From Octopus bimaculoides (lineage: Eukaryota), in contig NC_068984.1 of assembly GCF_001194135.2 (NCBI RefSeq), forward strand, positions 20,312,759 to 20,376,758: a stretch of 64,000 bases of DNA, read 5' to 3'. Both the position numbers and the translations under genes were made by a program. The notes under the pieces were generated by a model. That model worked only from the letters and a program-made list of their open reading frames with translations, was not told where the DNA came from and did not search any database. Shown here piece after piece: positions 1 through 64,000 of the stretch (positions are counted from its first letter, which is position 1; each line of letters starts with the position of its first letter).

Positions 1-197
1 CTTCATGCTTAAAGACAAAACAGTATTCTCATTGTGTTAAATGCATTTCTTCATTTCTGTATTAAAAATATTTAAAATTCAGTTTAAAATGAAATACAAT
101 AAAACATATTGAATACATCTAAAATATATTCTCATTTTTACTTCAGCTCATTTCACTGCATTTTTATTTAATTCAATATTTTACTCTCTTAACATAC

Positions 198-282
198 CTT
201 TTTAACTCTGCCCCCACTTGGAACAGATATACGCAATATTTCCAGCGGCAGGTATCGCTTTGTTGTTATAGTTTCCAAAAGA
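198..282 (-). CDS. CFAP70: CFAP70 coding exon 8
   Basis: ttttggcag|TCTTTTG...AAG|gtatgt; LLETITTKRYLPLEILRISVPSGGRVKK. Confidence 0.85.
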
Positions 283-3200
283 CTGCCAAAAGAGAGATAT
301 GAGAGATTTTAAGGGATTTTCCCATTCAAAAGGATAAGAAATTAGAAAAAAATAAACCAGACGTAACAATAATCTTTTTACTCGAGGCACAAGGCCTGAA
401 ATTTTTGGGGAGGGAGTCAGTCAATTAGATCAACCCCAATATGCAACTGGTACTTAATTTATCAACCCTGAAAGGATGAAAGGCAAAGTTGACCTTGGTG
501 GAATTTGTGGACACAGAACGTAAAGACAGACGAAATACTACCAAGCATTTTGCCCGGTGTGCTAACATCTCTGGCAGCTCACCATCTTAAAACAGCTCAT
601 AACAATAATCTTTTCTACTCTAGGCACAAGGCCTGCAATTTTTAGGGAAGGGGCCAGTCGAATAGATCGACCCCAGTATGCAACTGATACTTAATTTATC
701 GACCCCGAAAGGATGAAAGGCAAAGTCAACCTCAGCAGAATTTGAACTCAGATCATAACGGCAGACAAAATACCACTAAGCATTTCGCCTGACATGCTAA
801 TGTTTCTGCCACCTCACTGCCTTCAGACAACAATAATAGACAAGGAAAAGTGAAGTTGCTTACAAAATTTTTGTGTAGCAAATAATTCCAGTAACTGAAT
901 ACTTAGATATCCTTTATAGAGAATTTAAAGAGGCACATACATGTGTCACAAAGAAATCAAAATCACATATATTTATATATATATATATATATATATTATC
1001 ATCATCGTTTAACGTCCGCTTTCCATGCTAGTATGGGTTGGACGATTTTGACTGAGGACTGGTGAAACCGGATGGCAACACCAGGCTCCAATCTGATTTG
1101 GTAGAGTTTCTACAGCTGGATGCCCTTCCTAACGCCAACCACTCAGAGAGTGTAATGGGTACATTTTACGTGTCACCCGCACGAAGGCCAGTCAGGTACT
1201 GGCAACGGCCACGCTCAAAATGGTCTATTTTATGTGCCACCCGCACAAGAGCCAGTCCAGGGGCACTGGCAACGATCTCGCTCGAAAAATATATNNNNNN
1301 NNNNNNNNNNNNNNNNNNNNNNNNNNNNNNNNNNNNNNNNNNNNNNNNNNNNNNNNNNNNNNNNNNNNNNNNNNNNNNNNNNNNNNNNNNNNNNNNNNNN
1401 NNNNNNNNNNNNNNNNNNNNNNNNNNNNNNNNNNNNNNTATATATATCCCTCTCTCTCTTTCGGAGAGAGGCACAAGCACATGCACAGACATATACACAC
1501 GGCAGTAACTTCTGCCTACCAAATTCAATCGCAAAGCTTCAGTCGGCTCGGGGCTATAGTAGAAGACACTTGCCCAAGGTGCCACACGGTGGGACTGAAC
1601 CGAAACCATGTAACTGGGAAGCAAGCTTCCTAACCACACAGCCATGCCCGCGCCTATATATATTCAGTCAGACCTATTCATATTATCAACTTCTATTATT
1701 GTTTCAAGTAATTTTGTAAAACGTACTGTTTTGACCCAGTTTGATGGAGAAAACACCTTCGTTCCATGTTCCAAATAAATTTTGGTCTTTCCAATTCTGA
1801 ATGTTTTCTGTATTCTCTGTTTTCCTTTGATCGAAAGTCTCCATCTTCATTATCTTTTGGATCACTGAAGAGGTAACTAAAACGAAAAATAATATATTAT
1901 TAATTAGAATAATGATATCCATAAAAGCATGCATGTATTCTAGATATCTACTGCTTCTAGAATCTATATTCTTTTTATATATTTATAACAGAAAGGGAAA
2001 TATTTGTAATACATTGCATAGAAAAGAAAATGTTGACAACATTTAGTGATTTACTTTTTACCTTTTTTTTTACTTGTTTCAGTTATTAGACTGTGGCCAT
2101 GCTGGGGCACTGCCTTGAAGAATTTTTAGTTGAATGAATTGACCCCAGTGCTTATTTTTTTTGTTAAACCAGGTACTTATTCTATTGGTCTCTTTTGCTG
2201 AACTACTAAGTTATGGGGATACAAACACACCAACAGCAGTTGTCAAGTGGTGGTGGTGGATAAACACAGTCACAAACAGACACACACACACACACACACA
2301 CACAAATACACACACACACACACACACACACATGATGGGCTTTTTTAGCTTCCATCCACCAAATCCAGTCACAAGGCTTTGGTCACCCTAAGGCTATAGA
2401 AGACACTTGCCCAAGGTGTCATGCAGTGGGACTGAACCTGGAACCATGTGGTTGGAAAGCAAGCTTCTTTATTTCATTAAAATTGGTCATAAAGGCCTCA
2501 TGCAGAGAAAAAGGAAGCAAACTTCTTACCACACAGCCACACCTACACCTATGTTCAGAATGTTGTAGCAATTCTAGATGGTCGTTGAGTTGAAATGATT
2601 TACCTGTTTGGAATGTACACAGCATTTCCAACAGCTGGAAGAGGATTGACCCATTTCTTCTGTTTACATAATGGCTCTTTATCAGCTGGACTTCGGTGTT
2701 GGGTTCCAACAAACACAAGAATGTTTTCTTTCTGAATGAAATCAAAAATATTAATTTTGCAACATTGCATTTTTAAAAATTCTATTTCCAAACTTTTATG
2801 TAGATTTAACAATTTCTAATTCTACTATTGGAGAATGTTTTTCAAGCTTCTGTTTATGGAAGCAGTACAGGTGTGGCATGAGGTGTTAAACTTGCTTGTG
2901 AATGATATCTAGATACTAAAGTTAGGAATTAAGAGTGTCATCATCTGCATAGAAGTGAAAGTTGTTGGAGATGATGACAAATAGATCGTTGGTGTGCAGG
3001 AAGAATAGTATGGAGAACAAAACTAATCTTCTGGGCACATTAGAATTAATATAGTGTGGGTCAGAGAGAACCTTATTAGCACATATTGCAATGGTGAAAT
3101 TTAACAAGAAAGCTTTAGTCCAAGAAACAAGAGATAGTTGGTTCCTATAGATAGGCAATTTTTGTTTGAAGATTGACAAACTAGACATGATTGGAAGCGT

Positions 3201-5065
3201 GAAAGGTTCAAGGTGTTGAAGAGGTTGATTTTTAGGCTGATCTATCACCTTAAAGATACTGGAAATGAGGTGGGCAGGTCTGCTAGTAGATTTGTAGGCT
3301 AATTTTATTATCACAGTTGAAGTGCTTTGCTGTCAAGGTCAGCAACACTTTTCACCAAATATCTCAAGGGTAAGAGTCCATTAATGAACGATGTAGGAGA
3401 GTAGCACTCCAGCAGATCTGGCTTTATGGAAGATGCACTGATAGTCACTAAGGAGGAAGTGTGATTAAAGGTGTCAGAAAAAAATTGTTGTTAGTGACTC
3501 CCCATCATCTTTGAAATATTAAGAGCGGAGTAATAGGTCAGTAGTTGATGGAGTCAGAGAGGCTGCACTTTTGGGGATGTGTATGTGCGTGTGCACACGC
3601 ACATGCATGTGTATATCATGGTGTTGACCAGACTATCAGATGTTATATGCACCACAAGTCACAATACACTTTGCATTGTTTTAGCTTTTGAATGATGCTA
3701 CCCCGCTGGGTAAGCAAGCGTGTCAACATTCCCTCTGATCAGAAGACTATTCTCTCACAGGGTTACTCATTTACAGCTGAGTGGACTGAAGCAATGGGAA
3801 ATGAAGTGCAAATATATTTATTTCACATGTACAAATATCATAGATAATAAAGTCTTACATTATTGATAATAGGTACTGACATAGCTGCTGTCAGAACATG
3901 ATTTTGTAGAACTAAAGTTTCTGGTGGTGAGTTAAGAGATTCAATTGTTATGGTCATGATATTGTAACCAGCAACTTCTTCTCTATCCAGAAGGGATTTT
4001 GATATTGATATACAGACATCAATTTCAGGCTGAAAATAAGGAAAAAATAAATAAAATAATTTAGTCTATTTTCTTCTTACAGTGTTTTTAAAGATTTATT
4101 TTGTATATTTAAGAACTAGCCTGGTGTAGCCATCTGGTTTCACCAGTCCTCAGTCAAATCGTCCAACCCATGCTAGCATGGAAAGCGGACTGGTGAAACC
4201 AGATGGCTACACCAGGCTAGTTCTTAAATATACAAAATAAATCTTTCCATGCTAGCATGGAAAGCAGACGTTAAACGACGATGATGATGATGATGATGAC
4301 AGTTAGTTAGATATGAGACTATGGGTGATGAGTCCAAATCTGAAGATGGAGTTTTGCTATATTTCTGGGCAGAACACTTTACATTTATTTTTAAGTTCAC
4401 TTAACTGTTGATAATAACAATAGGTATCAGTAGCATGGGAATGCTATCTCTGATACTCAGGTATCCTACCCAGTAGAAGTTTTATCTCACATCATCACTC
4501 TGCAACTGCAACTAAAGGCTGGCACAAGCACATAAACTGCTTTTTTTGTTTTTGGTGTATAAGAGATTTTATTAGGCCATTGTCACAAGGACAAGGCAGA
4601 TGCAACTTACAATAACTCTAACTGGGAAGTGTAACCAGACCACAAAAATGGCTCATGAAAAGGAAACATGGAAAAAAAGCAATCTCTTCATGAGAGTTAT
4701 TGTAGTTATTGTTGTTTAACTTTAAGCCAATCCTGATTATAGAATCAGGATTGTTTTCACTGATGGTGGTAGAGTATTAAGTATCTGCATACTTATGATC
4801 TTAGAGGGTGTCTTTTTACTTTTACGTGTTTCAATCATTAGACTGTGGCCTTGCTGGTCACCAACCACCTTGGAAGGTTTTAATCAAACAAATTGATCTG
4901 AGTACTTATTTTCTTTTTGAAATCCAGTGCTGCTTCTATCCATCTCTTTTGTTGAACTACTAAATTACAGGGATGTAAACAGACTAACAATGGTTGCCAA
5001 GTGGCAAGGGTACAGACAAACAGAAAGACACACTCACATGCACATATACAAGTATATATATCTAT

Positions 5066-5098
<33 letters not shown>

Positions 5099-5492
5099 CA
5101 ATAGGCTTCTTTCAGTTTCCATGTACCAAATCCACTCACAAGGCTTTAGGTGGTCCAGGGCTACAGTAGAAGACATTTGCTCAAGGTACCATGCAATGAG
5201 ACTGAACCTGAAACCATGTGGCTTGAAAGCAAACTTCTTACCACACAGCCACACCTGCCCCTATATGTATTTTCTTTTAACCATATAACTAATGAAAAGG
5301 GTCACCATTAAGAGAAACTTATTATTTCAAAGATTGTTTTTTTTTTTGTACATACCTTTGGAACATCTGGTAAGAAACTTTCCAACACTGAGCCAGGAAT
5401 CGATACTAATTCTATAGTTGTTTCATGGTTTGTTTCTCCTGAAAAAAGAAAACTCAGTCAAAATTTGGTCAAAACTGCTGCTGCTGCTGCTT

Positions 5493-5584
<92 letters not shown>

Positions 5585-8500
5585 TAATAACAACAATAAT
5601 AATAATAAAAATATTCAGACAAATACATAACAAAAACACCAGGACTTACAAATATATATAACATACAGAAAATTGCACTACTGGCACTGCACATATCCTA
5701 CGCAAAACACTTTCTATACAGTAACCATAAGAGCACCACAGCAAACCACAGCACATACCCAAGGCACACAGAGCTGTGCTCAGTAGTGAAGTGAAAGCAC
5801 GCTATAAAAATAAAACTACTGAATAATAATAATAATAACACCAATATATCATCATCATCGTTTAACGTCCGCTTTCCATGCTAGCATGGGTTGGACGATT
5901 TGACTGAGGACCGGTGAAACCGGATGGCAACACCAGGCTCCAATCTGATTTGGCAGAGTTTCTACAGCTGGATGCCCTTCCTAACGCCAACCACTCTGAG
6001 AGTGTAGTGGGTATTTTTACGTGCCACCGGCACGAAGGCCAGTCAGGCGGTACTGGCAACGGCCACGCTCAAAATGATGTATTTATGTGCCACCTGCACA
6101 GGAGCCAGTCCAGCGGCACTATCACTTAACATCTGTCTTCCATGCTGGCATGGGTTGGACAGTTTGTTAGGAGCTGGCAAGTCAGAGAACTGCATCAAAT
6201 TCCACTGTCTGTTTTGCCATGGTTTTATAGCTGGATGCCCTTCCTAATGGCAACCACTTTACAGAGTGGCTTAGATGCTTTTTACCCATTGTATAAGAGG
6301 GGAAACTGCTAATACTATCAGTCAGTATATCTGGTTAAAGCCAGCCACACCAACTTACCTTTGATGATAGGTAAAAGATCAACTGTGCATTGGCCAATAG
6401 TAATTGTTTTCTCCTCGTCTTTTTTCTTTTTGTCCTTAGTGATCATTTTAATAAATGTAACTGAAATTAATAAATGAAGTCTATTTTAGAAATACAGAAA
6501 ATATCTGAAATATTTTGATGACAGGTTATTATGTGGCAAGGGAAGAATCATTAGGACATCAGACAGAATGCTCAAAAAAAAAAAAAATTAATTATGTAGT
6601 TAGGTGGAAAGGTAAACCTGTTAAGACCTGGCAGAGAACTGTGGTGAGGATGACTTGCAAGATAAGGGTTAGGTCTGGGAGCAAGTTTGTGACAGGGCCT
6701 GGGAATGTGCTGGATGGTCTCTTGCCACCCCACAGAAAGTAGGAGGGTCTAAAACTAAGTTGTAGTAAGTTGATAAGATATTTCATAATTCTTTCTAATT
6801 TTGTCACAAGGCCAGTAAAAAGTGACAAGTTGATTAGACTGACTCCAGTACCTGACTGCTGTTTATTTTATTTACCCTGAAAGGATGAACAGTAAAGTTA
6901 ACCTTGATGGGATTTGAACTCAGAAAGTAAAGAGCCAGAATGACTGTCACTAAGCATTTTTTTCTTGCATACTAACAATTCTGCCAGCTTATCACCTTAA
7001 GTTATTTCATAATAATGGTTTCACATTTTGGTGCAATGTCAGCAATTTTGTGGGAAGTGGGTAAGTTGATTACATTGACTTTAGTGCTCAGTTGGTACTT
7101 ATTTTATCAACTCCAAAAGGATGAAGGGCAAAGTTGACCTCAGCAGAATTTGAACTTTTAATATGTAAACCTTCTTGTAAAGAAATGGTTCTATAAATTA
7201 TTTAAAGTAAAAGATAATTAAATTCTAATACTCAGTAAGTACAAAGCAACATCATCATTCAACATCTGTTCTCCATGTTAGCATGGGTTGGATAGTTTAA
7301 TAGGAGGTGACCAGCTGGAGAGCTGCCTGGGACCCATTTGTCTGTTTTGGCATGGTTTCTATGGCTGGATGTTTTTATATGGAATCAGTATGGGTGCTTT
7401 TCTGTAATGCTGGCACAGGCACCCTTTACATGGTACTTTTAAATGGTACTGGCACAGGTGCTTTTATGTGGCACCAGCACCACAAGCCTGAAAAGGGTCA
7501 TAGACATTGTCCTTCCTCCTGACTATGCAATATAAAAATTTCTCAAGATTAGTCAAATGGCCTTCTAGATGATATTGATTCTGTTTTTTCTTTTCTTGAC
7601 TTAAAAAAAAAAAGCCAACTAAAAAACTATAACAAAAATACCAAATCCTTTGGTTTGTTACTTACTCACGACGGGTCTATATGCATATTCATCTATGGCA
7701 TATGCATCACTGCATGGACAAAGTAAAGAGAAACTATAGTTAAATTCTATATCAGATTCATTGGAACAATCAAATTTATTAGCTTCTCCAAATGTCTTTT
7801 CACAATAATTGGCTTTGATCATGATATGTCCCAGAAATTCACCTTTGTTTCCTCTCTGCATGGAAAAAAAGCAAGAAAAATAATCAACTAAAAAAAAACA
7901 TTAAATGATAAACAATAAATTATGCGAGAAAAGGCAGAATGACATAATTCTTATGAACCTTTCTGTTGAAATAGAACAAAGAGTGTAAACTAATGGGATA
8001 TATCTGGATCTCACTATTTCTTAATTACTATAGACACAGGCATGGCTGTGTGGTAAGAAGATTGGTATTTACATGCTAGCAATTAAAGAAAATTCTCCTC
8101 TAGCTGTATAAACATAACTTTCACTTTCTCAGCAATTTATGCTTTCTGAGTACAGGAAGTGTTAATAGGAGCACAGATCTCATCACAGACCTGAGTGACA
8201 AATATGTAGTGCATGAGTTAACAAGGAAAGCTCTGTGGAGTTACTCAATAGCAGCCAAAAGTCCTTTGAACCACACTCTACCATTTTAGGAAAGGTCACA
8301 CTAAACAATGAAGTCCCAGTTACACTCTGCCTAAGTAAAAGAGATGATGACTGGAATGTCTTTGATCATAAGCCTGCTCATTCTAGGATGACATGGGGTA
8401 AAGGACAACTTTAAAATGGTCTTAAACCATCAGTGTTAGAAATGATTGATTTGTTCAATAGGTTTAGTATGACAATCAGAAAGGAAAGAATAATTTGAGG

Positions 8501-10687
8501 ATGAAGCAGTTTTATTATTCACTCCAGCTGGTTATCTTATACAAATTATGAAATGATATGAGTTTAACAATCAGCTAAGAAAATAATTGTCAACTGCACT
8601 AAGTCTCTGCAGTTCAGACCCAGAATCTATAACACCAACCACATGGAGACTATTTTATAGCAAGATGGACTGGGCCATTATGTATTATGTGTTTTTGCTG
8701 GGGCCATAGTACATCACCATACAAGATACAAACCCATGATCTTTCAGCCTGTAGGCTTGCACTAAGATTACTCCATCAATTGCAATTCTCATAAGATGTA
8801 TGCAAGGATGTAATAAATGATTTCCTAATTAAATATGGTGAAAGATTAGCATGGTAACTAAAGTACCATAAACTATGGTATATACATCTCAGTTTCATAC
8901 TTTTTGAACCAAAACAATCAACTGCTGAGATATATCATTACTCCTTTATCTAAACTATTATATAAGACAAATATATTGCATATTAAAAATTGAGATATCT
9001 TAATATATATTTAATATTTTAATATTTAACCAGAAGAAATTAATGTGTTACCATATTAACAATGGTGTGAATCGAAAGTTGGATGAATGGGAAGGGTAGT
9101 TGTTTGTTTTGAATTCTTCATCTGTTTATTGTTAAAAGCTTGGATTGGACATGATCATCCAAAGAAGATTAACAGAATAGCATCAGAAAGTTCTATGTAG
9201 AGTTGTAGCATGTGAGTTAAAAAAACAAAGCAAGAATGTTCCTATGAAAGTGGCAAGTATGTCTAGTGTTAATGTAGGTAGGTTTTTTTTTTTTTACAAC
9301 ACAGCATTTTGACAGTCATAACTGTGGAACCCCTACTAAATGTAAAAATTTGCTGACGTTATGCTTTGCTGCTCACATAACTAAGCTCCTGATTCTCACA
9401 GTCTTCTTGTCCCTGTAAATCTCTTTTAAAATGCTCCAGAACATATCTGACTCAACAGATCTGTGGTGACATCATCACTTGCAAATCTGAGAGATGTTTA
9501 GATATAATTTCATTTACCAAATTTTTGCTGACACTATTATTCAATTGTCCAAAACTCGGTTGTAGATTACAAAGATTTTTCTGATTGAAAACAAGCGTAG
9601 TGTTCAAATCAATAAACAGAGCTGCAGAGAGTATTTTATTTCAATAAATATTAACAATTTACATTGCCTATGTTTATGTAAATGAGACACAGCATGACTG
9701 GCGTGTAGAATGGCTTACATAAATGGTCAAGGAATTGAATCAGTTTGCAGAATACATCTCACATTGTAGCCTTTTGCTAGTCCAAAGCCTAAACATGATT
9801 TTTCTGCTTCTACAAGCCAGCAGTAGTAGTGGCACCATTTATTTTCTTACCTCAAAATACAATGCTAATCACCATCATCGTCGTCATCATCTTTTAACGT
9901 TCACTTTCCATGCTGGCATGGGTTAGACAATTTAACTGGAACTGGCAAACTGCACCATGTTCCAGTCTGATCTGGCATGGTTTCTATGACTGGATGCCCT
10001 TCCTTATGTCAATCATTCCAAGAGTGTGTCTTTTTTGCGTATAACGGGTGTGGGTGCCATTTACATGACATCAGTAATGGCCACGACTATGATTTCACGG
10101 ATGCCATTTACATGACTCTGGCAATGTTCATGGCTATGGTTTCACTTGGTTTGACAAGTCCTCTAGCACAGCATATGCCTAAGGTCTCAGCCACCTGTCA
10201 TCACCTCTGTGAGGCCCAACATTCAAAGATCATAACTCACCAACTTGTCCCTTGCCTCTGAAAATCCCAATGGGAATATTAATGCTAAAATCCAGACAAT
10301 TTGAACTGTGATTACACTTATTGAAGAGATTAAGGATTTCTAATACTGGTACAAGGTATCAACTTTCAGAGGAGGAAATCTAATCAGCACAAATATTTGT
10401 TTCATACTTATTTTACTGACTCCAAGAATATGATAGGCAAAATTGAATGGGAATGGAACTCAGAATATAACTAAATACTTTGAAGTATTTTATCTGTTGT
10501 TCTATCATCAATATTGATGAGAATAATTATACCGTAGGAAATTAAAATTGACCAAAATAAAAATACCAGGGCAGATGAAATATGCGAAAATATTTGGATG
10601 ACTTACAAAATTTCTGCCTCTCAAGAGAGTAACTGTTATTGTTTCTACATCTAGATTTAAGGCTGGAGTCTCGTCTTTAGCAGACAT
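198..10687 (-). CDS. CFAP70: Cilia- and flagella-associated protein 70 (TTC18), 5' part; coding exons 10607-10687, 7666-7855, 6359-6460, 5356-5438, 3859-4029, 2604-2731, 1727-1876, 198-282; continues beyond the window's left edge
   Basis: Eight GT-AG exons with compatible phases splice into 330 open codons (MSAKDETPALNLDVETITVTLLRGRNF|RGNKGEF...AYRPVV|ITFIKM...EEKTITIGQCTVDLLPIIKG|...KEPLCKQKKW...FIWNMERRCFL...RYLPLEILRISVP). This aligns by eye with human CFAP70 N-terminus (ITVTEGYDL-KGFKG, HKPVFLT, EEKTLILGQAVVDLLPLLEG, EPVPRPKKW, IIWDLESRCYL, LWPVEITRV). Confidence 0.88.
365..825 (-). mobile_element. Two tandem tRNA-derived SINEs with a Meta-like central domain
   Basis: Reverse complement of aaggyggygagctggcagaa...gttcaaattc...gtcgactttgcctttcatcctttcggggtcgataaattaagtacc, recurring across the window. 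Confidence 0.8.
997..1294 (-). mobile_element. Young 5'-truncated RTE LINE 3' end
   Basis: Nearly identical to copies at 5846-6125, 16112-16385 and 45023-45420; (GAT)n tail. Confidence 0.8.
1727..1876 (-). CDS. CFAP70: CFAP70 coding exon 7
   Basis: ttttag|TTACC...AAACA|gtacgt; YLFSDPKDNEDGDF...KFIWNMERRCFLHQ (a different frame from the ORF-track entry). Confidence 0.85.
2065..2545 (-). mobile_element. tRNA-derived CORE-type SINE with (CA)n-containing 3' part; similar copies at about 1495-1655, 4820-5265, 37305-37465, 43320-43610, 45990-46180, 50930-51210 (-) and 37585-37720, 51880-52200 (+)
   Basis: Reverse complement contains ggctgtgtggtaagaag...ggttcagtcccactgc...accttgggcaagtgtcttcta (A/B boxes plus CORE-like accttgggcaag). 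Confidence 0.78.
2604..2731 (-). CDS. CFAP70: CFAP70 coding exon 6
   Basis: ttcag|AAAGAA...AACAG|gtaaat; KENILVFVGTQHRSPADKEPLCKQKKWVNP. Confidence 0.87.
2830..3590 (-). mobile_element. Decayed CR1/L2-group LINE reverse transcriptase fragment
   Basis: Translation gives PKK...NYxPI, WTKAFL, NSNVPRRLVL (GVPQGSVL-like) and TNDL...HFYADDDTL (YADD). Confidence 0.75.
3859..4029 (-). CDS. CFAP70: CFAP70 coding exon 5
   Basis: ttttcag|CCTGAA...AAT|gtaaga; PEIDVCISISKSLLDREEVAGYNIMTITIESLNSPPE. Confidence 0.85.
5356..5438 (-). CDS. CFAP70: CFAP70 coding exon 4
   Basis: ttttcag|GAGAA...AAG|gtatgt; ETNHETTIELVSIPGSVLESFLPDVPK. Confidence 0.85.
5475..5609. repeat. Compound trinucleotide microsatellite (CTG)n-(CTA)n-(ATA)n
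   Basis: Directly visible. Confidence 0.95.
5846..6270 (-). mobile_element. RTE LINE 3' end (young) followed by a second older tail copy
   Basis: catcatcatcgtttaacgtccgctttccatgctagcatggg... tail. Confidence 0.8.
6359..6460 (-). CDS. CFAP70: CFAP70 coding exon 3
   Basis: tttcag|TTACA...AAAG|gtaagt; TFIKMITKDKKKKDEEKTITIGQCTVDLLPIIK. Confidence 0.88.
6780..7160 (-). mobile_element. Two diverged Meta-type SINE copies
   Basis: aaaggatgaa..gcaaagttgacct...gaatttgaactcag motifs. Confidence 0.7.
7666..7855 (-). CDS. CFAP70: CFAP70 coding exon 2
   Basis: polypyrimidine-cag|AGAGGAAAC...GTGA|gtaagt; RGNKGEFLGH...DEYAYRPVV. Confidence 0.88.
10607..10687 (-). CDS. CFAP70: CFAP70 first coding exon (27 codons); acceptor at 10710-10711 implies an upstream non-coding exon
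   Basis: ttttcag acceptor, 22-nt UTR, ATG at 10687, ends TTT|gtaagt. Confidence 0.8.
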
Positions 10688-12437
10688 CTTGTAATCACTG
10701 AATTAGCAACTGAAAAATAATTTTCAATAAGAATGAGCAACCATGCAGCTAAATTTAATAATAAAGCCATCACACGCATGCAAGCATATACACACAAAAT
10801 TCATCCAGTCAAAGTTGACAGAGAATTTGTAGTTTTGGTTTACTTGCCATCATGAAATTAATGACAGTGTGCCAATGACAAGTAGGCCAAAGCTTTGAAG
10901 TCATTGTGAAAAGAAATTATGGTACACCACTGAAAAGTGTTGAGTAATCGTTCAGTTTAATGTGAACTGTTTTTACATATAACCTTACATAAAAGCAAAC
11001 ATCATCATCAAACTGTCCAACCCATACCAGCATAGACGAGGTGCTTTTCTGTTTTACCTACATTAATGAGGTCACTATGCAGTTTACAGGAGTATGAACC
11101 CTGAGTGGGAGGTAGGGTGGTCAGCTTCATATTAGGGGACAAGGGGATTATTGTGAGGATGGAGGCAGAGTAGGTTCCTGCAGTGGGATCTGCATGGCTA
11201 CTCATAACTTGTAGGGGAAAATGTAGAGAAAGAGATAATGATCAGTAGGAGCAAGACAGAAATAATGGTGATAAGATACCCTGGTATCCTCACAAGTACA
11301 TATACACATACATACATACATATACATGTGTGTATCTCATATACCTGATATATAAATATGTGATCTACACAGATACATGATGTATATATGTACCTATACA
11401 TATGTACATGCATGTGCACACACACACACACACACAAAGACAAGTTAAATCGAGAGTTCAACCATTTAATGAGCTTTAATGAGCTGTTTTTTTTTTTCTT
11501 TTTTCTTTTTTTTGCGATACAGGTTACTCCTTGTTTCACCCGGCTGCAGCTATTATCTGGGCAAGCCTCACAATTTTACTCAACAAACAAGTTCCCCTCC
11601 TATTTCAGGAGTTGAAATCAGTAAGGTCATGCTTTTCAAACACAAACGTAATCCCTTCTAAAAATGAGGCCAAACAATGCCAAAAAAAAAAAAAGAAACA
11701 GCAACTAGTTTGGAACAATTTTTTTTATGTGAATCACTACCAACAAAAATTATATTTTCTGCATAAGGATGGCTGCCAAATGCTGGCGCAGCTATAGTTC
11801 CAAAAGATAATGATACACTTGACAAATTTAGAGATTCACAAAAGGTACAAGACCGTCAAATCTACGGACTTGCGTCTCTTTACCGTTTCTATCCTACATG
11901 AGGCCAGAGGGGGCCCTGACCGGCGATTGCACAATATGCGCTGAAACTGTCCACCACACTTGGCTCCTACAACAGATATTTTGCGTATTGTAGCTGTCTA
12001 CCAAAAGCAGTAGGGCCAATACCTCGTTGATAGCTGCGATGGTTGTTTCAGCATATTTCAGTTGTAATTGTTTGTGGAAATGTTATCAGTGTTTTAGGCT
12101 TGTTTCAATCATAACTAGTTTTACCATATTAAGTAAATAAACACTTGTTGGTTGCATTTTGTGTCGACAAAACGAAACTAATTCTGACATACAGGATAAA
12201 TAAGGTGGTAGAAGAATTTCACCAAGATATAAAAAGGGTAACATATACTTGTGGAAAGTTTTGACTGTCATTCTGTGAACAAACATCGTTAATGCACAAT
12301 GGTTAGACACACAGAAACACACATATGTATATACACATACGCACGCAATAAAAATAAGTTTCTTACTTTTTTTATATTTTGTTTTCTGTAATTGAATCAC
12401 AGCACCTTATGGCAATGTATGTCAGTGCGTTTCTCTT

Positions 12438-12450
12438 GTCTCCTAGCAAC
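12438..12450. promoter_or_regulatory. RFX X-box-like motif in the CFAP70/THAP bidirectional promoter region
   Basis: GTCTCCTAGCAAC, one mismatch to GTNRCC-N-RGYAAC, upstream of a motile-cilia gene in a CpG-containing stretch. Confidence 0.5.
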
Positions 12451-12713
12451 GCGTTCTAAGCGCCGTCTCGAAATATTACAGAGTTGTCTAACTTGACAGT
12501 TGGCACCGTCTGGAGCCATCTTTGTTATATGATAGCTATTTGTCTTTTACTTACAGCTGATAACTTAATTTTCAGTTTTTTCTTCCTTAATGTAATCTCC
12601 CGTTACTTTCACATCTATTTGCGAAAAGGGGGAAAAAAATTACAAACACCAAACCCTGAGTAGCAATTAATTTTCCCCCAAAGAAATATAATAAAATAAC
12701 AAAAACAACAAAA

Positions 12714-12884
12714 ATGGTGGGTTGTTCGGCTCCAAACTGTTCCAACAGAGCTGCAAAAGGTGGTTATAAAATGAAGCGGTTTCCTGCAGACCCTGCCATT
12801 AGACAGATTTGGATAAATAATGTTAAACGAGCAGATTGGAATTGGAACCCACCGGCAAATTTTCGAAACTGTAGACTTTGTGAG
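12714..12884 (+). CDS. THAP gene exon 1 (N-terminal 57 aa of the THAP domain)
   Basis: M-x2-C-x4-C...FP...W...CE then GT donor. Confidence 0.9.
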
Positions 12885-15800
12885 GTAATCTTTTGTTTCT
12901 TTTTGCTTCAATCAATAGTTGAGTGTAATAAAAAAAAAAAAGAAAATGACTTCATCAATCTGCGTCAATAATATTCCCGTTACTGCAGAGGTGTTTTTTT
13001 TTTTTTTTTCATTTGAAACAAATTTTTTCCCTCGGAAATCTTGTCAGTTGTTTATTCTTTCATGATACACACGTGTTTTGTTTGTTTGTGCGTGTGTGCA
13101 TATGCATGAGTACGCGTGCGAGAGAGCGCTTTACGTAATTACCAGATTCGATGGTGGTCTTTGGAGAGTGAGAAATAAGTGCCATAAAGTTTAAGACACC
13201 TCATTAAATCACTTGAAATGTTATTGCTACGCAGTTCGTGAAAAATAAAATACTTTAATATAGTTTAACACTTTGTTTATCAAAGAAAAGAGAGAGGGAG
13301 AGAAAAGAAAACATAAACGATTTTGTAAATTATAAACAACAGTTTTTGAGCTTTCGTAATCATATTTTGAAATCCGTCATTTCCAGATGTTCTCCAAATT
13401 CAATTTCTTTTTATTTACTTTTCAATTAGTAAACACTTTTGAAATTTACTGTTTTATGCATTGTTACATCATTAGAGGGTTAGAGAAGGAATAAAGATTT
13501 TTAAAATAATAATAAATAGTGTTTTGGCAACAAACTCTTAAATAAATTATTGTTGTTTGTGTTGTAACAATGAAAAATAAACAGCGCATTAACAAGGAAG
13601 CGAAATAGTGTCGACGTATAATATAAACATCTGGGATAAAAAATTTTTAAAATTACGAAGAGCAGATAACTCGTGTTGACATATTTAATTTTAATTAAGT
13701 TTATCAATATCTTTTGATTAGAACTAATTTTTGCTATTTTACTCAGTATACTGATATGTTTTCATTCTGATAAGTCACTATTGGTTAAAGAACTAAATAA
13801 GGATTTAATCTTTATTCGCCTGTCTGTGTAAATACTTCCCCTGTGAAATCTGCTTTTGGCTCCAGACAACTCTGTTTAGTGACTTACTTCCGAGAGCATT
13901 AACAGTAACATAATTTAGAAGAGATAATTCCTGAATCAAGGTTATGTGATTATATAAGCGTTCCAATATAATTTTATTTTGCATTGTTAATAAAAGCGAT
14001 TGCTTTTAGCTACTTTTTAAATATTTCTTTAATAACAATAATAATTGTTTCTAATATAGGCAGCAGACCTGAAATTTGTGGGAGAGGAATTAGTCGGTTA
14101 CATCAACCTTAGAACTCGACTTCGTAAGAATGAAAGGCAAAATTGACCCCAGCAGGATTTGAACTCAGAACGTAAACAAGCCGGAAGAAATGCCGCTAAG
14201 CGTTTTGTCCGATGCACTAACGATTCTCCCAGTTTGATTAATAACAATCGTGTATAGCCCTACTAAATTTCGAAAAAGTGTTATGTAATCCACTCTTTTT
14301 ACTGAAATTTCCCTCTCAGCTTGAGAAACTAAACAAAATCTTTACGATACTTGTTGGCGACTCTCAAAGGGAATGGGAGATATCATCATTTAACGTCCGT
14401 TTTCTATGTTGGCATGGGTTGGACGATTTGACAAAAGCTAGCTAGCTGAAGAGCTACCCAGCTCCATTTTTGTTTTTGCATGGTTTCTACGGTTGGGTGC
14501 CCTTCCTGATGCCAACCGCTTTACATAGTGTACTGCGTGCGTTTACGTGGCACCAGTACGAGTGATTTTTATGTGGCACCAGCACGAGTGCTTTTTACGT
14601 GGCACCAGCACCTACGAGCTTGCAAGATTAGGAATGCTTAGTTGGAGTGGGGGCATGGGACAAGTCTGTATGCAAGGACTACCACGCTTTTACTTAGCTT
14701 GATATGTCTTTTGAAGCACAGCAAACCTCCAGGAGTCTTAGCCCTCTGTCATCCCATCTGTGAGTCCTAACGTCTGTAGATCCTTTCTCACCATATCGTC
14801 CCATGTTTAAAAACCTTTTTAACTTTCATAATATATATTTACATGCTTAAGGGGGACATGCTGTTTGCAGGCAAGAAGACATCTGGTCTTAGTTTACAGA
14901 CAAGGGGACAACTATTGACACGTTTCTGTGTTATTTAGTCCTCATTATCATAACAATTTACTCAAATCTATCTTGATCAATTGAAATTAGTTTTCAGATA
15001 CAGAAAAAAAAGTTTCGACTAGAAATAATTTGTATGTTTGAAAAAATTAAGTAAGTCACAAGCAGTGTAGGTTCCCAGTGCCTGTGACGAGGCAAGTAAT
15101 TCTAGGATGTCACACTATTTTGCTTATTCATTATTTCTATTTTATTTATTCTGAAAATTTCCTCCCAGGACAGCTACCCATGTGACACCACCCACATAAT
15201 GTCACTGGCTATAGGAAATAGCACAACTGGATCAATAATGTGACCTAGATAAATAAATTAAGAGGTAAGATACTGAACAGCATGTAAAAAAATTCTCAGT
15301 TAAGATTTCACCTCTCAGCTGGAGGGAAAAAAAAAATCGGGCGATGATTATCAGGAAATCTCAACAAAAAGGGGAGATAATTTCAAGAAATTAAAAAGGT
15401 TCATAAAATTTATCGACCAAGTTAGTAGTGGGGGTGGGTGCGCTGAAAGTGTAGCTGCTAGAATAAGAATAGCCTGGGCAAAGTTTAGAGAGCTCTTACC
15501 CCTGCTGGCGACAAAGGGACTCTCACTCAGAGTAAAAGGCAGACTGTATGACGCATGCATACGAACAACCATGCTACATGGCAGTGAAACATGGGCTGTA
15601 ACTGCTGAGGACATACGTAAGCTCGCAAGGAATGAAGCCAGTATGCTCCGTTGGATGTGTAATGTCAATGTGAATACCCGTCAGAGTGTAAGTATCTTGA
15701 GAGAAAAGCTGAACATTAGAAGCATCAGTTGTGGCGTGCNNNNNNNNNNNNNNNNNNNNNNNNNNNNNNNNNNNNNNNNNNNNNNNNNNNNNNNNNNNNN

Positions 15801-18800
15801 NNNNNNNNNNNNNNNNNNNNNNNNNNNNNNNNNNNNNNNNNNNNNNNNNNNNNNNNNNNNNNNNNNNNNNNNNNNNNNNNNNNNNNNNNNNNNNNNNNNN
15901 NNNNNNNNNNNNNNNNNNNNNNNNNNNNNNNNNNNNNNNNNNNNNNNNNNNNNNNNNNNNNNNNNNNNNNNNNNNNNNNNNNNNNNNNNNNNNNNNNNNN
16001 NNNNNNNNNNNNNNNNNNNNNNNNNNNNNNNNNNNNNNNNNNNNNNNNNNNNNNNNNNNNNNNNNNNNNNNNNNNNNNNNNNNNNNNNNNNNNNNNNNNN
16101 NNNNNNNNNNNNGTAGGATTTTTGAGCGAGATCGTTGCCAGTGCCCCTGGACTGGCTTGTGCGGGTGGCACATAAAAAGACACCATTTCGTGCAGGTGAC
16201 ACGTAAAAGCACCCACTACACTCTCTGAGTGGTTGGCGTTAGGAAGGGCATCCAGCTGTAGAAACTCTGCCAAATCAGACTGGAGCCTGGTGTTGCCATC
16301 CGGTTTCACCAGTCCTCAGTCAAATCGTCCAACCCATGCTAGCATGGAAAGCGGACGTTAAACGATGATGATGATGATGATGATGACATGCTTAAACTGT
16401 GACCATCATGTCATTTTCTCAGATACATTACACTCATGACCACATTATTAAATGTGTTCTTTCTATGACTTTGAGATGTGTTTGAAGAAAATTTCGTTGC
16501 TGTTTTTGTGCAGATTGTTTCACTCTGTTTGGCTCCAAAGTTGTTGGGTTGATCATATCAGGTCTAACTGAAAACAGCCTTTGTCATAGGTAATCAGACA
16601 TCTCAAGTCAACATACAGTGAACTCAACATTTATAAATATATATATCCATGGTGTGTGCATGTGTATGTATGTACATACATACATATACACACACATATA
16701 TATATATATCTTATAGTAAAAATGGATACATAAGGGTGGAAAATCACAGGAACAATACCATATGTCCAACGTAAGATACAATATGTGTGTTCAATTCCTT
16801 CAAGAATCAATAAATGAATTTATAGTATTCAGTCTCTAAAGTGTCTAAAAGGTACGGTAAAAAGACCAGCAAATACAACAATAATCCTGTCCTAATGTAC
16901 ACGTTCTTAATATAATACATGTAAATTTATAACTTCATCATACCGTATATATTTACCCATTATATGTTATATCATAATGTATGTTTACACATCGTAATGT
17001 TTTAACTTTAATTTGTCATATTTTTATACAACTTAGAAATCATGCATATTTATAAATATTCTTTTAATAAATATTTTGAACATTCATGATATTTCTAAAG
17101 TTTTTATTGTTGTATTTGCTGGTCTTTTTACCGTACCTTTTAGACACTTTAGAGACTGAATACTATAAATTCATTTATTGATTCTTGAAGGAATTGAACA
17201 CACATATTGTATCTTACGTTGGACATATGGTATTGTTCCTGTGATTTTCCACCCTTATGTATCCATTTTTACTATAAGANNNNNNNNNNNNNNNNNNNNN
17301 NNNNNNNNNNNNNNNNNNNNNNNNNNNNNNNNNNNNNNNNNNNNNNNNNNNNNNNNNNNNNNNNNNNNNNNNNNNNNNNNNNNNNNNNNNNNNNNNNNNN
17401 NNNNNNNNNNNNNNNNNNNNNNNNNNNNNNNNNNNNNNNNNNNNNNNNNNNNNNNNNNNNNNNNNNNNNNNNNNNNNNNNNNNNNNNNNNNTATATATAT
17501 ATATATATATATATATATGGATGAGGACAGCTATGTGTCACACCCTAGCAGTAGAGGGAACCTGTGGAAGAGGTAGACTCAGGAAGACCTGGAGTGAGGT
17601 GGTGAAGCATGACCTTTGAATGTTAGGCCTCATGAAGGTATGACGAGTGATCGAGACCTTTGGAGATATGCTGTGCTTAAGAAGACCCAGCAAGCCAAGT
17701 GAGACCCTAACCATGGCCTATGCTAGTGTAGTATAACCAGCCCATTTAAGAGTACCTTTCAATACTGGACAATAAACTGTGCTTGCAAAGACCTGTTGAG
17801 TCAAGTGAAGTCATTCTCGTTGCCAATGACAGTCCCGCCTGACTGGTCCCATGCCAGTGGCATGTAAAAAGCACTGTTCAAGCATGGTCATTGCCAGTGC
17901 TGCTGGACTGGCTCCCATGCCGGTGGCATGCAAAAAACACCATTTGAGCATGGTCGTTGCCAGTGCCACCTGACTGGCTCCCATGCCAGTGGCACATAAA
18001 AAGCACCCACTAGACTCTTGGAGTAGTTAGCGTTAAGAAGGGCAATAGAAATTCTGTGTGTGTGTGTGCATGCGCTTGTCTACTTGCCTTGATAGGCTGT
18101 TGATTCTTACTTGTGGATCATTGAAGAGTTTCTCAAACCTGTCCACCTATGCCAAGCTGGAAAATTAAATGCATAGCAATGATAAATAGGAATATTGAAT
18201 AAGAAGTTTATCTTATTTTTATTTCTTATTTCAGATGTGCTGTCATCTTGTAGTTACATTTGGGAATATAGAGGCAGTGCTTTTGTTTCTTGTGAGGCAT
18301 ATGAATTATGATATATTCTCCACCATCTTTATATACTGCTTCATACAATTACTTTTATCTAATTATTATATTTGCAGGTACATTTTGATGACAGTCAGTT
18401 TGAATACAAACACACACCTGAGGGGACTGGCAGGTGTTTGAAACCAGGTGCTATTCCAACACTATTTGATATGCAGTCTGGAACCATTTGTCAGTCTAAT
18501 TTAACTTCCCTTCACACTAGCCAATCCCGGAGACATAAGAAAATTGTTGGTGAGTTCAATCCCATACTGTGTTTGTCAAATCTCGAGCAGAGAAACCATC
18601 AACTACCAGGGCTGTCAAAACATACAAGTATTTCTACAAACATCTTCAATGCTACAAGCAGTCACAATATTATTGATATGAACTTCTTTAAAAAGAAACA
18701 GACTGAGAAAATAGTTAATTCTCTTCCTATTACTTCATACATTGATGAACAGACAAACTTTTCTCAGCTTTCAAATCAAATTCAATACAACTATCACAGG

Positions 18801-19760
18801 AAACCTCAAGCCCCAGGCTCTAATGATACACTAACATTTCCTTCCAAAAGAATGGAGTCTATTCATCAACCAAATCTTTCTCTTCCAACTAATGAAAGTG
18901 TTGCTTCTATGTTGCCTGTTCCTTCACACCATCTTCTACATACTGAATCACCTAATGTAAATTTACAGCCTCTTCTACAACCTGGAGAAATTAAAGTAGA
19001 GTATGTAGAAGACTCTTCTCAGAACTCAGAAGAGAGAAACATTGGTGAACAAGTAAAGACCACCTCACCTCATCTTTCATCCCCCAAATTACATACTGTT
19101 AAATTATCCAGTGAAAATATTCAAAATCCATTGTTACAAGATCAAGCAGAAACTTCGGAAATGTATCCTCAGACCCATCTTGGAAATTTTTCTTCATTGA
19201 TGTCCCATGAGTCAAAAGAACCTAGAAACTATCCAAGCAACACTACATTGATAAAGGATATTGAAATTGAGTCAAATGCTTCTAAAGATGAAGAAGATCT
19301 TCAGTTTCAGAGACTGTCTGATCAATCAGATGTTGGCATAAAGAAAGACACAGTGAAGACTATAAAAAGTCATTTCAGTCCAACTATTTCTTTACATTCC
19401 AATTCAATTTACAATCAAGGTTTACAATATTCATCTCAGTCCAATGTCACAAAAGTCGAAACTTCCATATTAAAATCTCCTGTGACTACCCCTGATGTGC
19501 TTGTCAATGAAATTGAATCAAAACACTCATATTACTTTCATATGTCAAGTGACTCACGGATACAAACATCTGAACCAAATGAGAATATTAGCAAGCAGGA
19601 TTTAGAATGCCATAGATTTGTAAGGGGAGCTCAGAACCTAGAGAATAATGAATCTTTTAATAATAGAGTTGATATAAGAAATATTGGGCCGTGTTATACA
19701 CCAATCTCTGAATCAGGTAACATATCAATTTATTATTACCTTCTTTCTGTGCAGAGAGCA

Positions 19761-19808
<48 letters not shown>

Positions 19809-20645
19809 ATCGTGTATCATTACTTCCCAGATTTCTGACTCTCTAAAGCTCTCTCCCCACTCATATTTTTATTTTTAACTGAAGACATTGGTTTATACGA
19901 GTTCAAATTGAATATCAGTTGCATTGGTCTCCTTAATTTTAGTAAAGTTTGCAAACAGTGGCTTTTCCTCCACAAATGCATTGCATAAAAATGCCTAGTG
20001 TATGAAAAATGGATGCAAATAACAAATCCAATATTGATAAATACATTTTGTAGGAGACTTCTTAAAGGAGGGTACATACATGCTACATGTAACCTACTTC
20101 AAATATATTGTTTTGATTTTTTTATACTCTAATTTAGATACCAGAACTTGCCACTACCTGCAAGTTCATAAAAAAGTTCCTATTGTCTTTTGGTTAAATA
20201 AATATTTAATGTATTATTAACGCCATTTTTCTCTCTTTTTCTTAATCTAGTATCAACAAGTCCAAGAGTTACAAAGTTCCATGAAAGAATCAGTCCAAAT
20301 ATTATGCAAAAAAGAGACAAACAATTGCCAAAAAGTAGAATTAACCATAAACTTGTATCAGTGGAAAATTTACATCGGAAATTGAAAGAAGAAAAGAGAA
20401 AATGTCAAAAATTGAGACTCGAGAACCAAAAGTTGAGAAAACAACTTGGTCCTCTTCGGAATTTGCAAAACTGGATTAACAGGCTTCTTAACACTAATGA
20501 AAGCAACCAGTTTGAAGAACTGAACTTTCGAGAAAACTCAACTGATACACTTCAAAAGGCTCTTAAACTCTGTTCTACAGTATGTGGTTATTTATGCAAT
20601 GTTGTCAGTCTTCCATTTTATTCAAATATTACTAGATCAATATAG
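12714..20645 (+). CDS. THAP (C2CH) zinc-finger protein, 634 aa; exons 12714-12884, 18378-19716, 20251-20645; C-terminal coiled coil and P-element-transposase-like stub
   Basis: Exon 1 MVGCSAPNC...FP...W...LCE|gtaatc joins cag|VHF...LKPGAIPTLF, completing the THAP signature (C4, C9, P, W, C56, H59, F, AVPTIF box). Phases 0 and 1 match, and 171+1339+395=1905 nt is open to the TAG. Confidence 0.88.
15416..16385 (+). mobile_element. 5'-truncated RTE LINE (ORF C-terminus, gap, 3' UTR, (GAT)n tail) in THAP intron 1
   Basis: DQVSSGGGCAESVAARIRIAWAKFRELLPLL...MLHGSETW...MLRWMC is the typical RTE post-RT region; tail matches other copies. Confidence 0.88.
17515..18050 (+). mobile_element. Older RTE LINE 3' fragment
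   Basis: MDEDS...EGTCGRGRxRKTWSEVVKHDL-like terminus plus 3' UTR repeats. Confidence 0.75.
18378..19716 (+). CDS. THAP gene exon 2 (end of THAP domain plus long S/N/Q/E-rich linker)
   Basis: tttgcag acceptor, 1339-nt open frame, CAG|gtaaca donor. Confidence 0.85.
19764..19807 (+). repeat. (GT)n microsatellite just downstream of the THAP exon 2 donor
   Basis: Directly visible. Confidence 0.95.
20251..20645 (+). CDS. THAP gene exon 3 (coiled coil; ends at TAG 20643-20645)
   Basis: polypyrimidine + ctag acceptor in phase 1; LHRKLKEEKRKCQKLRLENQKLRKQL heptads; TDTLQKALKL motif. Confidence 0.75.
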
Positions 20646-23600
20646 AAGAATAAGTATTACCATAACTCTTCTTTCTTTGAGTAGTTTTTACTCCAGTGAT
20701 GCAGAAGTAAGAATTCCTTACCTTTAAAGTTAAGGCACCAGATGAACCATATAGACATAAGTTCAAACCTTCCTACAACAGCTATTTATTATGTCTTGTA
20801 CTTGAACTTGATATATAATTGTGCTTGTTATGCTTGTCTGGATAGCAACAGATTTCACAGTAAAATGAAGTTTGAAACAAGTAAATCTACTTGCTCAGAG
20901 ATATATTGCAATTCCCACAGTTTGATATCCATTCACAACAGAATATTGCAGTGTTATCTTACAATAATTCCTAAGCGATGAAATAGAACTGAAATTACAG
21001 CAGTATTGGTTGGTCAAAGGTTGGCTACGAAATGCTAAAAGAAGTTTAAATATGACAGAGCCTCACTATTAGTGAAATAAGAATGTAAATAGATTCTTTC
21101 TATACTATTGACATGTGGGAAAATATGGGTGAGAGTCTCCTGACTCTCCAATCAACAGCATAGATCAGCTACTTTTAAAGCAGTCATCAGTTATGCCAGC
21201 ATCATAGTGGATACCCTAATTAGAAAGAATGCATTTACTTTCTTATTTAACCTGCAGTAGATTTTGTAATATTCAAATTTATTTCACTTCTGATTTATGC
21301 AGTATTGTTCATTAATAGAATAAGAAGTATTCCACACCCAAAACATTATTTGCTCAGGAGTATAACTGGTTATGATTCTCTTTAAAAAAAATACTGCATC
21401 TGTTTCTGATAGCTACTCCTTGAATAAGGAGTAACAAAGTGTGTGTTTAAATTAAATTTTTTTATTATTATCAGCTTTAATTGTCATTTTAAATAAGCTA
21501 AATATAAAATGTACTTTACCATGAAAAATATAATAATAAAAATAATAATCCTTTCTACGAAAGGTACATGGCCTGAAATTTGGGGGAGGGGGATAGTTGA
21601 TTACATTGAGCTCAGTGCAGAATTGGTACTTTTTTTCAAACTCAAAATAGTGAAAGGCAAATTAGCCTTGGTAGAATTTCATCTCAGAATTTAAAAAGCC
21701 AGAAGAAAAGCTGCTAGACATTTTGTCTACTGCCCTAATTGTTCTGTCATTTCATTGCCTCGTAATTGTTTCCGATATAGGCACAAAGTGAGCATATTTC
21801 AGGAGAGAGGTTTGTTGTCTTTATTTGTTTGTCAACTACTTTACACAGCTTTATGATGTCAGCATTCGTAAGGTTACCTTGTACTTCTGAAGCCTATAGT
21901 GTGTATATATACAATCATCATTTAATATCCACTTTTCCATGCTTGCATGGGTTAGATGGAATTCGTCTCAGTAAATTTTATATGTATACATACCCTTCCT
22001 ATTGACAACCCTCACCTGTTATTGAGCAATATTTCCTGTGGCCAGACAGGTTTTTACGAAAAATGTGCAGAATTGTAATACTTATTTAACGATCATAGTT
22101 ACAGGCTACATGCCTGACCCTCTCATACTTGTTCTGCAGTTTAGAATTAACTTATTTAGTTACTGTATTTTGCCTGTGCCATTTATTGTAGTCATTAGCC
22201 TCAGAACTTGTCTTCTAAACTGGGAGAAGTATAGATTTTTTAATATATAGCTTCTTGCAATAGCTTACTACCATTAGCTCAATTCCTCCTGGTCCAAATG
22301 CTCATTCATAGTTAAATTACATATTGTTACCTTTCAATATACAACTACAGTTGCACAATTGTTTGTCTGGTGTGATTAGGATTTTCAAACTGCATTCTTT
22401 CAGAGAAAGCTGTAGCTTTCAATCCAACAACTATTCTAACATTTAAGAATTTGCCATGTAAAGCTCCCTACTCATATTTTTTCTGCTAGTGCATACAATA
22501 GAATTATGGGTTTACAGTTCACTTACAAACTGTTAGTAAATTGTGTTTCTTCAACACAGAAAATCAGTGTGGGTTTTTTTTTTTTTTTTGTTAAAGTGTG
22601 TTTCAGTTGATTTTCTTTGCTCTAGATTATAGATTATTCGGATGATTTTCGCACAAACTCTTCTTTTATTCATGTGGTATTACTTCACAGAATTATTGTG
22701 AGATAATAATTTCTTCATAATATTTGGTGGGATTAGAATTTTGAATTTGAAATTAAGGAACAAGCAAAAAAAATTGCATAGAATACTTATTTAATTACTT
22801 ATTTATTATGAAATTAATTAAATATTTTAATGAAGCAAGACTTTTTTGTAGATGAGAAATAATTAGTCTGAAAGAAATTTATGGAAATTGTATTTCCTTT
22901 TTCTTCGTAGATTGTAAGTTAATTTCTTTTTGCTGTCAGCTTGATTTTTTTTTTTTTCAAAGAACCCCTTTATTTTTGTAGATCCATCATTGTATGTATC
23001 ATGTGTGAATTAAGTGTGTGCTTCTCAATATCCAGTACTAATTGTAAATTCCTTCAGTGAGCTTTTAATTGGAATTACTAAAGGACTTCTTTTGGCAGCT
23101 AATTAATTTTTTGACTGGGTTTGACTCACTAAAAACTCTTTGCTTAAATATGTAAATAGATGGATTAAATTTGGAAAAATATTTTTAGATTATTTGACTG
23201 TGTTATAACATCATTAGCACTGACAAATTATAATCTTACACTTATTTTTTCCAAAGACAAACATGTTTTTTTAGTAACAATGGAAATTTTTCTGAACAAT
23301 TTTCTGTGATGAGCCTAAATATAAAGTGCTAAAATATTGTCAGAAAATTTTTTTGTGCAAAACTATTGATAATTTTTTAGAAGAATCTTCCATAGTTCAG
23401 ACATGCTAAAAGATCATTAATGCACTTAATTTCCACTACTTTGAAAATCTACAAATCGGCTGCCTGAAGAAGAGACAATACTTAGATTTATATTACAGAA
23501 GAGAAAAGAACAAATTACTTATCAAAACATGGTGAAAAGTTAATTTGAAAGATATTTGGTGTTTCTGATTTTACCAGAATATTAGGTTGTGAAATGTTTT

Positions 23601-23851
23601 CAATAGAAACATGTTAAATTAAAATAAATATTGAGTAAAAGAAAATTTACAAAATCAAGGTAAATTTTATCCTTTGCTATATTTTACACACAGATTATAT
23701 CTTGTAAAACAAAAATTCAATGTACAGATGGAACAATATTATTATTATTTCTTATGTAAAATAAATGTGCTTAACTACTCTGTTATTAAAATGCCAATTT
23801 GTTCTGATTGTTGTTGTTGTTGTTATCATTATTATTATTATTATTATTATT

Positions 23852-24610
23852 AAGGTGGTGAGCTGGCAGAATCCTTAGCATGCTGAACAAGACGCTTAGT
23901 GGTATTTTGTCCATCACTATTTTCTGAGTTCAAATTCTGCTGAGATTGACATTGCCTTTCATTCTTTCAGGGTTGATAAATTAAGTACCAGTGAAACACT
24001 GAGGTTGATGTAATCGACTATTCCTCTCCCCCAAATTTCAGGCCTTGTACCTATAGTAGAAAGGATTATTACTATTATTATTATTAATGTGGTCAGCTGG
24101 CAGAATCATAACCATGTCAGACTAAATGCTTTGTGGCATTTGATCTGACTCTTTACATTGTGTGTTCAAATCCCACCACAGTCAACTTAGCCTTTCATTC
24201 TTTTGGAGTTGATAAAATAAAATATCAGTTATGTATAGAGATCAATGTAATCAACTTCCTCCTCCCCTCAAAACTGTTGGCTTTGCATCAAATTTTAAAA
24301 CCATTATTATCATTATAACTATGGCGGTGAGCTGGGAGTATTATTAACACATCAGACAAAATGCTTAGTAGCATTTCTTATGGTTCTTTATATTCTGAGG
24401 TCAAATACTGCCGAGGTCAACTTGGCTTTCATCCTTTCGAGGTCAATAAAATAAGGTACCAATCAACATAAATGACTTACTCCTTTCCTCGAAACTGCTG
24501 GTCTTGTACCAAAAGTGGAAAGAATCTTAAGGCTGCAAGCTGGCAGAATTGTTAGCACATCAGACAAAATGCTTAATGGCATTTCTCTTGGCTCTTTATG
24601 TTCTGAGTTC
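23852..24610 (+). mobile_element. Cluster of four head-to-tail Meta-type SINEs (last truncated by an RTE tail)
   Basis: Four aagg/atgg(t/c)ggtgagctggcagaa heads separated by (TTA)n. Confidence 0.8.
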
Positions 24611-25115
24611 ATCTTCATCACTTAATGTCCATTTTCCATGCTGGCATGGGTAGGTCAGTTTGACAGGAACTGGCAAGTCAGAAGATTGCACAAAGCTCTG
24701 CTGTTTTAGTATGATTTCTATAGCTGGGTGCCCTTCCTATTACCTATCACTTTACAGAGTGTACTGGGTGCTTTTTATGTGGCATCGGCAGCAGTGAGAT
24801 CACCAAGTAGCTTGCAGGACAAGACCTCCTCAATTGAGCTGGAGAGTAGTATTGGGGGACAGAAAAAGGTGTCTTGCATTCAAAGAAATACATGGCTACC
24901 TCAAATGCAGAGAGGAGGCAGGGCAACATACCCAAGCTAAAGAGTAGTGTATATAGTGGAATAGAGGTGGGTAGGTAGAAGAGTTCACAAGATTTCGAAA
25001 GGAGAGTGGGAGCTAGAGGTTGAGGGAAGGGGGTTTAACAGGGTTGCATTGTATGCAGGTAGGAAAGGGGATACCTGAGGGGGAATCAGCAGTGATGAGC
25101 ATGGATGGGCTGCAG
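24610..25115 (-). mobile_element. RTE-tailed non-autonomous element; related copies near 14380-14800, 53900-54290, 58210-58620
   Basis: RTE 3' tail followed by a shared GA-rich body. Confidence 0.55.
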
Positions 25116-26395
25116 GGGAGACACATATATATATGACATTGTTGAAAACATGAAAATCACAAATTAAATAACCAGTTCTCCCCCACCAAAATAGATTTCA
25201 AAGGTTGGCACAAAACTACACATTTGGGTGGGTGCAGGGTCAATTCAATTGATTCTAGAACTTGACTGGTACTAATTTTATCACATGAGAATGATGAAAA
25301 GCAAAAGTGACTTTGACAATGGATTCACAAATACAAAGAGATGTAACTTGATAGTGGAAGCAATTTTTCTGTTCTATTGATTCTGTTAATCAGACAATTC
25401 TGACTTAATTCTTCAAATTTCTAGATTCATCACCAACAATCATATTTTTAAAAATATTTTTACTAGGTGTGACTGCAGAAGCAAATAATTTTACAGTAAA
25501 ATAAATTGGAAAAAAATATTTTTATAGATCTGATACTTGCTTCTTCATAGACAAAAGTGTTCACAAATTAAATGCTAATTTGTATCTGCATTGCAAGAAA
25601 GTGTAAAATTATTAAGGATATTCTTGGCTATAGTAAACTTCATAGGATTGAAGTTTACTATAGCCATATCATTAGATAGCCCAGTCTTAATTCATATTAG
25701 TATAAAGAGTTACTTCCCTTGTTCCCATATATCGAACCCTTTCGTTAACAAATAAACCAGAGAATAACTTTAGATAGTTCAAGTCAGTAAATATTTATTT
25801 TTATAGATTTATAAAACAACAAAAGTAAAAAACACAAAAAATAATAGGGTTTTTTTTCCGATTCAGTTATTAAATTACGTTTATGTATTTGTTCTGCAAG
25901 ATTCCTGATGTGAAATCTTGTGTTGAAACAGATATTGTTATATTTCGAGACGGTCATTTCCCGTCCCACTTCGGCCAAATAAACACGCGCTACATACTCG
26001 TTCATCACTTCAGCTTTGTTATTGTTCTTATCCTAGTCTCCTTTGTTTCTTGTTTTTATTTTAGTGCCCTTAATCAGAAATCTTTTATCACACATTCTGT
26101 AACCTCTTCAACGACACTCCATCCCAAGTGTCTCCCTTTGTCTGAAATCTTTTGTCACACATCCTGCATGACGAAAGATTTTAAACAAAGGACACTAAAA
26201 TAAGAACAATAATGAAGCTGAAGTGATGAACGAATATGTAGTGCGGGTGTTCATTTGGCAAAAGGGGGGGGATGATTATCCTGAAATATAATTATGTTAT
26301 TGAATGAACAGAAAAGACTTGCTTTTGTACTTTCACCATAATTTTTTTTTTTTTTTTTTTTTAATATTAGACATGGTGGAAAATTGATTTCCTAC

Positions 26396-26616
26396 CATGT
26401 CTTATAATAATAATGATGAGAAAGTCATAAAAATTAAGCATTTCTATTACAAAAACTTCATTTCTGTATTACGTATATTCACGTCAGATGGTTAGACAAT
26501 TTAGGCCTTAACGTGAGGCAAGTTGGGACATAAATGTACATAATACAGAAATGAAGCTTTTTTAATAGAAATTCTTAATTTTTATGACTTTCTCATCACT
26601 ATTATTATAAGACATG
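26396..26616. mobile_element. MITE-like fold-back element, about 83-bp imperfect TIRs
   Basis: 26396-26478 is the reverse complement of about 26534-26616 with a few mismatches. Confidence 0.65.
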
Positions 26617-27607
26617 NNNNNNNNNNNNNNNNNNNNNNNNNNNNNNNNNNNNNNNNNNNNNNNNNNNNNNNNNNNNNNNNNNNNNNNNNNNNNNNNNNNN
26701 NNNNNNNNNNNNNNNNNNNNNNNNNNNNNNNNNNNNNNNNNNNNNNNNNNNNNNNNNNNNNNNNNNNNNNNNNNNNNNNNNNNNNNNNNNNNNNNNNNNN
26801 NNNNNNNNNNNNNNNNNNNNNNNNNNNNNNNNNNNNNNNNNNNNNNNNNNNNNNNNNNNNNNNNNNNNNNNNNNNNNNNNNNNNNNNNNNNNNNNNNNNN
26901 NNNNNNNNNNNNNNNNNNNNNNNNNNNNNNNNNNNNNNNNNNNNNNNNNNNNNNNNNNNNNNNNNNNNNNNNNNNNNNNNNNNNNNNNNNNNNNNNNNNN
27001 NNNNNNNNNNNNNNNNNNNNNNNNNNNNNNNNNNNNNNNNNNNNNNNNNNNNNNNNNNNNNNNNNNNNNNNNNNNNNNNNNNNNNNNNNNNNNNNNNNNN
27101 NNNNNNNNNNNNNNNNNNNNNNNNNNNNNNNNNNNNNNNNNNNNNNNNNNNNNNNNNNNNNNNNNNNNNNNNNNNNNNNNNNNNNNNNNNNNNNNNNNNN
27201 NNNNNNNNNNNNNNNNNNNNNNNNNNNNNNNNNNNNNNNNNNNNNNNNNNNNNNNNNNNNNNNNNNNNNNNNNNNNNNNNNNNNNNNNNNNNNNNNNNNN
27301 NNNNNNNNNNNNNNNNNNNNNNNNNNNNNNNNNNNNNNNNNNNNNNNNNNNNNNNNNNNNNNNNNNNNNNNNNNNNNNNNNNNNNNNNNNNNNNNNNNNN
27401 NNNNNNNNNNNNNNNNNNNNNNNNNNNNNNNNNNNNNAACTCAATGGCATTTTTTAAAAATGAAATACCTGAGAATGTTTATAATTAAATAGGTTTGAAC
27501 AAAAATTTTTACGTCATTTACTTCTATTTTTACCTCCCAACTGAATTTTGCTTAAGCACATACACTCCTTGTTTTTAAAATCATTAAGTATTACTTAAGA
27601 ACATTGC

Positions 27608-27821
27608 TTAACCCTTTAGCATTCAGATTACTCAGTCAAATGTAATGCTTATTTATTGACATCGTGTATTATATCATAGCTTCAAGATTTTGATGATATA
27701 ATTGTATATTTTTAGAATGACATTGTAGGGTAGGTGTGAGAAACCAGATATGACTGGTTTGAACATAAATAAAACAGAATATTTGGGCCTGATATGGCCA
27801 GTTTAAATGCTAAAGGGTTAA
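27608..27821. mobile_element. piggyBac-type TTAA MITE
   Basis: ttaaccctttagcatt...aatgctaaagggttaa; same family as 52890-53119 in opposite orientation. Confidence 0.8.
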
Positions 27822-30079
27822 ACAGCAATGCAATTTCATGACTTTGTATGGAGTTTAAGATGTTTGTAATAACATTACCACAAGAATCAGAAATGAAATC
27901 AAAAGTGTGAGCTTGAAGCAGCCATTTTTGCATGTGTCATTCACAAAGGTTTTTAAACAGAAGAACATAAGGATAAGCATTTTCTTCATTACATATTTCC
28001 AAAAATATTCAGACAGTAGATATCAAAAAAAAACAACAAAAAAAACCAGGCTCAGTTTACCAGATGATGATCAGAAATTAGTAACTCTGACTACTGGAAA
28101 TTGGAGCCTTTCAGTTATAATGTATTATATAAATTAATGGAGCTGTAACACTGAACAGCTTCAATATGAATATATCTTTGTAGCCCAAGTCTTGTTCACA
28201 TTTCAGAAGCACCTTGTTTTGATATTAAGTATTAGTTTATGAAAATTACCACTCCCATGAGACTATGGGACAAGAAAATACTTCAGCATTTGATCAGTTA
28301 CTAACATTCTATAAAGCTCAAGTTCAATCAACATGCTTCTGCTACTCTCTCTCTCTCTCTCTTTCACACAAACAAGCTGGATGACATTATAAAATGGTAA
28401 TTTGGTTGATTGCTAAATAACCATTAGTTCAAACATACTGCTTTGTCTTTCTACCAGCTCTACAATAATCTGTACTCCTTTAACCTAACAAACTGCATAC
28501 AAGTTCCAGCTAATCTCACCCAAATAGGTCTATCTCTGTTCTTCTCATCACTCTTTAGATCTCAATCCTTCTCAGAACTACAATCCTCTGGAATTCCTTT
28601 CTCCAAACCATCTTATCACATGCAGATATTTATCTAAAGTTATACAAGCTGAATTATTAGTTTTTCAGTTTCAAAGGGACTACAAACACCATGGGTGATA
28701 GTATCCCCTCTCTTTGGTTAATTTGAAGAGCAAAAAATAAAACATTCCACTAAGATCCAGTGAGCAGATCAATATAAAAATTTTACACACAAATGTAAAA
28801 GGAAAATACAGTCTATGGTATTAAGAAATAAAACAGTTGAAACTGAAACCATTTTGTATTCCAATGGCTTTAAAATCCCGTTAATTTGTTGATAAGTTGC
28901 AATGTCAATAATATGTATAGAGGAACTATGCTCAACAGAATCACACTCAATATATATTACATGTTAATAAGGCAGCAAGCTGGCAAAATTGTTAGCACAT
29001 CAGGCAAAATGCTTAGGGGTATTTTATCTGTTCCGAGTTCAAATTCACCAAGGTCAGCTTTGTCTTTCATCCATTCAGGGTTAATAAAAAAATAAGTACC
29101 AGTTGAGTACTGGGCTTGAAATAATTGACTTGCCCCTCCCCCGAAATTGCGGGCCTTGTGCCAAAATTTGAAACCAATATATTACATATTACATGTTAAT
29201 TATATTGACAATCCTGGAAGAATAATGAGTAAAGCTGCCCCAGTTAGACTTGGACTAAGAACAGTCAGATACCAAAGGAGATACAATAATGAATCTAGTC
29301 CAGTGCTTCAGCTCTTCATTAGCCACATCACCACAACTTCAATGCAATATTAACGGAAAAGATGGCAGTATTTATCACAACGTCTGCAATCCCTACCAGA
29401 CTGGTGAAATCAATGCAGTTGCAAAAACAAACAAACAAACAAACAAAAACAGAATGTTCCAGAAGGGCTGTAATTCTGAATAGGAAATCTTAAGCAAAAT
29501 GTATTGTGCAACCAACTTGCTCTCTCTTCCTTACTCTCAGAAAAACAACCAATAAGAGCCTACAATGTCACAATTTTTGCTCCTCATGGCAGATGAAGTT
29601 ACTGAACTCTTCCACAAATTTTGCTATGGAGTAATTGTTATTAATACAAACTATCACCAGTTCCTCAAATTCTAAATTTCACACTGCTTTGTATAAAGTG
29701 AGACACAATAGAAATAATGAATGGAGGATAGATTAGGACATTGAGTGGATTTTAGGAGAGATTTATCTGTTCAGAAGAGCAGAAGTATTATAAAAATGAT
29801 AGGAGGAAAACATTGTCTTTCTCTTTATGTATGTATGCTTGAGCAAAACGAAACAGCATATAACAGTCAATGAGAGAAAGGGGTAGCATGGCTGTGTGGT
29901 TGACAAGTTTACTCTGCAACCATGACTTCGTTGATAAAATAACACAAATGTGTAGCATTTTCAATAGATGCAGTTTTCCAGCTGTCCACACACACACACA
30001 ATCATTTTATGTCCACTTTTATATATATACATACACACACATACATTTTAAGGCCATTTTTCATTACAATAAGAGTTAG

Positions 30080-30660
30080 CCTTGCAGGCTCCATGAGATT
30101 CTTTCTCATTTTACCCCTGTACTCTACATTCCCCCATAATCAACACCCTTGCATTCATTTCCTCCTCTATCATTTTTAGCCATATATTTCTGTCTTCCCC
30201 ACATTCATTTCCATCTCTTCTATCACCCAGTCACCTTCATCCTTCCTCAGCCAACTCATCCCATTTCTCTTCACCTTATCCATCATGGACTCTATTTCCA
30301 TAATTATCTGTAATTCATTTTCTGTTTTCTTCTCTCACCAAATCATTCCCATTTCCATTCTTCCCAGCCTTATTTGTTGCTTATTCATTTCCTACATCTC
30401 ACTCATGTACATGCTGTGTACAGCTTAACCTTCAGTTTCAGTGAGGTTTCTCCTCATTAGTATGCAACATGTCACTTAAGAAAATATTCTTACACTTTCC
30501 ATCTTCACATTATTTCCAAGTTCCAACTCGACAGTTTCTCCATATGCAACTCCCTCCATACACACTTTATCAGCTAATAACCATTGCACCATTACATTAC
30601 CCATGAACCCATGTAAATTTTTTATATATATAGTAATCTGATGCATATGCAAAATATACA
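30080..30660 (-). mobile_element. Old decayed RTE LINE fragment
   Basis: Weak similarity to RTE C-terminal motifs; flanked by an RTE tail at 30670. Confidence 0.45.
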
Positions 30661-33100
30661 TCTATTCAACATCATCATTTAACGTCCATGTTCCATGCTG
30701 GCATGGGTTGGATGGTTTGACAAGACACAATGAGCCCAAGGACCAAATAACCAAGAAAAAAATGTCATCCACAGAACAAGTATTACTTCTTGTGAAGACT
30801 GAAGCCAGTACATAATATACTTTACATGACTGAAGTGGCACAATTGGAGAGGGTACACATTTTGCTTGAATTATTTTGACAATACGCAAGTATTGTCTTA
30901 CAGTTGCAGCACAACTAAGCCCTAAACATTTTCACAAATATGTTAAAACAGCACTGCAGCATGATCAGTGTGAGTACAACTGACAAAGTGCACTTTGTGG
31001 TTTTCAACTAGACAGATGACAAACGACATCATGAGGAAAGGAAAGCCAAAACACAAAATTCTGAATGGTGAAAAGGATGAAGGTGCAGATTGGATTTATT
31101 GAGGCACTTGTGGTCTCAGTCTAAAAACCAAACAACACCCAGACTTCATGGAGTGGTCATATTTGAAAAAAAGGGGTGTCCTTTTGCCAAGTTGAGTGTG
31201 TCACAAGAAGGCAATATGGACTGGACTTACAAAAGTAAGCATTTCTAGTATTATCATCATCATTATCTTCATCTCATCATCAACATCAATTAGCATCTGT
31301 TTTCCATGCTGGCATAGGTTAGATGGTTTTCCTGGTAAGCCAGAGAACTGTACCAGGCTCCAATCTGATATGGTTTGATTTCCACAGCTGGATGCCCTTC
31401 CTAATGCCAACCATTCCAAAAGTGTAGTGGGTGCTTTTGATGTGCCACTGGCATCGACTATGATTTCACTTGGTTCTCAAGCACAGAAAATCACCAAAGG
31501 TCACAATCATTCGTCATCACTTCTGTGAGACCCAACATCTGAAGATGATAATGTATATGATGTGCAAGAATAATGGTGCACAGTATTTCCAGTAGACTGT
31601 TATGGATTTGGAGTTAGATCCACAATGTTCCACCTCACTGGCATTGGATTGAGAAAGGATAATAAAACAGTGATTGATTAGTTGTAGAGAGAAGCAGAGA
31701 ATGTCTCATCATAGAAGGAGCATGTACCTGAAAGATCATCCACAGCCAGTGACAGAATGAAATACACACTACATGACTAGGGTGGTAGCAGATTTCCCTT
31801 AGTTTACTGTGGTAACTTCATATATGTCAGAAAAAGTAAAAACATGCTCTGATGTGGGCCCAATGGATCCATACATTCCATGATACCATCAATGCAACTT
31901 GATATTGCTGGAAGGAGTAATACAGTCGGAAAAGTGCTAAAATCATTGTTATATATATATACACACACACACACAAGCATATATATAGCCACAAAAACAT
32001 ATACATATATATAGAGAGAAGAGATAGAAGACGTGCATGTAAGACTTTCTTGAACCAGTATGCAGGTATATGTGCACATAAGGTTGACAGTTTGAATTGT
32101 AGCAGGTTATTTAGTTTGGAGATAAAAATAAAAATAGCAAATAGGTAGATTCTGGGGTGGTGCAACTGTGGGATAGGATTTGTGGAAGGTATTCAGTAAA
32201 GACTCTGGATGATGATTAGAAGGGAAGTAGTTAAATTAAATCATTCAAGATGGGAATGAAAAATTCAAAAAAAGAGAGGGTACAAGAGGTAGAGTGAACA
32301 CAGCTTGAGTGTGGGTCATGATGTGTGAAAAGCAATGTTGAGTAAAGGCTCGCACTCTAGGATGTGTTTATCTGTGCATCGTGGTTGTTTCATCCTACAA
32401 TTCTGATTGTGTGACATGCAGGACATTTCTCAAGGCATTAAGGATGTGAAGTGAAACAACTTCAACCACAAGCACATATGTTAAGGATATATTAACTGCT
32501 AAGACATTAATGTAAATGATATTAGGACATTATAAACCCTACTTTTATATCAGTGGATCTGTGCTTTTTTTCTTTTTCAAATTCATGTTTTTAATATTTA
32601 ATATCATTTACAGTTGCTAAGGCTTTACATGTTAGTGCAAATCCATCTTTAACATGTTAGTGTAAATCCATCTTAAAAAGAAATATAACCTATGTCATAA
32701 ATAAAATGGACCAATGTTTTCTTTTGATATACTAAAGAGCTTGTAATAATTTTGTCTTATCCTTGTCTTCATTCTCCTTTTAATGAGAATTCAAGTGAGG
32801 TGAACCAAGCTTTTACAAACCTTAAGAAACCAAATCAAATGATGTTTCTCTCTCACACACATTTTTCTTCTTCATTTTAAAAATGAAACACAACACTAAT
32901 AATGGTATTGGTGACATACAACAAGTGATATTGTTTCAACATAGAATCGAAACAAGTACACAAGATTGACTCCTTGAAAGTTAACCTCTATTGTATATTC
33001 CCACCCACTAACTAAAAACAATAATAATCACTTCAAAATCAACAAAACTTTTATATAATAAACCTTTTTTTCTGATTTCTTCTTTTTCTTTAGTAACTTA

Positions 33101-34471
33101 TCACAGAAAAAAATCGACATCGTGGAAATCATCATCGATATCAACTCCTTCAAAAAGCCGGTTAAAACATGGACTGGCACTCGAACTGAAATGTATGTAA
33201 GGCGAATTCCTCGGTAAAGTTTCCATGCATAACCAACAAAAGAATGCATTGCATTTGGAGCAAGCCATCTTGTTGCAACCATCTATTTTCTGGATGTAAG
33301 TGTTACAATGAGGACATTGCTTGCTGTGTTGCTCAAGCCATTCTTGTGAGAAAGACTCATCAACAATATCCTGTAAGTGTTTTTTGCCAAAGCGTTTTTC
33401 CAAAATATGCTTGGTTTCAGCATCAGCACCCAAATATTCATCTTTCAACTTTTGTCGATCCTCAGATTTCATTTTACAGTTAGATAAACCATGGTATGTT
33501 AGCCTACAGAGACTACAAAATACCAGGTTGCAACTGGGGCAATTGCCTATATTACAACCACGGTCTAAAATGACAGGTTGACCGCAAGCTGGACGAGGGC
33601 AGTATACTAAATCTGTCATTGTCTGAAGACCTAACTGTAAGAGTAGGTAGTCATATCTGGAGAAGACATCGGGGTCCACAAGTGACTTAACTTGAGATGG
33701 ATGAATTTTAGATTCACATTTGTCCGTTGGGCATTGTAATCCGTTAATATTTCCGTCTTTTATATTGATAGTAAAATATTCTTTCATACAGTCTTTACAG
33801 AAAACATGTTCGCAGCTATCAAGCTTAATACACTTTGAACCTAGTTTATCACAGAAGCAAATGTTGCAAGTAAACAAAGTTTTTGAAAATTGTCTCTGAT
33901 TTTCCTGGTTGTTGTAATCAAGAATAGTTGGTAACAATAAATCCTGAGAAGCTATATCTTGTATTCCGCGGGGATCGAACTGACCATCTGTATCTTCGTT
34001 ATGTTTAGTACCAACCGAATTGCTTACCACGCTTGATAGATCTAAAGGAACTTTTAATCCGAGCAAATCGAACGTTTCATTTTCAAGAACGTCAAACCAA
34101 AGAAATAACACTACCATGCCATTATTTTCCTGATAAACTTGGTCAAGCCGCTTACATAATATATCGAGTTGGCTCTTAGAAAGCCACTTGCAGGAAAGTG
34201 TGAAAATAGGTGCATGGTGCGAAGGATAGCCTGTAGGAAGTTGAAAGTTGAGAACAAGAGGTGGCAAGTGTTTGATATGATTGAGTTTTTCTGTTATATT
34301 AGCCGATGCTGAATCGCTATCGCTGCTTTGTATTTTGACACTGAACGGTTGAGGTAACTTCAATTTGGCAACAAACTGACCACCGTAGTCATCAAGTGAA
34401 GGTAGAAATATATCCTCTTCATAGATGCTGCTTATAGCAACTAGTTCTTCAGCTCGTTCATCGTTGTCCAT
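33101..34471 (-). CDS. RNF14: E3 ubiquitin-protein ligase RNF14 (ARA54): RWD + RING1-IBR-RING2, single coding exon, about 456 aa from MDNDER (in-frame upstream ATG at 34483)
   Basis: Uninterrupted ORF. EELVAISSIY, LPPLVLNFQLPTGYPS, CKWLS, CNICFCDKLG, YCPRPAC, FCSLCRLTYHG, KIDGCNKM (catalytic Cys), FCWLC and PCFNRLF match human RNF14 motifs along the whole length. Confidence 0.96.
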   Translation of the reverse strand: MDNDERAEELVAISSIYEEDIFLPSLDDYGGQFVAKLKLPQPFSVKIQSSDSDSASANITEKLNHIKHLPPLVLNFQLPTGYPSHHAPIFTLSCKWLSKSQLDILCKRLDQVYQENNGMVVLFLWFDVLENETFDLLGLKVPLDLSSVVSNSVGTKHNEDTDGQFDPRGIQDIASQDLLLPTILDYNNQENQRQFSKTLFTCNICFCDKLGSKCIKLDSCEHVFCKDCMKEYFTINIKDGNINGLQCPTDKCESKIHPSQVKSLVDPDVFSRYDYLLLQLGLQTMTDLVYCPRPACGQPVILDRGCNIGNCPSCNLVFCSLCRLTYHGLSNCKMKSEDRQKLKDEYLGADAETKHILEKRFGKKHLQDIVDESFSQEWLEQHSKQCPHCNTYIQKIDGCNKMACSKCNAFFCWLCMETLPRNSPYIHFSSSASPCFNRLFEGVDIDDDFHDVDFFL

Positions 34472-35420
34472 TTCGAAATGCATGGAAAATCAAACAAAAA
34501 ATATCTAGCATTCGAAAAGTATGTTTATTTATTGAGCTGTCTTATTTTTTGCTTGTTTATTTTTCTTTCATTATGTTCTTACATATACATACAAATGATG
34601 GTACTCACGAAAACAAGTTCACAAGTGAAGAACACAGTATATTTTATAAAGAATTCAAAGTAGCTTCTGCCAATAAACCACGTTGCTGAACACAACTAAC
34701 AGAGACACTCCCCCTGCAGTGGTAGTTTCGTCAAAATCAAAAAGTTATTAACTTTTTTTTATATTAAATTATCATCACAATCATTATTATTATTTCTCTG
34801 TCATAATCAACTATTTACCGAATATTTTATAGACATAGACTATCTAATTTGTAGTTTACGATTTCCAAGTTGTCTTTGTTATTGTTTTGTTTAAGCAGCT
34901 GATAAGTTAAGGAAATGTTTTTGATCAAAGTCAGCTGGGTGCCATCATTCATAAAGCTTATTAAAGCTACAATAGAAAATTACGTTTTTAAGTTAAACTG
35001 GATAAACTAAACAACTTTCTATTTAGTTAGTTTGATGTCAGAGTGAGAGGGAGAGATAGCAATTCTCATATTTAGCTTTTCGTGAAGCAAGCAAAGCAGC
35101 CGGATGTAATTGGTTCAGAGAAAAAGAGAAAGCGGAACTTGTATTGTTTATCTTTCTTAAGAACATTATCGATGTAACAATAACCATTCCTATTAAGGAT
35201 TGAAACCTTATTCGTTTTTTTCTGTATGATAAGATTTACATAAATGATTTTTTTAAAATAGAGTTTTAAGATTTCAAATTTATTGTAGGTGTAGAAATAA
35301 GAAAAGAAGGCGTTCATGACATTCTCGAAAGTATAAAGGACATGTATAACCGGCGTAGTTCAAACAGGAATCGAATCTAGCTCAGGAATAGCCTTCTCAT
35401 AACGGCAACGTATCTATCTC

Positions 35421-35457
<37 letters not shown>

Positions 35458-35659
35458 TACACACACTCATTATTGTACTTTAGTATTGAGTGCTTTGTTC
35501 AATATGCATAAAAAGTGTTGGTGGAAATTCTATACAATGTATCCCATGTAAACTATGGATGTACAAGAGGTGTAGTAGATCATAGACAAGCTTTTTGAAT
35601 GTGGTTGGGTGCTTTGTAATCAAGAACAGGAAAAAGCGGAAGACCTTTAACAGGGACCT

Positions 35660-36250
35660 ATCAACTCTGGCCATGAGAAATAAAAATTCTCAGAGTTCAG
35701 GCATTATCGGATGGCTGAGTTCATCCAAGAGAACTGGGACATCACCAGTGAAATGTTAGCAAGTCAATGAGAGCCATTGCCAAGCACTACTAGGTGGCAG
35801 AGTCCAATACCAGACTTGTGGTGTAACAGGACATCAGGTACAATTCCTACGTGCAGCGGTGAGGGCAGTGACCTAGTCAAAGTGCTTACTGTTCAAACCC
35901 AAACACTAATATATACATCATGCTGAGTTTCTTCTCCAGTGAAAAGAACTTCAACAGAACTAGGAGCTGAATAGGAGGGACAAGAAGTTCTGCATGGACT
36001 CGCTGGAGATCATACTAAGTTCCTGTTATCTCTGATTGAAGAGCTGGTCAGGGAAGTCTATGTATTTCAATAGAAGTCAACTTCCTTCCATATGACCCTC
36101 ACAACACAGGAGTGGCTGGTCGAGAATTTTCATGACCATATAAATCCCAACATGTGGAATCCTAGGGCTTCAATCAGACAATCTGACTGGCAGCCCTTAG
36201 AACACCAAAGATTCACTGAAGGATGCCATCATGGCTGTGATTGGTAACAT
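35660..36250 (+). mobile_element. Decayed Tc1/mariner (DD37D-like) transposase fragment
   Basis: FFSSEKNF (WFFSDEKNF-like); IEELVREVYVFQ; TQEWLVENFHDHINPNMW. Confidence 0.75.
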
Positions 36251-38119
36251 AAATAAGAACCTTCTAGTTCTGGCATCCTGTCTCTTCTGTGGCTGCATCA
36301 AAACCATAACTGATGATATAAACAATTTTATTAAAAACTTGTACTTTATTATTGAGTTCTTTTACTTGTTTGTAAATTCAAGTATATGCATATGTGCACA
36401 TACATACAATATAAAGTTGACTGTGATTTACTCTTTTTTGACAAAAGGTTGGACAATTACAATACTGATGATGGCTATTGAACCAGAAACACATGTCTAC
36501 AACTGTTTTTATGTCTCCAGACAACAAGCTTGATCTTTTTCTTAATGGCATGTCAACTGCAGAGAATTCATGAATCTTGAGATTATTTTCTTTCTCAGGA
36601 GATAATTTACATAAATCAAGAATTAATATTGCATTGTATATAGTATTTGATATACTTGTGTTTGTGTGTTTTATATATATATTAACTGAAGTGTACAGTA
36701 TTATATATCCATTATGGCTGATCTTACCAATCAGTTTCATGCTAGAGATTCAATGGGGTGTTAGGTAACAATCCAATTATGTAACCCAGCACTCATCAGG
36801 GGTAACCATTACAGAATAAAATATGGCAACTGCTCTCTATTGTTGGAGGTGAATAAACACATCCGGTTTGTGGATAGACATATATATTTATATGTGGATC
36901 AAAACAGTCTGATTCAAATTCATTGGTACTTTAAGTTTCAAAGTGTAATGCTAATCCCCAGCCATTGGAATATATATATATATATATATATATANNNNNN
37001 NNNNNNNNNNNNNNNNNNNNNNNNNNNNNNNNNNNNNNNNNNNNNNNNNNNNNNNNNNNNNNNNNNNNNNNNNNNNNNNNNNNNNNNNNNNNNNNNNNNN
37101 NNNNNNNNNNNNNNNAGAGAGAGAGAGAGAGAGATCAAAACAGTTTGATTCTTAAATTTCGCACCACTCTTGTTCAATAAACACTGGAGTTAAATTTGCA
37201 AAGCTGTTTATTTCCTCCTTTCGATTTTTTATGTTTATTTCAGCGGATTACCAAACTGTCAGTTTGGTCTCCTAGCTAACGGTATATACATATATACGAC
37301 GGGCTTCTTTCAGTTTCCCGTCTACCAAATCCACTCACAAGACTTTGGTCGGCTCAAGGCTATAGTAGAAGACATTTGCCCAAGGTGTCACGCAGTGGGA
37401 CTGAACCCAGAGCTATGTGGTTGGTAAGCAAGCTACTTACCACCCAGCTACTCCTACGCCTATAGTTAACCACTTATACAGAAAAAGTAAGCATTATACC
37501 GCCCAGCATAAATAAAAGTTAACTTCATTATAGTTTTTCTGTAAAGACCTATTCTGACATTAAATAAGTCAACTTCCCAACTGTATAGTCCTTTGTTCGG
37601 TCCCACTGCGTGACACCTTGGGCAAATGTCTTCTACTATATCATTGGGTTGACTAAAGCCGTAAGAGTGGATTTAATAGACGGAAACTGAAAGAAGCCCA
37701 TCGATATGTGTGTGGTCTTGTGTTTGTCCCCAGCTACCGAACTTAGCAAGGTACCACGCAGTGTGACTGAACTTAGGACCATGTGATTAGGTGCAAACTT
37801 CTCACCACACAGCCACGTTTATGTATTTGTTTTGCAAAGTTCCTGATGTGGAACAGTGTGTTGAAACAGATATTGTTATATTTCAGGATGGTCATTTTCT
37901 TTCTTTTTTTTTTTTCTTACCAAATAAACACATGCACTGTATATATTCGTTCAACACTTCAACTTCATTATTCTTATTTTATTGTCATTTGTCTGAAATC
38001 TTCCCTCACACATCCTGTTAACTCTCCAACGACACTCTGTCCCATGTATCACCTCCTGTTTTTGTTCAGTCCTTTAGAAAAAATGTAAACTAATTTGTTA
38101 AGTTCGAAAACTGGTCTAG

Positions 38120-38308
38120 AAATAAGAGAGCAGAAAAAAAAAAAAAAACTCATGATCACGTGGCACGAGTCATTCGAATAAATTGGCGTCTCGCTAAGTA
38201 GCTTGTTTACTCCAATCTATCCTTATTAATTCGTCCTGTTTTCTACATCGGTTTATTTTTCATATATATATACACGCATACAGATTCATTTTATTATATG
38301 AATTAATA
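38120..38308 (+). promoter_or_regulatory. Putative NXF1 core promoter / 5' UTR with E-box CACGTG (38157-38162)
   Basis: CpG-containing stretch immediately upstream of the ATG; motif match only. Confidence 0.4.
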
Positions 38309-38375
38309 ATGAGTGGCCACCATCGTGGAAATTTCTCTGTTACGACTGGAAGAGACGGGTCCCGTTCAGTTTATG
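38309..38375 (+). CDS. NXF1: NXF1 coding exon 1
   Basis: MSGHHRGNFSVTTGRDGSRSVY G|gtacgt; follows a CpG-rich promoter-like region. Confidence 0.7.
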
Positions 38376-41300
38376 GTACGTAGTCACTAAAAATTTTATC
38401 TTCCCATTATGTATTTTTAACCTCACAACTAATTTTCTTCAATTATTTTATTACTAGTCTTCTATTAACATTTTTATTTATTAGTGATAGTCCTTGATAT
38501 CCATAAAACCGAGCCTTCTTATTTTTAATTCAGATGTTTGATCAATTCTACTTATATTCATAAGGAAACATTAATGGCGTTTTCTTTCTCCCTTCTTACG
38601 ACTTGTATTTAATTGTTATTGTTGCTGAACGTTTTTTCTTTCTTTCTACGTTTCTCTTGCGTTTTCACCTTAAAAATAAGTATTACAAAGTAGTAAAATA
38701 TTCTTCAAATCTATTAATGATTTATTAATTAACATTTTTCTTAAAATCGTTGAAGAAATCGCCAATGAATGTAATTATAAATTCCAATTATCTTCTTTTA
38801 TTGCCTCGAATTACGTTATGGAAATTCGTGTTGTAAATTAATTACTGCTTTTAACCTTTACAATATTGTCAGTTGTTGAACTGTACGTGGTTTTAAAATA
38901 CGGATAGTCCGAATCTACCATTTGTTTCTTTTTTTTTATAATTTCGAAATAATTTTCTAATATTTTTATGGAAAAAAAAAATTGTGTATGTGGTGGTGGT
39001 GGTGGGGGTAATTAAAATTTTGTTTTTTCATAATCCTATCAAATCAATTATACAGAAGACCAGATCGAAAAAATTTTGTAAAAATTCGTAAAAATAAATA
39101 AGTTATGAGGGATTAGGGCCAAAATCTAAAATATTTATGAAATACAATGTTTCTTTTATCGAAACTGCAACCAATGGCTGATAGTAGTGATGTACTTACG
39201 TACCTATGTACCTACGATATTTGATTTGCTTTTATAACCTAAATATCTTCTGCATAATTATATTTTCATAGTTTTATTTATATCTGTATTTTAACGCAGT
39301 TCTTCATATATACGAATAGTTTTTAATGATGGCGTTAATATTAACACCAACAGTAATCCTATTGTTTAACGGGATATAAGCCTTTCATAAATGTAAATGA
39401 CCTCTGATAATAAATACCATGGTTTTCCTAAGCATTCTACTCCACGCTGATCTATTTATTGTTTGTGATGTTTGTTCAACTAACATCGATAACTTCCAAG
39501 TTATCGATGTTCTCTTACTATGGACACATATGACGTGATGTAAAAATCAATATGTTGTGGCCATTTGTCGACATTATTAGCATTCCTGTAGAATAGAGTC
39601 GGAAATTATCTGGCTCGTCAAAAACCATTATTTCCTCGGATCTGTTTGCTTTAAGCATCGTAGATTAAGGGTCTGATATTTTTTTTGGTGGGGTGGGGGA
39701 TTTTTTCTATTGTGTAAAGGGATTATAGCTTTCACGTGTTTTTTGTTTTCCAATTACTTCCATTATCTGGTTGTTTAACAATGAATGATCTCTAATATAC
39801 AATAACAGTCACTTCATGATATATTATTTGCGATTTTAGTTTATAGTTCAAATTATCGATGTTCTTTTGCAATGTTTTGAAAGATACAGGTTGCTATTGG
39901 TTAAGACAATTACAGGTATTCTTGTTGAATAGAGTCGGAAATTATATAGTGTGGCAAAAATCGTAATTTATGGCAGTCTGTTTTAAGCGTCATACATTTA
40001 CAAATCTGAAAAAAAATTTGCGGATTTTCATATCAGGATGCTCACATGTTGGATTTCCTCTATTTTTGACGGTGATTTTTCCAATTTTCTTTTCGAAATG
40101 ATGGGGAAAATTTTAATGAAAATTTACGATTTCTACCGCCATATGGTTGTTACCCTACTTTCGTAAATTTTAGTTTCGATTTTATAAAGTTGATGAAGTA
40201 ATCAGCTCTAGTCCCCATCCNNNNNNNNNNTGGTCTACGATACTTAAAACATGGTTCTGAAATTATGGTTTGGGGACCATTATATAATTTCCGACTCTAT
40301 TCTATAAGAATGTCTAATTTAATATTCCTACTTATATTGTGGTTCCGATGTACAATTATTTTCACATTGTTGAGAAAAAATTAATTAAGCAAAGATTAAA
40401 GAGCTTATTGTATGTTTAGGGATTATTGAATTTAAGATTACTATGGATTAAGGGTAACATAGAATCATCAAGCGATCTCAATCTGTTAATACATTTATTG
40501 TTATTTGCTTTTGTTGCTTGAAATTAATACAAATAATTTTGATAATTAAAGCCACACACACACACAAAAAAAATTGCTAAACGCTAATTGACGATCTTCC
40601 TTCCATGTTGGAAGTTCAATAATAATGAAGACCGTGTGTTCAAATTTAGCTATTATCATCTTAAAGGAGCCAGTTTAACGATTAAAAGAAAAAACTGAAA
40701 TTCACTTATTTCTTAAGACGAAATAGTTACATGTTCAGCATTGTATGTCGTCAACCAGGTCGTACGTAGTTGTACGATGAAAATTTTCACTGCTTAAGAA
40801 ATTAATGGAAAGTGAGTAAAACATTAGGGATGGTCACATTATCAACACATCCTGAATCAAACATTATCGGCACATTCTGAATCAAACCGCCTATATCTAA
40901 ACTATGGGCAGTTTTTAATTTCTGGGGTCCCATCGACTGGATACTTATCTACTGTTTGGGTCTCTCTTTAATCGGACTAGTTTAATAAATGCTGCCGTTT
41001 AATTTAGTTCAATCTTTTGTAAATATAATCTGGTTGGCATAGATAGACGACCATTACCCAGCTTCATAACTTAGGGAAAAATGCATTATTTTTAGTGAAA
41101 TTTTGTAGAGGCATATTTTCGAGAGTATTAATTACAATCATATTAACAACCAACAAAGTAAAAACTGGATTGAAAACAAATTCGCTTTACTGAGTTATCG
41201 ACAATAAGCGCACGCACACATGCACCCCCCCCCTTCAGGTGTATATAACTAATGGATTTCTACTGCTATTATCGTACCAATATTGGCATTTTTGATACTA

Positions 41301-44300
41301 CTAAAGCAGCACGGTCCCGAACGCGCAGTCTAGTCGTGAGTGGTCGATCCTAGCCTGACTCTAAACCCGCGTGTGTAAATGAATACATGTTTAGGGTTAG
41401 GATCGACCACTCACGACTAGCTAACGCGGACGCGCGACTGCGCGTTCGGGCCGTGCTGCATTAGTAGTACCAGCATTTTTAGCTCAGGAGGCGATCTCGA
41501 TTAAATATCGCCCATTATTCATTCCTTGCCTCACAGTTGTCTGTCTTGTTTACTTAAAACTCGGTTAATTACCTCCCGCTGGTTCTTGTAAATACCCTAA
41601 TAATAAGTGAAGTACCTAGAACTGTTTTCCTCTGCCAAAAGTAAAAGAATATTACTTGAAAGTAAAAGTGTTATTTTAATTATTTATTACAAATTATCAA
41701 AAGGATCTGATATCATTAAATATTTCTTCAAATTCGGCTTTAGCTGACTTTAAGTGATCTCATATCCTTTTCGTAATCAGGACAAAGTCGAACGTGATTA
41801 TGAAGGCTTGTCATTCTGAAGGAGAAAAGCTTACGTTATTAAAATTTTAACATTTGATTGGTTTAAATGATTTTGTATGCTTAAACTAGCGAAGAAAGAC
41901 TGCATTAAAACGAGAGATTTTTGGATCGTTGTCATTTACTTGCGTGACCTAAATATATATCATTTGTGAATTTACTCTGTATTTATTTAGGTCTTAGCGC
42001 TTGCTATAAAAACTGTGCGTAAATATGGGCAAAAAGGCGGTACTGACGTATATATTTCTGTAGAATTATACAATCAAGTTTGACGTTTTTGCAGGTCAAA
42101 AAGAAAGAATGCATGCCCAAATGGTATATACGTCAAATGATCACAAAATTTATTTGATAAAATGAATATAAAAATATATGAACCATAAGCTAAAAAGTTA
42201 GATCAGTCCGAGATTACTTTTCTGCAAGATGCAGTGAACGTATAAACAATCTTGAGAAATTTTCGCGGTGTTGCTAAATAAGTACTGCATCTGTAACTTA
42301 GTTTTATATGTTTATTTTTTGAAAAATATTTCAAACGTCTGAGATTGTGATTATGAGATAAAAAAAAACCAAAATCCATTTTTTTTTCATTCCACTCCTA
42401 TTAAGTTTCGTAATACGTAACTAGCTCTGAGCTTTTTCTTTCACATTTTAAACTAATGCGTCTCAACCTTTTGTAGCTCATTGCTCCCTTTCACCAAGTT
42501 GCTTTTATTTTGTTATTATTTTTTCAAGAGCTACATTTCCCCCCAAACAGATGCTAGCTAACCTTGTTCTTTATACTATCCCATTCAGCATGTGCTTCTC
42601 TTGGTATTTTTGTGGGCTTGTGCTATCCGCACCCAGGTTAAATTGCAGGAAGCCATTTAATAAAATTAGATTTCGTTTTATATTATTATTATTAGTAGTA
42701 ATAATAGTAACTATAGAATTTAAAACAAAGTACATTATTACAATTTAAATTTTAAATGTGTTAACGAATCAGGCTGTCTGCCTTTTTGTTGGGGTTGTGT
42801 TAATTTAATTTCTGCTTTGATATTTGATGGAAAAGAGCCCCCAGTCGTTTCTTACTGGATACTGGATGGTTTCCCTGTTGAAGCTCCTATGAGCTTGTTC
42901 ACAGGTGCTTTTCCACTAGTACAATTAATTTGTCGTGTGGTACAACAACACTTAGACAGTTGTAGCTAATAGTAACAGACAGGGTCAAATTTTGCAGGAA
43001 GCCCCTCTAGTGTGGGTCAAGCCTGTTCTTGAAGGTATTGACTGATGGAGCTGCGGTCACACGCTGTCCGAAAAAGCAGCTTCTAATGTTGAGCCTGCAG
43101 TGTGATCTTTCCAATTTCAGGCTGTCTTCTCGTATTTCTACCTTGGAGTAGTTGAATTGGGGGCGGTTGGTCATGTACAAGCCATGTGTATACTTATACA
43201 TGTTAATCATATTCTCCCTGAGACGGCGATGTTCAAGACTATGCAGGTTTTGTGCAGCCAAACGCTCTGGGTATGGCTTTTCTTTCAAGGTTATGCTGGA
43301 GCACTACCTTGAGGGTTTTTTAGTTGAACGAATCGACCCCAGAACTTTTTTTTAAAGATTGATACTTATTCTAGCAGTCTCTTTTGTCGAACCGCTGTTA
43401 TGGGGACGTAAACATATCAACACTAATTGTCAAGCGGTGGTGACACACACACACACAGCAGGCTTCTTTCAGTTTCCGTCTACCAAATCCACTGAGAAGG
43501 CATTAGCTGGTCCAAGGCTATCGTAGAAGACACATGCCCAAGGTACCACACGGTGGGACTGAGCCTGGAACCCTGTGGTTGGGAAGCAAGTTTCTTACCA
43601 CACATCCACTTTTATATATACTAGTGGGACCCATGAATATTTCACGGAATTAATGGGAAACCTATTAGGTTATCTCTGAAAACTTTATCCAAAATACCTG
43701 AAAGTGTAGCCTGTGTTGTGTCTGTACAGAAAGATAAGTTGCTCATCCGCTGCTCATTGAAAAGTGTAAGAAATTGGAATAGGATGATTACTAAATGCAC
43801 TTTACATATACACTTTATATACTTTATGCACAATTTTAGGCGATCCTTCCAATTTTATAGGCTTAATACACAACACACATATTCACTCCTGTTTTCCCCA
43901 TAACCTCCCCCCAAATCTCGTACATAAGATACAACTTTTAGAGGCATAACTACAGGTGTATACCCCCTCCTCAACCATTGCATATTTCTGCTGCGTAAAT
44001 AAGCGTGAATATTTCAGGGAATTGCACTTATGCGTTAAGTGATAGCTGGTATAAAAAACTTAGTTGAATTAAAAAACAATTCACTTTGCACCATTGAATC
44101 ACCTCCTCCACCATCATCATCCTCTCTCTTTCCCTCCTCTTCCCCCCTCTCCATCAGAACATCACCCCTCTGCTAAAATTATATTTTTAATTCCCCTCCT
44201 CTATATCATCACTATCTTCAACTGACTTTTTAAACCACATAATAAATATTGTGTTCCCCCTACCTCACGTCATGGACACTTTTCTCTCCCTATTTTTCTG

Positions 44301-47300
44301 TCTTTTTCTTTCTCCTTTCTGTCTCACTCTTTGCCTTATCCTCTATTTCTTTCTCCTTTCTGTCTCACTCTTTGCCTTATCCTCTTTTTCTTTCTCCTCT
44401 CTCTCCAACTTATGTGAAAGCGTTACCAACTGGCTAAGTAATGGAATGACAAGCAGAATTATTTTAAGATGAAAGTTCTTTATAGTGTGTAGAGGAGTAT
44501 TTTGATTATGATAAAAAAGAAAATTAGAAAGGAGTAATAGATTTATTATTTATTTATATAAAGATATAAAAAGTTTTCGAATATATCAAATTCTGCTTAA
44601 TTTTATTTTTGCTGTCCAGTTCCAGATGGACTCTCAAATGCTAGATAACACAAAATACAAGACGAATGGATTTAATCAGTATTTCATCTCATTTCCCTAG
44701 GAAAATCAAGAAATTTATATGTATGTGCATCTATATAAAATAATCAATACTTCCATTACATATGATGAGTGTTGACTGACAAGAAAAATTACTCAGTGTC
44801 ATAAGAGATAAATATAATTTTTATTTTGATTGAGTCAATATCTTGATACTCTTGAGTTTCACCTGTAGGTGCATGGAATCTTCAGGTAAATTACATCAAG
44901 AGTTAGTATATTGCAGGATCTTCAGTAAGTTCAAAACATTCCTCATAAACTATTAGTAACATTTTGAAAATAACAGAAAAATCTACTATTTTGGGTAGTA
45001 GGTTATAGGGATATATATATATATCATCATCATTTAACGTCTGCTTTCCATGCTGGCATGGGTTAGACGATTTGACTGAGGACTGGTGGACCAGGTGGCT
45101 ACACCCGGCTCCAATCTGATTTGGCAGAGTTTCTACAGCTGGATGCCCTTCCTAACGCCAACCACTCCGAGAGTGTAGTGGGTGCTTTTACGTGCCACCG
45201 GCACGAAGGCCAATCAGGCAGTACTGGCAACAGCCATGCTCGAAATGGTATATTTTACGTGCCACCTGCACAGGAGCCAGTCCAGTGGTACTGGTAACTA
45301 TCTCGCTCGAATGTCTTGTCACGTGCCACTGGCACAAGTGCCAGGAAGGCGATGTTGGTAATGATCACGCTCAAATGGTGCTATTTACATGCCACCGGCA
45401 CGGATGCCAGACAGCTGATATATATATAAATAAAATTTGTTTATGATAGGTTAAAAAATAGTAAGAATTTTTAATTGAATCACCATTACAAATCAAACAT
45501 GTAATCAGTCATAACTTTGCTGATGAAACTGGTGGATGCTGAAAGTACCAAAGAGAGCTTTTTTATATTTGGAACAGAAGAAATGGTTAGTGGAGTCTAA
45601 TAATTGAACTTCATAATTATGCTGTAATGCGTTGACTGCTTCATGAAGCTGTAATTAATTGGCTCTTAATCTGCATGCAATGAGTAGATTAAATAAGTAT
45701 TCATTATGTGATGGTAATTCCAAAGCAGTTCAGTCCATAAAATTTAGAAAACCGGCTGAATGCACATTGCAAGGTCATTTATACTCAAGAATAAGAAAAA
45801 CAATATAAATATAGTCATAATTAAATTTGCATGTTCAGTAGGAGGTGATGATTGGATGATTTCGTTGTTGAAGAAACCAAAGAATTATTTGCGAAACAGG
45901 TGATGAATGAATGATTACCGTAATTTCAAATAATGTGAGCCTGATAAACTAGACTTGTAGAATCCAAACATTCACGCGCACGCATGTATGTGAGCACACA
46001 CACACACACACTTATATACAATAGGCTTCCATACAAATTCTATCTACCAATTTTACTCACAAGGCATTGGTCACTTTCTGGCTTTAATAGAAGATATTTG
46101 CCCAAGACACCATGCAGTGAGATAGAAGCCACAATTACATGGTTACAAAGTGAGCTCTGTATCCACACATCCATGCTTGAATTATATATTCAAAAACATA
46201 CTTTAAAAAAAAGGGTTTCAATAAATGTTAAGGGGTAGAACAAAATGAAAAGATTGAAGTTACAATTTTTTTAAGAATTGTAATCTTTGGTGTATAAAGC
46301 ATGGGGATCTTAACTTTTTCAAAGTAAAATATATTTAAAATAAAAAGCTATGGTATGTGATATTTATTTCAAAACACTCAAATTTTATCTCATGTCCTGT
46401 ATTTCCATACTTTGTTGTGTAATATAACCTAAATTCTAAACCCTGTAACTAAGTCACAAGGTGCATTATATAATAGCTTAAAAGCTATTTTAATTCTTAA
46501 GCATTTAAACCAGCCATTTCCGGCCCAAATAATCTACCTGTTTTATGTTCAAACCGGTCAGATCTAGCTTAAAGTCTACTCCACAGTGTCATTCTAAAAA
46601 TAGATTCACCTTGCTATCTCAAAGCTATGAGAAACAACATGAATAAGCATTGTATTTAACAGAGAAATCTAAATACAAAAGAGTTGATACATTTCAAATT
46701 TAATTATGCCATTGTTTTCCACTTGTATTACATCTATAGAAATTTAAAGTTTTAATTTTGTAGGTCTACTCTAACTCGGGTATAATTACAGGGTGTGGAC
46801 GATATTCGTTTGCATGATGACTGTCTCAATGACAGTTTCCAGGTGACCTCAGAACCGGCCATAAGCCTTTGTCACTGTCTCTTGTTTTAGGCCCCTGAAA
46901 ACCCTTGTAATCCTGGCCCTCAGCTCATCCTTTGTGCTGCAGCTGGATTTGTTGGTCTCTTGTTCTACTGCACTCCACACAAAGAAGTAGAGGGGGTTGC
47001 AGTCAGCCAAGTTGGGAGGCCAAATGTCAGGAACTGTATGATAAAAGAAATTCTCTGATAGCCAGGCTTGAGTCTTCTGGTTGGCATGGCAGAGTGCAGT
47101 GTTGCTGTCACATATACAGCCTCCTTGCAGCTACCCGGTCAATCTGAGGCTTCACCACCTTGCTCAGAACATAGATTGGTGTTTAGCCTGAGGTTCTCAG
47201 GGTAGAAGTTGGGTAGCATGACATCACCTTCACTGGTGACAACACTAAAAGACCATGATTGTCACTGAAAATTTCGTCTGCATGACTCTGGACATGTCCT

Positions 47301-50300
47301 TGAGTGAGACAGCATACCACCTGTTATCCTGGGAGTTGATCTTCTGATCTTGGCAGATTCTTCTCATTGGAGAAGAACCACAGCATGTCTGGCTCCAGTA
47401 GTTGTTTCAACTTGTTGATCAGCTTCTTAGTGAGTTTAAGTCACTTTTCCTGCATCACCTTGGGCAGAAATTGTTCCTTCCTCATCTTGTATGAAAAGTA
47501 GTAAATGTCCTCATGCACCACAGGCCTGATGAGCTTTTCATCCACACCTTTCTATTTTGTGGTGACATGGATCGACTTGCTGGGATCATTGTTGATGATC
47601 TGGATTTCATTGAATTCTGGTGTTCTGATGATATCAGATCAATGATCATGGATTTTCCTCTCAGCTGACATCAAATCCTGAATCTTCCAGCTCCTTTCTG
47701 AGCTTTTCCACCATCCCTCTGCTGATGTTGAGGATGTCTGAAATCTCCTTGTTTGTCCTTCTGGCACAGATTTCAAGGAAGACTCCATGTCCCTTCCACT
47801 GATTAGAGGGTTCAACATTTTCTATAGTCAATTATTCTGCCCCACTACACACACAATGGTTATTGTTTCTAAGAAGAAAAAGACTCACAATGAAAGTGAA
47901 AAGAATATGCATAAATTAGCAGTTGAAAATTGCGTATAAATACCGTCCACACCATGTTTGCCACTCTTCTCACATTGGACTAAAAAAAACAAAAAACAAG
48001 CAAAAAAAAATGAGACCATCCTTCATATTAAATGTAAATGTGGTAGCATGTCTGGCTTATTATTTTTATATAGCTCTTACAACATACAGGAGTGAACTTG
48101 TTAAGTGATTTGTTAACTGACAAGGAATATGATATAATGGGTAGTGACAAGTACTAATCTATCGGCTACTTATCTTTTGATCTAATAAACTTAATCATTT
48201 GCACTCACTAATATTTGATAATAAAGATGAAATTCAAAATCGAGGCTCGTACTTATTTTTTCTAATGGTGATTTAATTTTTCTGTTCTATATCTATAATT
48301 TATAATTTGAATTTTGATAAAGTTTTAAGGAGAAGAAAAACCTAAATATTTTGGTCAAATGTTTTCAATAAAATGTAAACTTCAATTGTAGTGTTGTACT
48401 AGCAGAAATACCTGGCATTGCTTGGGATTAAAATGGCATACTTTTTATTGTTTTAGTTATTTGTTATGTAACTGGGATCATGCTGGAGCACCACCTTTAG
48501 TCGAACAAATTGATCCCAGGACTTATTCTTTGTAAGCCTAGTACTTATTCTATCGCTGTCTTTTACCAAACTAAGTTATGAGGACGTAAACGCACAAACA
48601 TTGGTTGTCAAGCGATGGAGGAGGTACAGCATTGCCTTACTGGCACATTTGCTGGTGGCACTTGAAAAACAACATTGAGCTTGGTCGTTGCCAGAACCGC
48701 CTGACTGGCCTTTGTACTGGCGGCACGTGAAAAGCACCCACTACACTCTCGGAGTGGTTGGCATTAGGAAGGGCATCCAGCTGTAGAAACTTTGCCAGAC
48801 CAGATTGAGTCTGGTGCAGCTTCTGGCTCACCGTCAAACCCATGCCAGCATGGAAAGCAGACATTAAGTGAAGATGATATATACATATATATATNNNNNN
48901 NNNNNNNNNNNNNNNNNNNNNNNNNNNNNNNNNNNNNNNNNNNNNNNNNNNNNNNNNNNNNNNNNNNNNNNNNNNNNNNNNNNNNNNNNNNNNNNNNNNN
49001 NNNNNNNNNNNNNNNNNNNNNNNNNNNNNNNNNNNNNNNNNNNNNNNNNNNNNNNNNNNNNNNNNNNNNNNNNNNNNNNNNNNNNNNNNNNNNNNNNNNN
49101 NNNNNNNNNNNNNNNNNNNNNNNNNNNNNNNNNNNNNNNNNNNNNNNNNNNNNNNNNNNNNNNNNNNNNNNNNNNNNNNNNNNNNNNNNNNNNNNNNNNN
49201 NNNNNNNNNNNNNNNNNNNNNNNNNNNNNNNNNNNNNNNNNNNNNNNNNNNNNNNNNNNNNNNNNNNNNNNNNNNNNNNNNNNNNNNNNNNNNNNNNNNN
49301 NNNNNNNNNNNNNNNNNNNNNNNNNNNNNNNNNNNNNNNNNNNNNNNNNNNNNNNNNNNNNNNNNNNNNNNATGATAAATCAAGACCTTTCTACAAACGA
49401 TCCAAGTGGCATGGAAGAGGCGGTCGACGAAACAGAAAAGGTTCGTTTACTTTAATTGCATTAATTAGATTTCACAAATGTTAAACTACTAAAGTTATAT
49501 GTTGATTTTTTTTTTTTTCTCTCATTTTGATATAGCTTCTAAAGAAACTATATCAAGGGAGGTCAGCTCAGAACATTCAAAACATGCTATTGTTATGATG
49601 TCTTTTTTTTTTCCATGTTTGCACGAGCTGGAGATATCTTGTCACTTGTGCAGCCTCTATCATCTTATTTGTGAGATTCATCTGAGATCAGTTTTCACTG
49701 CTTCTGCTATGTCTTCTTTAGTCCCCCTTTGGGTCACTTGGCATTTCTTTACCCAACTGCCATCTTCACATGTCTGGTGTCTGTACCAGTGCAGTCTTCT
49801 TGTTTTGCATATGATGTCTGATTTCTCTTTGTGCCCAATTTTTATCTCAGCTTATTTGTGGTCCATCATTATCCAGAAGATAATGCTTACCACATATATT
49901 TATGTGTGTGTGTGTAGCATCATTAGTGTTATGTCTACTGTTTCATGCTTGGTTGGATGAAGACTTATTGGGTAAGTATTTTATGATTAGATGCTCTTGT
50001 TGCCAACTCTCATACCAGTTTATCAAGTAAGGAATTTTTATTCCTCTGGTCTTCGCAAAGTAAAAGTTCAGAACTACAAGATCATGGTATCACTGCATTT
50101 GATAAACAGTATCAAGCGAATTAAGCACTCGCATACTCTTGAACACTTACACATATGTGCGCAATATTTATCTGTGTATGCATGTAATAGGCTTCTTGCA
50201 GTTTCCCTCTATCTAAGATCCCAGTAGAAGAAATTTCAGAGCAGATAGATGATAAATCATGAAAAAAAAAACAAAAACAATGTCTCCACATGTTTTTGTG

Positions 50301-53300
50301 ATAAAATTCAAGGGCCCTGTTAAATGGCTTGGGCTAATGGCAGTGAAAAGTTGACTTAACAACATTACTGGGTAACATTATGGTGGGAAGAAATGGCACA
50401 TTTCATTATATTTGGAAAGAAAATTTAAATCTTTACTACATAGTGAACAGTCAAATATATGGTTCAGTTCAGTCCATTATTACTGAAGATTTGGGTGAGA
50501 CGCGTGTCTGCCAAGTTTGTGCCAAAACTTTCAGCCAACCAGAAAGACACTCGGATTTCGGTTGCACAAGATCTCCTTTATTGTGTTGAGAACGATGAAA
50601 GCATTTTGGAAACTTTGTTTAGGCCTCTGAGCAGGTATCGCCAAGCTTTTGGCAACATTTGATGCAGATTCTCTGCTCAACTTTCTCTGTCATGGTCATT
50701 ACAACAAACACATGCTATGCACATTACTTCCAAGCACTGCTGTAAGCAGTGGAAGTGAGCTAGAATGTTAAAACTTGGTGCACATGCACAGCAGAGTCTG
50801 AGGCACAATCTGTGCCAAGTGGCTTCACTCTGCATGCTTTAGCTTCGTTGCTATGGCAACAGTCCGGATACTTATTGATCAGACCACATATCTATCTACA
50901 TACACACACACACACACAATTTTCAGTTGGCTGAATTAACCTCAGTACTCTTGGTTTTTAAGCATGGTATTTATTCTGTCTATTTGCCGAATCTCTAAGT
51001 TTCAGGGAACCAACACCGGTTGTCAAGTAGTGGTGGGGGATGAACAAAGACACACACACAAACACAGTTTCTGTCTACCAAATACACTCACAAGGTTTTG
51101 GTCAGCCTCAGACTGTAGTAGAAGACACTTACCCAAGTTGTCACACAGTGGAACTGAACCTGCAACCATATGGCTGGGAGGCAATCTTCTTATCCTTACA
51201 GCCAAGCCAAACCTATCAAAAAATCTGTAAAAAGAAAGTCTAATTTAAATTTCAGTTCAGAACCATAAGATGGTTTAATTGTTCTGTTTCTTTTCTTCAG
51301 GTGGCGCTGGCGGAGCAAATCCTAGATCACATCTTGACGATGAAGATGATTTCCAAATGGATGATGATTTACCAGGAGTCTCAAATCAAAGACAGTAATT
51401 AATTTTTTTTCTTATGGATTGTTACATCTTAGACGTAAAGTTTGCAGTATTCAAATAAAATCATTTCTCAAAATGCTTTTTTATCTGTTAAACTCAGTTC
51501 ATTTTTAATCCTTTCAGTTGCTTTGGTTTGAGTTAATTTTGAAAAGAATGAAGGATTTAGTAAAGTAACATAATGTTCCAAGCACCAGCTTGGTACATGC
51601 GCTTGGAATATAAATTAACATGAAATTTTGATGGAAGGTTTTAATTAGATCACTTTGATTAGGAAGTTTGTATCATAGAAGCAGAGATGGTCTCAGACAA
51701 CTTAGTATTAAAAGGGTTAATAAATATAGAAGAAATACTATAACAAAGGGAATGAACCGTAAACTTTTACAAAATTCAAAGTATTTCAAGATGTGGCTTC
51801 TTTCTGCTAGTAAATTACTTGTGTATGACAGTTTTTATCTTTTACTTCTTTACTGCTGGGTAATGTGAATGATTTAATAGTAAATGCTCTCCAGTTATAA
51901 GCTGGTATCCAGATGAGTTCCATGGTTTCAGGTTCAATCCCACTATGCAGCACTTTGAGCAAGTGACTTCTGTAGCACTTGGCTGAAAGCTTTTTGAGTG
52001 GATTTGGTAGAAGGAAACTGAAAGAAACTCATCTGTATATGCATGTGTGCTTGTGTCTCCTTGATATTGCACACTGATTGTAAACAAACATCACCATCAT
52101 ACAAGCATTGTCATTTGTTTGAAACCTTCCATGAAAACATGTCCAGCCATTGTACTGTAATGGAAGTGAGAAGAAGGGAGATAAACTACATGACTATTGT
52201 CAGTCAGGAGTTTGAATAGAAACGGTATGACCAAGAAGGTGAAAGAAATATATAAAAAGTCAACATATATTAACCAGAATATATGCAATAATAATGTATT
52301 AACTCCTATATTTAATATTCTTTTATCAGTGTGCCTTATCGCAAAAATCACAGGAAGCGACCTCAGAATAAGATCTTGGAAATGGATAAAGTGCAGAACA
52401 GCGGTGAGTTTTATTTTCAATTGAAATCTTTTGTGAACTTTAAACAAGTAAAGAAACAAGTGTTTATAGAGAGAAAAATGTTTAATTTGCCTTAGTATTT
52501 GATTATAGTTCTCTTTTTACATTGTTATACATGGTCTGCACCATGTTATGGTTGTATAAACTGCATAAAAGCATCACATCAAAAAACATAAACATCCCAA
52601 ATATTCATTACTTCTGTGTAATTTAATTTAACAGTAGCATAGTTATTGATTTGTTACATGAAGTGAAGGTGTGTAGCTTCGTTAGGGTAATTGGCTCACA
52701 ATCATAAGGTCATGTGTTCGATTCCTGTCGGTGCGTTGTCTTTAAGCAAGACACTTTATCTCACATTGCTGCAGTCCTCTCAGCTGTAAATTCAAAGGGC
52801 TAACCTTGTCACATACTGTGTGATACTGAATCTCTCTGAGAACCACATTAAGGGTGTGTATGTCTGTGGAGTGCTCAGCAACTTGCATGTTAACCCTTTA
52901 GCATTTAAACCGGCCATATCCGGCCAAAAGTATTCTGCCTGTTTTATGTTCAAACTGGCCAGATCTGGTCTCTCATACCAACCCTACAATATTGTTATAA
53001 AAATTAACAGCTACCTCATCAAAATCTCATAGCGACAAGATAATGCATGATTAGTTCAAGACAATGTGGATAAAAAAAGCATTAATTTTGGCAGAATAAT
53101 GCAAACACTAAAGGGTTAATTTCACAAGCAGGCTGTTCTGTTGACTGGATCAAATGGAACATTTGTCGTCGTAACTGACTGAGTGTCATAAAAAACATAC
53201 ACGAGATATTTGAAATTTGTTTGAATAGAAAGTTTAATTTTTAGATTAATTAAATCTACAACTGACACCATTTTCAATTCAGAATTCTATATAATATTCT

Positions 53301-56300
53301 CGCATATAATTTTCTACTGGTACTCAAATTTCATATGAACCTAATTGTTTATATTTTCAGGTCGATTAAAACGTCTTGGCTTACCGGTACACAACAAACA
53401 TTCTGATAATAGCTGGTATCGTGTAAAGGTATATAAATTTTTCCTTTTATAAAATCCATCGAAATACAAATCACTTACCTCTTTATGTAACTTTATAAAC
53501 TGCTATATTAGTATTTCATAAAAACAAGTTTTTGTTTTTGAGTTTTTCTATTTTTATGAAATTAAAATTGTTATATGATACAAGAACAAATTTTGTATGA
53601 AATGATGTACTTTTACAGCATGCACTTAGTGGCTTGCTGGAAAGAAAACAAAAAAATCCTAAAAACCTCTCCATTGTAATTATTGACAGGCAAGCAATAT
53701 GAGGTTGAAGTGGTGGGTGTTGCCAGCCATTTAGTTGTCCTTGGTACATAACTATTTGATTCAGTGTAATGATATAGGTTCAACTTGAAAGTTGTTCCAG
53801 CTATCAACTGCTTATTAAAGCTGTTCTACACTTATTTCTGTGTATAAGGGGGATGTAAATTGTAAAAAGATTATGGAAGATATATATAGCATCGTCCTCC
53901 TCATTTAACATCCGGTTTTTTTTTATGCTGATGTGAAGTAGATGGTTAGACAGGATCTGTCAAGTTGTGGACTTCACCAAACTCTTGTGTCTGCTTTAGT
54001 ATGGTTTCTGTGATTGGATGCCGTCCTAATGTTGACCACATTACAGAGTGTACTGGTACTTTTTATGTGGCACCAGCACCATTGAGGTCACTAAATAATT
54101 TGCAGCACGTTCCCCTACCACTTGGCATAAAAGCCACCTCCTCCTACCTCAGGTAGGAGGAGATGGCTTTTATGCCAAGTGATGAGAGGTTAAAGTATGA
54201 TAAAGGGATATGAACAGGTGATTTGCTCTAGAGGAAATACTTGGTTAACCCAGTTGGAAAGGAAATGATATCTGGGATTGGACCTGAACAATGTTGGTCA
54301 ATTTAATCAATTACAAATCAGAATTCTTCGGGTATTCTGGTATTTAAGAGAGTTTCTTAACCACAAGACTATGCTTGCATATATTAAATGAAGAGTCATT
54401 GGGTTGAGTTCCATAAATGTTGAAATTTAATACAACTGAATGTCGATTAGATGAAGTTGAATCATACAAATTGTGAATATAGTATAGTGACGGTTGGAAA
54501 ATTTTCCTCATCTTTTTATTGTAATTACTATTCAAAATAAATGGCTGAGAGACTAAGATAAATAATTGATAAATTGTTGGCAAACTTATCATGCTCAGTT
54601 GGACTTGTATCTAATTTCACTTATCTCTTAATTTTTTTCCCCTAATATTTGTAAAATCAGTATCAATATTATATACCATGATTGATAAATTTACTGCTTG
54701 ATTTTTATATGACTAATGAGATTTAAAAAAAAAATATTTTAACATCCAGACTGAAATTTTTTTTTCTTTTTCTTTTTTTTTTATAGATACCATGTAGACA
54801 GAAGTTGGAAAGGCATTTCATTATTAGAGAAATCGAAAATTGTATCAATATGACATTTCAAGTATCATTTGTGAGTCTCTTAGTTACATTAATATCTATT
54901 TAATTTATTAACTGTATGAGAATTTTTTCTTCCTAGTCAAATTATATTATCCTTCAAAAAGCTGTGAATGAATTTATTTAAAATGTTATTTTTTAAAATT
55001 ATATTCTTGGTGTTTCTTACAATTTCCCTCTATGAAACAGCTGTCAAAGTGAGTTTACCCAGTTGCTGCCCTTGTGAAGCTATTGTGTTGGAGGGATTTT
55101 ATTTTATTTTTCATTTGTTTAAAGCCACTGTTTGTTTATTCATTTTTTTTTTGTGTGTGTAGTGGTCTGAGTTAAGTGTTGTGGTTTGGAAATAGGAATG
55201 TGTAGGTTAGTGATGTCAAAGATTAGCCATTCTACACCCAGCTTTCAGATTCTGGGAATTTAACAGTGTTGAGTGAAAATGATTGTATATGTTGGTAGCA
55301 GTAGGGATACCTTCAAGTCCAAAATATTAGTGCTTTTGTCTTCCCTAAGACTTGAGTTTTTAAATTTTCCCATTGCTATTGGAGTGTTTGATGGCTGGAA
55401 AGAGTTACTATTTTGGTGGCTGATCTTCAAAGAATGTTTGAGAAAGTTGTTTGCTTGGTGTTACAGTGTGATTATATTATTTTGAAGTTACTGTGACATG
55501 GAGGGTGGTATAGTTTTTGTTGATGATGGTGGTTATTCAATATTTGTAGTATGTGTTCATTTGACCTGCAAGAAGTTGTAACCAAAGCTACAAGCATAAC
55601 ATAGTGGTAATTGTAGAAATAACTGAAACCCAATGTAACAATAATTATAGAAAGGCCTGAACTTTGAACTCAGTAGTTGAGTTCCTTAAACTCAGAACTG
55701 TTTTCCTTCATTTAGTGACAAAATTGTGAAATAAAATAACTGTCTGTTAATTTTGGTAAATTTAGTGGTTTTTGTTTTGTCAATCACTCATTATTCTACA
55801 TTGATTTCCAAGTGTGATCATTTATTATATTAAACTGCATTGAAACTTATTCTAGTAAATGTATGAAAAATGTGATTGTATGATTAATCACTTTTCCATT
55901 GGTGGTTATCTTCCATGTTATATTTTTATGTATAAATATATATATATAAATACATATACATATATATATATATATATATATAAAAAATCATAGTCATCTC
56001 TGAGTTTTGAGATGGTTTGTGAGATCAGATACCACCTACATCAATGTAGAAGTGCCGACAGGATTTTATCAAGTACATAAACTCTGTGCGATTCTTTTAC
56101 AACAGTGTGATTGGTTAGACTTATTAAATATTTTGTTATCTGTATCCTACAGGAGAAAGTGAGAAAGAAATTATTTTGTCTATATATATATATATATTTA
56201 CTTCAACTTTTCAGTTTAAAAGTGAACGTGGCAGTTGTTGTTTTTATGTCCAAGATAAAATTACTGCAGATGCTATTCGTCAAGTGGATAAGAAGATAAT

Positions 56301-56995
56301 AATGCCTGATGGATTCAAAGTAGGTTTGCTTTGTCATTATTGGAATATATCAATTATTTCTAAAAGTATTTGTCAAAAAACAAGTGGGTGGGGGTGGGGG
56401 TTTTAATTTACGAGTACCATTTCCAAATCCTGTACAGTAGGTATGTGAATGAGTGCTAAGAGGTTTCTAAAAATGCTATGGTGACTGTCATGGGAGTGGT
56501 GGAGGCACTAATTCCATTTCTTCACTCCTGCAAATGTGTGCTCAAATGGTTGTTGGTCTGAAAGTGACATTCTGATAAAAATCCTTAAGTGGAAATATCC
56601 TTCAATTTCTTTTTGCAATTTTGTTCCATTTTCTAAATTAGCTATTAAAATGAAAGATTTTTATATTTTAATGTTTTACAACCATTCTAACTAGTTTACC
56701 ACATATATTTTTAGTTGGCTGTAATTGTGAAACCTTCTTGTGCACCTGGCTTAACCCTGGATGATAGAACACTGGAAAAACTAAAGGTAATAGTCGTTTC
56801 TTAAAAGTTCATTAAATAAATTTCACGCTTGTTTTGTGATTTTCTGCATTTCCATCTATTTGTCAGTAATCTAATATCTATAATACTATAAACTTTCATG
56901 TTTAATTATAAATTACTCAGAATGAAGAAATAGTACTGAATCTTTTGATGCCTCATATGTCAAAATTGGTAACTCGGTTTTAGAATGCAAAAGGA

Positions 56996-57040
<45 letters not shown>

Positions 57041-60000
57041 ACTTCTTTCAAACTGAAAATATTATCTCACATTACAATAGAGACATAATAGTGAAATAGT
57101 GTAAGAGATAAGAGATCGCTCTAGGCTTGCATTAGGCAAGAAGTTGGAAATTTTTTTGGCCCATGACACTCCATGGACCTTGGCTTTTGTACTTCATGAC
57201 TGTTGCTTTAAGTATTTTATTTTGATTTTCACTGACATAGTGGTAAGAACAACAGGACACGTAACAGTAATTTCGAATAAAAATAAAAATGGAAGTTTTA
57301 ATCATCTGATGAACAGGCAAACATTACAAAAATAGCGATTCTCACTTTGAAACTAGACAATTTTGAAAATCTTTTTAGATACGGAACGTCTTGCTCTCTC
57401 ATGTATCCATGTTTAAAATTTCAGCGTGATCGGATGAACAATACTTGAGTTATAATAAGTGCACAAACAGATAGACAGAATGAGATTTATATATTAGATT
57501 AGAGAAAAGATATTATTTGCATTGTATAGCCTGCTGTTTTAAAAGGAGATGCAAGTGCTACGAAGGCATTCATCATGAGTATCCTCAAGATTCTAATGAT
57601 TCCTTCACTATTTACAAAATAGCAGTCATTGCTTGAGAAGGCATACAAGTGTTTAAAAGGCAAGAAAAAAAAATCCCAACAAAATTTATCTGATGGATAA
57701 ATAATGGTGGGTCTTGTTTAACAGATAAAATTGATAATGATACACAATAAATTTTTTCTACTTTTAGCTTTGCCTGAGTGAACGCTATGATTCCTCTATC
57801 AAGATGCTTCGACTAAACAGCTTGTATCAAGATGAAAGTAAGTACATTGTATAATCTTTTAACACTTGTTTCGTTGAATGAAATAAAAAACATTTTAATG
57901 GATGAATAATTAGTAAGGAATTTAACAGCAAGAATTTTTATTCTTACACAGTATGCAGTTTAATTTCTTTTAATTTTATTCTGTGTTTATATGTAATGGA
58001 AACTTGCATGCTCATGCATCAGGAATGAAAAAAATATATTATTGGCCATTATCATTTGCTTCAGGCATGTACTTAAGCCTTTCAATTCTATTTCTTGAAA
58101 AGAATATATGATGTACTTTTTAAATAGATGTCATCTTTTGTATCAAGTGAACACCTTGTGTCTGCAATATTGGAGTTATAGATAACATATATCTCCTGTC
58201 TTGATACAATCGCTATCACCATCATCATCCATTTTCCATACTGGCATGGGTTTGATGGTTTGACAGGATCTAGCAAGCTGCAGGGTTTCATTGAACTCCA
58301 GTATTAGCATTGGCATGGTTACTATGGCTGGGTGTCCTTCCTTATGCCAACAACTTTGCTGTGTGGTGGGTACCTTTTTTTTTTTTTTTTGCATCACTGG
58401 CACGAGTGAAGTTTACCAGGTGTGAAAGATAGGAAAAGGACCCCCCCCCCACTTCGTGGGGTAGTATTTGAGATGGGGAGAGGTCTTTATACAAGCACAG
58501 GTATCTTGTAATAGTGGAGATGCATGGTTACCCCCACATATAAAGGGTTGGTGAGAATAGCTAGGAAGGAGCTGATGGGATGCCAGAGCAAACTCTTTAG
58601 GTGATGAGGTTTTGATAATTGATTTACGATCTCTTGCAACAAAATTGAGGATATTTTCATGGAGTAGTTGATTAATTTATTTCATTAGAGATTTTGGTTT
58701 TAGTGTTGAAAAACAAAAATTGTGTTGAAGTCATCTGTAATAAAAATAGAAAATTTTTTTCACTCTCTGAAGAAAGTAAGTATTAAGTGACCAATTATTT
58801 TGTAATAATAGTAAAACAAAAAGTACTTTTAGTAACTCCCTAAGTTTATGTACAAGGATTAATCATTGTCATTTTCATAGATTATCTTTTTTTTTCTTTT
58901 TATCTTATTAATCTCAACTTCCTTTCTCTTTTCTTTTCCAATATATTAGTGTTGAAAGGTACTGATTCGTTCATGGCTTTGAATCGACCACAAGTGATGA
59001 CTAATGTTGTTACAATAATCAAAGAAAACATACCAGAAGTAAGAATTTATTTTATTCTCATTCCTCCATGTCTATTTAAAGCTGTTAGCTCTCCTGAAGT
59101 TTCTATCTACTACAAAATCTCAGAATCCTTAATTTCTATTTTATTTGCTACATTTTCAACTTTAGATTTAAAGTGTCATTAACCCTCAGAACCCCAGTGG
59201 CCACTATTCCGGCTGCTAGCCGCAGATGTAAATACTCCAGCGACCACTTTACCAGGTGCCACATTGTACTGTTTACAAATACCCCAGCGGTCGCTATTAC
59301 GGCCGCCGGCTGCAGATACAAATACAAATTCCAGCTGCTAGCCACAGATACAAATACACCAGTGACCGCTTAACCGGCCAGTATTTTCTGCATTGGAAAA
59401 CCAGACAGTAACTGCCGGTTTGATTGGCACCACAGATGCCAGTATTGGTGATTAAAAAAAAAGAAGTGGTAAGGATAATGTTGCCCTCAATTTGGCATTT
59501 TAGTGACACTGTTGATGATGATGAAACAATATTAAGTGAGGAGTCATTTTGACTCTTTTACCCAGGGAAGCTGGGGTGAGGGTGCTGAGAACAACAGGTA
59601 TCTGGGGTTCAAACGGTCAAGGAACATTATTTACAAAGAAATCTGTATTAGTTCATATGTTATTTGTGAATATTGTGGTGCTGTCTCATAATTAATTAAT
59701 TAATTACTGGTTGGGGAAAAAGTTGAAGAGGTTTTTTTTATAGCTTACTGTGGTAGGAATATTTCATGTACTTGTTTGTAGCTGCCCTAACCTAGGCTGG
59801 GCAACATAATTGACCTCCACATCTGAACTGATGTAATTGACCTCCACACATGAACTGGTTTACTTAAGTGGTGTAGCTGTTTGGTTACACTGTTATGAAG
59901 AAATATTTTCAGACTTTTACTTGCATAAAAATGGGCATGCGTGAATATCAGTTACTTGATTGAACAGATTAGTTTAGTAAATGGATATGTCATTTGTAAG

Positions 60001-60874
60001 GTCAGTATGTTATTGTAATGTGTTGGCTTTTAACAAGCATTTGTTTTGCATAGTTGTGGTTTGTTGTTGCAGTTTCTTAGCAACGATATCTATGGTGGCT
60101 AATGGAGAAATCAGATGAATAGCTTGACTTCCATAACCTTGACATACCTCACTCATTTATGTGTGATACTGGCATGGGTTAACCAGTTTGTTAGGAGCTA
60201 GCAAGCCAGAGGATTGTGCATAGCTCCAATGTCAGCTTTGGCATGATTTCTACAGCTGAATGCCCTTCCTAGTGCCAACCACTTTACAGGTGCTTTTACA
60301 TGGCACCTGTAAAGTGGTTAGTGTTAGGAAGGGTATCCAGCTGTAGAAACTGCACCAAAGCTGACATGGAGCATTATGCAGCCCTGTGACTCACCAGATT
60401 CTATCTAATTGTCCAACCTATGCTGGCATGGAAAGTAGACATTAAATGATGATAATGATGGCCTGCATCCCAGAGGTTACCAAGTAGCTCAAAAGACAAG
60501 ACTCCCTCATCTGAAGTGGGAAATTAGTATTGCAGGAACTGGTTTTGTGCCAGTTGATAAGTTAAAGTATGGTGGAAGGACAGAAATGGGTATCTTGCAG
60601 TAAAGGAGATACCTGGTTACCTCACTTGGAAAAGAGAGAGAGAGGGAGTGGTGGTGGTGAAAATGTGTCAAGTGATACAGAGGATTAGACAGGGTGAATG
60701 GGTAGGTAAGTTTGTGAGTGTAAAAGGAGAGTGGCAGATAGTGGTGAATATAAGGACTTAATTTTGAACTGTTTAATAAATTGTTTCGTTTTCTTTACAA
60801 ATATAACTGGTTTCCTCAAACAGTTTTACTTTCGATGTTAGTTTTTTAAAAGTCTTGTTTACTGAAATTAAACT

Positions 60875-60924
<50 letters not shown>

Positions 60925-61919
60925 ATAAATATTTGCATTATTTGTATATTTGCAGTTGGTATCTCTTGATATTAGTTGTAACAAGTTGATGACTTTGGAA
61001 TATTTATCTCCACTAGTCTCATACACTCCTCATTTGAAAAACTTGAATCTTGGTAAAAATACGGTAGGTTACCCTAAAATTTTGTTGTTTAATGAAATGC
61101 ATTGTAATAAAAAAAAAATGTGATAGGTGGATTAGCAGAATTGTATTGGCAAAATGCTTTGTATTTGTTTTAGCATTTTATGAATCCCACAAATATAATT
61201 CTACTGTACCTTTAAGTTGAGCAAAGCATTGCATCTGAAATTTGGTAAACAGAAACTATGTGGAAGCTAATTAGAACTGTTGCCATTGTAGTGTGGTCAA
61301 CTTAATCTGCCATTTTGTTTAACATCACCACCACCACCACCACCATTTGGTGTTCCTTGGATGTCTTTAGCATAATTCACACTAGTGAAGCATTCAGGTC
61401 AGGTGTCCATTTTAGGAAGGCAAAGATCAGTTTTGCCTTTCATGCTCTAGGGTCAATGCTATCGACTAACCAATGCCTTCTCTTCAAAGTTGCTAGCATT
61501 ATGTCTAAATTAGAAATGATTATTTCATGTTTTAACAAAAATAGTTGAGGTATGATTTATGTTTAAAATAAAAATTATAATAATTAAACTTTGATTTGTT
61601 TCAACATTTAGTTTGCTGATTTCTTACAAACATTTCTTACATCAGGATGATTTTGTTTACTTTTTTTATGAATTCTTTTTCTTGTTAATTGTTCAGCTGT
61701 ATTAAATTAATGAATGTGATAGCTTTAACTGCCATAGAAGCTACTTACTTTACTCTTTAATGCATTATTATCACTTATATATCTTATCCTTTTTAACTTA
61801 TTGTCTTAGCTAAAGTCTATTGAAGAATTAGAGAAGATTAAAGACTGGAAACTCGATGAATTGATCCTCGAAGGCAATGAATTCTGTAATAGATTTAAAG
61901 ACCATTCAGTTTATGTCAG
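38309..61919 (+). CDS. NXF1: Nuclear RNA export factor 1 (NXF1/TAP), 5' part; exons 38309-38375, (gap)-49440, 51301-51394, 52330-52403, 53361-53428, 54787-54870, 56215-56319, 56715-56786, 57768-57837, 58950-59038, 60956-61063, 61810-61919; continues past the window
   Basis: GT-AG exons in compatible phases give an RG-rich N-terminus, PRSHLDDEDD, RHVPY, SWYRVK|IP, RRM-like FYVQD..TADAI, ERYD, ALNRPQVM...IIKENIPE, and LRRs LVSLDISCNKL..LNLGKN|LKSIEELEKIK...LILEGN, all matching NXF1. Confidence 0.93.
41296..41469. mobile_element. CpG-rich fold-back MITE with TA ends
   Basis: Long inverted arms tactactaa.gcagcacgg.cccgaacgcgcagtc...tagtcgtgagtggtcgatccta. Confidence 0.7.
42980..43305 (-). mobile_element. 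CR1-type LINE ORF2 C-terminal fragment
   Basis: YPERL...SLEHRRLRENMINMYK...KLERSHCRLNIRSCFFGQRV...FKNRLD. Confidence 0.85.
45023..45420 (-). mobile_element. Young RTE LINE 3' end
   Basis: High similarity to 997-1294 and 5846-6125. Confidence 0.8.
46789..47956 (-). mobile_element. Near full-length decayed Tc1/mariner (DD37D-like) transposon with TIRs
   Basis: TA+CAGGGTGTGGACG left end and CGTCCACACCATG right end; frameshifted transposase motifs WFFSNEKN, DQKINSQDNRW, KTQAWLSENF, IWPPNLADCNPL, VWSAVEQETN. Confidence 0.85.
48620..48880 (+). mobile_element. RTE LINE 3' end
   Basis: aagcacccactacactctcggagtggttggc...catgccagcatggaaagcagac tail. Confidence 0.75.
48895..49371. other. Assembly gap hiding the NXF1 exon 2 acceptor; other gaps at 1295-1438, 15740-16111, 17280-17491, 26617-27438, 36995-37115, 40221-40230
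   Basis: N runs, most flanked by microsatellites or repeats. Confidence 0.98.
49372..49440 (+). CDS. NXF1: NXF1 exon 2 (5' end hidden in N-gap)
   Basis: DKSRPFYKRSKWHGRGGRRNRK G|gttcgt; phase 1 fits the next exon. Confidence 0.7.
49620..49880 (-). mobile_element. Old RTE ORF C-terminal fragment
   Basis: TRRLHWYRH...EDGSWVKKC resembles RRLRWYGHV...DSWVKKC. Confidence 0.55.
50455..50890. mobile_element. Rearranged mariner (DD34D-type) relic: internal fragment on + joined to the 5' end on -
   Basis: + strand: SVQSIITEDLG/RRVSAKFVPKL...VAQDLLYCVENDE; - strand: TIR tatgtggtctgatcaataagtatccggac and MTEKVEQRICIKCCQKLGDTCSE from ATG 50693. Confidence 0.8.
51301..51394 (+). CDS. NXF1: NXF1 exon 3
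   Basis: ttcttcag|GTGGC...GACA|gtaatt; NPRSHLDDEDDFQMDD. Confidence 0.85.
51505..51721. mobile_element. Second TTAA-ended MITE family (diverged)
   Basis: ttaatcctttc...aaaagggttaa ends. Confidence 0.55.
52330..52403 (+). CDS. NXF1: NXF1 exon 4
   Basis: tttatcag|TGTG...AGCG|gtgagt; VPYRKNHRKRPQ. Confidence 0.8.
52890..53119. mobile_element. piggyBac-type TTAA MITE nested in a SINE
   Basis: ttaaccctttag...ctaaagggttaa; the SINE sequence resumes on both sides (gcatg|ttaa|tttcacaagcagg). Confidence 0.82.
53361..53428 (+). CDS. NXF1: NXF1 exon 5
   Basis: ttttcag|GTCGA...AAG|gtatat; RLKRLGLP...SWYRVK. Confidence 0.85.
54787..54870 (+). CDS. NXF1: NXF1 exon 6 (84 nt)
   Basis: tttatag|ATACCA...TTT|gtgagt. 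Confidence 0.87.
56215..56319 (+). CDS. NXF1: NXF1 exon 7 (105 nt)
   Basis: ttttcag|TTTAAA...AAA|gtaggt; FYVQDKITADAIRQVDKKI. Confidence 0.88.
56715..56786 (+). CDS. NXF1: NXF1 exon 8 (72 nt)
   Basis: ttttag|TTGGCT...AAG|gtaata; LAVIVKPSCAP...EKLK. Confidence 0.87.
57768..57837 (+). CDS. NXF1: NXF1 exon 9 (70 nt)
   Basis: cttttag|CTTTGC...GAAA|gtaagt; LCLSERYDSSIKMLRL. Confidence 0.88.
58950..59038 (+). CDS. NXF1: NXF1 exon 10 (89 nt)
   Basis: tattag|TGTTG...GAA|gtaaga; MALNRPQVM...IIKENIPE. Confidence 0.9.
59179..59620. mobile_element. piggyBac-like non-autonomous element with GC-rich internal repeats
   Basis: Left ttaaccctcagaaccccag; right ctggggttcaaacggtcaa (15/19 reverse-complement match). 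Confidence 0.65.
60168..60460. mobile_element. Two RTE 3' fragments joined head-to-head (inverted pair)
   Basis: aaccactttacaggtgc / gcacctgtaaagtggtt centre with extended imperfect arms. Confidence 0.75.
60956..61063 (+). CDS. NXF1: NXF1 exon 11 (108 nt, LRR)
   Basis: tttgcag|TTGGTA...ACG|gtaggt; LVSLDISCNKL...LNLGKN. Confidence 0.9.
61810..61919 (+). CDS. NXF1: NXF1 exon 12 (110 nt, LRR; precedes the cassette intron)
   Basis: gtcttag|CTAAAG...GTCAG|gtaatg; LKSIEELEKIKDWKLDELILEGNEFC. Confidence 0.9.
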
Positions 61920-63893
61920 GTAATGTAAAGGAATGAGTTGTCTTTTGTATCACCAGTTTTTCCAGCTGTGTTTGCTTTTCTCATGCTGCACACAGAAAAA
62001 GGGTTTCAAATCAGAGCTGTTTAAACTTATCTCTTGACCAGTAATTTTTTTCAGTATGAAGGTAGGAGTAATGGATAAGTAATTTGCCAGATTTTTTTTT
62101 TTTTCGGTAAATTAACTTTTTTTAAAGATTTCATGGTTCTTTGAAGTGTAGTTACATTTACATCCTATAATTTATATTTTCTTTATTAAATAATCTATTT
62201 TAATAGTAAACAGTAATTTCCATCATTCATTATATATTTAAAGTATTGGAATCTATTTGAAGTTGATCAGTTTCTCTTGTGATTAGTAAACCTGAACATA
62301 CAAAGTTGAAGACTTGTTATAAAACAATTAGAGGAAGTGAAGTGAGTCCTAGAGAGGACCACTGAAGATTTTAGTGTTGTGTAGTGTGGGGCAGGGTGCA
62401 CATGGAACCCCTTCTCTCTACTAACAGGAAGAGTTGACATAAGCACTGTAAATAACAAATTACAAACTAGTTTTTAGTGCCAAGTGGTTGTCTACCTATT
62501 TACAGAACCGGACCATTTGACTCTAAACACGGCACAGTACTGAGGCAGGATACAAAATACTCAGCTACTTGTCTGGAACTTTATTGATATGGATCTTCAT
62601 GCTGTCTTATTTAAAACCCATGTTTGACAGTAAACATACCATGAAATACTTGAATTGCCCTCCTTTCCTACAGTTACTTGCAATAAACCTCTTTAACTGG
62701 GTTATATTTAATTGCAATAGAATAAAAACTACTTTATTGAGCATATGAATATTTTCAAATGCAATTGAAACCAGGAATCAAAATGAAATTATTGAAATTC
62801 ACCATATGAATGCTACATCATGTTTATGTAGATTACATATATTTTTCTTTCTTACTGTGTATACTTAATTCTATCCCAGTGCAGATGCCCTTGGTGCACA
62901 ATCCTAGTATGTGTATGTGTTTGAGTGTGAACAGAAGTAAACATTCCTTATAAATGTTGAACAACATGAAAGCATTTTTGGAGGAACACTGCTGAAACTG
63001 TCCTTCTAGGCTACTCACAGATGCCAGTGTAAAATGTTTGAGGCTTCATGTGACATGGTTCAGCTAGAAATAAATTCTACCACAAACATATCTCCTTTGT
63101 ACAGTGCTCATGCAGTTACACATCCACTCTTATATGTGTAAGGCTTTGGCTTGAAATATCTTCCTTTGTACGAACGTTTCTTTTCATTTAATGTATTTAA
63201 TTATTTTCACCTTTTCTTTTTAGATATTTTTTCTAAGGATTACCACCAAGTTACCTCTGAATTTTTTTCAAGCAGTATTTGAAGTGTAAAGCATACAAAA
63301 TTGGGAACTTAACTATTATTTTTGTTTCGTTAAAGAACATTTAAAATAGAGAAGTATAAAAATACAGTGGGATTGCTACTCATATATATTATTAATGCAG
63401 TCTGTTAGTGATAACTACAGCTTGTAGATGAAAAAGAAACGACACTTCAGTATTGTTGTAAATGTTACTGATGTCACTAAACAGAGATGCATACCTATAT
63501 GCACATGTGCACACGATGCTTACACATATAAGTACATTCATGCATACACATACTTGAACATATAACATACGTGTACAACATGTTAAGAAACTGACAATGC
63601 ATATTAAATATCAACTTTGTATTTATCAATCACCCTATGCTACCAAAAGTTTTCTGCCTCCCTTCATGGATCTAAATGTACACATGTACTGGCACACAAC
63701 ACCACACTGATAAACATACATGTGCAGGTACTTAGAAACAAGTAGTTACACAAACGCACTGACACACCTGTAAACAGATATAGGCATGCAGATATATACA
63801 CATAGGCCTGTATGTTTATGCACTCATATAAACATACAGGGAGTTAAACAAAGCAAATCTCATTGATTTGATAAATACACATTAATGAAATAA

Positions 63894-63945
<52 letters not shown>

Positions 63946-64000
63946 TTATAATCATTTTGCATCTTCTTTTACATGCTGGTGGTATTGAGCAGATATTCTG

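What the first reader, a model, noticed from the sequence alone, without database searches (positions are those of the whole stretch)
61810..64000. NXF1 'cassette' intron with an immediate stop: candidate autoregulatory retained intron in a cephalopod
Seen: a 110-nt LRR exon (61810-61919) ends GTC AG|g taa, so retention reads ...SVYVR-stop (TAA 61921-61923). That would truncate NXF1 after the RRM/LRRs and remove the NTF2-like and UBA domains. The expected 37-nt exon (AIRERFPKLLRL-like) is not found by 64000, so the intron exceeds 2.08 kb. Established: the 110-nt exon / retained intron / 37-nt exon block is conserved in nxf1 genes (human intron 10 carries a CTE and yields short NXF1; Drosophila sbr retains its equivalent intron). 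Inference: the same export-coupled intron-retention circuit operates in this mollusc.
Basis: partly seen in the sequence, partly recalled or inferred. Interest (0 to 1): 0.75.

Follow-up and report, generated by a model that had tools for sequence, protein, structure and literature searches.

The report
Octopus NXF1 retained-intron cassette, with CTE
The window ends in the Octopus bimaculoides mRNA-export gene NXF1, at the start of the one intron that vertebrates deliberately leave unspliced, and further along that intron (beyond the window) octopus, cuttlefish, scallop and amphioxus carry a recognisable copy of the RNA export signal (CTE) so far described only in vertebrates.

Summary
61810-61919 (+) is the 110-nt twelfth coding exon of Octopus bimaculoides NXF1; the window is identical to GCA_001194135.2. 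It ends AG|GTAATG, so read-through gives ...SVYVR-TAA and a 337-aa protein with only the RRM and LRR domains. The 37-nt exon is not in the window. In the same assembly it lies 7,091 nt downstream, and it is exactly 37 nt in four cephalopods, scallop, amphioxus and three vertebrates.

The "immediate stop" is not evidence in itself: a phase-2 intron with a GTAA donor always gives one, and intron 3 of this gene does too.

Three independent tests do support the interpretation:
- Between O. sinensis and Argonauta this intron is the conservation outlier among 13 introns (28 % alignable vs 0-11 %; 28/30 at the 5' end; length kept).
- RNA-derived contigs of a decapod cephalopod are spliced at the upstream junctions but read through this donor.
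- A covariance model trained only on three vertebrate CTEs finds one sense-strand hit inside this intron in cuttlefish, scallop, amphioxus (E about 1e-8), Argonauta and both Octopus species (E 1e-5 to 1e-3), and no other hit at E<=10.

The octopus element lies about 4.2 kb past the window end and has diverged loop bases. Retention, export and translation in Octopus remain untested.

The parts
38309..38375 (+). NXF1 coding exon 1 (ATG at 38309)
   Evidence: tblastn with Argonauta NXF1. Boundary transferred from O. sinensis and verified by translation.
49372..49440 (+). NXF1 coding exon 2. Its acceptor is hidden by the N run 48895-49371.
51301..51394 (+). NXF1 coding exon 3. It is followed by the only other phase-2 intron (donor gtaatt), which also gives an immediate TAA.
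52330..52403 (+). NXF1 coding exon 4
53361..53428 (+). NXF1 coding exon 5
54787..54870 (+). NXF1 coding exon 6 (start of RRM)
56215..56319 (+). NXF1 coding exon 7 (RRM)
56715..56786 (+). NXF1 coding exon 8
57768..57837 (+). NXF1 coding exon 9
58950..59038 (+). NXF1 coding exon 10 (LRR)
60956..61063 (+). NXF1 coding exon 11 (LRR)
61810..61919 (+). NXF1 coding exon 12: the 110-nt 'cassette' exon (last LRR), orthologue of human exon 10. It is among the best-conserved exons at DNA level.
   Evidence: Identity is 99.1 % to O. sinensis, 89.9 % to Argonauta, and 84.5 % to a decapod transcript against 69-83 % for other exons.
61920..61931 (+). 5' splice site GTAATGTAAAGG with the in-frame TAA at 61921-61923. 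It is invariant in five cephalopods. It lacks the consensus +5 G and contains a second GTAAAG.
61920..61971 (+). Conserved 5' flank of the intron (octopod level)
   Evidence: The blastn alignment to Argonauta runs 52 nt into the intron. Identity is 28/30 and 47/60, against 7-25/30 for the other 12 introns.
61920..64000 (+). First 2,081 nt of intron 12 (the cassette intron, orthologue of vertebrate NXF1 intron 10). In this assembly the whole intron is 7,091 nt, including a 3,492-nt N run that starts at window-equivalent 64001. The CTE-like element is at window-equivalent 68242-68315 and the 37-nt exon at 69011-69047, both outside the window.
   Evidence: No CTE-like match inside this segment with either model.
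63180..63302 (+). Single-copy conserved island inside the intron: a branch-point/polypyrimidine/AG (3' splice-site-like) motif followed by about 65 conserved nt ending in a second T-run plus CAG. Possibly a decoy 3' splice site or an alternative (poison) exon. Function unknown.
   Evidence: 99 % identical to O. sinensis where the flanks are about 91 %. 83 % identical to Argonauta where the flanks do not align. One copy per locus.
63480..63945 (.). Low-complexity CA/TG-rich stretch and an (AT)n microsatellite. Not conserved, and the source of spurious mir-297-type Rfam hits.

Best explanation
61810-64000 holds coding exon 12 (110 nt) of Octopus bimaculoides NXF1 and the first third of its intron 12. 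That intron is the orthologue of vertebrate NXF1 intron 10 and of the retained intron of Drosophila sbr.

Proposed mechanism:
1. A fraction of NXF1 transcripts keep this one intron while all others are spliced. Candidate control elements are a conserved, sub-optimal donor (GTAATGTAAAGG), conserved intron flanks and internal islands such as 63180-63302.
2. The retained intron carries, about 0.7 kb before its 3' end, a stem / 6+6 internal loop / stem / hairpin element homologous to the vertebrate NXF1 constitutive transport element (CTE).
3. Full-length NXF1-NXT1 binds this element directly and exports the unspliced mRNA.
4. Translation stops at once (R-TAA), giving a 337-aa short NXF1 that keeps the N-terminus, RRM and LRR but lacks the NTF2-like and UBA domains.

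Shown here: gene identity, exon/intron anatomy, the stop, the domain loss, intron-specific conservation, selective read-through of this donor in decapod-cephalopod RNA, and sequence-plus-structure homology of the intronic element to vertebrate CTEs.

Inferred: retention in Octopus itself, NXF1 binding and export, escape from nonsense-mediated decay, translation, and any feedback on NXF1 level.
For: Orthology and anatomy.

Cassette block (110 nt / intron / 37 nt) verified in O. sinensis, Argonauta and Acanthosepion, O. bimaculoides, a marsupial, a frog and a pike, and scallop and amphioxus.

Conservation control: of 13 O. sinensis-Argonauta intron pairs, intron 12 has 28 % of its length in collinear significant alignments against 0-11 % for the others. 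It has the best 5' end (28/30) and 3' end (26/30), and its length is kept (6201 vs 6360 nt) while other introns differ up to about 3-fold.

Transcripts: P0002 (337 aa, ending ...DYVR) is encoded on 9 RNA-derived Logan contigs from two run series. Three are spliced at the upstream junctions that align to the window's exon boundaries yet continue 470-890 nt past cag|GTAATGTAAAGG. Six break exactly at the junction. A full-length 637-aa form sits in the same 90 % cluster. That species is a decapodiform.

Across animals: 14 of 143 NXF cluster representatives end exactly at this junction residue and about 17 more end within 20 non-exon residues. No other downstream junction shows a comparable pile-up.

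CTE: the only block conserved among three vertebrate introns has the invariant motifs GACGGGTAAG and CAACCTAAGACAG. The cuttlefish intron has both exactly, flanking a hairpin. Model R1, built from the three vertebrates only, finds cod at 72 bits (positive control), amphioxus 39.5 bits (E 1e-8), cuttlefish 39.2 bits (2e-8), scallop 38.7 bits (2e-8), Argonauta 29.7 bits (1e-5), O. bimaculoides 26.3 bits (2.6e-5) and O. sinensis 22.9 bits (1e-3). Every hit is on the sense strand inside the cassette intron, with no other hit at E<=10 in the roughly 360 kb searched across these calls.

The cephalopod hits coincide with the one block that BLAST had already found conserved between octopods and cuttlefish.

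Structure: 91 % of cells are paired (0 of 500 shuffles reach this; slid controls 34-54 %), with 10 of 20 pairs showing compensatory changes. Independent MFE folds of the octopus, cuttlefish, scallop and marsupial elements give the same architecture.

Literature: the mammalian and fish mechanism is in PMC4338338 and PMC5170612.
Against: - No Octopus RNA evidence. The exact 337-aa product of O. bimaculoides, O. sinensis and Argonauta is absent from the protein collection. That look-up is also negative for vertebrates, so it is insensitive.
- The Octopus element is the weakest hit. Its 3' loop side reads UAUGCC where vertebrates and cuttlefish have UAAGAC, and GGGUAAG has become GGGUCAG. Binding may be altered or lost.
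- Thermodynamic z-scores of the single folds are modest, -0.6 to -1.9.
- The covariation counts come from an alignment fitted to the model.
- Contigs that read through the donor could come from partly processed pre-mRNA of a slowly spliced 6-8 kb intron.
- Part of the pile-up of protein ends may come from gene predictors splitting at a long intron with an early stop.
- In cephalopods the element sits at 0.83-0.89 of the intron, not nearer the 5' end as in vertebrates.
- Conservation near the 3' end could also serve recognition of the 37-nt micro-exon.
- Nothing of the CTE lies within the window.
Confidence: 0.62

Rival explanations
1. Unproductive retention. The intron is retained in a regulated way, but the transcript is detained in the nucleus or destroyed by nonsense-mediated decay. 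Retention would then simply lower NXF1 output, as in classic RNA-binding-protein autoregulation, and no short protein would be made. The CTE-like element in Octopus would be a decaying relic.
For: The stop at 61921-61923 lies far upstream of many exon junctions, which is the textbook NMD configuration; PMC5170612 calls the mammalian isoform 'a prime candidate for NMD'. The octopod loop bases have diverged and score lowest. A conserved 3' splice-site-like island (63180-63302) fits decoy-type control of splicing.
Against: The element is still under constraint in octopods. It is alignable across Octopus and Argonauta within otherwise unalignable intron, and keeps the fold with compensatory changes. 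In the decapod, the intron-retaining form was abundant enough to be assembled in at least three runs. In mammals the equivalent mRNA is exported and translated (PMC5170612).
Confidence: 0.2
2. Ordinary constitutive intron. Intron 12 is removed efficiently, the early stop is incidental, and the conservation reflects other needs: splicing enhancers for the 37-nt micro-exon, a transcriptional enhancer, or an embedded non-coding RNA. The database 'short isoforms' would be pre-mRNA or annotation artefacts.
For: The immediate stop is automatic for a phase-2 GTAA intron. Micro-exons typically have conserved flanking introns (general knowledge). Another intron of this gene holds a conserved block that is probably a snoRNA-type RNA. 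No Octopus retention evidence was found.
Against: This does not explain a vertebrate-CTE homologue at E about 1e-8 in the same intron of cuttlefish, scallop and amphioxus, with weaker hits in three octopods. It does not explain the invariant 12-nt donor region in five cephalopods, or the lack of comparable conservation in intron 13 on the other side of the micro-exon. Nor does it explain transcripts that are spliced upstream but unspliced here, in several independent runs.
Confidence: 0.1
3. The CTE-like hits are not inherited from a common ancestor. They would be convergent, or seeded by a mobile element carrying a CTE-like sequence that landed in the same intron in different lineages.
For: CTE-type elements are carried by some retroelements (literature: PMC4338338 discusses the viral-cellular relation). 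The position within the intron differs between cephalopods and other lineages.
Against: There is one copy per locus, always on the sense strand and always in the same orthologous intron, in six invertebrate and four vertebrate genomes. No extra copies occur in about 360 kb. Divergence within cephalopods is graded, and the flanking stems are alignable.
Confidence: 0.05

Closest known systems
Mammalian NXF1 (TAP) intron 10 with its CTE and the short sNxf1 protein (PMC5170612; PMC4338338)
   Same: Same gene and same intron, between a 110-nt and a 37-nt exon with a phase-2 junction. Retention truncates after the LRR domain. The intron holds a stem / 6+6 loop / stem / hairpin element with GACGGGU...ACCUA...CAGG. 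In a marsupial I verified the block and the element directly.
   Different: The vertebrate donor is GTCAGT, so the short protein gains an intron-encoded tail: 18 residues in human and rodent per PMC5170612, 8-18 in my three vertebrates. Octopus stops at once. The vertebrate intron is 1.5-3 kb with the CTE at 0.34-0.55 of its length; the Octopus intron is 6-7 kb with the element at 0.88-0.89. The Octopus loop bases differ at two to three positions and the 5' splice-site-like GGGUAAG is lost.
Zebrafish and coelacanth NXF1 intron-10 CTE (PMC4338338), the deepest conservation reported in the literature I could search
   Same: A single half-CTE in the orthologous intron, recognisable by sequence and fold. 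Cod and pike score 72-83 bits with my model.
   Different: The cephalopod, scallop and amphioxus elements lie outside vertebrates and score 23-40 bits. Function has been shown for zebrafish but not for any invertebrate.
Drosophila sbr (Dm nxf1) intron-retaining transcript (Ivankova et al. 2010, Gene 458:11, as cited in PMC8151460)
   Same: An invertebrate nxf1 gene with a transcript that retains an intron, enriched in the head and nervous tissue. I recall from memory only that this is the 'cassette' intron between the 110-nt and 37-nt exons.
   Different: No CTE-type sequence is described there in the papers I could read, and I did not examine a fly locus. Insect NXF short forms ending ...Y[IV]R are in the protein library.
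CTE of simple type-D retroviruses (MPMV/SRV-1; PMC4330390)
   Same: The same kind of NXF1-binding internal-loop RNA that lets an intron-containing RNA leave the nucleus.
   Different: The viral element is a two-fold symmetric duplication in a viral genome; the cellular one is a single lobe in the NXF1 intron. I made no comparison with viral sequence here.
Decoy-exon or decoy-splice-site control of intron retention (general concept, from memory)
   Same: The conserved, single-copy 3' splice-site-like island at 63180-63302 inside a retained intron resembles what that model predicts.
   Different: This is purely a resemblance. There is no transcript or binding evidence, and the donor-like GT of Octopus is not kept in Argonauta.

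Membership tests
NXF1 orthologue | Spliced product aligns end to end with NXF1 and carries the Tap-RNA_bind (RRM) and LRR_NXF1 domains, followed in the full gene by NXF_NTF2 and TAP_C (UBA) | tested here: met
   The 337-aa window product is identical to XP_014787544.1 residues 1-337.
NXF1 'cassette' block (110-nt exon / intron / 37-nt exon) | Exon of exactly 110 nt encoding the last LRR and ending in phase 2 (..AG|) | tested here: met
   61810-61919, 110 nt, phase 2
NXF1 'cassette' block (110-nt exon / intron / 37-nt exon) | The next exon is exactly 37 nt (1 + 12 codons, xVRKKFPKVLKL-type) | tested here: met
   Not in the window. In the same assembly it is at window-equivalent 69011-69047 and is 37 nt. 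It is also 37 nt in three other cephalopods, scallop, amphioxus and three vertebrates.
Retained-intron NXF1 isoform (sNXF1 type) | Mature transcripts that are spliced elsewhere but keep this intron | tested here: inconclusive
   Met in a decapodiform cephalopod: contigs L001-L003 are spliced upstream and read 470-890 nt into the intron. No evidence either way for Octopus (the look-up is insensitive).
Retained-intron NXF1 isoform (sNXF1 type) | Early in-frame stop in the intron, giving an N-terminus + RRM + LRR protein without NTF2L and UBA | tested here: met
   TAA at 61921-61923; 337 aa. The stop itself is expected for phase 2 plus GTAA.
Retained-intron NXF1 isoform (sNXF1 type) | The short protein is actually made | not testable with these tools
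   Needs proteomics or an antibody.
NXF1-type constitutive transport element (CTE) | Lies on the sense strand inside the cassette intron | tested here: met
   O. bimaculoides L017 30434-30507, which is window-equivalent 68242-68315 and 695 nt before the 3' splice site. It is NOT within the window segment 61920-64000.
NXF1-type constitutive transport element (CTE) | Significant match to a sequence-plus-structure model of vertebrate NXF1 CTEs | tested here: met
   Vertebrate-only model R1 gives O. bimaculoides 26.3 bits (E 2.6e-5), O. sinensis 22.9, Argonauta 29.7, cuttlefish 39.2, scallop 38.7 and amphioxus 39.5, with no other hit at E<=10.
NXF1-type constitutive transport element (CTE) | Stem / internal loop of 6+6 nt / stem / hairpin ('53-nt core', PMC4338338) | tested here: met
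   The MFE fold of the octopus element alone gives this architecture. In the ten-species alignment 91 % of cells are paired and 10 pairs have compensatory changes.
NXF1-type constitutive transport element (CTE) | Inner-loop bases and the adjacent 5' splice-site-like GGGUAAG unchanged (invariant among mammals, PMC4338338) | tested here: inconclusive
   Cuttlefish and scallop keep GACGGGUAAG, and cuttlefish also keeps CAACCUAAGACAG exactly. Octopus has GACGGGUCAG and ACCUAUGCCAGG, and Argonauta has GACGGGUGAU and ACCUAUGGCAGG. Amphioxus, a strong hit, also varies here (GGGUUUG; ACCUAGGCCAGG).
NXF1-type constitutive transport element (CTE) | Binds NXF1-NXT1 directly and drives export and expression of an intron-containing RNA | not testable with these tools
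   Needs binding and reporter assays.

The most novel reading that the evidence does not exclude
The NXF1 CTE, and with it the loop in which NXF1 exports its own intron-retaining mRNA, is not a vertebrate invention. It would date to at least the last common ancestor of protostomes and deuterostomes. It survives with exact 10-13-nt motifs in a cuttlefish and near-exact ones in a scallop and amphioxus, and as a diverged but structurally intact copy in octopods. That would make it one of the oldest conserved intronic RNA elements known. The coral sampled has the exon cassette but no detectable element.
Probability: 0.7. Interest if true: 0.8.

Novelty: new member of a known kind. Interest (0 to 1): 0.66.

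Why it matters
NXF1 is the main mRNA export receptor of animals. In mammals its intron-10 isoform is the model case of a cellular mRNA that leaves the nucleus with an intron, through a CTE, and encodes a neuronal short NXF1. In the literature I could search, this element is described only from mammals to fish (PMC4338338, PMC5170612).

If the octopus, cuttlefish, scallop and amphioxus elements are functional homologues, the self-export circuit is ancestral to bilaterians. That would argue that the short isoform has an old, essential role. It would also provide natural sequence variants (octopod loop changes, with possible protein co-variation) for dissecting CTE recognition. Cephalopods, with large nervous systems and heavy RNA processing, would become a useful comparison for the neuronal role proposed in rodents.

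For genome annotation, it explains why NXF1 models are often truncated or split at this intron.

Tried and rejected
- Word-indexed protein search with the concatenated window peptide found nothing. The exhaustive HMMER library then found 395 relatives.
- A minus-strand hit at 11092-11121 ('TTLPPTQGSY', E 4.9 with a from-memory human probe) suggested a second NXF copy. It did not recur with the Argonauta protein, so I dropped it as chance.
- Rfam on the window intron, the O. sinensis intron and the whole window gave nothing near threshold; the only hits were low-complexity mir-297-type matches. Rfam also fails to detect a true marsupial CTE, so this negative is uninformative.
- CTE motifs and both covariance models find nothing in 61920-64000 (best 8.8 bits, filters off), in the decapod contigs, or in the coral locus.
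- Exact look-ups of predicted short isoforms for three octopods, a cuttlefish-like species, scallop, amphioxus and three vertebrates were all absent. This is uninformative, because species in which retention is expected are also negative.
- The window versus O. sinensis cannot rank introns: everything aligns at 88-94 %. Argonauta had to be used.
- Reading 63180-63302 as a complete cassette exon is not supported. The acceptor-like part is conserved, but the Octopus donor-like GT is not kept in Argonauta.
- My first automatic exon refinement mis-joined several exons. I replaced it with boundary transfer from O. sinensis plus a translation check.
- I recalled a 2013 paper on the 'cassette intron' by the Drosophila group, but it is not in the held library. 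I could not check whether it examined invertebrate CTEs.

Full report
WHAT IS AT THE COORDINATES. The sequence at 61810-61919 (+) is a 110-nt exon bounded by ...ttattgtcttag| and |gtaatgta. It translates as LKSIEELEKIKDWKLDELILEGNEFCNRFKDHSVYV, and its last two bases (AG) plus the first intron base give R, followed by TAA at 61921-61923. With a close protein probe I mapped 12 coding exons on the + strand from an ATG at 38309, all with AG/GT boundaries; the acceptor of exon 2 is hidden by an N run. The spliced product, stopped at the intronic TAA, is 337 aa. It is identical to residues 1-337 of Octopus bimaculoides NXF1 (XP_014787544.1). The window is base-for-base identical to assembly GCA_001194135.2, CM046604.1, over the overlap compared, window 38000-64000 (locus L017, offset -37808). 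Full-length orthologues carry Tap-RNA_bind, LRR_NXF1-5, NXF_NTF2 and TAP_C, and the short product keeps only the first two.

THE MISSING 37-NT EXON. Nothing in 61920-64000 resembles it: the best 12-mer scores 14 of 58, below the window-wide 99.9th percentile of 15. In the same assembly the exon (A ACT GTA AGA AAG AAA TTT CCA AAA GTT TTA AAA TTG, flanked by ag and gt) lies 7,091 nt after the donor, at window-equivalent 69011-69047. That length includes a 3,492-nt run of N that begins exactly at window-equivalent 64001, and I cannot tell whether it is a scaffold gap or masking. The orthologous intron is 6,201 nt in O. sinensis, 6,360 nt in Argonauta hians and 7,653 nt in the cuttlefish Acanthosepion pharaonis, and the next exon is exactly 37 nt in each. 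I also verified the 110/intron/37 block directly in a marsupial, a frog and a pike and in scallop and amphioxus. A coral has the phase-2 junction and a 37-nt exon as well.

THE 'IMMEDIATE STOP' IS NOT A SIGNAL. A phase-2 junction followed by GTAA, GTGA or GTAG always reads as a stop. In this gene the only other phase-2 intron (intron 3, gtaatt) also stops at once, and every one of the 12 introns would stop within 1-47 codons. Scallop, amphioxus and all cephalopods have GTAA-type donors here and give R-stop. The three vertebrates all have GTCAGT and read 8-18 residues into the intron, which matches the 18-residue tail of mammalian sNxf1 (PMC5170612). The consequence, a truncated protein, is real. 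The stop just carries no weight as evidence of function.

TEST 1: IS THIS INTRON MORE CONSERVED THAN OTHERS? O. bimaculoides against O. sinensis is too close to discriminate, since all introns align at 88-94 %. Between O. sinensis and Argonauta, with identical sensitive settings for 13 intron pairs, intron 12 is the clear outlier. 28 % of its length lies in collinear significant alignments, against 0-11 % for the others. The first 30 nt are 28/30 identical (others 7-25) and the last 30 nt are 26/30 (others 13-23). Its length is kept while other introns differ up to about 3-fold. The first 12 intron bases, GTAATGTAAAGG, are invariant in five cephalopods spanning the octopod-decapod split. This donor lacks the consensus +5 G. 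Inside the window a second island, 63180-63302, is single-copy. It is 99 % identical between the two Octopus species where the flanks are about 91 %, and 83 % identical to Argonauta where the flanks do not align. It consists of a branch-point/polypyrimidine/AG motif plus about 65 nt ending in another T-run-CAG. The donor-like GT of Octopus is not kept in Argonauta, so I read it as a 3' splice-site-like regulatory element (a decoy site or part of an alternative exon) of unknown function.

TEST 2: ARE THERE TRANSCRIPTS THAT RETAIN IT? An exhaustive HMMER search returned, besides full-length NXF1 proteins, many that end one residue after this exon. Of 143 cluster representatives containing the exon, 14 end exactly at the junction residue and about 17 more end after 1-20 non-exon residues. 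The histogram of C-termini has 40 ends at this position and no comparable spike at any later junction. Some of these are genome annotations (a beetle, an ant, a pseudoscorpion, an elephant shark cDNA) and could in part be prediction artefacts. Others exist only in assemblies of sequencing runs. The closest, P0002 (337 aa, ending ...DYVR), is encoded on nine short contigs from two run series. Three of them are spliced at the upstream junctions that align to the window's exon boundaries yet continue 470-890 nt past cag|GTAATGTAAAGG. Six break exactly at the junction, as expected at a branch in an assembly graph. A 637-aa full-length form is in the same 90 % cluster. That species is a decapodiform, 84 % identical to cuttlefish NXF1. 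For Octopus itself I found no evidence either way: exact look-ups of the predicted short isoforms were negative, but they were equally negative for vertebrates, so the test is insensitive.

TEST 3: IS THERE A CTE? Rfam finds nothing, but it also misses a genuine marsupial CTE, so it has no usable model. I therefore derived the element empirically. Among the cassette introns of marsupial, frog and pike exactly one block is conserved. It has the invariant motifs GACGGGTAAG and CAACCTAAGACAG around a variable hairpin, matching the published description of a 53-nt core with an inner loop and an adjacent 5' splice-site-like sequence (PMC4338338).

A plain motif scan found both motifs, exact, in the cuttlefish intron: GACGGGTAAG-TTCTTCC-AGAA-GGGAAGA-CAACCTAAGACAG. 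Diverged versions sit at the homologous place in Argonauta and O. sinensis. This is the same block that BLAST had already shown to be the only one shared between octopod and cuttlefish introns.

A covariance model built from the three vertebrates only (R1) then gave these hits:
- cod, positive control: 72 bits
- amphioxus: 39.5 bits, E 1e-8
- cuttlefish: 39.2 bits, E 2e-8
- scallop: 38.7 bits, E 2e-8
- Argonauta: 29.7 bits, E 1e-5
- O. bimaculoides: 26.3 bits, E 2.6e-5
- O. sinensis: 22.9 bits, E 1e-3

Each is the only hit in its locus, on the sense strand, inside the cassette intron, with no other hit at E<=10 in the roughly 360 kb searched across these calls, including the whole window. The coral locus has none. 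On the ten-species alignment 91 % of cells pair (0 of 500 shuffles reach this; slid controls 34-54 %) and 10 of 20 pairs show compensatory changes, notably C-G to U-A swaps between vertebrates and cephalopods in the central hairpin. That alignment is fitted to the model, so I also folded single sequences: octopus, cuttlefish, scallop and marsupial each give the same stem / 6+6 loop / stem / hairpin on their own, though with modest z-scores.

CAVEATS ON THE OCTOPUS ELEMENT. It is outside the window (window-equivalent 68242-68315, 695 nt before the 3' splice site), and no CTE-like match exists in 61920-64000 even with a broader model and filters off. It is the most diverged copy: GGGUCAG instead of GGGUAAG, and UAUGCC instead of UAAGAC on the 3' side of the loop. 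Amphioxus, a strong hit, also varies at these positions. In cephalopods the element sits at 0.83-0.89 of the intron, against 0.34-0.55 elsewhere. Whether Octopus NXF1 still binds it is unknown.

MOST LIKELY MECHANISM. This is the orthologue of the vertebrate NXF1 intron-10 system. A share of transcripts keeps intron 12. The retained intron presents a CTE-type element to full-length NXF1-NXT1, whose RRM and LRR domains are the minimal CTE-binding unit (PMC4330390). The mRNA is exported and translated to a 337-aa short NXF1. The anatomy, the conservation, decapod retention and element homology are shown. Retention, binding, export, NMD escape, translation and any feedback in Octopus are inferred. 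I put this at about 0.6. The main rival, at about 0.2, is regulated but unproductive retention with a decaying element. An ordinary intron gets about 0.1 and non-homologous origin of the element about 0.05.

NOVELTY. The cassette block, retention in mammals, fish and flies, and the vertebrate CTE are all known (PMC4338338, PMC5170612, PMC8151460). I found no report of a CTE in an invertebrate NXF1 gene in the searchable literature, with the caveat that some papers of the Drosophila group are not held. The octopus locus is therefore a new member of a known kind. The wider point, a CTE homologue in molluscs and amphioxus, would move the origin of the element from vertebrates to the bilaterian ancestor.

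Noticed in passing
window 55972-56106 (+), intron 6 of NXF1: A block about 90 % identical from Octopus to Argonauta and cuttlefish, better conserved than the exons. It is a sub-threshold match to the H/ACA scaRNA family SCARNA14 (27.2 bits vs gathering score 40, E 0.012) and ends in an ACA box. It is probably an intronic H/ACA sno/scaRNA.
   Followed up: partly
window 33818-34483 (-): First coding exon of an RWD/IBR-domain (RNF14-like E3 ligase) gene, 80 % identical in protein to the gene next to NXF1 in Argonauta. It is arranged head-to-head with NXF1 (ATG 38309), so the synteny is conserved.
   Followed up: partly
window 1295-1438, 15740-16112, 17280-17491, 26617-27437, 36995-37115, 40221-40230, 48895-49371; L017 26193-29684: Runs of N. 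The run at 48895-49371 abuts exon 2 and hides its acceptor. In the full locus a 3,492-nt N run begins exactly one base after the window's end, so the middle of intron 12 is unknown for this species.
   Followed up: no
L013, L014, L015 vs L017, L010-L012, L018, L019 (donor of the cassette intron): All three vertebrates have GTCAGT, so read-through gives RSV... and 8-18 residues. All cephalopods, scallop and amphioxus have GTAA.., so read-through gives R-stop. The intron-encoded tail of sNxf1 looks like a vertebrate novelty.
   Followed up: partly
L012 24458-24504; L018 11744-11809; L019 6128-6200; L011 28263-28330; L010 33546-33619; L017 30434-30507: CTE-type elements in the NXF1 cassette intron of cuttlefish, scallop, amphioxus, Argonauta and two Octopus species. 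The relative position is 0.83-0.89 of the intron in cephalopods and 0.34-0.55 in the others. A coral (L020) has the 37-nt exon but no hit.
   Followed up: yes
window 61810-61919 and orthologues: The 110-nt exon is among the best-conserved exons at DNA level, including synonymous sites near its 3' end: 99 % to O. sinensis, 90 % to Argonauta, 84.5 % to a decapod. This hints at splicing-regulatory constraint on the exon itself.
   Followed up: partly
P0152 (Logan contig, same cluster as P0002): A 208-aa ORF that departs from NXF1 after ...AADKK. It reads as a +1 frameshift in an A-run, which suggests an assembly or sequencing error rather than an isoform.
   Followed up: no
window 11092-11121 (-): 'TTLPPTQGSY' is 8/10 identical to human NXF1 368-377 but was not found with the cephalopod protein. 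I treat it as chance.
   Followed up: yes
UniRef A0A0L8I847 / A0A0L8I9H0 (O. bimaculoides, 277 and 238 aa): Two shorter UniRef O. bimaculoides entries named 'NTF2 domain-containing protein' sit in the same 90 % cluster as full-length NXF1. This suggests an annotation that called the C-terminal part as separate models, possibly split at the long cassette intron. I did not retrieve or align them.
   Followed up: no
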